NCBI RefSeq assembly: GCF_964355755.1
Contig: NC_092672.1
Location: forward strand, 13,206,001-13,270,000
Source of the DNA: Antedon mediterranea
Taxonomy: Eukaryota; Animalia; Echinodermata
Direction of reading: 5' to 3'
Length of the DNA stretch: 64,000 bases
The notes under the pieces were generated by a model. It saw only the letters and a list, made by a program, of their open reading frames with translations. It had not been told where the DNA came from and made no database searches. Of the stretch, positions 1 to 64,000 are shown piece after piece (the stretch's first letter is position 1; every line of letters begins with the position of its first letter). The translations under genes were made by a program, and so were the position numbers.

Positions 1-374
1 TGCAAAACGTTATATATTTTTTTATTTTGAAAAATATTTGTGTCCTATTTAAATTGCATATCGTTTATTTTAGTTTGCCACAAATCAATAAGTTTTACTT
101 AGTCTCAAGAGTAGTAGGTTACACTATTATTATAATTATTGTTGGAGAGACACACCTTACCGGTGACAGCGTTTGTTTAATGCTTTTGTCTTTCCTCGGC
201 CTCGTGTCTTGTTTTTCATATATATATATATATTTTTATGTTTTTTTTTGTAATTATTATTTATGTTTATTGCCGAAATGAATAAAATAAATAAATAATA
301 AATAAATAAAATTGGCACTGTGATACATCTACATTGAAAATCAAATCATATTGGAAATTAATTAATTACCTTAA

Positions 375-677
375 AGATGTATTGTGTCCCTGAAAAATAA
401 ACATTTTTTAATCCACTCTGAAAAAAAAATGGATCGAAACAAATTGTATTTACATGAAAAAAATGTAATTGAATAATAATTTAAAGCAAAAAATGGTAAA
501 ATTGGCTGCCAGCCAATGGGGTTTTGGTTGAGTTTAACCATTTATTTTGTAATTTTATAAGTTTTATATCGTTTTTAATCCCCATAAGCAATTAACTTTA
601 TTAAAACTACAAAATAATGTATTCAAAGTCTGATTTAAATAATCTTCATCTTTCAAGTTTTGGAGGACAATACATCT
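375..677. mobile_element. Kolobok-like MITE (TTAA target duplication, AGATGTATTG terminal inverted repeats)
   Basis: TTAA|AGATGTATTGT ... ACAATACATCT|TTAA. The same termini bound the 2.5 kb element at 26813-29285; solo right ends occur at ~15125-15143 and ~62676-62694. Confidence 0.7.
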
Positions 678-1182
678 TTAATCAATTTAAACAGAAGCTA
701 GTATCCTACTCCGCCTTCTCATTAGATGTACGTACTAATATTTCGTACACCAATAAATTTGCTGTAATGTTTATAAACTTTAGTATTTTTTAACATTATT
801 TGTATATTTCTTGCATAATTTTACCTGTAATTGTGTTCTTTAATTCCATGGAAGACTAAAAAAATATACAATTGTATGTATTAACAATGCCGTTTCACGG
901 TTTATGTTTTTTTTTATATTTGTATTGACTTGGTTTAATTTGATCCAATTGCTTTTAAAATAAAATTGTACACAGTAATAGAGATCTGTTATTCCTGGAG
1001 TACGGTGATTACTTAAGCACAATGGCAGTATACAAATAAAAAAAGTGTTTTTGAATAGTTGACGTGATGTTATTGCTTTTTTTGTGATGGGAAGTTTTAC
1101 TAAAATTTGTACCATATTTTGTTTTTAGCCAATACCACAATGGTATCTATACGTAAATAAGATACAATATTATATTTTACAG

Positions 1183-4100
1183 ATGTTTTGGATTTCACAA
1201 TAGTGGTTAATAGTGCCGTGGTTGATGCAAACGATGAGGTTAATTTTGGTGGATACCTACATAAATCAGAAGAATCAACATTAATATTTCTAGGTCAAAA
1301 TATCCTTACAGAAACTGATTCTAATGAAAATGAAGTGGAATGGACGGATGGTGATAACCCGCCGATAGTCTTAGATAATTCATTCTTTCCAACTGGAACA
1401 AGTTTAGGCACAGAAACGACTTCAGAATACCAGGCTTTGATAATGACAATGCCCAACAGTAGTGGTATTGCAGAAGTAGGATCGTTTTACGGAAAAGCAA
1501 TGGCTCAAAGCAAAGAAGAATTTATACCTTTTGTTATTCTAAATTCAAATGGTAGTTTTCTATTTTTGTTTTTGGTTTCATTTTCTATAGACTGATCGTC
1601 TGAAATGGTATGGGGAAAGGAAAAGTCATCGGCATCAATAACAATACAATTATAAACACGTCTATATGTCATAGGCCTTATAGTATAAGATCATTTTAAA
1701 GACCAAAATAATATTCAGTCTTGTGTAAAGTCTATACTTCCATGCTTAAACATTGACCCGACACGATTGACATGATCTTTTTTTTTCTTTACGCCTTCCG
1801 TCGGACAATATTAACGATGGCGACAGGTACATGAACTCATTTAGACATAAACTGCATACATCGCACGCATGTATTGTTTTTTGTTCTTAATCTCTATTTT
1901 CCATTCTTATTACTTGTAATGTCTTTCTTTTATTTATATTGTTGTTACATTATTGTTGTTATGGTATGCGTAATGTAACTGTAACAAAAATAAAACTAAA
2001 ACATTAACAACTTAATATAATTAATATAATAATGAAGTGAATTCAACACTGTTTTTCCGCATAGCAACTGTTGTTCCTAAGTATCGATCTTTAACTGCAA
2101 GCATCGGTGATGATTTGACAGGCTTAATAATGGTAACCAGCTATGGGACAGGTAGTTACAGGTGGCGACATAATGGCGGAAATGTTATAACCTCATACAA
2201 TGGTAAAAGTAGCCTTGAATTGACCAATGTTCGTATGGCAGATGCGGGTGTATATGAGTGTTACTTACATGAAACAGGAAGAGACGGAAGGCATGCCATT
2301 ATTCAAATAAATGTTAAAGGTATGCATGATCTGATTGTTTAGACTGTAGCATTTTAGTGTTCAACTATACTAACTTTTTGAAGGTTTGGTTTAATAAAAA
2401 GTTTAAATCTAAAAATGTAATGCAACTTATGAATAAGCGACTAATAATTATGGTGTTAATATGTTATGTACGAAAATTACGCAATATCTGGAATATACAA
2501 TATGAAAATAACTATAATTAAGTAAGGGCATGTGGCGCAGTGTGTTGGACGTTGGACTACCGATCGCCAGACCTAGGTTCGAATCCAACTCTCGCCGCAT
2601 TGCTTGTATCCGTAGGCAAGATACTTTACTTACGTTGCCTCTCTCCACCCAGGTGTACCCAGTTAGATCTAGACACAACTTTGCGCTGGTTACCGGCTGC
2701 ATTATGGGAGTATGTTTCCATACGTGTTTGATCCCAAAAACATACTGGTTTGATGATTTGATGATTACTCATGAAAAGGGCGCTATATAAATGTGGTATT
2801 ATTATATAATTAAAACGGAATATGACAATTTTTAAAATAGCTGAAAACACATTAGGCCTGATACTGATTTTTGTAAAAATCAACAATTAAGTATTCTGCA
2901 TGTCAAAAGCGACTTTAAAGAGAAGGGAATCAAAGGGAAACAAAGAAAATGATAAAATTGAATGTAGAAGAATATTTTTCCTGATTTGACCGTTTGACCA
3001 ATCGGAGAACTTTGAAGCCATGTGATAACTTGTGTAATCAATAAACGATAGACGTTTGATTATAATCTGATAAAGCCTGGATTGTGTAAAAGACAGACAG
3101 AACCATAGTTATTATAAGGATTATCTTATATCAAATTTTTCGAATAGGATGTTCGAAAAGGAAGTGGGGAACAGATTGTGATTTAAATTGTCCTGTATGT
3201 TACAACGGTGGAATATGTGATCACATTACCGGCTTATGTATCTGCGCGGCTGGGTTCGAAGGTGTAGATTGTTCAAAAGGTAGTGTTTACACACAGTTTG
3301 TTTTACATTTCATTTTTTTTTTAAATTTAAACATAAATCCTTCAATTTGATTTCGTGTAAATAACGTCACTGCTGTCTATCTATTGTACCGTTGACATGG
3401 TACAGTTTTGGACCCTAAATAGACAGTAGCTGCATTTGTAGTCTGGTTGGTGGTATGTGTAATTATAGCTGTACTAGCAGGGAAGATTGAGCAATACTTT
3501 AATCTTCCCTGCTACTGTATGGAAGTTAAATATTATGGTTATGTTTACTTTAATATTAGCCTAAAAAATGGGAACCGTTATTATTTGAAAATCGAATTGT
3601 TTGGCTTATATACCATCTATTTACTTTCTGTAAATCGGCTTAGAATATTTAGCAAAGAATAAATAACAATGAGAAAGACCGTATTTATAATTTTGGATGT
3701 ATTTCTGTACAAATTGCATGTTTTATTACTCAACTGAGGCTTTGTATTTCAGGTTGTGAATCGTCGAACTGGGGAAGAGAGTGTTCTATAAATTCTGTAA
3801 CAGGACACATTGGAAAGACGTTTTGCCCTCCACATCCACTCAGTTGCTCTTGTTATGCTGGGTACACTGGACATGTATGTGATCAAGGTAATGAGACGAA
3901 ATTGCTAGATATCGTTATGTTGATTTGTATCTCAAAAATGTATCATTCAAATTGCTATAGTCCTACTTTTTTTTTTATAGAAAACTGAGTCCTTTTTGCA
4001 TTGCAAATAATCGTGTCTCGCTACCAGATCTTGAATTAAAATGAGATAACAATATTATTATTCGTCTATCAAAGTGTATTAAAAACTTAGGTGTAATGTT

Positions 4101-7100
4101 TGATAGCTCTTTAAATCTTACTTGAATCTTACTTGAATCTTACTTGAATCTTCGGGCTCTTGATTAAGGCAAATGCCTTTTAAACGCCCTCCATTTCTTC
4201 TGTATTTATCTAGAATTGGTAGCAAAATTTATCTCCCATTGCTCTGTCTTTGTTTAGTTGATCCTTGAATGCATTTATGTTTTCTGCTTGTACTGTAGTG
4301 TGGTATAGATTGTTCCATGTGTTGACGATTCTACATGAAAAGGAGTGGCTTCTGATTTTCAGTCGGGCTCTTGGCTTTCTTAATTTGAATTGATGGCCCC
4401 TTGTTCTACTGTCCTCTCTAAAGTCAAAAAAGGTTTCGGCTTCAATATCATCCAAGCCCTTGATAATTTTAAACACTTGTATAATGTCCGCTCTCCTTCT
4501 TCTGTAATTTAGTGTAGGTAATCCAAGCTCTTTTAATCTCTGATCGTAAGATTTATCTCTTAACTTTTTGACAATTTTAGTGGCCCTACGCTGCACTCTT
4601 TCAAGCTTATCCAAATCACCTTTTAGGAGAGGGTACCATATACAGCTTGCGTATTCCAGATGAGGTCGAATTATACTTTTATAAAGGGGCAGGAACATAT
4701 CCTTATCCATGTAAGCAAAAGATCGCCTTACCAATCCAATGAGTCTATTTGCTTTATTTACAGCTTCATTCGTATGTAGTGAAAATTTTAAAGACTGATC
4801 AAAAGTAACTCCAAGGTCCTTTTCAGTATTGGCATTTGGCAGATCCTCGTCACCTTCCTCTGTTGGCATAGTGAATTGCATTTGTGGATTTGAATTTCCA
4901 TAATGTATTACTTTACATTTATTAATGTTGAATTTCAGCTGCCATTTTTTAGACCAATCGGATAATGCCTTGAGATCATTTTGAACAGTATCATTTCTGT
5001 TTTCATACACAACATTAAACATCTTAGTGTCATCTGCAAACATCCATACTTTAGATTTAACTGCATCAGGTAGGTCGTTTATGAAAATTATAAATAATAA
5101 AGGGCCTAACACGCTGCCTTGAGGGACTCCGCTTTTAACCGTAGACCATTCAGAAAATGCTGCGGCCACTCTAACTCTTTGTCTCCTCCCTGTCAAAAAT
5201 TGATGTATCCATCTCAGTAGGTTTCCTTTTATTCCGTACGCTTCCAATTTTGTTATTAATCTCTGGTGGGGGATAGAATCGAATGCCTTACTAAAATCCA
5301 AATATACAGCATCAAAGTTTTCCCCCGCATCCAGCAATTTCATCCATTCTTCCATCACCTCCAGCAATTGTGTGACGCAAGATCTACCTTTCCGAAACCC
5401 ATGCTGTGCTTTTATAATAAGGTTTCTATCATTTAGAAACTGTATAATTTTGTCTCTCACAATTGATTCCAAAAGTTTGCATACGACAGATGTCAAACTT
5501 ACTGGCCTGTAGTTTCCGACCTCCGTCTTGTCCCCTTTCTTAAAAATTGGTACTACATTTGCACATTTCCAGCACTCCGGTAACTGTCCAGTCGATAGTG
5601 ATTTGTTGTATATTGACGTCAATGGAGTTGCAACAATTTCTTTAAGTTCCTTCAGTACTCTTGGATGCACGTCATCTGGTCCAGCTGATTTATTTGAGTT
5701 CATCTGCTGAAGGCATGTAAGCACTTCCTCCTTTGTCACTTCAATTGACTCCAAATGGTCATCCACGTCAACTCTTGGTGTAACTTCTGGCAATGACTCG
5801 AGGTCTTCATTCGTGAATACACTTGTGAAAAATGCGTTGAAAATTTCCGCTTTATGCTGATTGTCATCAGCCATATTACCCTTTCCATTCTTCACCAATC
5901 CAATAGATTGAGTTGTTTTGGTTTTCTCTCTTACATATTTCCAGAAACTTTTAGGATTTGTTTTTACTTCATTGCATATTTTCCGCTCCAGTGCAATCTT
6001 TGCTGCCCTTTTTTCACCTGTTACTATATTTCTTGCCTTTTTGTAACTGTCATAATCCTTCTGTTGTCGAGACCTTGTAAACTTTTTCCATGCATTATGT
6101 TTCATTTTAATTTTCCTCTGAACGTCACCAGTCATCCAGATAGGTTTATTTTCTTTTTTTATGTTTGACTTGGGAATACAGATCTGAACAGCATTTCTTA
6201 TTGATTTATTTAAAGCTTCACAGGCCTCTTCAACATTTGTATTTTCAAATTGGTAGTCCACCTCAGTAATCAGTTCTTTCATTTTAATATAGTCACCCTT
6301 GTTGAAATTTAGCTTATATTCCATTTTCTCTTGTATTTTAGTTACACAGTCATATGAAAACAAGATTGTTACGTGGTCGCTTTTTCCTAATGGTGGACCT
6401 ATCTCAATTTCACTTATTTTGGTTTCATCCATGGTGATTACTAAGTCGAGTATGTTAGGTGTTTGACCATCTCGAAATCGTGTTGGTTGCTGTATACACT
6501 GGCATAGAAAATTATCTCTAAGGCATTCTATAAACCGATTACTTTTATGTGTTTCATTTTTATTTGTACTCCAAGAAATCCAATCAATTTCAGGAAAATT
6601 GAAATCTCCTAACATGATGAAATCAGAAATACCATTTAGTTCACTTGCTTTGTTGATAGCAGATAGTAACGCTTGATTATTTTCGTCAATACTGTTAGGA
6701 CTTCTGTAAATACATCCGCATAATAGTTGTTGCCTTTTATTTATTTCAATTTTGATCCATAGTGCTTCCACAAAATTTAAATTCAGTAATTCGTTACAGA
6801 TACTGGCATTCAGCTCTTCCTTCGCAAAAATAACCACACCTCTACCACTTCTGCCAGAATCAAATTTTGTGTATCCCTTGATGCTTAACTCAACTTCCAA
6901 TATGTCTGTACAAGTTTTGTTATTTACTTCAGTTATTGCAACCACATCAGGTTTCCTTTGATTTATAATATCACGTAACTCACCCATTTTATTTCTCAGG
7001 GCATCTGCGTTTGTGTAAAGAAATTTCAACGACTTCTCATGAAAATCAACAATATCATCGTTTCTTAATCTAGATTTCTTCTGCTTTAATCCTTCTATAA

Positions 7101-10100
7101 AAGTTTTAAATTTTTTCTTGTCCTCTGAACATTTTTTTTTTCTTATAAATTTTTGTTTCACTTTTCTTTCTAAGTTAAAATAATTTTCTTCAAAACAAAA
7201 AGATTCTATATTTGAAAATTCTTTATGATGATGAACTAGGGCCTCGAAAACGATCAAACGCCAGTTCGCTATCCCGCTTCATAATTTTACCTCTTCTTAT
7301 AACAAGATCAATCTCGCCGTTATCTTTCCTTGATCTTAGTTCCTGTCTTAACTCATAGTTCATTTGCCTCTCTTTTTTTGATCTATCAGGATTAATATAT
7401 ATGTTCTTTAGAAATGCGTGATCCGTGCTTCTAAGTTTTTTTGCATTTACCATCACTTCCCTTTTACTTTTCAGGCTATCCAAAGAAACTCTTGCCATTC
7501 TACACCCGTCTTCCGTGTATTTCCCAAGCCTGATCACTTCAGTTATTTCAACTCCCTCTATCTCTAGACACTCATTGAATAATTTCTCAATAGCAACCCT
7601 GTCTTCCTTCAGTCTCTGCTGAGAACTTTGGTTATCAGATTCAGGTAGATTTTCGATCACAATATTTAATTTACGAGATTCTCTATCTCTATATTCTTCA
7701 ATGCCTTCCTGAACACTCTTTAATTTTCCCATCCATTAGATCGTAGCTCTCTTTTAATTCTATCAAATTATTTCTTGTGTCGACCTGGATTTTTTCAATG
7801 ACTTCAATGTTTTTATTGGTTATTGATGCTCTAAGCGCCTGATCTTTTTGCGTTTTTTCCACAATATTTAATCTCGCATTCATATTTTCCTGCAATTCAT
7901 TTATCTCCGCAATTTTCTTCAACAAAGGTAACTGTACAAGGCATGTATCACATGACCATAAAAAATTCTTTATTTCGCCGTCGGAGAGGAGAGCATACAT
8001 TTTATTTGAGAGTTTTGAACATTTCAGGCAGAAACACCTCTTACAAATGTCACAATTTACGCCCTTATCCTTTTCGCCTATGATGGTTTTACAGATAGCA
8101 CAAGCTCCCTCAACTGACTGTGGAGTTGCTTCCTGTTCAGGTTGGCTAGGCCTAGGCCTAGCATCTGCAGGCCTAAATCTAGGTTCCAGTTCCATATCCT
8201 TTCTATCCCTTGCCTTCCCTCTAGTAGTAGGCCTACCTTCAGCCATGGTTGTTAAGTTCAAGGAACACTAGGCCTAGCCCCTACACCCTGCTTCCAGGAC
8301 TCTATGCTCCTCTGTATGGATACTGTAGGCTTCACATGGGTCCAGTTGACTTACCCCGACTTAGCAAAGACGCTTCCAGAATATCGAAAAATATATCCTT
8401 TTTGATACAAATTTCTTGGTACTAGTACTTATTATCAATTAATATATCATATCATCCACTTTGAAGAACAATTTAAATCCCGGTTTCAAAGATTTTAGCA
8501 GATTTAATTCATGAGGTTCAGAGCAAAATAAAACTACATGTTGCATTATCGAATAGCGCCACCAAAAATGTCCTCTAAAGTAAATGCTTTATGAAAGTCA
8601 TTGAATAACCAACTCCGTAAGTGGCACATACTTCAATATATTTCTAAGGATGCAAGCCCCAATGCCGTCAGGGGACTGATCCTGTCCCGCCTTGACTACG
8701 CTAACTCGCTCTTGCTTGGTGCCCTCGAAGTTGATCCTAAACGATTACAGCGATTGCAGAACAAGACTGGTCGTTGCGTGTGGACGGGTGTGTTATTAAA
8801 AGATCTCCATTGGCTTCATATAAAAAAAAAGAATTTTGTACAGAAATATTGTTTTTGTTTATAAATGTATTTACTCTGTTGTTCCTTTGTACCTTTTTGA
8901 TTTAATTACGTTTAACCGTGATCAGCTTTCATTTAATTACTAATGTCGACTTCACTCCTCCAATGATCCCACCCGACTTTTCGTTCCACGATCTAATCGG
9001 AAAGCTGGTGACGGTGTTTTTTCTGTCACCGCTCTACGGATCTGTAACACGCTACCTGTCGATTTGAGAGGAGCGATTTCGGCATTCTTGTCTTCAGTTA
9101 AAATAAATAATAAATATAAATAACTTTTTAATTATGTATAGAATGTATACTGGGAATGTATGGTCCGAACTGCGCATGTGTGTGTCATTGTCCGACAAAT
9201 GTGTGCGATAGACATAAAGGTTGTGCCGAGGATTCTGAGTGTTATCTGGGTTATGCAGGAAAGACATGTCTAGGTGAGTGTAACATCAGTCAACGATCGT
9301 TACTTTTCTATCTATTCAAATGTATTTATGATTGTTAATTTCAAAACAATTAAACTTGTTTAATATTTTACAAATCAGAACACCTCTCCTGTCCACCTGG
9401 TATGTTCGGTGAATTTTGTCAATATACTTGTCACTGTGAGAGTAAAAAAACAGACATAATAGCAGGCTGTGACAAACATACTGGAGAATGTTTAAATGAC
9501 GCCAGCTGTGCTAGTGGATGGGCTGCGTCTGATTGTCAAATAGGTGAATTAGTTTATATTCAATAAATCGTATAAGATTTTTTTATTTGTAGTTCGATCA
9601 TCAATTAAAACAAATAAGCAATGCTCATATGCATACATTTTAATATATTATTTACTCACTAAATATTAATAGTATAAATAAATTTGATCCGAATTTCATT
9701 TTTTTCTTACACGATTTTATCGTTGAACAGTCGTCGTTATGTAACACAATATGCTTTAAAACATTCAGACTTTATCATTATCAGCTTTGCCAATTCTCAA
9801 ACGTAACCCAACTACAAGTGTTACAGAAAACAGTATAACTATAAGCTGGGAACCATGGACGAGTAGTATTGACTACGGAACCGGACCCGTCACAAAATAC
9901 CAAGTAATCTATCGGACACCACCGAACTCTGGATTTCCTTTTATATTATGGCGGGAAGTAAATGTGGACGATTTAATGCGAGTGGACATTGATGATTTAG
10001 AACCAAGAACTAACTATGAAATAAGAATTATTTTACATAGGCAGATTGATGGAGAGAATTATACATCAATTGGCTCAAGTAAAATAGTTGTTACCTCAGG

Positions 10101-13100
10101 AGAAGGTAAGAAAGATATACTAACTCATTTGCAAGATATATTTTATTACCGTTTTTATACAAGTGATATTATAGTCAAGTCAAGTCAAGTATAATCTTTA
10201 TTCGTTCCCACAAGGAGAAAATTACATTGCTCGTCTTCAAATACATCATAATTACAATATATAAAATAACATGACAATACAACAATACCAATATTAAAAA
10301 CTCACAACAAGAACATACATATTATTTCATGGTGCTCATCTACCTGTTGGCAGAAAGGAGAAAAGTTATCGGTTTGTCTCAGCAGCCGCGGATCTTCCAC
10401 TGCGAACACTCCTGAGACTGCCTAAATCGGAATTAACTTTCATCCCTCAACACCATCCCAAAAAGCCTGTCCAGGTTCTCGCAATAAACTTAATCCACCG
10501 ACTGCTGACACAAACCATACATCCTCTCAACCCTTCTTACCACACGATCAATTCTACCCTTATCTCCCTCTGTAACATTTCCATCCCACCCTGCAATACA
10601 ATATTTCCAAACCCCAACAATAATAGACTGATAGAATGTAATCAAAATATTATTATTTACACTGAACTTGTTTTATTACTACGGAAAGTAACATATTTTG
10701 GTTATTTTCAGACAAAATCATGGATTTTACATTTTATTGTGCCACACCACGAATTGACGTTGATGATAATACGATGTCTACGTTTATTGGCGGATATAGT
10801 GGCAGTGATCATCAAACAAATGATATACAAATCGGAAAAATTGTAACTGAAATTGGAGAAGATTTTCTCGGTCGTGAAATAACATGGAACGATGGATCCA
10901 AAGTAGGAGTGATATTGGGCAATGAAACCATGTTTCCAGCTGGAACTCGTGTCCAAATAGTAACTCCGGAAAACTTCAATGCATTGCGTGTGTTTATTGA
11001 CTCTGCCAGTGGCGTTAATAAACTGGGAGCATTTTACGCAAAAGCTAATAAATTACGAATGTGTAGTTATATATCTAGCGAAATTGTGTCAATCATCTTA
11101 AGTAAACATGGTAAGTTTTTGAAAAATCTTTCCACGGTAAGAGAATTGAATGATTATGACGTTGGTGGGACACAAGGTGCACATTAGCGACCATACTATA
11201 ATTATTTACATATTGTATATAATGATAGGTCTATATGAAAGAATGCAAAAGACCAAATGTGTTTTAATGTTTATCTATTTATTACCATCAATATACCATT
11301 GGAAAAAAGTGTATCCAGTCAAAGCAGTCATCAATTCAATTTTGGTCTTCATCAAATACAGCATGTTGAATTTGTAATAATATAATTTAGAATTATAATA
11401 AATTATTATTAATAGTTTCTTGTATACGGAGTATTATAAAATATGGTTATTGTTTAGATTTTACTTTGTGATACTGTTCAGTCATTACTTAATGTTAATT
11501 ATAATGTTGTAGCATCAGTAACGTCTGTTAAAAGAACTTGGACAACCGGTACAGGAGAACGTGTAATGATGGACATGGTTGCTGACAACTCGACAGATAA
11601 ATGGTGGCGCCACAACGGCATTACTCTTAACGAATGGAACAACAGTATTTTCATCCAAATAGATGTAGTAAGAAAACAAGATGCTGGAATATACGAATGC
11701 TTACCTAGCGAAAATTGGAAGAATGGCAATAAAGGAATTACAAACCTAATTGTCAGAGGTAAAACGAATTCTTTACTTTAAACAATATGATGCTTAACGA
11801 CTTGTAAAAATTGATTTTAAAGTCGTGATACTTTATTTTCACACCAGACTGTCCACTTCGTAAATGGGGACCACCTGATTGTTTACGCAACTGTCCAATT
11901 TGTTATAATGGCGGAGTTTGTGATGACATAACAGGATCATGTGTGTGTACTGTCGGTTTTCGCGGTATCAATTGTGAAACAGGTCTGTGAAGTTTAATTA
12001 TTTTATCTTTAATTCATTATCTAGGCCTATAAACACATTTACGTAAGGGCAAAATTTGGTAAATCTCGTCTAACTTTTAGAATTTTTACTCAATTATATA
12101 GAAAGTTGATACCTTTCAGTACTGATTTTTAACACATAACAAAAACCGGTACACAAATTAACTTTAGTTAGATAATTAATTATTGCCTATTAAAACGAAT
12201 TTAGGTTAAACGATTTGCCTCGAATATGAGGATGCTTCACTTCAGGCTCCGTATCTCTCAATAATTGTTTTTAATTTCTGATTCTCGGCACACAACTCGA
12301 TTACAAAATCGTAATGGTAAACTATTAAAACAAGTGATAAGAAATACTATTTTACTTTTAAAACATAGGCCTTTTCAGAGATTTTAACAACGTAGTAATA
12401 AAGATATAGACGAACTGATTAAGATTTAAGATTTAAGAGGTAAACAATAGGTATTTTTTTAAAGGCTAGCGTATTCGATTACTAAATGTTTCATTGTGTT
12501 TTATGTGGTACTTATTAACTTATAATGTATATGTACACAAAATACAATCAACTTTAGTACTGCAGTTTACACCATCCAATTCTCGTAGCTAAATTTTAAA
12601 TTTGTTCTCAAGTCAAGATCAATTATTTCATTTGGTACTGTACAAAATTATTCTTTTAATTTTTTTTTTCCGCGGAACAAAATTCTATTAAGGGGAAAAA
12701 TTCGTTTTTTTTTCTCGCAAAACACCTATTAAAAAAGGAAACAATTTCGTTTTTTGGTTAGTGTCTGAATGCAGGGACACTCTTATAACAAGCCCATATA
12801 CATGGCTGCAGTCGCGTGCTCAAGTTAGTGTTTACCGACCGACCGTCACGCGACTAATAAGAACAAAGGTGTCCTTTTAATAGGGATTATACTGTTTCGA
12901 GAACCATCTGTGAACACGACCTAGACGGTACGCGACCAAAGTCTATTAGTAATTGTCTGTATAAATTCATAAGGATATGTATGTACATATATTATAAATA
13001 AAACAAAACAATAAAGCCATCAACATGTTTGTCTGTATCTATATTAAGCCGTTTTGCCAACTTCAGTAACAATTATTATTAGGCCTACTAGATGGTACGC

Positions 13101-16100
13101 TCGCTTCGCTCGCGTACCATCTAGGTCGTGCCCACAGATGGTTCTCGAATACACAGTAATTTCAGCGTAACAAAACTGGCGATTTCAAATGTACGTACCG
13201 TAGGACTATAATACATTGTCGTTTACAGAAACGAATAAATAGACAAGATGGAGAAACTTATCAAAATGAGTCCAAATTTTTGATTTGGACTCATTTAAAG
13301 AAACCCAATTTGTGTTTTGTATGTAACATTAGGATTGAGGGATGGGAAAACGGATAGGTACAAAGAGGAACACTTTTTAAATATATTCTTTATTCACTCA
13401 GTAACGAAATATTTTTTTCATGTTTTATAGGCCTATAAATAATATACCTCTAAATACAGTAAAACATTTGCGATTTAATACTTTGTTAAAACTGTCACTG
13501 TCATAATCGATTGAAATATTAAAGTACATGTCACGATACACCACTACGACGTTTATATTTTTGGTAATTATTAATTAATACAAACGTTGAGAAGGAACTG
13601 TCAGTATAAAGTTTATTTGTATATAATAATGTGTTTATATATCTAACAGTAGAGCCTATCCACAATCTCAGTAATAAAGTATATTTGTATATATTTTTAT
13701 GTTACATCTAACAGTACGAACATTCACAGTAAGAAATGTTCGATTCAAATGAGGACCAAAAATAGTTAATAGGTATTTACAGTATTTTCAAAGTATTGCA
13801 AATTTATTCTCAAAGGGCCCATAAATTTACATACCGTATATGTTAAACCAAGGGCTCATAAATTTACCTACTTGTGTTAAACCAAACTCTGGCAGACTGA
13901 GAGATTGGGATGTTCCATTCATCGCAAATCAATACATTTGTATAATCGTATATTAAATCTATCAAAATAGTATTTTTTTAAAGAAAATCGGCCTGTCTTC
14001 AACATTATGATGGTGTACTCTAGCTGTTCAACTGGTTTTCAGCTATTAAAAACAATTATCGTAGGAGGAGATAGGAAAATGCGAAGCCTCCTCGCATTTT
14101 TGTGGCGGGTATTTTTCAAGATGGACATCCATTAGACAGTGTATACCACGATTGGAAAACACCCCTATTTGGAGCAAATCGTTGAACCTAAATTCGTTTT
14201 ATCTAACTTAATTTAATTAGTAAACAGGGTTACATCAGGTGGTTAAAATCAGTACCGAAAGTACGAACCAACTCTATATACCATCGAGTACAAATTCTAA
14301 AAGTAAGGCGCGATTTACCGAATTTTGCCCTTACGTAAATTTATATATAGATTATTATAGGGTAGTAGGACTAGCTTATATTTAGGAAATGGTAACCTGT
14401 CTTATTTTTCATTACTCTTTATTCGCAATATAGCATGTGGTTCACAATTATTTGGAAGGAATTGTGATATATATTGTTCAAAACATAGGGTTAACTCGTG
14501 TATGGGCAACATGATGTGTCCACCATCACCACAGGGATGTTCTTGCACTGATGGATATACTGGTCCGGACTGTATTCAAGGTATGATACGTCAAGAAGAT
14601 ATCTAACCATTTAAAATATCATTATGAAACTGCCTTATTTCTCAACATAATATTATATAGCGAAAATAAAATGACAGTTTAATTATGTTAAAGAAAATTC
14701 AATGTTAATGCTGTGTTATACATTAGTACACTTTTAATAAGTAGGCCTACATTTATAATGCTATACATTTAATTTTAATATGATTGATTTACATGTACTT
14801 TAAGGAAGTTATTTTGATGAGTATTTATCAGTTGTCTTTTTAAGGAAGGTGATTATCGATGTCATGTTATTTTGTAGTTTTAATAAAGTTGAAAAAAAAA
14901 ACAAAAAAAAAAACAAGATTTCACTTATAAAATAACCTAATAATTTGTTAAATTTAATTAGAAGTTCATTGGCTGACAGCTAATTTCAACATTAAAAAAA
15001 AAAATTTACAGTTTTTTCAGGTAAATAAATTTTGTTTCCTTCCAATTTTTTTATCAAAGTTGATAACTTCTATGTGGCATTAAAATTGCATATTCAACAA
15101 CAACAATATGTAATTTTTTTTTCAGGGAGACAATACATCTTTAATGTATTGCAATTAATCTATCTCTTATTTATACTTATAGATCCAACATTACCGATTA
15201 TGTAATAGATTGTACTGTTTTCATATAGCTTTTATTTGGTTATGTTAAATTATTCTGTTCTTTAAATTATTGTTATCTTGTTTATGTAAGTATTTTGAAA
15301 TGGAATAAATAAAAAGTAAATTATTAGTTATATATAAATGCAATTTACAGAATGTTCTCCTGGGATGTATGGGTCTGATTGTCAGCAGAGGTGCCAGTGT
15401 GACGTCAGTCATTGTGATCGAAAGTCAGGTTGTAATGGAACATGTTACGAAGGATATGCTGGACCTCAATGCCAAGGTAATAAACTTATCGAAGAAGGGA
15501 ACATTCCATAATTATCTGTCGAGTACGATCCTATTTTCTGGATAATCTTTATTTATCAAAATATATGATTCAAGTTGTTTAGTTGGTTTAGACTAGAACA
15601 AATGTCTCTATTTTAAAAGCGATTTTAGTGGACGTTCTGCGTATACCAATTGCCCTTCTTTCCAAGACATAGTTTTTTAAATTTCATACGCATCCAACAG
15701 CGATCGGTGACTCGCCAATTACAGGATGGATAAACTATTTAATACTTGATTGTGCTAATAAACTAAGTTTTATTTGAGGCTTAGGGAGAGTGAAGTTGAA
15801 AGAGTCGTCAGTTACATCCTTGGAACTAGGTCAGCATTGAACTCCGGACCTTGACATTGGAAGGCAAACACGTTAACCACCAAGCCAGAGCTCCACTACA
15901 AATAAAAATTTACCACAATTAAACATTCTACCATTTAAAATGTAAATTTGACATTTTTTTTTCAGTATTAGTGCATGATCGTACTTGTTCCAATGGTCAC
16001 TTTGGTGCCTTATGTAACTATCCTTGTCACTGCCAAGACTCATCAAATTGTCATCGTAATGGAAGCTGTGATAATGGATGTGCTGCCGAATGGACAGGGG

Positions 16101-19100
16101 CCGACTGCAGTATCGGTATGTTTTTGTTTTAAAATTAATTTTAGGCAGAAGAATAATGTGCCATCGAGACAAATAAACAATATTAAGGTTAGGTTTGCGA
16201 TATATCATGTCCTAAAGAAAATAATGTATTGAGAATGCCTACTTTACCATTTTAAATAGTATATTTGTAGTATTTAATGCAGTAATACCTGAATTGGTTG
16301 AAGATGTAATTACCAATTTTACTTAATCATAATACAACTTTTAAGTCATCAGATAGAGACAGATGAACAGAGTAGGTTTACCTACTGCTATACGATGTTA
16401 ATAAATTACTTTTCCGTAAAGGGAATAGTCTTATACATATTAAAATAATCAAGTACATTAATTGTGTGTACATTAATATAGCTCTGCCGTATATGAGGAA
16501 ATTAAACGTGACAAATATACAAGCAACCAGTATAGATGTGTCTCATTTATGGGTATTTGGCGAAGACTTTGGAACTGGACCCGCTACTGCTTATACATTA
16601 TGTTACCGCAGCACCAACGATTGGCTTTGTCAGAAAACAATACAAAGTCTGTCAACAATCAATGGCTTAATACCAAACACAACACTTGAAATAAAGGTTC
16701 AAGTTTTCAAAAAGATTGGTTATGATGACATTGGAGGTCCTATGAAAACAGTTACAAGAATCAGAACTATTTGTCTCGGTAAGTTCTAAACTTGATCAAT
16801 TAGTTTAATTTGTCTATTTTTACTCTATAGTTCACTATGTCGGTCGGTCTGTCGGTCGGTCTGTCTGTCGGTCTGTCGGTCTGTCTGTCTGTCTGTCGGT
16901 CCGGTATCACTATGCGTTTTATCGCTTTCTGACCTTATCTTGATATCAGTTTAATCTAGCTAAGTCAATTTTTCACAGTATATTCCTTATGACCAGGAAT
17001 CGTTGTGGTTATGTTTTCACGGTGCCCAATAAAAAATTACGCGGTCTACGCACGATCTAACGAAATCACGTTTGTAATCATATCTTCACAACCATGAATC
17101 ACAATTAAATAAAATTTGGTACTCATAAATTTCAGGGCATAAATCATCATATGGCAATACAATTACGTGCGTAGCGCATGTAACGCATGCGTACGCGCGC
17201 TTAAAATTTTCAAAATTTATTTTCGATGAAATAAGAGTACGTTTCAGGCAAATTTAAGCGTTTACAAAATTGCCATGAGTGCGCAGATTTTTGTGCGCAC
17301 TGCGCGTTAAATGTTATTGCGCACTCTTTTTGCCCGATTTCTGTTTTCTTGACTTACTTTTCAACTCGAAATTACGTTATACGAGCACGTCAAAAGTGAC
17401 AGGCTACGCACGTGTAAATTTAAAAAATATAAATGTTTTTAAACATTTCAACATTTTTAAACAGGTTCAGTAATTTCGGTCAGTTGGTAGGTTGGTCGGT
17501 CGGTCTGTCTGTCGGTCTGTCTGTCGGTCTGTCGGTCGGTCTGTCGGTCCGGTATCACTATGCATTGTAGCACGCGACTTAATGGCTGTTGGCCTTGTTT
17601 ATTATAGTTTAAAAATAAAAATAAACTCTATCCAACTCTAATCTAAGCAATATAATCTCATTTCCTTTATAAATATCTTTTTACAAAATCAGTTCTGACC
17701 CTTTTGGTGACGACAATATTGTCATTGAAACTGAATGTGGTAGAATAATAATTGAAAATTTTATATACAATACTGATTTATTCATAATTTTATCTTTTTT
17801 TATTCATTTTGATTTTTCATTTTCATTGTAAAAACCTGTACAACCAATAGTGGAATTAGAATTACATGTACAATATATAATATATATATTATATTGGTTG
17901 AACAAAACATTTACGCAAAATATGACAGGGAGTATATCATAACTGTAATTTTAGTACAATTTAATACAAAATGAAAATATAGAATATAATAGAGCACTGG
18001 AAGGTAAGATTTACTAAGATGAATTATCAATTACAGAACCTCTTGATTCGCCAAAGGTAGAAACATTGTCAACCAACAAGGACACTATTGTAGTAAAATG
18101 GAAGGTGGGCATTTTCAATGTATTTTTTAATTACCTTATTGTTGTTGTACCTTAATAAAACATCCATTTTTTGAGCTAATGTATTGTTTTATCTGTCTTA
18201 AAATTTGCCAGTCACAAGTATATAGACAGTATCGAATTTTGATCGATAAACTTTTATGTGTTAATAATAATGTAAACGACATTTTACTGTAGTTATGTTT
18301 ACTTTTCTCCAAGGCTGTAGATTTCAATCCTACGCGGTTGCAGTGTGACAGTTTATTACATTACGACGTTGGTTACCAAACTGGGATTAAAGACGCTTGG
18401 GAAACATTTCAAGTTAATTATGATCAGACCGAAGCAACTATTAACTTTTTAGATTATGACATGGTATATCAAGTTAGAGTTAGGGCAGTGAATACAGCAG
18501 GAATTACAGGACCATGGAGTGAAATATGGACAATTAAAATTCCAGAAAATAAAACAGGTCAGGTTTCGTTCTTTGTAATTGACAATTACCCAGACTCTAT
18601 AGACTCAGCATCAGTGCGCTTAGCAGTAAAAAATAAATAAATAAATAAATAAAAATAAAATACCAGGAAATTTCAAACAATAGTAAACAAAATTATAAAA
18701 TAGCTGTGTTTGTTACTCTTGTCTTTTTTCGATACTTTTTTCCATCTACTAACACTCATCTACTAGGCCTAAGTAAACTAATTGTTTATACATTTACTCT
18801 CATCTACTAGGGTAAACTATTTATTTATATATTTACTTTCATCTATTAAATACACGATTTGTTTATACATTATTTTACTCTCATCTACTAAATAAACTAA
18901 TTGTTTATACATATTCTCTCATCTACTTAATACAGTATAAGAATACATTGACTTTCATCTATTAAATAATCGAATTGTTAATAAATTTTCTTATTTAGGA
19001 TCAAAGATAGCTATATATGTGCTCTCATCAGTGGTCGCATTGTTAGTTATTTCTACCGTTGTGGTTCTTGACAAATTGAGGTATGTGTCGAATGACCCTG

Positions 19101-19600
19101 GTTAGACCTATATTGCAATTAAGTGTATTCATTTGAATAATCAACTGAAACTTACAACATTTCATCTCTCATCAGTGACGCCATAACAGTATTTAAACCT
19201 TTATCATTGAGTAATAACTATGCTTACTAATTCCTATTTCAGACGAATTAAACGCCAGGTTAACGGATATAAAAAGGATTCTGGAAACTTTCAGATTAAC
19301 ACAATATCAAAGCCGTCACAAAATTACCAAGACGACAGTTACACTTCACTGCAAAAAGAAGCGTGTTGTTTGGTAGAATCTCCGAACAATACCTACGAAC
19401 AAGAAACCCCAAAAGACGAGATATTTTATTTGAACGTTACCAATTTATCCCAAAATAAACAAACAGAAGACGCCATAGCCGATACTGATACAACGTATGA
19501 TGAAATCTTTGTTGGCGGTTTAGAGAAGGAAAGAGGAACTGATGCACGAAAAAAACCTCCGGTGCCTAAGAAACCAACACTAACGAATGACAAAGAATAA
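1183..19600 (+). CDS. Receptor A: multi-exon kinase-less Tie-like type I membrane protein, [Ig-like, Ig, EGFx4, FN3]-[Ig-like, Ig, EGFx4, FN3, FN3]-TM-Tyr/Pro-rich tail; 5' end probably outside the window
   Basis: AG/GT-bounded in-frame exons: 1183-1551, 2065-2319 (Ig, DAGVYEC), 3148-3279 (CYNGGICDHITGLCIC), 3753-3887, 9142-9273, 9379-9543, 9785-10105 (FN3), 10712-11110, 11513-11758 (Ig, DAGIYEC), 11848-11982, 14434-14580, 15351-15476, 15966-16115, 16482-16778 (FN3), 18037-18104, 18314-18557 (FN3, YQVRVRAVN), 18999-19080 (TM IAIYVLSSVVALLVISTVVVL), 19243-19600 (tail, TAA). The EGF pattern KWG..C..C..CYNGG.C and CPP.P..CSC matches the Tie family. Confidence 0.85.
2526..2805 (+). mobile_element. 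tRNA-derived SINE with CORE/Meta-like central domain and L2-like tail
   Basis: A-box TGGCGCAGTG, B-box GGTTCGAATCC, central GGCAAGATACTT...TGCCTCTCTCCACCCAGGTGTA, 3' GCGCTATATAAAT followed by (TAT)n. Confidence 0.7.
4210..7257 (-). CDS. pol: LINE ORF2: apurinic-like endonuclease plus reverse transcriptase
   Basis: Uninterrupted 1015-codon ORF with GDFN, LDL, SDH (APE); YRPVSL, DFSKAFD, GVPQGSVLGP, FADD (RT); CR1-type C-terminus TRGH...SFS.R....WN. Confidence 0.93.
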   Translation of the reverse strand: MIVFEALVHHHKEFSNIESFCFEENYFNLERKVKQKFIRKKKCSEDKKKFKTFIEGLKQKKSRLRNDDIVDFHEKSLKFLYTNADALRNKMGELRDIINQRKPDVVAITEVNNKTCTDILEVELSIKGYTKFDSGRSGRGVVIFAKEELNASICNELLNLNFVEALWIKIEINKRQQLLCGCIYRSPNSIDENNQALLSAINKASELNGISDFIMLGDFNFPEIDWISWSTNKNETHKSNRFIECLRDNFLCQCIQQPTRFRDGQTPNILDLVITMDETKISEIEIGPPLGKSDHVTILFSYDCVTKIQEKMEYKLNFNKGDYIKMKELITEVDYQFENTNVEEACEALNKSIRNAVQICIPKSNIKKENKPIWMTGDVQRKIKMKHNAWKKFTRSRQQKDYDSYKKARNIVTGEKRAAKIALERKICNEVKTNPKSFWKYVREKTKTTQSIGLVKNGKGNMADDNQHKAEIFNAFFTSVFTNEDLESLPEVTPRVDVDDHLESIEVTKEEVLTCLQQMNSNKSAGPDDVHPRVLKELKEIVATPLTSIYNKSLSTGQLPECWKCANVVPIFKKGDKTEVGNYRPVSLTSVVCKLLESIVRDKIIQFLNDRNLIIKAQHGFRKGRSCVTQLLEVMEEWMKLLDAGENFDAVYLDFSKAFDSIPHQRLITKLEAYGIKGNLLRWIHQFLTGRRQRVRVAAAFSEWSTVKSGVPQGSVLGPLLFIIFINDLPDAVKSKVWMFADDTKMFNVVYENRNDTVQNDLKALSDWSKKWQLKFNINKCKVIHYGNSNPQMQFTMPTEEGDEDLPNANTEKDLGVTFDQSLKFSLHTNEAVNKANRLIGLVRRSFAYMDKDMFLPLYKSIIRPHLEYASCIWYPLLKGDLDKLERVQRRATKIVKKLRDKSYDQRLKELGLPTLNYRRRRADIIQVFKIIKGLDDIEAETFFDFREDSRTRGHQFKLRKPRARLKIRSHSFSCRIVNTWNNLYHTTVQAENINAFKDQLNKDRAMGDKFCYQF
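7223..8246 (-). CDS. LINE ORF1 (PHD finger, coiled coil, RRM-like), split by a +1 frameshift near 7715
   Basis: ORF 7698-8261 has CAIC..CDIC..C..C..W.CDTC (PHD). ORF 7223-7732 has R..RKLNIVIENLPE...IYINPDRS..ER, typical of CR1 ORF1. Confidence 0.85.
8564..9100 (+). mobile_element. Degenerate L2-clade LINE 3' fragment; its upstream part lies at ~4040-4113
   Basis: KNLGVMFDSSL (4081-4113) continues as KMSSKVNAL*KSLNNQLR, then LILSRLDYANSLL, LQRLQN, LHWL, GDGVFSV (L2 C-terminal motifs) with stops and frameshifts. Confidence 0.75.
10172..10673 (-). mobile_element. 5'-truncated LINE 3' fragment with (TTGAC)n tail
   Basis: Absent from the paralogous 99-bp intron at 25820-25918. Flanked by a TATTA duplication; AGTCAAGTCAAGTCAAGT tail. 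Confidence 0.6.
12020..12950 (+). mobile_element. Diverged non-autonomous Helitron
   Basis: 5' TCTA...TTTACGTAAGGGCAAAATT and 3' GAGAACCATCTGTGAACACGACCTAGACGGTACGCG match the ends of the 13088-14351 element. Confidence 0.6.
13088..14351 (-). mobile_element. Complete non-autonomous Helitron (~1.26 kb)
   Basis: Minus strand reads A|TCTATATATAAATTTACG ... CTAGATGGTACGCGAGCGAAGCGAGCGTACCATCTAG|T: 5' TC, 3' GC-rich hairpin ending CTAG, A/T insertion site, no target duplication. Confidence 0.85.
15760..15893 (-). mobile_element. tRNA-derived SINE head
   Basis: Reverse strand GGAGCTCTGGCTTGGTGGTTAACG...GGTCCGGAGTTCAATGC contains A- and B-box-like motifs. Confidence 0.5.
16819..17600 (+). mobile_element. 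DINE-1/HINE-like (Helentron-associated) non-autonomous element
   Basis: Two (GTCY)n microsatellite blocks, subterminal CACGCGACT, 3' GGCTGTTGGCC stem and a T-rich site. A near-identical inverted copy lies at 48414-49256. Confidence 0.7.
18735..18990. repeat. ~40-45 bp degenerate minisatellite upstream of the TM exon
   Basis: Repeated CTCTCATCTACTA...AATTGTTTATACATTT units. Confidence 0.65.
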
Positions 19601-21379
19601 CACGATTTGTAGGCCTATAACACATGAAAAAACGTTATGCATTCTGCTTTATGCAGTAAATATGTCATAAATATGGCGACATAGTTGTTTTTTAAATATA
19701 ATTACTTGTGTACAAGTATTTAGTAAATTGATTGATTGAGTGTGTTTTAGTTTAATAATAATAGGTAAAATAAAATATATGCTAATTCTGAAATACTATA
19801 TTATAAATGATTTGTTTTCTCTTTTGTTGCAATCACAACAAACATCATGAAAATAATGCACATTCAAATTTAAATGGATGAGCTAATTATGTAATATTGT
19901 ATTACTTGTTATAAGTGTTTGTGAATACAGTTATATAAACCATTATTTTAGATGCATATCAAACTACAGTATTAGGTTTCTATCTCAACTTTTCTACATA
20001 TCATATTAATGTAAGTATAAGTATTAGTAAGGTATTATATCATTTTTTCTTTTACACATTATATTAATGTCTCTTCATAGCTTTTTAAATAAATATGTTA
20101 AATAAGTGGTTACTCTTCGTTAGGTTGTCATTAATTTATGTAATAATGTAATGCATTACAGTATAAGTACGTAAGAATTGTGTGTGTACCAAACTATAAC
20201 TCCTTAACATTATCTGCAGTCACGCTAATTTTGATTTTGAATTAATTTCGTATAATGTGTTACATGCATGCATACAATATACAGTAGGCAACACGGCAGA
20301 TTTATGTGAACTGATACTGTATGAATGAGGAAAAGAATCATTTTACTCTTGCCTGCTTTAACTAAGCATATTTTTTAATTCTTAAAATGTTCTTTTTTTA
20401 TGAATTAAAGATAACAAAATCTTCCTCTCATATCTGTTAATATAATTCAAAAAACTGTATAAAAATAATTTGTTGTACAACTGATCGAAATACATATACA
20501 CATATTTAAATTTAAGGTTGCTAAACTCTCGAGCTTTGACCTTGTTGGTTATCATTAAAATGTGTACGTTTGATATGTTTTGTTCTTTTAATTGTTTATC
20601 ATAATATGGAAAATAAAACTGAAACTGACATTTTTAGCAGATGTCTGCTGTGATTGTATGTTTCTGTTGTCTGGATACTTCCTGGTATCAATCAATCAAT
20701 CAATCGTTCGATTTATATAGCGCCATTCCAACATTCATTGCTCATGGCGCTGTAGAAAAAATCAGTATGGTATGGTGCAGGGGCGGTAAAGAATTTACAA
20801 AGTTACAAAGCCACACGGAAATGCAAGTTAATAATGAATTTCATATAAAAGATAAACCAGTAAACTTAGTGAATCGTCAAGAGCTTACTGTTTACTACCA
20901 TGTTAAACGCTATTGAGTATCTGAGTCTGATTTTTCTGTTATGTTTCTGTGCGTCGATGACGTCTGCAGGTTAGTAACCATCTTTTTGTATGTAATTTCT
21001 TATATCTTGAATTCTATTTTTAAAATATTCCACAAGCATGCATACATTTGTTTAAAGAAGTAAATTATATACAGTATACACCTTTGTACACTACTTGTAG
21101 CAAATGTTATCTCCTTTGAATTTTAACACGACTATGGGCACTGCGATACCTTAACATATGATCTAATCTTAATTCATGACGTATCGGACCATTTTCCAAA
21201 TAATAGATATAAACAATAATTTTCACACCACTGATGACATTAAGTAGTATATTAAAGATATTCTGCATTAAACTGTGATATAGTGGAGGAGGATTGGTCA
21301 ACCATATATCAGTGCAATCATTCATCTACTTTTGATACTTTCCTTACTAAATGTTACAATATCATAACAAAGATAAACA

Positions 21380-21911
21380 TACTCGGATATATAACTTAAC
21401 TAAACATAACATTTTTAGACATTTGAAAAAAAAAATCATTTCTTTCTAAGGCGTTTGACGGTCTAGACCACGAAATACTACTTTTTAGTTATGTTTTCAG
21501 GAGAATTACTCTAAATTCGTTCAAAAGTTATTTGCAAAATAGTACACAAGTTGCACTAGGATCATATAAATCTGAAATGAGTGATATTACTTGGTTCAAG
21601 TTTCTGTATTAAGACCTCAATTTATAATTATCTTTAAACGACCTCTACAGAGCTTCACATAATTTCTTTTGCCGATGACATTACTCCATACAAAAATAAT
21701 TCTATACTATAAAAAATCATTCCTTAAACCATTTTTCTCCATGCTTAAACTTACATATTGAAATTAATGGTAAAGAAATCGAAGGTAAAACTGAAACTCT
21801 ATTTCTTGGAGTCTACGAATTGGACATTCCACCAACAATATATAGCTAAAATGATATTTAAAGTTATTGGATTTACTAACAAACATTTTATCCAACCAAC
21901 AATCTTCTTTC
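21380..21911 (+). mobile_element. Highly degenerate LINE RT remnant
   Basis: TCTAAGGCGTTTGAC...CACGAAATA (SKAFD..DHEI) and TTTGCCGATGAC (FADD) are still recognisable. Confidence 0.5.
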
Positions 21912-21913
21912 TA

Positions 21914-24293
21914 CGGTGGCTGATTTCCGCCAAAGAAAACAATTATTTTATAAAAATACGGCATTATAACGTCGTATTAGGACGTTATAACGCCATAATA
22001 CGGCGTTATAACGCCCTAATACGGCGTTATAACGCCTTAATTATACAATCCGTTTACACGTACATGCGCATGCGTAGTACATCAACAAACCCAGATCCAT
22101 AAAGAGTTGCGACTTTGAATGGATTTAATTAAAGCCATTTTTGTGTAAAACTATTCCTATGTAAAGTATGGAGTTGAGTCCTTTGTTTTAAAAATGTATA
22201 ACATTCAAAAGGCTTTAACTCGAATTTAATATCAAAACAATCAATTTGTTAAAATTTTTTTTTTAAATAATATGAACATTATTTTGATGATTTTAAACAA
22301 CAGAAATAGCTTTAATCCATTTAATTTAACGGCTCTGGCTGTGCGCTCCATGCACGCTCTACGCGTGCGCGTTTATTTTGTACAGCGATTCTCTATAGAT
22401 GCATTGTTTTTACATTTTGTTGTTTAAAGGCCAGTGGCCGTATTCACCAATCACACTTAAGTGAGATATTTCCATTAAATCCTAAGGATTTCCCTTAAAT
22501 CAAGAAAATATTAAGGGTTTCACTTAAGTGGTATTCACAAAGGGGTTAAGGTTAAGGGAAACCCTTAACTTGGTCTATTTTCCCCTTAACTTTTAAGGGA
22601 CCTCAGAGGTCCCTTAAAAGTTCCCTTAACTATTCAGTACCTTGGTTGTGCTGACGATTCTGTATGTGCGAGTACTATGCCTACTTATGGATGGCCCCAG
22701 TCTAGGCTAGGTAGAGATGCTAGGCCCCTGTTGGTCTGCCCACTAACCAGCCTAGGATTCATGTTTGGTTTGAGTAGCATCTAGACATTTTTTTGCTGAT
22801 CCCCACCCATACAAATTAGTCTATGCCTATATATTGATTTATTTGTTTTGTTTTGACTGCCATTATTTTTGTGGAAGTTTCCCATTTCGTTGTAATAGAA
22901 ATTAGCCCCATTCTAGTAGGCTAGGTAGAGATGATAGGCCCCCTGTTGGTCTGCCCAGTAACCAGCCTAGGATGCATATGCCTCAATACAGACAGGTTTA
23001 GGCCTACACAGAATGTAGGTTTGTTAGTAGCATCTAGGCTAGACCTATTTTTCTTGATCCTCATACAAATTAGTCTAGGTTTAATATTCATTTACTTGTT
23101 TTTGTTTTGATTGCCATCGTCTATACATTTTTCTCTTCATCCTCCCCGTCCCCCCAACCCCTTACTCTTTTTAAAAATATGCAAATTAGTTTTAGAGAAG
23201 AAAGTGATTGGACCATAGGGGAATTAAATCCTCTGTGATTGGACAACGGGACAACTCATGAATATTTATGATTAATTTTACCCTTAAGTCTTACCCTTAA
23301 ATTAAGTGTTTTCCTTAGGTAAGTGAATACCTTAACTCATTTGTGAATACCCCTTAAGTGTTTCCCTTTGTTAAGGGAATTCTTAAATTTTAAGGGTAAG
23401 TATTTCCCTTAGCCTAAGTGAGATTGGTGAATACGGCCACAGGTGCGGGAAAAAAATTCTATTGATCATACATTCCAATAATTATCGATCTATAGTTTCC
23501 CCTATGTTTCATAATTTTTGGGATTTTATTTGTGTTACTTGAGCTTGTTAAAAATAAGCACTTTCTTATCAGTGGGGGGATAGTTCAAATTACACAGTAA
23601 AATCTCTATTCTTTTGTACACACATTTTGTAAAAAAAGAGGCATTTTAAAAAGCTATGAAAAATTAACGGTGTGGTAAAAAATGTTATCAGATGACTACA
23701 TATAGGTAGTATAACTTAAATTTTACATTTCTGGTATTTTTATTCAACTTCAGATTTTTATTTTCATGCTATAGCAGAAATTATCCACCGTCATCTTTTT
23801 TCACCTTCTAGAGAGTCACTAGACATGTTATTACATTAGGTTAAACTACCTAACTACTGAAAAAAAGTCTTCCTGGTTTTTATAGCAGAATTTTGCCAAA
23901 TTTTGTATTTGACCATATTAAGGAAAATTCCTGTTTTTTCGTTTTGATTTCTGTTACAAATATTTGATTTATGTACAATTAACCAGATATTATATTCAAA
24001 ATTCATTCCTGTATCTGAGCTTTAAAATCATCTTCGCAGTAACTTTATGATTTCGTTATTATCTTAACAAAAACCTTTAAACAAATTGATTGTTTTGATA
24101 TTTTAATTAGATATTTAAAACCTTGTGACTTAAGCAAATGACTCGACTCCATACTCTACATGGGCATAGTTGGCCCTAATTTAGGGCGTTATAACGCCGT
24201 ATTAGGGCGCTATAACGCCATAATTACGGCGTTATAACACCGTATTATTTATATTATTAAATAATTGTTTTCTTTGGCGGAAATCAGCCACCG
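21914..24293. mobile_element. Non-autonomous TA-targeting TIR transposon (Tc1/mariner-like)
   Basis: TA|CGGTGGCTGATTTCCGCCAAAGAAAACAATTATTT ... AAATAATTGTTTTCTTTGGCGGAAATCAGCCACCG|TA, with subterminal GGCGTTATAACGCC repeats at both ends. Confidence 0.8.
22435..23439. mobile_element. PIF/Harbinger-type MITE nested in the TA element
   Basis: CAG|TGGCCGTATTCACCAATC ... GATTGGTGAATACGGCCA|CAG (3-bp CWG duplication) with many subterminal TTAAG repeats. Confidence 0.8.
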
Positions 24294-24750
24294 TATAAAG
24301 AAGACTTTCTTTAAATAAATATAAATGTCACATTGAATATAATTAATTTAATACCTGTATATAGTTTGCAATTATATAATACCGCATGGAAAACATTACT
24401 GTTGCAGTGAAACCCGCGGATTGCTTATCTTTTGACATTTTCTTCTTCTTCTACGTTGAATTTTTCAAAAATAGTTTTGAAAATAAGTTGGAAACATCAT
24501 CAACGATATCTTAAAGAGAAATATTCATGTTTTTCTTATTTTTTATTATTTTTATTATTCTTAAGTTATTTGCTGTATTTTTTTTTTTTTTTTTTTGTTA
24601 TTAGTGAAGCTATTTTTTCTACATCTGTGTGTGGGTTTCTCGCAAGGTTTGTTTTTTGTTTGTTTTTGTTTTTAAGCCGTACATTATTTGAGGCGCTTTA
24701 CTTATTTAGTAGGCATACAACTGAAACAGCCGTTATACTTTTTTAAACAG

Positions 24751-27700
24751 ACATAATAGCAGGATGTGACAAACATACTGGAGAATGTTTAAATGTCGCT
24801 AGTTGTGCTAGTGGATGGGGTGGGTCTGATTGTCAAATAGGTAAGTTAATTTTATAATCAAGAAATTGTATTGGCTGTAATTTGATTTTATTTATTTTTT
24901 ATTTTTTATCATCAATTAAATATACTTATAGGCTAATGAATGTTTATGTTATTTATTTATGTTTATGTTTAAGATTGACTGCTATATTTAGCGAGGTGAG
25001 ACGGCAGCCGTGTTTAAGATAGCAGTATATCTTTTAACAACACCATCTAACGAATACAAGCTTTCATTATTTTTTTTGGTCTTCCTTTCATTATTTGTTA
25101 TAAATTACGCCTACTGTCAAATAATGTGAACAAACGAAACAATTATTCATAGGTGTAGTGTAGAAAGCCAACTGAAACTGATCTAGGCTAATAGTCTGGT
25201 TTTATTTCAACGCTTCCATGTCTTTTATAATTGTTCCCATTAATTAATCAAATGAAGCTCTTAATTAATTAATCTCTCTTCAAAAATTCCGATCAAGTGC
25301 CGTTTGAATTTTTGCTGCCAAAGTTTAAAACAACAGGTGGCGCTATTGCTTTTCACGAGGGATGTTTACAGTTTCACCTTAAGATATTTTTTGTACGCGA
25401 AAACATTTTGTTTTCGTACTAACAAGCTGAAAATAGTATCACACAATCGTTTAATAATCATCGTTAATACAAAACATTCAGACTTTTATCATTATCAGCT
25501 TTGCCAATTCTCAAACGTAACCCAACTACAAGTGTTACAGAAAACAGTATAACTATAAGCTGGGAACCATGGACGAGTAGTATTGACTACGGAACAGGAC
25601 CCGTCACAAAATACCAAGTAATCTATAGGACACCACCGAACTCTGGATTTCCTTTTATATTATTGCGGAAAGTAAATGTGGACGATTTAATGCGAGTGGA
25701 CATTGATGATTTAGAACCAAGGACTAACTATGAAATAAGAATTATTTTACATAGGCAGATTGATGGAGAGAATTATACATCAATTGGTTCAAGTAAAATA
25801 GTTGTTACCTCAGGAGAAGGTAAGAAAGATATTCTAACTCATTTGCAAGATATATTTTATTACCGTTTTTATACAAGTGATATTACTACGGAGAGTAACA
25901 TATATTGGTTATTTTCAGACAAAATCATGGATTTTACATTTTATTGTGCCACACCACGAGTTGACGTTGATGATAATACGATGTCTACGTTCATTGGCGG
26001 ATATAGTGGCAGTTATCATCAAACAAGTGATATACAAATCGGAAAAATTGTTACTGAAAATGAAGATTTTCTCGGTCGTGCAATAACATGGAATTATGGA
26101 TCCAAAGCAGGAACTATTTTAGGCAATGAAACAACGTTTCCAGCTGGAACTTGTGTCGAAGTCTCAACTAATAGAAAATTTAATGCCTTACGTGTGTTTA
26201 TTGACTCTGCCAGTGGCGTTAATAAACTGGGAGTATTTTACGCAAAAGCTAATAAATATTTAGGCATGTATAGGCATATATCTAGCGAAATTGTATCAAT
26301 CGTCTTAAGTAAACATGGTAAGTTTACAAAAAACAATTCTTTGATCAGAATAAGTCTGATTGTGATGTAATGCGTATAATATACACATTATTATTTAACC
26401 TTGAATACGATTTTTGTGTTTCTTGCTATTGTGGAAAAATAATATTCGGTATTTATTACAATACCATTATTTTATTGTATAATTATGTAAGTACATGCAC
26501 CATAGTGGATTATACTGGAAGAATAAACTGAAATACTCCACAATCAAATACAATCAATAATTATTTCACCAAGAAAAAAATGATTTTGTTTTTTTATAGA
26601 AAGAAGGAACACTATCTTAAGATGTTAATTTAAACCGATCCACTTATTGTATATCTTAATAACCAATCGTTGCATTGTCCAACTTTTAAGTAGTTGGTAG
26701 CACTGTTAACAAGGCACATAACATCAGTGACTATATATGTATTTTGCTGGAGTATAATATCCTGGCTTAGATACCAGAGTCTGTTGTATATAGACTGATA
26801 TAGCTTTCTTAAAGATGTATTGTCCCCCAAAAAATGAAAAATAAAGATGAAAAAAATCAAATTTTGAATAGACCGTTTTGTAGTTAACATAAAGTTATTC
26901 ACTTCCACCGAAAAAAAATCCGAAAAAAATATTGATTTCGCTTATAAAAAAATCAAAATAAGTTTACCATTTTTTCGAACTCATCGGCTCAGAAATTAGG
27001 CCGGGAGAGCTAACTCATACATATGCATGATATGTTAATGAGCATCCACACAGCAGAGATCTGATCTAACAATGGACGATGCACGTTGTATGTACAACAA
27101 CACCACCAGAGATCGACGCGATTCGACTGTGGGTTTCCCTGGCCTGATCGTATAAATATGTAAAGCTGAGCTGTTAATTTGTCGGTAAGTAGGCCTAGAC
27201 GGTTATTTTAAATACAATAATATATATAACGCAATAATAACAGGAAGGTAAATTAATTAACTTAACCTGGGATTTTTTCAGTTCAGGGCTAGGCCTAGAA
27301 TAATTAATAGTAATACATGCTGCTGCATATTACTAGGCTAGTAGCAAGCAGACTGTGACAATCGGGTCCCTGCAGAAGATGCCCAGCTAGGCCCTATCTA
27401 TACATTGTACTCTTCATAGACTGGCCTAGGCTATATGCCATCACTCTTAGCTACATTCCGAAAATACAGCCAGCTTGCTGTACCATATATATTTACAGTT
27501 GAAGGTTGTTTAACTAATTTTTATGATAAAAATAAAACAAACATTTTTCAGGGAAAATGGTTGCAATACAAGCCTGAAATTGAGAACCTTCCAGCAGCAC
27601 TGTACAAGTAGACAGAGGGGAAAAGCCAGCTTAGCCATTTTACAACACAAACAAATGTTCTCTGTACTGTAGTAAGTCAAATATTTATTTTCTCTTTTTA

Positions 27701-30700
27701 TAAGTTATAACATTATAAGTAATGTGTTTTAATTACCATAGAAAGGTAGTATACTTATTTGACTATGTCAAAGTAAGCAATTTCACTAGCCCAATTTTGC
27801 ACTAAATATGCATGATCTATTTTTTCCAGATTTTCATACTTTGCTTTTACTTTTTTTAAAGACGTTGAGCTGATGAAGACTGGAACAGAGGTCACCCAAA
27901 GACAACAATGATAGACTCGGTATTGGAATATGATTGGATGTTGCAGGAAAAATATTTCTGACTCTCCTGCTGCATTTGGCCAATATGTTCTTGTCCAGCT
28001 TGTAAAATATTGTATAATTTTTTTTGTATTATATGTACAGTATATTATTTTGTAAACATAACATTCAATAAATAAAAAAAAACTACTACAACAGTACACA
28101 GGATAAATTCTTCAAATTTACTTACACTTCATAATTTTACTGTAAATATTACAGTGCAAAAGGAGTTAATAAAATATATATATACAGTATATCTGATTGA
28201 ATTCCTGTATTGTTTTTTGTGTCAATTTGTCTACTAATTATCAATGTGTTGATTGTGGCAGTAATTACGACAGCTATAGTCTTCTAAGATCGCTCACATC
28301 CATTACAAAGTGTTATTTTAATAGTAAGAAACGTTTCAATAAATTGTGAATGTTGCCACTGTACGATACATTTTATGTTTCTCACTACTTGCTCTTATTG
28401 TTCAATCAATCAACCTAAAAAAAAAAAGAAATTTGTGTCAAAATATCTGCATAAAATGTTTATTTGCGGAATGTTAATTTGAACCTATTGCATTTGATAC
28501 AGAAAATATTAAAAAAATATTGCATCAGTAAAACATCCAAAACAATATTTAGATCATTTTTTTTTTTTTAATTTTCACTGCCGCATAGATAGTTGAAATC
28601 TTTAAAAATTAAACCAATTCATCATGATTAAAACAAAAATACATCCCTTCTGGTGGTGTTCTACTGTAGCCCTAGCTAGCAGTGTACTGCCTAGGCCTAC
28701 TACACTCTACTTCTAGAGACAGAAGTAGGCAGCAGTTAGGCTACTCGAGACTGTCAGTGCTAGTAGTAGTAGTACTAGTAGTAGTACAGTAGCAGCAAAT
28801 TCGGGCCTAGGCCTAGCTAGGCCTCTCCTGTTAGCGAAACAAAAACTCACCTAAATGAATAAGATTCAACATCAAAGTTGCCAACTGTAATTCTAACTTA
28901 GCATTCTGCTAGCTATAGTTTTCGTGTTTTCTTCAAGATTCGTCTCGCATCACTCCTCGACTCTCTCGCACGCATGCATCGCGCATTGCTATAGTTGTTG
29001 GCTGTTGATTTGGAAAGCATCATCATCCACACGATGTATCCATACAATATGAATATTTATGAGCTAACTCAGGTCAAGGGTTAAATTAAACCGGAACACA
29101 TTTGTCTTCCAGACAAATAGCTTCCGGTTGGTTAATTTTTGCATTAAATTGCGATTTTCCCGTGTAAAAAATTATTTTTTTCAATCCAAATTGAGGTCAA
29201 AGTGAATAACTTTTATGTGTAATTAAAATGGCCTATTCAACAAAAATATTGAAAAAAAAAATTCTTTCAGGGGGACAATACATCTTTAAATTACAAATTC
29301 GTATTACGTGATTCAATATAATAGGTTTTCTGCAAACGTTGGTGTTCCTTGCAATACGGTACTACGGTAGATACTTATGCAATATTGTTTTTAATTATTT
29401 AGATGTAGGCCTAGGATGTAGTGTTCAGAGTACACTACATAAAATAGATTAATTATAACAATTATATACTGTTAATTTTAGCATCAATAACGTCTATTAG
29501 AAGAACTTGGACAACCGGTATAGGAGAACGTGTAATGATGAACATGGTTGGTGACAACTCGACAGATAAATGGTGGCGCCACAATGGCATTACTCTTAAC
29601 GAATGGAACAGTCTTTTCATCCGAATAGATGTGGTAAGAAAACAAGATGCTGGAATATACGAATGCTTACCTAGCGAAAATTGGGAGAATGGGAATAAAG
29701 GAATTACAAACTTAATTGTCAGAGGTAAACAAATGATTTACTTTAAACGATCTAATGCTAACAAATGTGTAATAGTCAAATGATTATTAGGCCTATTTCA
29801 GTCGTGGTACTTACATTTTCAGAGTGTCCACTTCGTAAATGGGGACCACCTGATTGTTTACGCAACTGTCCAACTTGCTACAATGGTGGAGTTTGTGATG
29901 ACGTAACAGGATCATGTGTCTGTACAGTCGGCTTTCGTGGTATCAACTGTGAAATAGGTCCGAAAGTATAATTATTATCTGTATCCATTATTAGTAATTA
30001 TCTGTATAACTTTATAAGTTTATGTACAGTATGTACAGCTACTAGTCCCTATATAGATTTAATTTTAAAGGTTTGTGTAAAGGTGTCGTATCTTCAGATG
30101 TAACCCTCTTCATATCTAAACAACAATATCAAAAATACACATCGTACAAACATTTAACTCGTATGCATTATTTCACAGCGCTAACATGCACAATATTTTT
30201 AATGAAAAAAACTAACATATCAAAGGCATTTTAAATTTAAATAAAACAATATTCACGCATGACTTCAGCCTATAATTATAGTTTTTATATTGTTACGCGC
30301 GTCAATATTACTCGTAGTATAGAACCTAGACTATACTAAACAGTAACAATAAGCACATTTAAGCACTTATGACATTACAGAACTACTCAAAACCTGTACC
30401 AATTAGTATTATGGTAGTAAGGGTAGTTGATTTAGTATTTATTTTGCATTATTCTTTAATTTATTCGGAAAATAGCATGTGGTTCACAATTATTTGGAAG
30501 GAAATGTACTATATATTGTGCAAAATCTAATGAAGAATCTTGTATGGGGAAAATGATTTGTCCACCATCACCACAAGGATGTTCTTGCACTGATGGATAT
30601 ACTGGTCCGGACTGTATTCAAGGTATGATACCTTTACAGTAGAAAGTTGAATAAAGTATAAACCGCTTTAGTGAAGTCTTTATATATATTGTTATAAAGT

Positions 30701-33700
30701 CACAACATGCGCAATAGGGCTAGCTAATAAAAGTAAATGACTATATATCATAAATAAACTAATTTAGTTTAAAATTAGTAATCACTCGTATATCTGAAAA
30801 CATTATAACAATAATTTAATAAGCAGAACCAAAAATTATCCATATAAGCTATGCTTTTATATTTATTCTTTTATCTTAGAAATATTGTTATATTATCTTT
30901 ATGTAAACATTTTTAAGTTAAATATATTTTTTTTTTAATTATGTAGAATGTTCTCTTGGAATGTATGGCTCTGATTGTCAGCAGAAGTGCCAGTGTGACA
31001 TCAGTCATTGTGATCGAAAGGTTGGATGTAGTGGAACATGTTACGAAGGATATACTGGACCTCAATGCCAAGGTAACGAAAACGAAGTAATAATAATTAA
31101 TCGCCTATCTGGACGAGTACGATCCTATTATCTGAAGTGTTTGAAGAACAATAGGTAGATGCTTATTTATCAATATGTTTTCCCAATCTGTATGATAACC
31201 TATCTAAAAATCTGTCTTTATTAAAGGAAATAATCTTGGTATTGCTTTTTGCATTTCCTAGATGTAAATTTAAGTTTAATTTAGGCCTATATCAATTTCA
31301 GAATTGGTGCATGACCGTACTTGTTCCAATGGTCACTTTGGTGCACTATGTAACTATCCTTGTCATTGCCAACACTCATCTAATTGTCATCGTAATGGAA
31401 GCTGTGATAATGGATGTGCTGCCGAATGGACAGGGACCGACTGCAGTATTGGTATGTTTTACATAAGCAATAATTGTGTAAAGATTAGCATGGCGAATAA
31501 ACACTAGTCATTTTAGGTTTGTATTTCAAAACCGTCTTCTGGAGAATGCCAGGCAAGTAAAGATCAGTCGGATATTAAGTATTAAATACAGTAGTCTAAG
31601 GTGAGTTCATCACAAGATAATAGCAAACTAGGCTTATTATTTCACACTAGGACAAAGCATTGATGATATTGTTAATTTTAGTTTAAAATAATGTTAGATG
31701 AGTAATTTTATAGAGTATAGTTGTGATTATTTAATATAGTAGCAGCCATTTTCTATGATTCAGAAAAAAATGGAACTAGTTTTTAAACTCAGGAGACATA
31801 GCATTACGTATATTAGGTTCACTTACAAGTTACTTTTACCTTATCTATAAGTGACCTTTTAATCAATATTGTTTATAAATAATACAGCCCTGCCGTATAT
31901 ATGGAGAAGATTGAACGTGACAAATATACAAGCAACTAGTATAGATGTGTCTCATTTATGGGTATTTGGTAAAGACTTTGGAACTGGACCCGCTACTGCT
32001 TATATATTATGTTACCGCAGCACCACCGATTGGTTTTGTCAGAAAACATTGAACATATTTTCAACAATCGCTGGCCTAATACCAAATACAACAATTGAAG
32101 TAAAGGTTCAAGTTTTCAAAAAGATCGATAATGATCACATCGGAGGTCCTGTGAAAACAGTTACAACAATCAGAACTATTTGTCTTGGTAAATTCAAAAC
32201 TAATAATTTTTCATTATTGAATGTAGGCCTACTTAAATTTTGTTTTCACCGTTATCAAATAAATAAGTTTTTTAGCCATTATGTCTAATGTGTTTCGAAC
32301 CGTCGACACATTTTTTATTTGATTCCCTTTTCTAGACCATTAACCATTTACAAATCTCACACTTAATTAATCCCATCTGATTTTATCTGGTTTTTTTTTT
32401 CTTTTTCTTTTAATCTAAGTTTCTCCCAATTCCTCAGCCAAATACTTTTAGGCCACCACAGCAACAAGTATGCGTGTTAGTGACTTACCTTTAATTAACT
32501 ATTACTCATTTAAACATGGCAGCTTATTCAATGCAGATTGTTTGCGATGGAAAAAACATTTAACACAACTATACTTGAAGAAAAAATCTTTCTACAAAAT
32601 TCAGTTCTAACCATTAGAACTGAATCTGGTAGAATAATCACCAACATTTTGAGATAAATATATATATATATAGGTAACTTTATTCCAAAAAATGTAACAA
32701 AACCACGCACTGTGGATTTACAAAATCTGATACGTTCTTATATGCATGCATCCTACAACAACAAAAAATATAAAATAACGTAAAAATAAAGATTCAAAAT
32801 AACAAAAAGCCACTTATTTCTGTTGCTGACAATCTCACGCAAATTAATTAGGTTGTTTAAATTATTTATCTTAAAATTTCTGATAAATAAATCATTTCTA
32901 AGTGTACTTAACAGATTGGTTTGATGTTTTCCAATTCGCCCTTTTATTGGATTAGAGTGTACTATACCAAACACCAATGCTAAAAAAGCAGGAGTATCTT
33001 CACTCATTCTAAGTATATGGCCAAGCATAGACCACCTAAGTTTATTTACATTCTCAGATAAAGGTTTAGTATTTGTTACCAAATATAACTTATTATTGCT
33101 AATCTTTTTCGGATATTTCACATTAATAATAGTTCTTAAGTGGGACCTATGACAGGTATCAATTTTTGGGAGCAGACCAGCTATTGCAATTATACAATAA
33201 AATAGATACAACTAATACATTATATAACTTGAGTTTCAAATCAGTTGCAATATTTTTCTTAAGCCACACATTATTAAAGTTGTTAAATGCTACATTTGCT
33301 AATATAATTCTATGCTTAATATCCTTAGTAGTATCTAAAAATGAACCTAAGACCCTATGAGACCTCCATACTTCAGATTTTGGGTCCTTACTATCAATAA
33401 ACACATGGTTAAACTCAGTCTTGCTTTCATTAATAAATAAATTCCAATCTTTAAAAACTTTAACAGCAATTGGCAAGACATTATCAAGTTCGCTCTTGAG
33501 TTCAGAAAGAAAGTCAATATCGTCAGCATAGGAGAATTCAAGCGGGAAACATTTAATGTCAATTGGTGGATTAGGTCTGAAAGTAGTCATAGCTCTTAAC
33601 TGGTACAAAGCTCCAGCAAATGTGATAGTAAAAAAAAGTCCTGATAAACAATCGCCTTGAAACGAACCTAATACAGATTCAAACGAACTGGAAAGTTTAC

Positions 33701-35536
33701 CACCAACTTTTACTTGTAGTTTGGTATTTGACAACATAAACCTAACTAGGCGTATGTCATCGTCAGAACAACCAGCATCGCTTAGTAAACGTAACACAGT
33801 ATCACGTTTAATAGTATCAAACGCAGAAGACATGTCTAAACCCATTTTGTAGAATTCCCTTTTTTTTTTAGATAAATACTAATTTATTTATAATTTTATT
33901 TATTTGTTTATTAAAATCAATAAAGAAATTTGAAATTGTACGATATATAGTATTTATAATAATATATTATATTGTTTAAACGTAATTTATACGGTACGCA
34001 TATGACATTAATGTAGTTTATCGTATAATCTTAGTAAAATACAAAATAAAAAATGCAGATCGAGGTAGATTACTGTAATGTAATTTTTACTGACTAATTC
34101 ATTACAGAACCTCTTGATTCGCCAAAGATAGAAACATTGTCAACCATCAAGGACACTATTGTAGTAAAATGGAAGGTGGGAATAACAATGGTATTATCCA
34201 TTTTAGTCTATTTCAGTTTTGAAACTCAATCGAATTTTGATAATAGATCAACTTTTAACCCAATTTATTAAATTTGGATTGTTATATGTAAGTATGCCTA
34301 TTAATACAATGATATTATTCATATATCACATATTTTTCCTTTTATCACTATGCAAAATTTAAATGTTCTGTATTCACGACTGGGGTGCACAGAGGGGTGG
34401 ACACGTTAATATAGGGCCTAATGTATGTAGTAGGTTTTACTGATTTATCTTTTTCTCAAAGGCTGTAGATTTCAATCCTACACGGCTGCAGTGTGACAGT
34501 TTATTACATTATGCCGTTGGTTACCAGACTGAGGTTAACGACGCTTGGGAAACATTTCAAGTTCATTATGATCAGACCGAAGCAACTATTCGTAGTTTAG
34601 CTTATAATATGGTATATCAAGTTAGAGTTAGGGCAGTGAATACAGCAGGAATTACAGGACCATGGAGTGAAATGTGGAAAATTAAAATTCCAGAAAATAA
34701 AACTGGTAAGATTTCGTTCTTTGTAGGCCTAATGGACAATGAATACTAAAATCTTCAATGCGCTTTGCGGTAAAAAATATAATGCTAGAAAATTACGATT
34801 TCAAACCGTAGTAGAACGATATTTTAAAATAGCTTGTATTGTTTCAATATTTTTTTCCATTTTGCTAAATCTACTATGCCTAAATAAACTAATGTTTATA
34901 TATTTATTCTTAATTTGAAACGATAAAGATGAGGAAATCCGTGAGAATGAGAAAAAGTCACTCCAACCGAGACTCGATCTCGGACCGTCTGCTTGATATG
35001 CAGTTGTCCTAACCATTATATTTATTCTTATATACAAATATAAATAAACGAATTGTTTATACATTTTTTTCGACTAAATAAACTAATTGCTTGTACATTT
35101 TCTTATTAGGAGCAAAGATAGCTATATATATGCGCTCATTAGTTGTCGCATTGTTACTTACCGTTGTGGTTCTTGTAAAATTGAGGTATGTGTTAAGTGA
35201 CCCCAGTTTGTAATTGTAATTAATTGCATTCATTTGAATAATCAACAACTGAAATTTAAACAAAATCAGTGCATCTATTAGTTTTTCAAACATACAACAT
35301 TTTCATCTCAATTATCATCGCCAAGAAGAATATTTTACCATTTAATAAAAACTACGCTTACTAATTCCTATTTCAGACAAATGAAGCGCGAGATTAATGG
35401 ATTTAAAAAGGATTCTGAGAAATTTCAGATTAACACAATATCAAAGCCGTCACAAAATGACCAAGATGACAGTTACACTTCATTGCAAAAAGAAGAGCGT
35501 TGTTTGACAGAATCGCTGATACAACGTACTGTATAA
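24751..35536 (+). CDS. Receptor B: partial tandem paralog of receptor A (half EGF, FN3, Ig-like, Ig, EGFx4, FN3, FN3, Arg-containing TM, short tail)
   Basis: In-frame AG/GT exons: 24751-24840, 25499-25819, 25919-26317, 29482-29724, 29823-29957, 30476-30622, 30947-31072, 31302-31451, 31888-32187, 34108-34175, 34462-34705, 35110-35185 (TM IAIYMRSLVVALLLTVVVLV), 35377-35536 (tail ending ESLIQRTV*). Ectodomain and TM indels versus A are multiples of 3. No start or signal exon of its own was seen. Confidence 0.75.
26813..29285. mobile_element. Kolobok-like non-autonomous DNA transposon (2.5 kb) in a receptor B intron
   Basis: TTAA|AGATGTATTGTCCCCC ... GGGGGACAATACATCT|TTAA; no intact ORF inside. 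Confidence 0.75.
32753..33850 (-). mobile_element. 5'-truncated RTE-clade LINE fragment (reverse transcriptase), frameshifted
   Basis: ORF 33159-33845 has DMSSAFD, QGDCLS and YADD; ORF 32753-33211 has LRWSMLGHILRM, an RTE-type C-terminal motif. Confidence 0.8.
34958..35020 (-). mobile_element. tRNA-derived SINE remnant
   Basis: Reverse strand TAATGGTTAGGACAACTGCATATCAAGCAGACGGTCCGAGATCGAGTCTCGG shows cloverleaf-like D, anticodon and T arms. Confidence 0.45.
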
Positions 35537-37274
35537 TGAAATCTGTGAAGGCTTAGAGAAGGAAAGAGGACCTGATGCACGAAAAAAACCTCCGGTGCTT
35601 AAGAAACCAACAATTACGAATGACAAAGAATAACACGATTTGTGGGCATATAACACATGAAAAATCTTTGTATGCATTCTGCTATGCAGTAAATATGTCA
35701 TAAATATGGCTACATAGTTTTCTATAATATATAATATCTTAAAAGTTACGATTAACACGTTTTTATTAAATATTAAAATGTATTGAGTGTTTTTTATCTG
35801 TTTTTTTTAGTTTATAATGATAGGTAAACTAAAATATATGCTAATTCTGCCAAGTAAAATACTGTTTATGGATTAGATGATTTGTTTTCTCTTTTGTGGG
35901 GATTTTACATTTCCTTTTTTATCATTATTATATTGAAAACAATTGTTATAATGGAAAACATGAAAAACAATGCACATCCAAATTTAAATTAAAGGAGGAG
36001 CTAATGTAATATTTTATTACTTATTACAAGTATTTGTAGACACAGTTATAAACACGAACATTGTTTTAAATGTATTAACGGCAGTATTAGGTTTCTATCT
36101 CAACTTTCCTACTTATATTAATATAATAAGTAGTATCGTACGGTATTACATCATTGTTTTCTTTTACATATATTATTATTGTCTCTTCATCTCTTCATAG
36201 CCTTTTGAAAAAAATATGTTATTTGACTGTGATGGTTACTCTTTGGTTAGGTGTCATTAATTTATAGAACGACGTAATGTATTACAGTAAGTACGTAGCA
36301 AGACTGTTCATTTTAGGTATTTGTAACAGGCCATCGTTGAAACTATTACTGCAACAACAGACAAAATATGTTATCATTTCCTTTTTTGTAGATAATGTAG
36401 TTGCTTTTTGCATTGTTGATTACCTTGTTGTAGGCCTAAGCGCACGTACAAAAAATTCGCATACGGAAAAAGATTATTCTGATTCTGAACATGAAATCTA
36501 ACAGCGCTGAATATTGTTAAATCTATAACAGTATTAAACACTGACTAACTGCTGACGGAATTTTTGGATAGAATATACGTACTAATTTAGACTAAAAAGC
36601 ATTTAAATTAGCTTTAGATCGTTTATATGATTTTGATTAATTAAAGGAAACAACTCTTAAGACATGGACGCGTTGGAAAAACCGAATTAGCCTAAATCAG
36701 TTTTAGTTACCTGGCTAAATTTCGTAATGGTATCGCCAGGGGTGCAGCCAGTGGGTGAGTGACGGAGGGTCCACCGTTAATCGTCACCGTCACAGCGAAT
36801 CGTCAAATCAAAATTTTATTAACTTAAAAATTTAAACTAACAACGGATCGATATATAGATATAATAAATATTTTTGAGGTATATTTGTAATATAAGCGGA
36901 TACATACCCGTATCTAAATATGGTTTATGGTTTTAAATTTATATATTTATACCTAAAACAGTATATTGTCAAATCTACAGTGCCTGTTTGTAAAACTTGT
37001 GCTACACTGTTCCTCTCTTTTGTTATTGCTCTGTATAGCCTAATAAAATGTATGCAATCAGTTATTTAGTTTGTTTGTTATTATTAAAATTCAACACAGT
37101 ATACTGGGAGAAGTCTCATGTTATTCCCCCTTATTTACATTTATAACTATTTTCTTATAAAGATGTATCTTTTAGGCTTAAATAAATAATAATAGGCCTA
37201 ATAATAACACTAATAACACCAATAATAACAATAATAACAATAACAATAACACTAAAAATAACAATAAATAATCT

Positions 37275-37665
37275 GCAAGACAATTTCAATATAGGTTAGA
37301 TTTGCTATTTCGTGATATCATCATGTCCTCTGCAAAACCACTTGGTGACGTTGTAGACTATGTATCAAGAATAGAGTTTCAGGCACGTGGTTCGCCTCAT
37401 GCACACATGATACTATGGGTAAAAAATGCCCCCAAACTAGATGTGAACTCAGATGCCGAAATTTGTGCATTTTTAGATGAACGAATTTCTTGCACTCTTC
37501 CGGACAATGACCCTGATTTGCTTGAGCTTGTAGAGAACTTACAGGTACACAACCATTCGGCATATTGTCGCTAGAAAGGCTCTTGTAGATTTCACTATCC
37601 TCGACCTCCTAGTTCCAGAACACTTTTAGCCCGAGAACCTAATGACGAGCTTGCCCCTGCCAAAA
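37275..37665 (+). mobile_element. Helitron/Helentron Rep (HUH) transposase fragment
   Basis: RIEFQARGSPHAHMILW (HUH motif 2) and QVHNHSAYC; followed by an in-frame stop. Confidence 0.8.
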
Positions 37666-39280
37666 AAAAACCTGTACATTAAATCAAATTATGTTGTTAA
37701 AATTACAAATCACAATTTATAACTCTTGCCTCTTGTGCAAAAATGAGGTTTTTTAGACAAGTAGTTCTCGAGAAAATGCAATTTCAGTACACTTGCTCGC
37801 CGGCTTTTGAAAATTGTCTCCTATCTTTTAACACTAGCCGGTCTGAAAATAATATCATTTTTGTTATTTGTGAAGTTATTAATAAACCAATTGTCATGAT
37901 TTTCAATAGGCATGGCCTGAGAGTATATACCTATCTACACCAAAAAATTCAGAATGATAACTTGAAAACTGTAGGCGCTATCGTGCTAACAAACACGATT
38001 TTCGCCAAAAGTGTGTGTCTTATGCTGTGTGATTAAGGCTAATTTCACTACAATCATGTGTATACGAGTTTGGTGTAAAGGTTATGTAACCAGCCTTTCA
38101 ACTAACAATAGCTTCAGTCGACTAGCAATAGAACAACACGACAAACACACGGGTGAATTTGAAAAGAATTAGGTTTTTTAAACTATTTGCATCAAAAAAC
38201 CTGCATATTAAATCAATTTATGTTTTTAAATTACAAGTCACAAATTATAACTCTTGCCTCTTGTACAAAAATGACATTTTTTGGACAAGTAGTTCTCGAG
38301 AAAATGCAATTTTAGTTTACTTGTTAATTTAGGACTGCTCACCGGCTTTTGATGATTCTGTCTTATCTTTTAACACTAGCAGGTCTGAAAATACTTTTTA
38401 AAAGTGGTCCAGAATTGGAACCGTGGTCCGGATTTTAACCAAATTTGGGCGGTTTTGTCCTTGCACCAGGTGACATGTCTGGTAGTAATTTGGAGTCATT
38501 CGAAGCAAAACTGTGAGCGCTAGAGTGATGACAAACAAACAAACAAACTAGCCTTCGCGCATAGCGCGATACTTGGCCAAATCAAAATTGGCCTCCTGAC
38601 ATTGACCCAAGTTGCACCAAAAATGTGTGTCTTATGCTGTGTGATTTAGGCTAATTTCACTACAATCATGTGTATACGAGTTTGGTGTACAGGTTATGTA
38701 ACCAGCCTTTCAACGAACAATAGCTCCAGTCGGCTAACAATAGAACAGCAACGCGAAAAACACACGGGTGAATTTGAAAAGAAATAGGTTTTGTAAGCTA
38801 CTCGCATCAAAAAACCTGTATATTAAATCAATTTATGTTTTAAAATTACAAATCACAAATTATAACTCTTGCCTCTTGTACAAAAATGAAGTTTTTTGGA
38901 CAAGTAGTTCCCGAGAAAATGCAATTTAAGTTTACTTGTTAATGTAAGACTGCTCACCGGCTTTTGATAATTCTGTCCTATCTTTTAACACTAGCAGGTC
39001 TGAAAATAATTTTTAAAAGTGGTCCCGAATTGGGACCGTGGTCCGGATTTTAACCAAAATTGGGCAGTGTTGTCCTTGCACCTGGTGACATGTATGGTAG
39101 TAATTTGGAGTCATTCGAATCAAAATTGTGAGCGCTAGAGTGATGACAAATAAACAAACACACCCACACACACAAACCGCACCGATCAACATACTTGGCC
39201 AATTTTCAATTTGGCCAAGTAACAAACAGACAAACAAACACACGCTACCGTTTACATATATCTCCTTGGCGGAGGTAAAT
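37666..39280 (-). repeat. Non-autonomous HINE-like element with ~3 internal tandem units of ~530-620 bp
   Basis: Unit starts AAAAACCTG.A.ATTAAATCAA recur at ~37666, 38195 and 38811. The terminus reads TTTACCTCCGCCAAGG on the minus strand beside CAAA microsatellites. Confidence 0.6.
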
Positions 39281-39284
39281 AAAG

Positions 39285-39880
39285 AGAATGAAAAGAGAGA
39301 TGACCAATCTAAAGCAAGAAGGAACGTCTGCATCACATATGTTGAAGGCCTATCTGAATTATTTAATGCCTACTACACAAGCCTTTCCGCAAAATTCGGG
39401 AGATGCTGGTCCATCCGAAGGATAAAATAAGGAAAGAGGAGACAAGCGGAGTAGTGTACCAGGTCGGATGTATTAATTGCAGTGCTATATATGTAGGAGA
39501 AACAGGCAGGCCATTTCAAACAAGACTATCAGAACACAAAACAGACATCATTACAAACACAGCGGGAGATGTCCATACCAGATCAGCCCGTGCTTCAACA
39601 TCTGCAACGATCCATAAGTCTGCTATTACGGATCACATGGTAATCAACAACCATGAATAGAGACGAAGCATACGAGCTGTCACATATATATGATGACCTT
39701 CAACACCAACAAAAAGACAACCCCCCGCCGCCCACTCCCGGGGAAGACCTCTTAACACCACAGAAGGCGCACGTCATCGGAGAATACCAACCGATGATAC
39801 GAACTAGCTTCGGCTGGCTCATTCACCTGATGATGACCGACGATGAAAAGTTGAAACTGTAGTGGTATGTTTATACTTTT
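39285..39880 (+). mobile_element. Penelope-like element fragment (GIY-YIG endonuclease)
   Basis: HPKDK...SGVVYQVGCINCSAIYVGETGRPFQTRLSEH...SAITDH. Confidence 0.8.
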
Positions 39881-40837
39881 TGGCTTAGATAAAAGGAAAC
39901 TTCATAAAAAAAAATTATGACCATTACATTTTGAAATGCTAAAATGATTACGTGAATTTGTGCTGTCAGTATATCTAAACAACTTGATAAAGATACAGTT
40001 ACTATGCTGTTTTCGAACATGCTCGTCTATTTGGTTTCTTTCAATGTTATTATAATACGAGACAAGTTTTTAACTTCTAGAAGGGATCCATGATAATAAT
40101 GACTACCAATTACTGCTTTATCTATGTTCACTTTAATATCTTTTCTCTATTTTGTATATATTCATTCATTATTATCTAAATAAATATTATCTGAATCTGA
40201 ATCTGAATACAGTCGTTCAGTTACTAAGTTTTAATTTAATTTAAAGTTTTTCAGAAGTTGTGAATTATTCATAAATATAGATTACTAATAACTGAAGTGA
40301 AATGACAATAGATTATACCTGATGTATATTTATTAATTATTTCAGTATTGTCAAGAACGTAGTTCGTAATCTTGTTTTTAAGTACAAAAGGAATATTTTA
40401 AAGCGAAAACTGTCATAGCTATAACACCCTTTATGTTGTTTCAGAAAAGAAGAAAATTTACCTACTTACCTACACTGTATATTTTAATCTGTTATAGCAC
40501 CTAAGATTGTAAGTTTGCCCTCACATTTATAACTTATTATATATATTCTGTTTATTTTAATTCATGTATAATATTGCCTTTTGGATATCTTTATTCAATT
40601 ATCATTGCCTGCTGAATTATACTCAAAAATTGTTAAATAGAGTGCCCTCTATTATTTTGCCATGTATTTTAACATTTAAACACTGATTCATTGGAGGGAA
40701 TTTATTCTGTTGGATGCGAGTGATTGTTCTGTTATGGTAACGTTATTTAAGAGTAGCAATACATTTCAATAATAAACAGTACAAATTGTTGAAACGGTAA
40801 TTTTCAATTGCAGAACAGATCAGTCCGGAATACAAAA

Positions 40838-41902
40838 ATGTCACTTTCAGGTGACAATGCATCCTATGATGTATCGGAATACGCGTATTCAACATTTAAC
40901 AGGAGTCAATATGATGATTACATAGATATGTTCCTTCCTAGTGACTGGGAGACGATTTTACGTTACAGTATCATTCCTGTTGTGATCGCTTTTGGAATTG
41001 TCGGAAACATGATGACATTTATTGTTATAGTGAGTAAATTACATAAATCAATTTATATGTATCTAGCCAATTTGGCAATAGCTGATACAATTTCTTTAAT
41101 AGTGGGACCCTTTTTTGACCTTAAGTTAATTTCGGTACCGTAAACGATTGACGAAATAGATGAGAATAACTCAAATTGTGAACTGGTGAGTTACTTTACT
41201 ACTGTTGCATGGCATGTAGGAATGTGTACGATTTTCTGGCTTTCCATTGAACGTTATATGGCAGTTTGCAAACCTTATTGGTTTCAAAGAAGTGGATTTG
41301 GTACTTTTTCAAGATCTGTAAAAATATGTGCAGTTATATGGATATTTTTTCTGTCGGTGAATTGTGTACAATTTGTCATTCTCTACGAACGTGTCTACAT
41401 CATCCTGCCTTGGCCTGATATGTATAGAGGCATCCCAAATCGCGCAACTATGTGTCATTTTAAGAAAACCTACATTGAAGATTGTACAGCGTTGTGGATT
41501 TGTCAATTTGTTGTTAATATACTCTCTAATGTGATTATTGTAACTTTATGTTTTCTTATGATTTATTCTTTAAGACAATCCAGAAATGCTGTAAAGAATT
41601 TTTGCAAGACGGACCCACTTTCAAAATCTGAGAGGAAAATATTCTGGACAGTTTTTGTGACAGTCGCAGTTTATGTTCTCTGCTTGACACCATTGAATGT
41701 CATTATTACGTTAATTTTTTTAGATTCTATTGGAAAGGATTTAAATTGGCTAGTGACTGTTTGTCGCTTTGGAAGTTATTTAAATTCTTCTGTAAATCCT
41801 TTGATATATAATGTAGTAAATGAAACTTTTAGACAAGCATTTGTTGACGTCTTCTATAGCACAATCCGGAGAAAAATAACTGCACGTAGTGGTAGTTTGT
41901 AA
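40838..41902 (+). pseudogene. Intronless class A (rhodopsin-like, peptide-receptor-type) GPCR 1 with one in-frame TAA at 41141-41143
   Basis: TM1 GIVGN, TM2 NLAIAD, TM3 SIERYMAVC.P, TM6 CLTP, TM7 NSSVNPLIY. ORFs 40808-41143 and 41186-41902 are in the same frame. Confidence 0.85.
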
Positions 41903-42789
41903 AGTTGATAGGTGTTTAATTTACAACCAATACATTTTGAAATTTGAAATAACATGTTGTCATTATCTCGTTTACGTAAGGGTCAGCTTATAAGTTTGAA
42001 CAAGGCAATCTAGCAACAGGATGCTGAGCTTCAAAGATCAAAAGTTGTACCTGTGGCTGCGGGCCATAGTACAGTACTGTTGGTATTTGTCGCAGTTAGA
42101 TAATAAGATCAAAATACTGTCACGAGTTCTTATCTTCGCAAGGCGAGATAAATTCTTATTTATATCTTTCATTTAGGGTTAGCTAGCCACAAGGTCATTT
42201 GATTAATAGAATTTCTGTTTTTTATCTGGCGTTACTTTTTGAGCATTGCCCTCTTCCTTCATATTACAATTTGTCAATGTCTTTGCCTTATATATTATGC
42301 CTTATCATCACTGAAATCGCTTTTATTACTCATTATTTTTAATCATGATGATATCTTATTTTATGTTGGAAGAAATAAATGTTGATTTGATTTGATTTAG
42401 TGTCCTGTTGTTAGATTGCTTTGATTTTAAAGATGGTAAAGGCAATTTCGAAAAAAAAAATCTTTAAGAAAAAGTTGAAGAATGATTCCTGTATCTGAAT
42501 ATCCATATTCAAGTCAAACAGCATATATTCTTTCGATGAAAAGTCAAAATGACAAGGACCTAAATATTCATCGCTCCAGTTATGTTTGTCGAACAAGTCT
42601 TCTCGGATAAGGACTATGAACCGTAGGTCCAGTATATACACTTTCAAAAAACGTATTTCATCATTCGAGACGAGTAGACGGATACCCCGGTGAACTTGTC
42701 CCTTTTTCAGGAAGATTACCACCTATCTAACAAGACAGTTATTCATGTATTAATACTTAAAGACATAACTTCCTGGTAACCGGAGACTA

Positions 42790-42915
42790 GAAAAATACTG
42801 TGGACAGTTTTTGTGACATTATTTATATTTTCGGAATGAAGCCCACAATGATGATTATTTTTCGATTTGAAACATATTTAAATTCATCTGTAAATCCTTT
42901 GATATATAATGTAGG
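42790..42915 (+). pseudogene. GPCR TM6-TM7 remnant
   Basis: AAAATACTGTGGACAGTTTTTGTGAC and TTTAAATTCATCTGTAAATCCTTTGATATATAATGTAG match GPCR 1 at 41635-41818. Confidence 0.6.
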
Positions 42916-43232
42916 ATAGACGTTTAATTAAAGAATTTTTGTTTGTTATAATCCAGTGGTTACAGTTACTAAATTGTGCTGTTTTCCAAACAAGCTGGTT
43001 TATTCTTTCAACATAAGTTTTAATTAAAGTGTGTCAAAATTTTGAATTATTCATAAATGTTCCTATTAATAGAAGAAGAAGATTATTTGATGTATATTTA
43101 GTAAATTATTGCACTAATCAGTAGTGTCAAGGACGCATGTTGCAATGTGTTTAGTTATTTTAGGCCTATTAGAATATTTACAAGAGAAAATGTCAGTTCA
43201 ACGTTTCCATATGTGCCATAATTCCGTACTAA

Positions 43233-43593
43233 TACCTCTTTTACACCGCCTAGCTTAGAACAAACACGTGTCGTATCCGGATAAATTTCCATTTCACAAC
43301 TGATTCATTAACCCGGGAATGACACGGGTTTCGTGTGTTTACACTGCAAAATACCAACCCGTGTAAATGTTCTAGATTAATCGAAATATCGCCCTGTCAC
43401 GCAAGTACACAGGTTTTTTCCGGGTTCACTTGACGCTGAGTACATTCCGCATCACTCACTCTGGTGGTTACGCGACCCTGGTAACTTTTTACGTCGTTTA
43501 CACCGTTCTACATTTCCGCATTTCTGCGTCATGGGTACGACTCTGGTTACACAATTCCGGATCCGCATTTTTGCTGGCGGTGTAAAAAGAGTA
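43233..43593. mobile_element. Tourist/PIF-like MITE
   Basis: TAA|TACCTCTTTTACACCGCC ... GGCGGTGTAAAAAGAGTA|TAA. Confidence 0.7.
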
Positions 43594-44236
43594 TAAGACT
43601 TCTTTGAATCATCTTCTTTTTGGAATAACGTTTTTCCAAATTTTCAACTGACATCCCGATTCTTTTAAAATCAATTATAGCACAACAAATGAGAGTACAA
43701 TGTGGTGATTTGTTGCATTGTTTATTGATTGATCATCCATTATATTAAACCTTTTCAACATTTAATCGTATAATTAGAGTATTATTTCTGATAAAATGAA
43801 ATAAGTATGGAAAATTAAAAACGGTAATAAATATTCTATTCAACATAACGGTAGACCTAATGAAGAATAATATGCCTACGATTAAGCCTATTTATTGTTG
43901 AACGAGTAATTTAGTTGATGCAATTTTTTTCTACGTGCACAATTGTTTAAAATAATGATTTGTTAGAAAATATAAAAGTAATGACGAAGCTGAGTTAACT
44001 AGATGAAGTTGTTATATACGTTTTAAACACACCATTTTACTCAGTATTTTGATAAATGAACTAAATTCAGAATGAATGTGTTTCATGAATGGAGTAAAGT
44101 TACTCCATGATTTTATCGCACCATCTAGTACTTTGTAAGCACTCATCTAATCAATTTATCAACTTCTCTGTATAATTTTTTTCTTTCGAAACGATCATTT
44201 TAATTGTGAAATAGAAGATTCGAGAACCAGTTTCAA

Positions 44237-44522
44237 ATGTTTCTTTTAGTCGACAATGCATCATATTATGATAAATCTGAATACGGAAATTCAACATCTA
44301 ACACGAGTCACTATGATGCCTTCAGAGACATATTCCTTCTTAGTGACTGGGAGAGGATTTTGCGTTACAAGATTATTCCAGTTGTTGTCACTTTAGGCAT
44401 TGTCGGAAACATAATTACCTTTTTTGTTATAGTGAGTAAATTACACACATCAATTTACGTGTATCTAGCCAATTTGGCAATAGCTGATACAATGTCTTTA
44501 ATTGTGGCACCCTTTTGGGACA
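44237..44522 (+). pseudogene. GPCR 2 N-terminus to TM2, truncated by a Helitron
   Basis: Paralog of GPCR 1 (SDWERILRY, GIVGN, NLAIAD). It breaks exactly at A|TCTATATATAAA. Confidence 0.8.
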
Positions 44523-47500
44523 TCTATATATAAATTTACGTAAGGGCAAAATTCGGTAAATCGCGCCTTACTTCTAGAATTTTTACTCAATGGTATATAA
44601 AGTTGGTTCATACTTTCGGTACTGATTTTAACCACCTGATGTAACCCTGTTTACTAATTAAATTGAGTTAGATAATTAGTTATTGACGATTAAAACGAAT
44701 TCAGGTTCAACGATTTTCCCCAAATAGGGGTGTTTTCCGATCGTGGTATACACTGTCTAATGGATGTCCAACTTGAAAAATACCCGCACACAATAATACG
44801 AGGACGCTTCGCATTTTCCTATCTCCTCCTATGATAATTGTTTTTAATAGCTGAAAACCGGTTGAACTGCTCGAGTACAGCATCATAATGTTGAAGACAG
44901 GCCGATTTTCTTTTAAAAATACTATTTTGATAGATTTAATTTACGTTTTTACAAATGTATTGATTTGCGATGAATGGAACATTCCAATCTCTCAGTCTGC
45001 CAGTTTGGTTTAACACAAGTAGGTAAATTTATGAGCCCTTGGATTGGAGAATAAACTTGCAATACTTTGACAATACAGTACTGCAAATACCTATTAACCA
45101 TTTTTGGTCGTCATTTGAATCGAACATTTCTTACTGTGAATACTGTTAGATGTAAAAAAATATATACAAACATTTCTTACTGTGAATACTGTTAGATGTA
45201 AAAAAATATATACAAATAAACTTTATTACTGTGATTATGGGTAAGCTCTACTGGTAGATATATAAACACGTAATATAAAAATAAACTTTATTACTGACAG
45301 TTGCTTCTCAACGTTTGCATTAATTGATAATTACAAAAAATATAAACGTCGTAGTGGTGTATCGTTACATGTACTTTACTATTTCAATCGACTATGACAG
45401 TGACAGTTTTAACAAAGTATTATTAAGTTTAATGCTGAAAACCCCCTAACTCCTAAAAAATCAGTAAACAAACAAAAGGAGCTGTGTCCCTTTTATTAGC
45501 AAGTTAAGGGTTATTTTCAACCGACTGGACCAAAGAATATATATCTTTGACTGGACTAGATAGACTAATCACAATAATGTTTTTCTTCATCATTACGAGG
45601 CCTGCTTTATTATCGTAACACAAGAGCCTGGGGAAAATGTTTTTTACTACAAACAAAATAAAAACAATAGAAACAGAAATTTGGCTTTACTATATTTTTC
45701 TTAAATAAATACTTAGGTATGTTTTATTTACGGCAAATTTTGTCATAATTGTAGGGCTGAGATCTAGGCCTATATACAGTGAGTGGAAATAATGATGAAA
45801 ACACGTGGGTAAGAGAACATGAATATGCAACTAGAAACAACCTGGATGACGTACTTCCGTTGTAACGATAATCGTACGCTATGGGTCTGAACACCTCGTT
45901 TTTTTCTCTGCGGTTTGTAACGTGACCTTGATAGTAACGTTGTACGCTAAAACGGTCTAACGCCATGGGTCTGAACAGGGCCTATATATAGGTTTTAGGT
46001 TAATTCCCCAAGGGCCAATAAATTTACTTACAGCTGGTGGTACTTGTGTTAAAGCAAAGAGTTATTATTGGAATGTTCCATTCATCGGAAATCAATACAT
46101 TTGTATAAATGTATATTAAATCTATCAAAATAGTATGTTTTTAAGAAAATAGGTCTGTCTTCAACATTATGATGCTGTACTCGAGCCGTTCAACCGGTTT
46201 TCATCCATTAAAAACAATTATCGTAGGAGGAGATAGGAAAATGCAAAGCATCCTCGTATTATTGTATGCGGGTATTTTTCAAGACATGCATTGGACAGTG
46301 TATACCACGATCGGAAAACACCCCTATTTGGGGCAAATCGTTGAACCTAAATTCATTTTAATCGTCAATAACTAATTATCGAACTCCATTTAATTAGTAA
46401 ACAGGGTTACATCAGGTGGTTAAAATCAGTATCGAAAGTACGAACCAACTTTATATACCATCGAGTAAACATTCTAGAAGTAAGGCGCGATTTACCGAAT
46501 TTTGCCCTTACGTAAATTTATATATAGATAGCTGAAAACCGATTGAACAGCTAGAGTACAGCATCATAATGTTGAAGACAGGCCGATTTTCTATTACTAT
46601 ACTATTTTGATAGATTTAATATACGATTATACAAATGTATTGATTTGCGATGAATGGAACATCCCAATCTCTCAGTCTGCCAGAGTTTGGTTTAACAAAA
46701 GTAGGTAGATTTATCAGCCCTTGGTTTAACACATACGGTAGGTAAATATATGGGCCATTTGAGAATAAACTTGATCAATACTGTAAATACCTATTAACTA
46801 TTTTTGGTCCTCATTTGAATCGAACATTTCTTACTGTGAATGTTCGTACTGTTGGATGTAATATAAAAATATATACAAATAAACGTTATTACTGAGATTG
46901 TGGATAGGCTCTACTGTTAGATATATAAACACATTATTATATACACATAAACTTTATACTGACAGTTCCTTCTCAACGTTTGTATTAATTAATAATTACC
47001 AACAATATAAACGTCGTAGTGGTGTATCGTGACATGTAATTTAATATTTCAATCGATTATGACAGTGACAGTTTTAACAAAGTATTAAATCGCAAATGTT
47101 TTACTGTATTTAGAGGTATATTATTTATAGGCGTATAAAACATGAAAAAAATATTTCGTTACTGAGTGGATAAAGAATATATTTAAAAATTGTTCCTCTG
47201 TGTACCTATCCGCTTTCCCATCCCTCAACCCTAATGTTAAATAAAAAACACAAATTGGGTTTCTTTAAATGAGTCCAAATCAAAAATTTGGACTCATTTT
47301 GTGATAAGTTTCTCCTTCGGAAGTAATTCCCAGGGTGCTAATTTTAGTTGACTACATAAATCATCGTGTCTATTTATTCGTTTCTGTAAACGACAATTAT
47401 AGTATTATAGTCCTGCGGAACGTACATTTGAAATCGCCAGTTTTGTTACGCTGAAATTACTGTGTATTCGAGAACCATCTGTGGGCACGACCTAGATGGT

Positions 47501-49175
47501 ACGCGAGAGCAAAATTCGGTAAATCGCGCCTTACTTCTAGATTAAAACGAATTTAGGTTCAACGATTTGCCCCAAATAGGAGTGTTTTCCGATCGTGGTA
47601 TACACTGTCTAATGGATGTCCATCTTGAAAAATACCCGCCACAAAAATTCGAAAAGGCTTCGCATTTTCCTATCTCCTCCTACGATAATTGTTTTTAATA
47701 GTTGAAAACTGGTTGAACAGCTAGAGTACAGCATCATAATGTTGAATACAGGCCGATTTTCTTAAAAAAAGACTATTTTGATAGATTTAATATACGATTA
47801 TACAAATGTATTGATTTGCGATGAATGGAACATCCCAATCTCTCAGTCTGCTAGAGTTTGGTTTAACACAAGTAGGTAGATTTATCAGCCCTTGGTTTAA
47901 CACATACGGTAGGTAAATATATGGGCCATTTGAGAATAAACTTGATCAATACTGTAAATACCTATTAACTATTTTTGGTCCTCATTTGAATCAAACATTT
48001 CTTACTGTGAATGTTCGTACTGTTGGATGTAATAAAAAAATATATACAAATAAACGTTATTACTGAGATTGTGGATAGGCTCTACTGTTAGATATATAAA
48101 CACATTATTATATACACATACACTTTATACTGACAGTTCCTTCTCAACGTTTGTATTAATTAATAATTACCAACAATATACACGTCGTAGTGGTGTATCG
48201 TGACGTGTAATTTAATATTTCAATCGATTATGACAGTGACAGTTTTAACAAAGTATTAAATCGCCAATGTTTTACTGTATTTAGAGGTATATTATTTATA
48301 GGCGTATAAAACATGAAAAAAATATTTCGTTACTCAGTGGATAAAGAATATATTTAAAAATTGTTCCTCTTTGTACCTATCCGCTTTCCCATCCCTCAAC
48401 CCTAATGTTACATAAACAAGGCCAACAGCCATTAAGTCGCGTGCTACAATGCATAGTGATACCGGACCGACAGACAGACCGACAGACAGACCGACAGACA
48501 AACAGACAGACAGACAGAGAGACCGACCAACCGACATAGTGAACTATACTGACCAAAATTACTGAACATGTTTAAAAAATAATGTTGAAATGTTTAAAAA
48601 CATTTTTTTTTTTTTATTTACACGTGCGTAGCCTGTCACTTTCGACGTGCTCGTATAACGTAATTTCAAGTTGAAAAGTAAGTCAAGAAAACAGAAATCG
48701 GGCAAAAAGAGTGCGCAATAACATTTAACGCGCAGTGCGCGCGCAAAAATATGCGCACTCATGGCAATTTTGTAAACGCTTAAAATTGCCTGAAATGTAC
48801 TCTTATTTCATCGAAAATAAATTTTGAAAATGTTAAGCGCGCGTACGCATGCGTTACATGCGCTACGCACGTAATTGTATTGCCATATGATGATTTATGC
48901 CCTGAAATTTATGAGTACCAAATTTTATTTAATTGTGATTCATGGTTGTGAAGATATGATTACAAACGTGATTTCGTTAAATCGTGCGTAGACCGCGTAA
49001 TTTTTTATTGCGCACCGTGAAAACATAACCACATTGATTCCTGGCCATAAAGAATATACTGTGAAAAATTGACCTAGCTAGATTAAACTGATATCACGAT
49101 AAGGTCAGAAAGCGATAAAACGCATAGTGATACCGGACCGACAGACAGACAGACAGACCGACAGACAGACAGACC

Positions 49176-49210
<35 letters not shown>

Positions 49211-51157
49211 TGACCGACCGACATAGTGAACTATAGAGTCGCTTCCACGCGACTAAAAACACAAATTGGGTTTCTTTAAATGAGTCCAAATCAAAAATTT
49301 GGACTCATTTTGTGATAAGTTTCTCCTTCGGAAGTAATTCCCAGGGTGCTAATTTTAGTTGACTATATAAATCATCTTGTCTATTTATTCGTTTCTGTAA
49401 ACGACAATTATAGTATTATAGTCCTGCGGAACGTACATTTGAAATCGCCAGTTTTGTTACGCTGAAATTACTGTGTATTCGAGAACCATCTGTGGGCACG
49501 ACCTAGATGGTACGTGAGGGCAAAATTCGGTAAATCGCGCCTTACTTCTAGAATTTTTACTCGATGGTATATAAAGTTGGTTCGTACTTTCGGTACTGAT
49601 TTTAACCACCTGATGTAACCCTGTTTACTAATTAAATTAAGTTAGATAATTAGTTATTGACGATTAAAACGAATTTAGGTTCAATGATTTGCCCCAAATA
49701 GGAGTGTTTTCCGATCGTGGTATACACTGTCTAATGGATGTCCATCTTGAAAAATACCCGCCACAAAAATTCGAGGAGGCTTCGCATTTTCCTACCTCCT
49801 CCTACGATAATTGTTTTTAATAGTTGAAAACTGGTTGAACAGCTAGAGTACAGCATCATAATGTTGAAGACAGGCCGATTTTCTTAAAAAAAAGACTATT
49901 TTGATAGATTTAATATACGATTATACAAATGTATTGATTTGCGATGAATGGAACATCCCAATCTCTCAGTCTGCCAGAGTTTGGTTTAACACAAGTAGGT
50001 AGATTTATCAGCCCTTGGTTTAACACATACGGTAGGTAAATATATGGGCCATTTGAGAATAAACTTGATCAATACTGTAAATACCTATTAACTATTTTTG
50101 GTCCTCATTTGAATCGAACATTTCTTATTGTGAATGTTCGTACTGTTGGATGTAATAAAAAAATATATACAAATAAACGTTATTACTGAGATTGTGGATA
50201 GGCTCTACTGTTAGATATATAAACACATTATTATATACACATACACTTTATACTGACAGTTCCTTCTCAACGTTTGTATTAATTAGTAATTACCAACAAT
50301 ATACACGTCGTAGTGGTGTATCGTGACGTGTAATTTAATATTTTAATCGATTATGACAGTGACAGTTTTAACAAAGTATTAAATCGCAAATGTTTTACTG
50401 TATTTAGAGGTATATTATTTATAGGCGTATAAAACATGAAAAAAATATTTCGTTACTGAGTGGATAAAGAATATATTTAAAAATTGTTCCTCTTTGTACC
50501 TATCCGCTTTCCCATCCCTCAACCCTAATGTTACATACAAAACACAAATTGGGTTTCTTTAAATGAGTCCAAATCAAAAATTTGGACTCATTTTGTGATA
50601 AGTTTCTCCTTCGGAAGTAATTCCCAGGGTGCTAATTTTAGTTGACTACATAAATCATCGTGTCTATTTATTCGTTTCTGTAAACGACAATTATAGTATT
50701 ATAGTCCTGCGGAACGTACATTTGAAATCGCCAGTTTTGTTACGCTGAAATTACTGTGTATTCGAGAACCATCTGTGGGCACGACCTAGATGGTACGCGA
50801 GGGCAAAATTCGGTAAATCGCGTCTTACTTCTAGAAATTTTACTCGATGGTATATAAAGTTGGTTCGTACTTTCGGTACTGATTTTAACCACCAGATGTA
50901 ACCCTGTTTACTAATTAAATTAAGTTAGATAATTAGTTATTGACGATTAAAACGAATTTAGGTTCAACGATTTGCCCAAAATAGGAGTGTTTTCCGATCG
51001 TGGTATACACTGTCTAATGGATGTCCATCTTGAAAAATTCCCGCCACAAAAATTCGAGGAGGCTTCGCATTTTCCTATCTCCTCCTACGATAATTGTTTT
51101 TAATAGCTGAAAACTGGTTGAACAGCTAGAGTACAGCATCATAATGTTGAAGACAGG
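44523..51157 (+). mobile_element. Composite and tandem array of the non-autonomous Helitron (unit ~1283 bp)
   Basis: Plus 5' part 44523-~45420, minus 5' part ~46010-46528, then head-to-tail plus units with junctions at ~47505, ~49515 and ~50800. All are homologous to 13088-14351. Confidence 0.85.
48414..49256 (-). mobile_element. DINE-1/HINE-like element inserted in a Helitron unit
   Basis: Minus-strand start TTTTAGTCGCGTGGAAGCGACTCTATAG, (GTCT)n blocks, near-identical to 16819-17600. It interrupts the unit at an A-rich site. Confidence 0.75.
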
Positions 51158-51334
51158 ACAATTTACACAGTGCAACGCAACATCATTGATTTACATATAC
51201 ACAATATTATTTAAAAAACCGTTGCGAATTAAATTTGGAATTTATTCTGACTTGTTAAGCCTCCACTGATTGTGAGGGCGTTTGTTGTATGAGAAAATGT
51301 ATCTGGTGGGTGAAAATCTGTGATAATACCACAT

Positions 51335-51406
51335 GGCTCTGTTGTCTAGTGGTATGATACTTGCCCTGTAAGCGAGAGGTTGCAGGTTCGAATCCCGCCA
51401 GAGACA
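51335..51406 (+). tRNA. tRNA-like cloverleaf (TGT anticodon position); probable tRNA pseudogene or SINE head
   Basis: GGCTCTG/CAGAGAC acceptor, TAGTGG D-loop, CTTGC-CCTGTAA-GCGAG anticodon arm, GGTTCGAATCC T-loop, then TTTTTT. C sits at position 33 and there are stem mismatches. Confidence 0.45.
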
Positions 51407-51929
51407 TTTTTTCATACAACTAAAAAATACGGAACTTTCGCCTATGAGCTATGCTCGACGCGATTATGAGATCATGTTCCGAATATGAGCACTGTTTCTA
51501 TAATTTACAGTATGATTTATATATATATATATATATATATATAAATATGAATACAGGATTAAGATTATAATATACAGCATTTAAAATTACCCACTATTAA
51601 TTAATCAAATCACTTTAGATTAAGTTACTACAATCCTGAATTTGATTAAGGTGATTAATAAGCTTTCTCTTAAAGTAGGTCCAAGAGTTACAGACGAATG
51701 TATATTTGACATACAAAGGCTAGGAATGCTAAATTTACCCAAATCCGTACTTGTTATATATATTTGGCTTATATAAGTTTTAAATGAAACTCTTTAACTA
51801 TTTTTCCCTTTAGAATGGTAATGGTCATTTTATCGTCATTGATGTGATATATTTTCAATTGTTTTGTGTTAGTTCGATTAAAGTTAAACTTTATTCAATT
51901 AAACATGTTGTTTTGGGTGGTTTTTTTTT

Positions 51930-52680
51930 TTGCTGCTGGTGGTATCTACAATATCTAAAGACTATAGACTATACTTGGGGTAAATGGGGTCTCTAGTCTA
52001 ACTTTAGAGGGGTCTGCAAGGGCCAAGGCAGTGTACAGATAGTCTGTAGGTCATTTGGTATTGTTTACAATGTGCTAAATCATATAACATTGGTTGCTGG
52101 TGGTATCTACAATATCTAAGCTATGCCAGTTTGGAAAATGGAGTCTCTAGTCTAAGCTGGGATAGTTGGGGAAAGGGGGGTCTCTAGTCTAACTTTAGAG
52201 GGGTCTGCCAGGACCAAGGCAGTGTACAGATAGTCTGTAATAAGGTAATTTGGTATTTCATACAATGTGCTAAATCATATAACATCGGTTGCTGGTGGTA
52301 TCTACAATATCTAAGCTATGCCAGTTGGGAAAATGGAGTCTCTAGTCACCTTTAGAGGGGTCTGCCAGGGCCAAGGCAGTGTACAGATAGTTTGTAATAG
52401 GTAATTTGGTATTGTTTACAATGTGCTAAATCATATAACATTGGTTGCTAGTGGTATCTACAATATCTAAGCTGGGCTAGTTGAGAAATAAGGGGTCTCT
52501 AGTCGAACTTTAGAGGGGTCTGCCAGGGCCAGAGCAGTGTACAGATAGTCTGTAATAGGTCATTTGGTATTGCTTACAATGTGCTAAATCATATAGCATT
52601 GGTTGCTGGTTGTATCTACAATATCTAAGCTGGGCTAGTTGGGGGAAAGGGGGTCTCTAGTCTAACTATAGGGTGTCTGG
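51930..52680. repeat. ~155-bp tandem repeat, ~5 copies, with degenerate units to ~53070
   Basis: TGCTGGTGGTATCTACAATATCTAA recurs at ~51934, 52095, 52290, 52446 and 52604. Confidence 0.85.
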
Positions 52681-53424
52681 CACTTGCGGTGCAGCAGACA
52701 ATTAGTCTGTTGTTATCCATTTAGTATTGTATGAACACAACTTGTTCATTTGGCATTCATTTTGAGTGGTACCTCACTCATCTATGCTAACCCCTTTTTA
52801 GGCCCTCCCTCGGGGGGTCTGGCGGGCCTTTTGTAGCAGAGAACAAGTCTATCGTTTGTGATACTGGTATAAGGATGCCAATGGGCATCCCATGGTGGTA
52901 AAATTAAGTGGTATCTCTCTCATCTAACCTGGGTCGATTTTTTAGCACGTTTCGGGGTCCCCCCGGTCTAGACGCAGCAGGGGGTACCCGGCAGACTCCC
53001 ATTTTCATTGACTTCAAGTGACCCCCAAATCACTTAAATAGTCAGATATTGGTACCTAGCTCATCTAACCAAATGTCTCTGGGCTGCCTGTCTAATAGCT
53101 AAACGTACCGTTAGTACATAAAAAAATTTAAACAATTATTAGTAAAATAAAACGCTATTATCATTACATTAAAACAACATGAATTATGTCACAACAGCAT
53201 AAGCTTGTCACAAACATTTAAAATATCATACAAAATAGTGAATGTTTGAATATTGAGTTTGAATTGTTATAACTATCAAAACGTTGAATATTTCACGAGA
53301 CGGAGGCAGTTAGACATAAATATAATAATCAATATTTCAATGAAATTTAGGTTTTATATATAAAATGTACTTGGTTGTCATTTTAATGTTTGTAATACGA
53401 TAATGTAGTTTGCATATGTGACAT

Positions 53425-53725
53425 CATTATTCCGTCAACAAACTCTACGCTTCATTCATCCAGCAGACTTCTTCTAAAACCTGGACCCCGTTCCAGAACT
53501 CGGTTTTACGGTGATCGTGCTTTCGCTGTCGCAGCCCCAAAACTCTGGAACACTCTACCCCTCGAAATACGCTCATCAAAATCTGTAATCACTTTTAAAA
53601 CTAAACTCAAAACTCATCTCTTCAGAGAAGCATAATCACACGCTACTACTTGCACAGATCTTGGAAAACACTGCGCTTGGAAACCTTTGTCTCTTGCGCT
53701 TTATAAATGTTATTTATTATTTATC
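53425..53725 (+). mobile_element. L2-clade LINE 3' end
   Basis: Translates ..RTRFYGDRAFAVAAPKLWNTLPLEIRSS.....FKTKLKTHLF; tail GCGCTTTATAAATG(TTAT)n. Confidence 0.8.
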
Positions 53726-53976
53726 TTTTCTACATTAAATGTTTGGGGGTTTTTTTTGCAGTGAATAAAAACTAAAAGTCGAAATGTATCATTTTCTATA
53801 GCGGAATCTACAGAAAATATATAAGAATATATTATATGAATTGTATTATTATGCCTCTGTTAATAATAATATAAAAATAAAAAAATAAGGTAATTTGTTG
53901 AAGTAATTTATATCAGCTGCTTTTATGGTTTTTTCGAGAGCTTTTCCAACTTTCGTAAATCCCTGATTGACACCTA

Positions 53977-54175
53977 AATAAGTGTTTAAGGTGATGTCGT
54001 GAATAATGTTGCCGCATAGTACCATAAGCATAATAAATGAATTGCACAGATGATGTTGTTCGGTGTAACAACGAAACATGTTTGCAAGACAATTTCATTA
54101 AACTCAAGTTTATCTTAATTGTATTATGCTGTCGGAAGTTCGGCAACATTCACGTCTTCACCTTAAACACTTATT
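53977..54175. mobile_element. Small palindromic MITE
   Basis: AATAAGTGTTTAAGGTGA...GTTGCCG is inverted with CGGCAAC...TCACCTTAAACACTTATT. Confidence 0.55.
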
Positions 54176-54599
54176 AAAGAAGCTGATAAGTTGTTGATAT
54201 AATGTAGGCCACTATGTAATTTCGTGTCATTTTTTTGTTAAAAGCAAAATCCCAGCTGATTTAGTGTCTTTGGGATGTAAAGTAATGAAAAAAATATGTT
54301 GCCATTTTTTTTAAAAGCTTAAGGGTGTCAAATCCAAGATGGCCGCCAATACGTAAAATATCCAATAAATGTACCATATTGGACAAAGTAACACCCATTA
54401 TGAATAATATTTTAAGTTCATATGGGTTCTCTGCTGCTATATAAGAATTATTATAAACCTATATTCATTAGTATTCTGACATTTTGAATTTCAAAATGGC
54501 CGCCATTTTTTAAAAATGGGTTAAATTTCTTATTAAAACGTGTGTAAGTTAAATAAAATTAGATTGAAATGCACAAAACGATATGCTTATGACAACAAC

Positions 54600-56400
54600 A
54601 TGGTGATTAACACAAAATGTTGACCATCAGGAGGTCTATAGTAGGCCTACTGACAGTACACTTCTTCATATTAAAACATCTCATAAACTTCCTCAGTTAA
54701 ATGACAACTAACTCTGCCAAAGGCCTTCAATGAAATATTTCTAATCTTGAATGCGATACAGTAAGTTGACCTTCCTTCGTTTTCTACTACTACTGTATCC
54801 ATCAAACTTCCACAGACTGATCTGCGATCCCAACAAGCTTGTTCAGAAACAAATTGGCAAAAGTACTGCAATACCTCATTTCACCGTCAAATAATCTCTA
54901 TAGGAGTCCTGTTTTACTTTGATAAGTTTGTCACCTGTATTCACCATCATATATATTTTTTGCCATATTCGTCTTTTTCTTAGGATCCCATATAGACAGT
55001 TTGCCTTACAAGACTTTTATCAATGCCTCAAACATTTTCTGTCCAATTTCATCATGCCATGGCTAACAAACACCTTTGTGCGAATTGCAGCATTCTTTAT
55101 TAATCGGGATATTATCTCTCTTTAAATGTTGGCTTTTAAACTCATCAACTAGATTTAATTTGCCAGCTCTGATGAAATCATAAATTTGTGTTGTTCCAAT
55201 GATACCACACTCAATGACCCTGATCAATTGATGTAAATCCAGCAAGTCCCACACATACATGTCCTCTCATAAACTCCAATATCTGAAATTTGTTTCAGTA
55301 ATCTGTTGAAATTGATACAGCGAAAGTAACCGGTCGTAGTTCAGGTGGTCATGAGTGAAGAAATATTTGATAAAAGCATGTGTGCTTTCCATATGGTCAG
55401 ATATCGTTTCTTGTGTCTCGGACATATATAGGGATATAGTTTAACCACATCCTAGATTTCGTTGACTCTCTGTATTCAAGTTAATATCTTTATGATCAGC
55501 CTCTTTTAAACACAATGATACTTCACTTAGAATCTCTTTCTCTGTCTGCATTTGTAGAAGCAAGTTGTAGAGAGAAAGCAGAATTAGTGTGCTTCTGTCT
55601 TTTAGAGATGTTTTCAATTTAAGATATTTGTGTCACTGGTTGTATAGGTAATACAAGTTCAGTTTCAACAAAAGCACTGGCCTGAACACTATTTTCACAA
55701 TGTTACATGTCCAAAAGCCATATAGTTCACCGGGTCGACATAATAATTGCTTCTTGATGTCACTCTGTCCACCTTTACTCATCTCGGGCAAGAGTCATCA
55801 CCAGGCATTCTTGTCTTTCCCTAGTACATGAGTTTTTATACAACAACCATGTGCACTCTTCAAACCAGTGTATAATGGTGGTCTATCTGTAGGGGTTACA
55901 TATCTAATGAAATCGGTTGAGATGAGAAGTAGGAGTTAATGCTGCCTATGAATAATTTTGCGAATGAGCTGTATCTGTATTTCCCTGAAGCTTCTGCCAA
56001 ATGTTGACAGGTTGAAAACTTACCAACCATACTAGTGACTAGAGGCCCTGAAGGTTCAGACATTGAATTACATAGCAATAACGCATTTATTATTTAACAT
56101 CATATTTATACAGGATTTCACAATAAGGTATAAATGCACTTGTTTTATATTGTGGTCCTGTCTCCTGTCACGTTTCAGTTTCATGAAAAGAAATGAGATC
56201 TGTAATTTAGAATCTATATATAAATTATGGTTAATTCTGACATAGGCGAGCACAATAGAAAAACTTTGGAACAAATCTCTGCCTTGGATACCTACCTGAA
56301 CTATCTCCGATGTGCCGCAAAATGTAAAACAGTTTTCACTATTACAATATTGTTCCATATTTCTATCTTAGGAATATATTATAAAGAGTTTTAAAACAAA
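54600..56400 (-). pseudogene. Degenerate large DNA-transposon ORF (possibly Academ-like)
   Basis: Higher-GC fragmented minus-strand frames, e.g. DHMESTHAFIKYFFTHDHLNYDRL, with CAAAATGGCCGCC subterminal-type motifs at 54335-54505. Family assignment is tentative. Confidence 0.35.
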
Positions 56401-57264
56401 ATTTCTGATTTTATCGGTAGATTTTCAACTCAATTTCAATTGTACGCGGTCAAAGTAATTTCCGGGTTTATGATGAGTTCACAGGTTCACCTTGCAACTA
56501 CCTGGTTTCAGTTAAGTTGGTCGTTAGTGGCTATAGCCATTTTAGTTTTTTGTTTATTTTCGGATCGGACCGCGCGTGTGAAGGTACAGTAGTTAAAAAA
56601 TAAAATCCCGATAGCCAAGTTTTATTGAGTAAGCTGGCAGGAATATCTGTAGGCTATCTGTGTCCCATTAGGGCCCATATTGCAAGCCATCTAAAACATC
56701 TTCCTTCTTGGGCCGAAACGGCCTACACTGTCGCGGAAGTTAGTTTCAAAAGATGTTTAAATTAAATAATGTATTATGATGGTATTTATTTGAATAAACG
56801 CCTACCCAATAAAATATCACTTTGAAAAAAATCGCCTTCACCCACCTACCCAACTATCTAATAAACGCCCATCCACATTTATACCCACGATATTGTATAT
56901 ACTATTTGTAATTGAATTCATCACACTGTTAACTACAATTTACCAAGCATTTGTTATTACTTTTTACCACTTTTCATATCTATTAGAGGATTTTATTTGA
57001 TTATAAATGTTACGATATTATTAAAACTAAAAAAATCCCTCGAATAAGCATCTCCCTCAAATGAACTCTGCCTCCCCCACCTCCGCCCTATAAGGGCCCT
57101 ACCAAACAATAAACACTATACTTTAAAATGTTATTAATCATTTAAGACACTGTGAAACAGAGTAGGTTTAGTTTTTCGAATGTCAAGCATTTCCAATAAT
57201 GATAACCGACAGAAAACGTACAAGGAGAACGTCCTTCTAAAACCTTTTTACCCGAGTCATTATC

Positions 57265-57326
57265 ATTCCGAGAACCATCGTTTACACTTCCTAGAGGGGA
57301 GCGAGCGAAGCGAGCTCACCCTCTAG
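57265..57326 (+). mobile_element. 3' terminus of a related Helitron
   Basis: CCGAGAACCATC...CTAGAGGGGAGCGAGCGAAGCGAGCTCACCCTCTAG|T hairpin ending CTAG. Confidence 0.65.
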
Positions 57327-57339
57327 TTAGACGTAATTG

Positions 57340-59632
57340 TTAGACGCACTTGTTGGCATTGAAAGGTAGTTGCCATCTGGTCGACCAATTAAACATATTA
57401 TCAAGTGAGATCTGCAATTTTTCTTTGGATTCCCCATAATCATAAACTTTAGTATCATCAGCGAACATCTTAACTTCTGATACTGCAACTTCAGGCAAGT
57501 CATTGATAAAGAGTAAGAATAAAATCGGACCAAGCACACTTCCTTGCGGAATACCACTTATCACATACCATTTCGACAAAGTCCCATTTAACATTACTCG
57601 TTGTCTTCTACCTTTTAAGAAGTCTTGAATCCAATTATAGACGTTACCGGAGATACCATAAGCTTTAACCTTCCTTAACAGTCTCATATGAGGTACAGAA
57701 TCGAAGGCCTTTTGGAAGTCCAAATATGCCACATCAATATCACGCCCATCATCTAAAGGCTTAGACCAATGTTCTACTATCTCTAATAGTTGAGTTGTTG
57801 TGGATCTACCGGACCTAAAGCCATGTTGATGTTTCGATAATAAGTTATTGTTGACAAAATGCTTAATTAAAGAATCTCTAATAATGCTTTCCATAACTTT
57901 ACAACAAACAGCAGTCAAGCTAACAGGTCGATAATTATTTACTTCCACCCTGCTTCCTTTTTTAAAAATAGGTACAATATGAGCTTCTTTCCAATTCCGA
58001 GGAACAATACCTTCTTTCAATGAATTAGAAAAAATTTTACTTAGCGGCTCAGAAATATAAGCTCTGCACTCTCTTAAAATCATAGGGTGAATACCATCAG
58101 GTCCTGGACTCTTAGTCACATTTAACTTCTTTAAATATTTTTCAACGATTTGGGGTGATATTTCAACTTCAGAACAAACTGTATCAAAAACTCTTCTTTG
58201 AAACTCTGGTACGTTATCAATATCTTCCCTTACAAAAACTGTAGAAAAAAAAGTATTAAGTATCTCAGTCTTGGACTGATCATCACTGTGTGCCACATTG
58301 TTCTCATCTTTCAGGGATGGTAGTCTCGCTTTAACCTTGGTTTTGGAGTTTACATATCGCCAGAATGATTTGGGTTTCTGTTTTATTTCGGAAGCAATCA
58401 TTTTTTCAAAGTTCCAAATGGCCTTCCTTTTCATGGATGTTACTTTATTTCTAGCATCTTTAAATTTTGCTTTATTAGATCTGCTCGGACAATGGTTATA
58501 CCTAAACCATGCTTTTCTTTTAAGCTTTATCATTTTCTTCATATCCTTGTTTATCCAAAGAGGCTCTTTGACCTTACTGTTGTCCCCCTTTTTTGCCTTG
58601 GGAATGTGCCGTCCACTAGTTTCTGCAATAATTTCACTAAACAAATTCCAACACTCTTCTGTTCCACCATTTTCAAATTTCCCCTTCCAATCAATCTTTT
58701 TTAGTTCTTCATTTATTTGAACATAATCACCGTAATGATAATTTGGTTTTAACAATTGCGACTCAATGTAACAATCAAATTTAAATGTTAATACTGCGTG
58801 ATCGCTTTTACCGAGTGGTGCACTGTAACAAATGTCATCGATCATGTCCTCTTCATTTGTAAAAACCAAGTCTAAAAGACTAAGATTCTGTCCATCTCTA
58901 AATCTAGTTGCTTGTGTTACATGTTGAAAGTAAAAATGATCCTGAACCCAGTTCATAAAATTTGTTCCATCATGACTATCAGAGTATCCTGATGCTTGAT
59001 TAATCCAATCAATGCTACCAAAATTAAAATCACCAGTTATTAATAAATGTGAAAAGTTAGTGCAGCATATATTACTCAACTTATCCAAAAATAAAACGTT
59101 CTGCTCCTGACTATTACTAGGGCTCCTATACGCACAAACTAAAAGTAAGGAATCATTGTTTTTCAATGAAAGTTTCACATCAATAATATCTCCAATATCT
59201 CCACTGGATGATTCTGTCACATATCCACATAAATCTTCTTTTAAATAAATGGCAACACCTCTAACCGTCAAAATTTGTGGAAAAAAATACTTGATATCCA
59301 TCCAATTTTAAATCAATCTCCTGCATTAAATTCTTCTTACTTGGATTCTTTGGGAATATCTCAGTCAACATAATTATACTTGGTTTATTAATTGAAATCA
59401 AAATCTCCATCTCATTCTTTTTACTTAAAAACGAGTCAACATTAGAATATACGACCTTAATAGAATTTTTTTCAAAACAGTTAGGGTCTCTTGCACCATC
59501 AAACAAATTACTTCTAAAATTAATGTTTTCTTCTTCCATTGTATAATTTGCATTTACAGGATCAGCGAAAATTTTCTTGGGGTCTTTGTATAATTTTACC
59601 CCTGGAGATAAATAGATTAGGTTCACCTGCAC
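57340..59632 (-). pseudogene. pol: LINE ORF2 (APE-RT), frameshift near 59263, C-terminus missing
   Basis: YSNVDS and LTE motifs lie in 59261-59632; the remainder is in the 653-aa ORF. Confidence 0.85.
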
Positions 59633-60480
59633 TAATTCGCTCCTGCAACTCTACTCTCAGCTTTCTATTGGTTTCTCTTTGTTGGAATGTTAAATCCGGT
59701 GAAATATATACATTGTTTTCCCATCCTTCTAGTTTCTTAAGATTTTTAGCTCTTGACAGAATTTCTCTTTTAGTTGCTATTTCCTTACACCACACTCTTA
59801 TCATTCTTGACCTTCTGATATTTTTATTCTGACCAGACACGTCCTTGTGTGTTATTCTTGAAATATGCATTTCGCTTGGTTGAAGTCTTAATTTATCAAG
59901 AATAGAATTTATTTTATCCTGGTCATGACTAGATTTTTCCTCTTGGGAAACACCAACTGGAGCCTCAGGGACTTCTTTAAAGATCAAATTATTAACTCTC
60001 TTATCCCTTTCTCGATGGTCTCGCACCACAATCTGGACCTTCTCCTCAATTAATTTTTCTATTTTAACTTTTCTAAATTCTTCTTTTTTTATTAATAATA
60101 TCAACTGCAGAAGCCAAGCTATCCAATTTGAGCATTATTGTTGATAGTGCTTTCCTAACACCAGACAATCCAGTTCCCAAAGATTCTCTGCTAGGGCTAG
60201 GCCTACCCAGGCCCATCTGTGCTTCCACACATCCATCACACATCCAGATTAGATATTTATTTCCCTTTTGTAAAACATTGTATTCTTTAGCGGAAATCGA
60301 CTTTGTACAGCTTAAATGGACCCAAACATTACAGCTTTCACACATTAACGCTCTGTCCCCTTCATTTACCGAGTCTTCACACGTTCTACATTTTACCTTA
60401 CCACTTTCGTTACTGCTGGCATCGGCCGAAACACCTGCATCAGGCAGAAGAGAAGCCTCGTTGGACCTTTTTTTATTCAT
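59562..60480 (-). pseudogene. LINE ORF1 (PHD), +1 frameshift in an A7 run near 60085
   Basis: CRTC..CESC..H..C..W.CDGC PHD; RDKRVNNLIFKEVPE; VYISPDLT..QR. Confidence 0.8.
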
Positions 60481-61008
60481 ATTTAGATAGGCCTAGGCCT
60501 AGCAGTAGTCCAACTAAAGAAAATGATATATATCTGGTTCAATGGTTCGCGAAGTATTTAGTTTAATGTTTAAGCAATTAAACAGAACTTCGATGCTAAC
60601 TCTATTGTAGATTGTATTGTCGTCACGGTTAAGAAGGTATTTTCACACAGATCATGAGGAAGTTTTATGAGTATGCATACATAGTAGCCAAAACAAGCGG
60701 GTTTCATTATGGGATATGTTTTGATTGAAAACTTTGACTGGAAGTCAAAGTTATTTTTTTAACAAAAAAACGTCTGTATTTCAGTTAAATAATTTTTTTT
60801 TTTTGAAAAATTTTTGGTGATAGTTAATAACTATTATGATACTTCAAAATGACCCACGTTTTTTCGAAATCTTTTATTTTTTATTTTTTTGGAATTAGTC
60901 AAAGGGACCATAGATGGCCGACAGATTATGGCTTTACATAGTTAAGATTGTATAATGGGTACAGTAATACCATCAAAACGGACTTTCATATTTTGTATTA
61001 TTTTTATA

Positions 61009-63115
61009 GTTTTTATAGTTCTGAACGAAGATGATGAATGGTTCATAATGTTGTTATGAAGAGTGAGTAGATTACCTGATACTGTTTGTTTATATTAGTA
61101 ATTCATTAAGTAATCAATTTTCAAGGACACAATTCGTAATATGTGTTACAAAAAAGAATATCTTAAGGCGCAAAATAGCACGTCCATTGAACATAATTTT
61201 CAGGTAAAGTCAAAATATGAAACTCAATTTGATTCGTCGTTGATGGATGGCAATTTTGTTTCTAAGAAATGGTTTTATTTGTAAATAAATTAGTAAAGTT
61301 AACGTGGGTTTTTCTTCAAAAAGTAAGTAAGGTATGGTTGAGAATGTCTCGATGTTTTGTTTGTATTGCTATCAATCATCTTCGTACTCTGTAACTTTTA
61401 GAATAACATGGTGTACAGCAACACTTTATTAGTATTTATTGATTTAATTTATTGGAACTGGGAAGAAATTTGTGCTGAGCTAAATTGGAGTGGAGTGAAG
61501 TGGACTTACCGTATCGTTTATCATACCACTATCGTCGTTATTTGTAGGCATAAACAGTAAAACCATCTATTACTTTTATAATCATTGTTACTGGTCATGT
61601 AGTTACATTTATACGATTATTTTTAATTACTAAACAGAAGAAAAAATGTCATTTCCATCGTCAAAATGATTAGTTCAAATCTAGTTAATTTAGAATTTTC
61701 ATCGTCACGTTTAATCTAATAATCTGTAAGTGGTTTTTATAGTTCTGAACGAAGATGATGAATGGTTCATAATGTTGTTATGAAGAGTGAGTAGATTACC
61801 TGATACCGTTTGTTTATATTAGTAATTCATTAAGTAATCAATTTTCAAGGACACAATTCGTAATATGTGTTACAAAAAAGAATATATTCAGGCGTTAAAT
61901 AGCACGTACATTCAACATAATTTTCAGGTAAAGTCAAAATATGAAACTCAATTTGATTCTTCGTTGATGGATGGCAATTTTGTTTCTAAGAAATGGTTTT
62001 ATTTGTAAATAAATTAGTAAAGTTAACGTGGGTTTTTCTTCAAAAAGTAAGTAAGGTATGGTTGAGAATGTCTCGATGTTTTGTTTGTATTGCTATCAAT
62101 CATCTTCGTACTCTGTAACTTTTAGAATAACATGGTGTACAGCAACACTTTATTAGTATTTATTCGCCACGCAAAGATTTAAACAATCGTAAATTGAGAA
62201 CATTTCATGTTCAGTTCTCCTTCAGCTGTAATTGTTCCTACGAGTTCACATCCTTGAACGTAGTTATTATCACGTTCATAATTACTGATTCAAATTTCAA
62301 CTTTATACAATAATATATAATATATTTTTAAAACATTTTGTTGCTATGCAATTTTTTAATTTTGAAAAAGTGAATAAAAATTATGTTACATTAAAATGTT
62401 TCATAATTTGTATTCACTTTTTCAAAACATTGGATCGGAAAAAAAACATATTTACCCTAACAAACTGTAAATTACAGAAAAAATGAATCACATTGTCTAC
62501 CAGCCAATTGGTTTTTGGTTGAATTTAACCGTTTATTTTGTCGTTTTATAAGTGAAAACCTTTTTTTAGGGTATTTTTCCGGGTTCTTTTTTCTACGAAA
62601 GCGATTAACTTTATTAAAGCTGAAAAATAAAATATTCATAGTTTGATGTTATTAATCTTCATTTTTCATGTTTTTGGGGGACAATACAACTTTAAGATTA
62701 TGGATTGGTGTTCATAGTGTTTACGCTATCATTCTGGAAGTAAGTAAATGTTCTTTGGACTTGTACTTGCCACAAAGTCGCATGCGAGGCACAAAGTAAA
62801 GTAACCAATAACAAGCGACGGTTACGCCACATCATGGTGATAAGATTTTTGCAAGAAGTTTGTTCTGATTTTTTTTTTTTTTTGTCTCTAGCAACTTGAT
62901 TTAATTAATTGGAACTGGGAAGAAATTTGTGCTGAGCTAAATTAGAGTGGAGTGAAGTGGACTTACCGTATCGTTTATCATACCACTATCGTCGTTATTT
63001 GTAGGCATAAACAGTAAAACCATCTATTACTATTATAATCATTGTTACTGGTCATGTAGTTACATTTATACGATTATTTTTAATTACTAAACAGAAGAAA
63101 AAATGTCATTTCCAT
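61009..63115 (+). repeat. Local segmental duplications upstream of GPCR 3
   Basis: 61009-61439 is nearly identical to 61733-62164. 61440-61658 is nearly identical to 62897-63115, including ATGTCATTTCCAT. Confidence 0.8.
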
Positions 63116-63675
63116 GTAACAATGCATCCTATGATGTATCTGAATACGGGTGTTCAACATTTAACACGACTGACTATGATTCCTGCATAGATATGTTCCT
63201 TCTTAGTGACTGGGAGAGGATTTTACGTTACAATATCATTCCTGTTATGGTCGCCTTTGGAATTGTCGGAAACATTATGACATTCATCGTTATGGTGAGT
63301 AAATTACACAAACCAGTTTACGTGGTATCTAGCCAATTTGGCAATATCTGATACAATGTCTTTAATGTTGGCACCTCTATGGGACGTTGAGTTTTTTACA
63401 ATACCATGTTCAATTGATGATATATATATATGACGACAATTATCACTGTGGACTGTTGAGTTTCTTTTCTTCTATTGCCTGGCATGTAGCAATTGTAACG
63501 ATATCATGTCTTTCTATTGAACGTTGTATGACAGTCTGTAAACCTTACTGGTTTCAAACAAGTGGATTTGGTACTCTTTCAAGATCTGTTAAAATATGCG
63601 TATTTATGTGGATTTTATGTTTGTCAGTGAATTTTGTACAAATATTCATTGCTTTCGAACGAGTGTCCGTCATTG
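63103..63675 (+). pseudogene. GPCR 3, frameshifted and interrupted after TM4
   Basis: SDWERILRY and GIVGN; frameshift at ~63322; SIERCMTVCKPYWFQ in a different frame; similarity to GPCR 1 ends at ~63675. Confidence 0.8.
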
Positions 63676-64000
63676 AGGGCGTGAAACAACGGTTGGTTTT
63701 TAAAATTTTCTAATACTGCTGCTCTAAAAACATCGAAAAATCTCAGTTCTTAATCAACGGATTTTTAATATAGATAGCACTGAAGACATACGAAAACTGC
63801 TGAACTTAAATAAACCTGCATCGGAGTTGAAATCTGTGTTGAAACTTTGTTTTTCAAATTGATCATCAGGTAGGCTCCAGTCAGTGTATTGTAACGCTAA
63901 GCCGTTACGTTGGTCCCCCACGAAAAACGATCGTATAGTAGGTTACTCAAATAAATTGAATCGACCATTCTATAATTTCCGTCTACTTTAATATTTGACA

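Follow-up and report, generated by a model that had tools for sequence, protein, structure and literature searches.

A crinoid cluster of Tie-ectodomain receptors with tyrosine-motif tails and one short-tailed copy carrying a transmembrane arginine

Results

Organization of the receptor cluster

The RefSeq gene models of Antedon mediterranea, a crinoid, describe a tandem cluster of about four A-type copies, all long-tailed, and a single short-tailed copy, gene B, instead of the one A/B pair of the original prediction. None of the cluster copies encoded a kinase, and no kinase or PTP exon was found within the 64-kb stretch of DNA analysed here (the window), where the tails of A and B measured 118 and ~55 aa, respectively. 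All features given below lie on the forward (+) strand. The window also contains three broken copies of a nearby GPCR family.

The signal exon of gene A fell outside the window. Module 1 of A consisted of the Tie-type Ig1 and Ig2 exons (1183-1551 and 2065-2319), both missing from B, and EGF exons 3148-3279, 3753-3887, 9142-9273 and 9379-9543, and was followed by an FN3 exon (9785-10105). Module 2 consisted of Ig exons 10712-11110 and 11513-11758 and EGF exons 11848-11982, 14434-14580, 15351-15476 and 15966-16115, with two membrane-proximal FN3 domains downstream (16482-16778; 18037-18104 plus 18314-18557).

The assignment of these genes to Tie-ectodomain receptors held on two lines of evidence: the alignment of the family profile to Tie2 ran from Ig1 through the EGFs (E 1e-107), with the N-terminal Ig-Ig-EGF module homologous to Tie2, and Tie2 was also the top fold match. 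Tie receptor tyrosine kinases have the domain order Ig-Ig-EGF3-Ig-FN3x3. The cluster receptors have the Ig-Ig-EGF module and the membrane-adjoining FN3 domains in common with Tie1/Tie2, the echinoderm SpTie1/2 and Tie-like genes, but depart from the canonical order. Unlike Tie1/Tie2, they lack both the kinase and the third Ig after the EGFs, A carries the module twice (37.5% identity between the two) with four EGF exons in each, and the tail is a short tyrosine-motif scaffold.

The transmembrane (TM) exon of A (18999-19080) encoded a 21-residue core that was uncharged, as predicted, and the tail exon (19243-19600) contained a hemITAM-like YxxL at 19331-19351 together with the three motifs named in the original prediction: IFYLNV (ITIM/YxN, 19421-19438), TTYDEI (ITSM, 19490-19507) and KPPVPKKP (PxxPxK, 19553-19576). 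Among 20,000 shuffles of this tail, an ITIM arose in 16.6%, an ITSM in 5.0% and both in 0.64%. ITIM/ITSM consensus matches were present in all three full A-type tails, and the TM regions of all four A-type copies were uncharged. A homolog search with the A tail exon yielded no homologs at 64-207 aa, its matches being confined to its own cluster. The label "inhibitory" for A is uncertain, given that YxN, YDEI, hemITAM-like and PxxPxK motifs occur in the same tail.

Gene B lacks the first ectodomain module and the distal tail

Gene B was an exact match to RefSeq XP_071944640.1. Its signal-peptide exon (20900-20969), homologous to the signal peptides of the A-type copies, was predicted to be joined to an in-exon AG at 24751, an acceptor at the breakpoint of an N-terminal deletion that opens a half-EGF exon (24751-24840; pLDDT < 50 in the model). 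The match to A began at B 24745, equivalent to A 9448 in the middle of the A EGF exon 9379-9543. Besides the two N-terminal Ig exons of A, B is missing three and a half EGF exons, and half of the B ectodomain was lost. The presence of the signal exon led us to reject the idea of a 5′-truncated gene without signal peptide. The remaining ectodomain comprised an FN3 exon (25499-25819), Ig exons 25919-26317 and 29482-29724, EGF exons 29823-29957, 30476-30622, 30947-31072 and 31302-31451, and FN3 domains at 31888-32187 and, split over two exons, 34108-34175 plus 34462-34705. The description of A and B as sharing a closely similar ectodomain therefore applied to the shared part (87% A/B identity) but not to the first Ig-Ig-EGF module, and the claim that every ectodomain exon and splice site stayed intact was accurate for the 11 B exons after the half-exon, all open with GT-AG ends, but not for the deleted module. 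The AlphaFold model of B had a mean pLDDT of 80.6 and fell below 50 at 766-782; the TM Arg could not be placed in it.

The TM exon of B (35110-35185) carried Leu->Arg at 35133-35135, a 6-nt deletion, Ser->Leu and Asp->Val. The Arg was found, as predicted, within a 20-residue hydrophobic stretch, at position 6, and a rough insertion score put it at position 3-5 of the TM. Both the Arg codon and the 6-nt deletion were covered by a DNA contig from run X2 that matched B 34989-35293 with 0 differences. The sequence context was IYMR, in which the Asn of the NxxR motif was absent. Altogether, the B TM showed six private changes in 25 residues, those other than the Arg keeping or raising hydrophobicity; with 4-6 random non-synonymous changes, the A TM acquired K/R with P 0.14-0.21. 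The basic residue and the six private changes are unusual and may be selected.

Counted from the first charged cytoplasmic residue, the short tail of B (35377-35536) was ~55 aa long, and it ended at the predicted stop at 35534-35536. The tail deletion, estimated earlier at ~103 nt, was exactly 103 nt (A 19381-19483), and it was accompanied by a previously unreported 5-nt insertion near B 35526-35530, giving a net change of −98. In contrast, the proposed Y->D change in B (35459) was not upheld: in a second species, the long-tailed gene has B's letter at this position, so the A-type copies are more likely to have undergone D->Y, with the B state probably ancestral. The tail kept one tyrosine motif, overlooked in the original prediction, DDSYTSL (YxxL, 35465-35485), containing its only Tyr; the resemblance of this motif to a hemITAM occurred in 0.34% of shuffles, for a pattern chosen after the fact. 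The old tail end survived as a remnant, out of frame, in the B 3′ UTR (35532-35633), with five B-specific substitutions and a 3-nt deletion. Relative to A in the old frame, 6/6 codon differences in the remnant were non-synonymous; four amino-acid changes were specific to B and none was synonymous, so the tail truncation is probably not new. This decay of the remnant also weakened the idea of a very recent frameshift.

Signs of selection on B and transcript evidence

Up to the TM, B contained no stops, frameshifts or lost splice sites over 2,369 nt, whereas neutral simulations at 0.03-0.075 substitutions per site gave 3.2-7.7 expected stops and P(intact) <= 0.011. Because the frame is open to the TM, 42/43 shared Cys are kept and A/B dN/dS was 0.47 (bootstrap 0.35-0.63; dS 0.15), the B frame looks to have been kept open by selection, although this pairwise ratio does not tell the A branch from the B branch, and the same value would arise if B were neutral and A conserved.

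None of the matching runs listed by a run search was catalogued as RNA, which is uninformative about expression. A spliced A-type contig of 1,955 nt that included the long tail was recovered in run X6. Among the matches listed for this run, the sole B piece was 156 nt at 35716-35872 (depth 3.2), with no spliced B-type contig; the matches listed for run X5, from the second species, included no B-type TM or tail contig, and in those listed for four runs no piece spanned the B deletion junction. Contigs drop variants and at least 3,086 further pieces exist, such that non-listing of B does not equal absence.

Hypervariable patches and sequence exchange in the ectodomain

Two 12-residue patches, one Ig and one EGF (10939-10974 and 14460-14495 in module 2 of A; 26143-26178 and 30502-30537 in B), varied far above shuffles (0/2,000), having been picked after the fact. 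Each patch differed between A and B by seven non-synonymous and zero synonymous codon changes, and the pattern suggests ligand-driven diversification of these putative binding sites, with hypervariability of the kind typical of recognition receptors. Overall, B was 87-88% identical to the A-types in the ectodomain and 75-76% in the TM and tail, and one FN3 exon (A 9785-10105, B 25499-25819) reached 98%, an identity that extended into the 3′ intron flank and likely marks a recent gene-conversion tract.

A wider class of Tie-ectodomain proteins without catalytic motifs

Classification of 179 relatives found the same ectodomain module on eight RTK-motif and 23 PTP-motif proteins, with named examples in Holothuria, Apostichopus, Branchiostoma and Patiria. 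A and B share this module with the ambulacrarian/amphioxus Tie-ectodomain RTKs and receptor PTPs but lack the kinase and PTP motifs, and belong to the single-pass proteins without either catalytic motif (64 of the 179). Tails of the relatives (n=43) were enriched in YxxI/L/V (51 vs 28.6 expected) and YxN (32 vs 15.2), both above all 500 shuffles, whereas ITIM enrichment was not significant (11 vs 6.9, P=0.084). ITAM-like pairs were found in 5/43 tails against 0.5 expected, with a spacer of 6-12 allowed and two of the tails from close paralogs. The hemITAM pattern had two matches in the family, A and B themselves.

The original prediction had proposed a family-wide check for co-occurrence of TM charge with tail loss. 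The association was seen in B and was missing from the rest of the 57 catalytic-less relatives, B being the only one with a basic TM residue; these relatives are 50%-identity representatives, among which partners may be hidden. Short tails occur without TM charge, since the TM was uncharged in 17/19 short-tailed relatives, B alone having a basic one.

Discussion

Like LILRA/LILRB, PIR-A/PIR-B and Xenopus XFL, the cluster contains tandem paralogs with related ectodomains (B without the first module), and in all of them a member with a long ITIM/ITSM tail, here recognised by consensus matches, and a neutral TM stands beside one with a short tail and an outer-TM Arg. It differs from these systems in its Tie-type rather than Ig-only ectodomain, in a B that has the Arg without the Asn of NxxR, has lost half of the ectodomain and is a single copy, and in putative binding patches that diverge rather than homogenise. 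Passages of PMC2413239 give NxxR at the TM N-terminus as a hallmark of FcR-gamma-coupled receptors, and also place the LILRA-type Arg in the outer part of the TM, so the position of the B Arg alone is compatible with an adaptor. In the invertebrate Botryllus FcoR and Hydractinia Alr clusters, the single-pass receptors themselves carry ITIM, hemITAM or core YxxI/L/V in their tails, according to parts of the literature, and their ectodomains are unrelated to the Tie-type one; a text search of available portions of these papers (PMC12065747, 10.1101/2022.03.04.482883) found no passage on TM charge coupling.

A crinoid paired immune system built independently on a Tie ectodomain, with several ITIM/ITSM receptors, hypervariable in their binding patches, opposed by one activating copy via an adaptor or a hemITAM-like motif, is possible, if rather doubtful. 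Were B an activating partner of inhibitory A-types whose TM Arg couples to a putative acidic-TM ITAM adaptor, in convergence with LILRA/PIR-A, the joint appearance of Arg and tail loss beside four uncharged A-type TM regions would fit, as would an Arg in the outer third of the TM as in FcR-gamma-coupled receptors (parts of PMC2413239), the preserved hydrophobicity of the other TM changes, the signs of selection on B and the rarity of ITIM plus ITSM in shuffles. However, IYMR lacks the NxxR motif, a basic TM was found in 0 of the other 56 relatives (representatives that may hide partners), half of the B ectodomain is lost, and passages of PMC4536121 describe the known ITAM adaptor set for jawed vertebrates, while no adaptor came to light in the sequences covered here. 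In addition, A and B differ in their variable Ig and EGF patches, whereas paired receptors homogenise ligand-binding domains (parts of PMC3210942). With the Arg near the outer membrane edge and ITIMs not significantly enriched in the family, the predicted LILRA/PIR-A mechanism was not supported, and we regard adaptor coupling as improbable. An activating B could also dispense with an adaptor, the loss of the ITIM, the ITSM and the proline motif leaving DDSYTSL free for Syk/Shark in a Botryllus FcoR-like pair. That motif is intact as the only Tyr of the tail, ITAM-like pairs exceed expectation in the family under the spacing and paralogy noted above, and passages of PMC12065747 and 10.1101/2022.03.04.482883 report that Botryllus FcoRs switch between ITIM and hemITAM and that Hydractinia Alr receptors have ITAM/ITIM tails. 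If DDSYTSL were a true hemITAM, B would therefore be a signalling receptor, not a decoy. The motif was nonetheless inherited unchanged from A and would equally fit a plain endocytic YxxL, and the hemITAM pattern was chosen post hoc and matched in the family by A and B only, which makes this route quite unlikely in our estimate.

B might alternatively be a decaying duplicate, once functional but since hit by two large deletions and a TM mutation that was tolerated, and now silent or nearly neutral. Both deletions look destructive, the dangling half-EGF is poorly modelled, the TM has gained a charge, and the pairwise dN/dS is compatible with a neutral B branch; duplicate decay also appears common at the locus, given the three broken copies of the nearby GPCR family. 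Neutrality is opposed by the 2,369 nt free of stops and frameshifts with 42/43 Cys kept (P <= 0.011), and by the old tail end, which gathered its five B-specific substitutions and 3-nt deletion while the ectodomain remained open. We consider decay unlikely.

The directly observed architecture, the two B deletions, the open B frame, the spliced A-type RNA and the hypervariable patches are best explained, with a confidence that we put at even, by a family of phosphotyrosine-scaffold receptors in which one member, B, is a tail-less modulator or decoy. B is likely a modulator of its fast-evolving siblings rather than a vertebrate-style activating partner. Its siblings are probably immune-type, the immune-cell role being suggested by their relatives: in passages of PMC6494969, sea-urchin Tie and Tie-like transcripts are raised in coelomocytes. 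In the scaffold model, the hypervariable Ig/EGF patches would bind ligand, and the long-tailed A-type copies would likely signal as phosphotyrosine scaffolds, with Src-family kinases phosphorylating the YxxI/L/V and YxN motifs, SH2 proteins (SHP2-, Grb2- or Syk-type) docking on the phosphorylated motifs and SH3 proteins docking at PxxPxK. B would bind a related ligand and deliver no distal docking sites; its single YxxL would act in endocytosis or signal weakly, and its Arg would lie at the outer edge of the bilayer with the side chain among head groups, not paired with an adaptor.

Echinoderm immune receptors that signal via tyrosine motifs are poorly charted. The cluster points to a widespread Tie-ectodomain class without catalytic domains, with tails enriched in SH2-docking motifs, and it supplies concrete candidate recognition receptors for coelomocytes. 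Should B prove to be a decoy or a decaying copy, the A/B contrast would represent ordinary birth-and-death evolution. If B were activating, above all if adaptor-coupled, a signalling design regarded as typical of jawed vertebrates would extend to a second branch of the deuterostomes, and how ITAM adaptors arose would become testable; the adaptor reading, if true, would extend charge-based receptor-adaptor coupling beyond jawed vertebrates.

Results

Gene models built from the window placed the long-tailed receptor gene A at 1183-19600 (18 exons) and its tandem paralog B at 20900-35536 (14 exons), both on the + strand with all introns GT-AG, and our B model was identical to RefSeq XP_071944640.1 (Antedon mediterranea). 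The signal exon of this protein (20900-20969) is homologous to that of full-length A-type (long-tailed) copies, and similarity to A starts at window position 24745, within the fourth EGF exon of A. This homology identifies B as a copy of the entire gene, minus two Ig exons, three complete EGF exons and one half of the next, at odds with the original prediction that every B ectodomain exon was intact. The proposed pair was also too narrow, as the contig carries further A-type RefSeq models: XP_071944637.1 (1,276 aa), XP_071944639.1 (the 3′ part of gene A), XP_071945711.1 with XP_071945712.1, and the fragment XP_071944242.1, which ends at the transmembrane segment (TM). In these predicted models, the TM is uncharged in all four that have one, and the ITIM, ITSM and proline motif are common to all three full tails. 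Only 1,300 nt separate the A stop from the B start codon (20900), the A 3′ UTR and B promoter being tightly packed. The A and B copies of one FN3 exon, flank included, share 98% identity, probably through gene conversion.

An intron of gene A contains a near full-length LINE (4210-8267, − strand) with PHD-like ORF1 pieces and a 1,022-aa endonuclease/reverse-transcriptase ORF; a similar LINE, 42% identical in ORF2, lies at 57340-60492 (−). A reverse-transcriptase retroelement fragment (32753-33878, −) occupies a B intron and is missing from the corresponding A intron. Nested inverted repeats in the first B intron (21903-22019/24181-24304 and 22431-22552/23329-23443) are likely DNA transposon remnants near the breakpoint of the B N-terminal deletion. 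A repeat family of ~1.3 kb, with 80-99% identity among its numerous rearranged copies in both direct and inverted orientation, occupies 13109-14352 and 44522-51164, and three rhodopsin-family GPCR copies (40841-41902, 44252-44524 and 63106-63674, +) are all broken, one by an in-frame stop (41141-41143), one by repeat truncation and one by a frameshift.

The ITIM, ITSM and other predicted motifs were recovered at their expected positions. The tail deletion in B indeed spans 103 nt (A 19381-19483), but its description was incomplete, since a 5-nt insertion comes after it. One tyrosine motif, DDSYTSL, had been overlooked in the B tail. The supposed Tyr-to-Asp change at 35459 is probably an ancestral Asp, because the long-tailed gene of a second species carries the B letter there. 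A contig from sequencing run X2 was identical to B over 34989-35293, so that the TM Arg codon (35133-35135) and a 6-nt TM deletion are genuine and not assembly errors, although X2 may be the source sample and gives no independent support for fixation. Among the contigs listed, none spanned the junction of the tail deletion, an observation that speaks neither for nor against it. This Arg is residue 6 of a 20-residue hydrophobic stretch and leaves a 14-residue uncharged run; a rough insertion scale placed it at TM position 3-5, near the outer interface.

A 50-sequence profile aligned with the Ig1-to-EGF part of Tie2 (E 1e-107) and Tie2 was the top match in a fold search; by profile and modelled fold, the A/B ectodomain is Tie-type. 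Neither gene belongs to the Tie kinases, and no kinase or PTP exon was found in the 64-kb window. From 186 fetched proteins, 7 were discarded as unrelated or tiny and 179 classed by motif and hydrophobicity into 64 single-pass proteins without catalytic motif, 8 RTK, 23 PTP, 2 multi-pass and 82 without TM, though the 179 include some MEGF-like EGF-repeat proteins that are not genuine relatives by the Tie module. Removal of 7 isoforms or near-copies from the 64 left 57, most representing 50%-identity clusters that can hide partners, and in this set a basic residue broke the TM in B only; in P0063 a C-terminal TM of doubtful standing held an acidic residue. The TM was uncharged in 17/19 short-tailed relatives, again mostly 50%-identity representatives.

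ITIM, ITSM, YxN, hemITAM and PxxPxK motifs were interpreted by their general binding preferences, save where a paper is cited. Across 43 tails of 25-300 aa, YxxI/L/V (51 vs 28.6 expected) and YxN (32 vs 15.2) exceeded all 500 shuffles, and ITAM-like pairs numbered 5 against 0.5 expected, whereas ITIM enrichment was not significant (11 vs 6.9, P=0.084) and ITSM enrichment absent (2 vs 1.3). The general picture of the catalytic-less family is thus one of apparent SH2-docking scaffolds. ITIM and ITSM occurred jointly in 0.64% of shuffled A tails, which makes an inhibitory role for A plausible. Four proteins (P0010, P0011, P0018 and P0094; hemichordate and sea cucumber included) have ITAM-like double YxxL/I in their own catalytic-less tails. 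The Holothuria catalytic-less receptor P0046 and receptor PTP P0049 are very alike in TM and juxtamembrane region, with equally long contigs, a likeness suggesting that catalytic-less receptors arise through phosphatase-domain loss.

Among cluster paralogs, 117/605 ectodomain columns were variable, concentrated in two 12-residue patches; one lies in the Tie-Ig1-like domain, the other where the second EGF begins. The top window was reached by 0/2,000 shuffles, also for A-types alone, and in each patch, chosen after the fact, A and B differed at 7 codons, all non-synonymously, with 0 synonymous changes. Vertebrate paired receptors have homogenised binding domains (PMC3210942); divergence of the candidate binding patches here fits different ligands better than a shared one. 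PMC6494969 reports elevated sea-urchin Tie/Tie-like transcripts in coelomocytes and axial organ, and PMC13409769 a Tie-2-like protein as candidate starfish coelomocyte marker, these being relatives with no orthology implied.

That B is a decaying duplicate is rather unlikely. The A/B dN/dS of 0.47 (799 codons; bootstrap 0.35-0.63; dS 0.15) is by itself also compatible with a neutral B branch. However, non-coding flanks differ at 135/1,121 aligned sites, and neutral simulations at 0.03-0.075 substitutions/site predicted 3.2-7.7 stops, with no more than 1.1% of 2,000 runs ending with an open frame, while B has no stop and retains 42/43 shared Cys. The abandoned tail end shows 6 codon differences from A, all non-synonymous in the old frame and 4 B-specific, which, though the numbers are small, suggests that B has had its short tail for some time. 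B may still have been silenced recently. A 1,955-nt contig of run X6, taken by guess as RNA, lacks both introns and encodes the TM and long tail of an A-type copy, evidence that one such copy is transcribed.

Discussion

The A/B arrangement resembles the predicted paired-receptor layout, but B lacks the NxxR motif. In FcR-gamma-coupled receptors the Arg also lies near the outer interface, but inside a conserved NxxR (PMC2413239), absent around the B Arg. Over 4-6 random changes, the A TM would gain K/R with a probability of 0.14-0.21, although in the other 56 relatives such charges were removed by selection. An activating B coupled through its Arg to an adaptor is quite improbable. Activation without an adaptor, via a hemITAM-like motif, is also unlikely, if less so. 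PMC4536121 describes ITAM adaptors as a design of jawed vertebrates whose ancestry is unknown. For Botryllus, a DAP12-like adaptor had been proposed, but the partner identified was a family of receptors whose own tails bear ITIM/hemITAM motifs (PMC12065747). In Hydractinia, too, the tails of the Alr proteins themselves contain ITAMs or ITIMs (10.1101/2022.03.04.482883).

Among the papers listed in the open-licence literature, none dealt with this crinoid family. The cluster works like birth-and-death immune receptor clusters. We favor, at roughly even confidence, a fast-evolving cluster of kinase-less Tie-ectodomain scaffolds in which B would be one selected, tail-less modulator or decoy.
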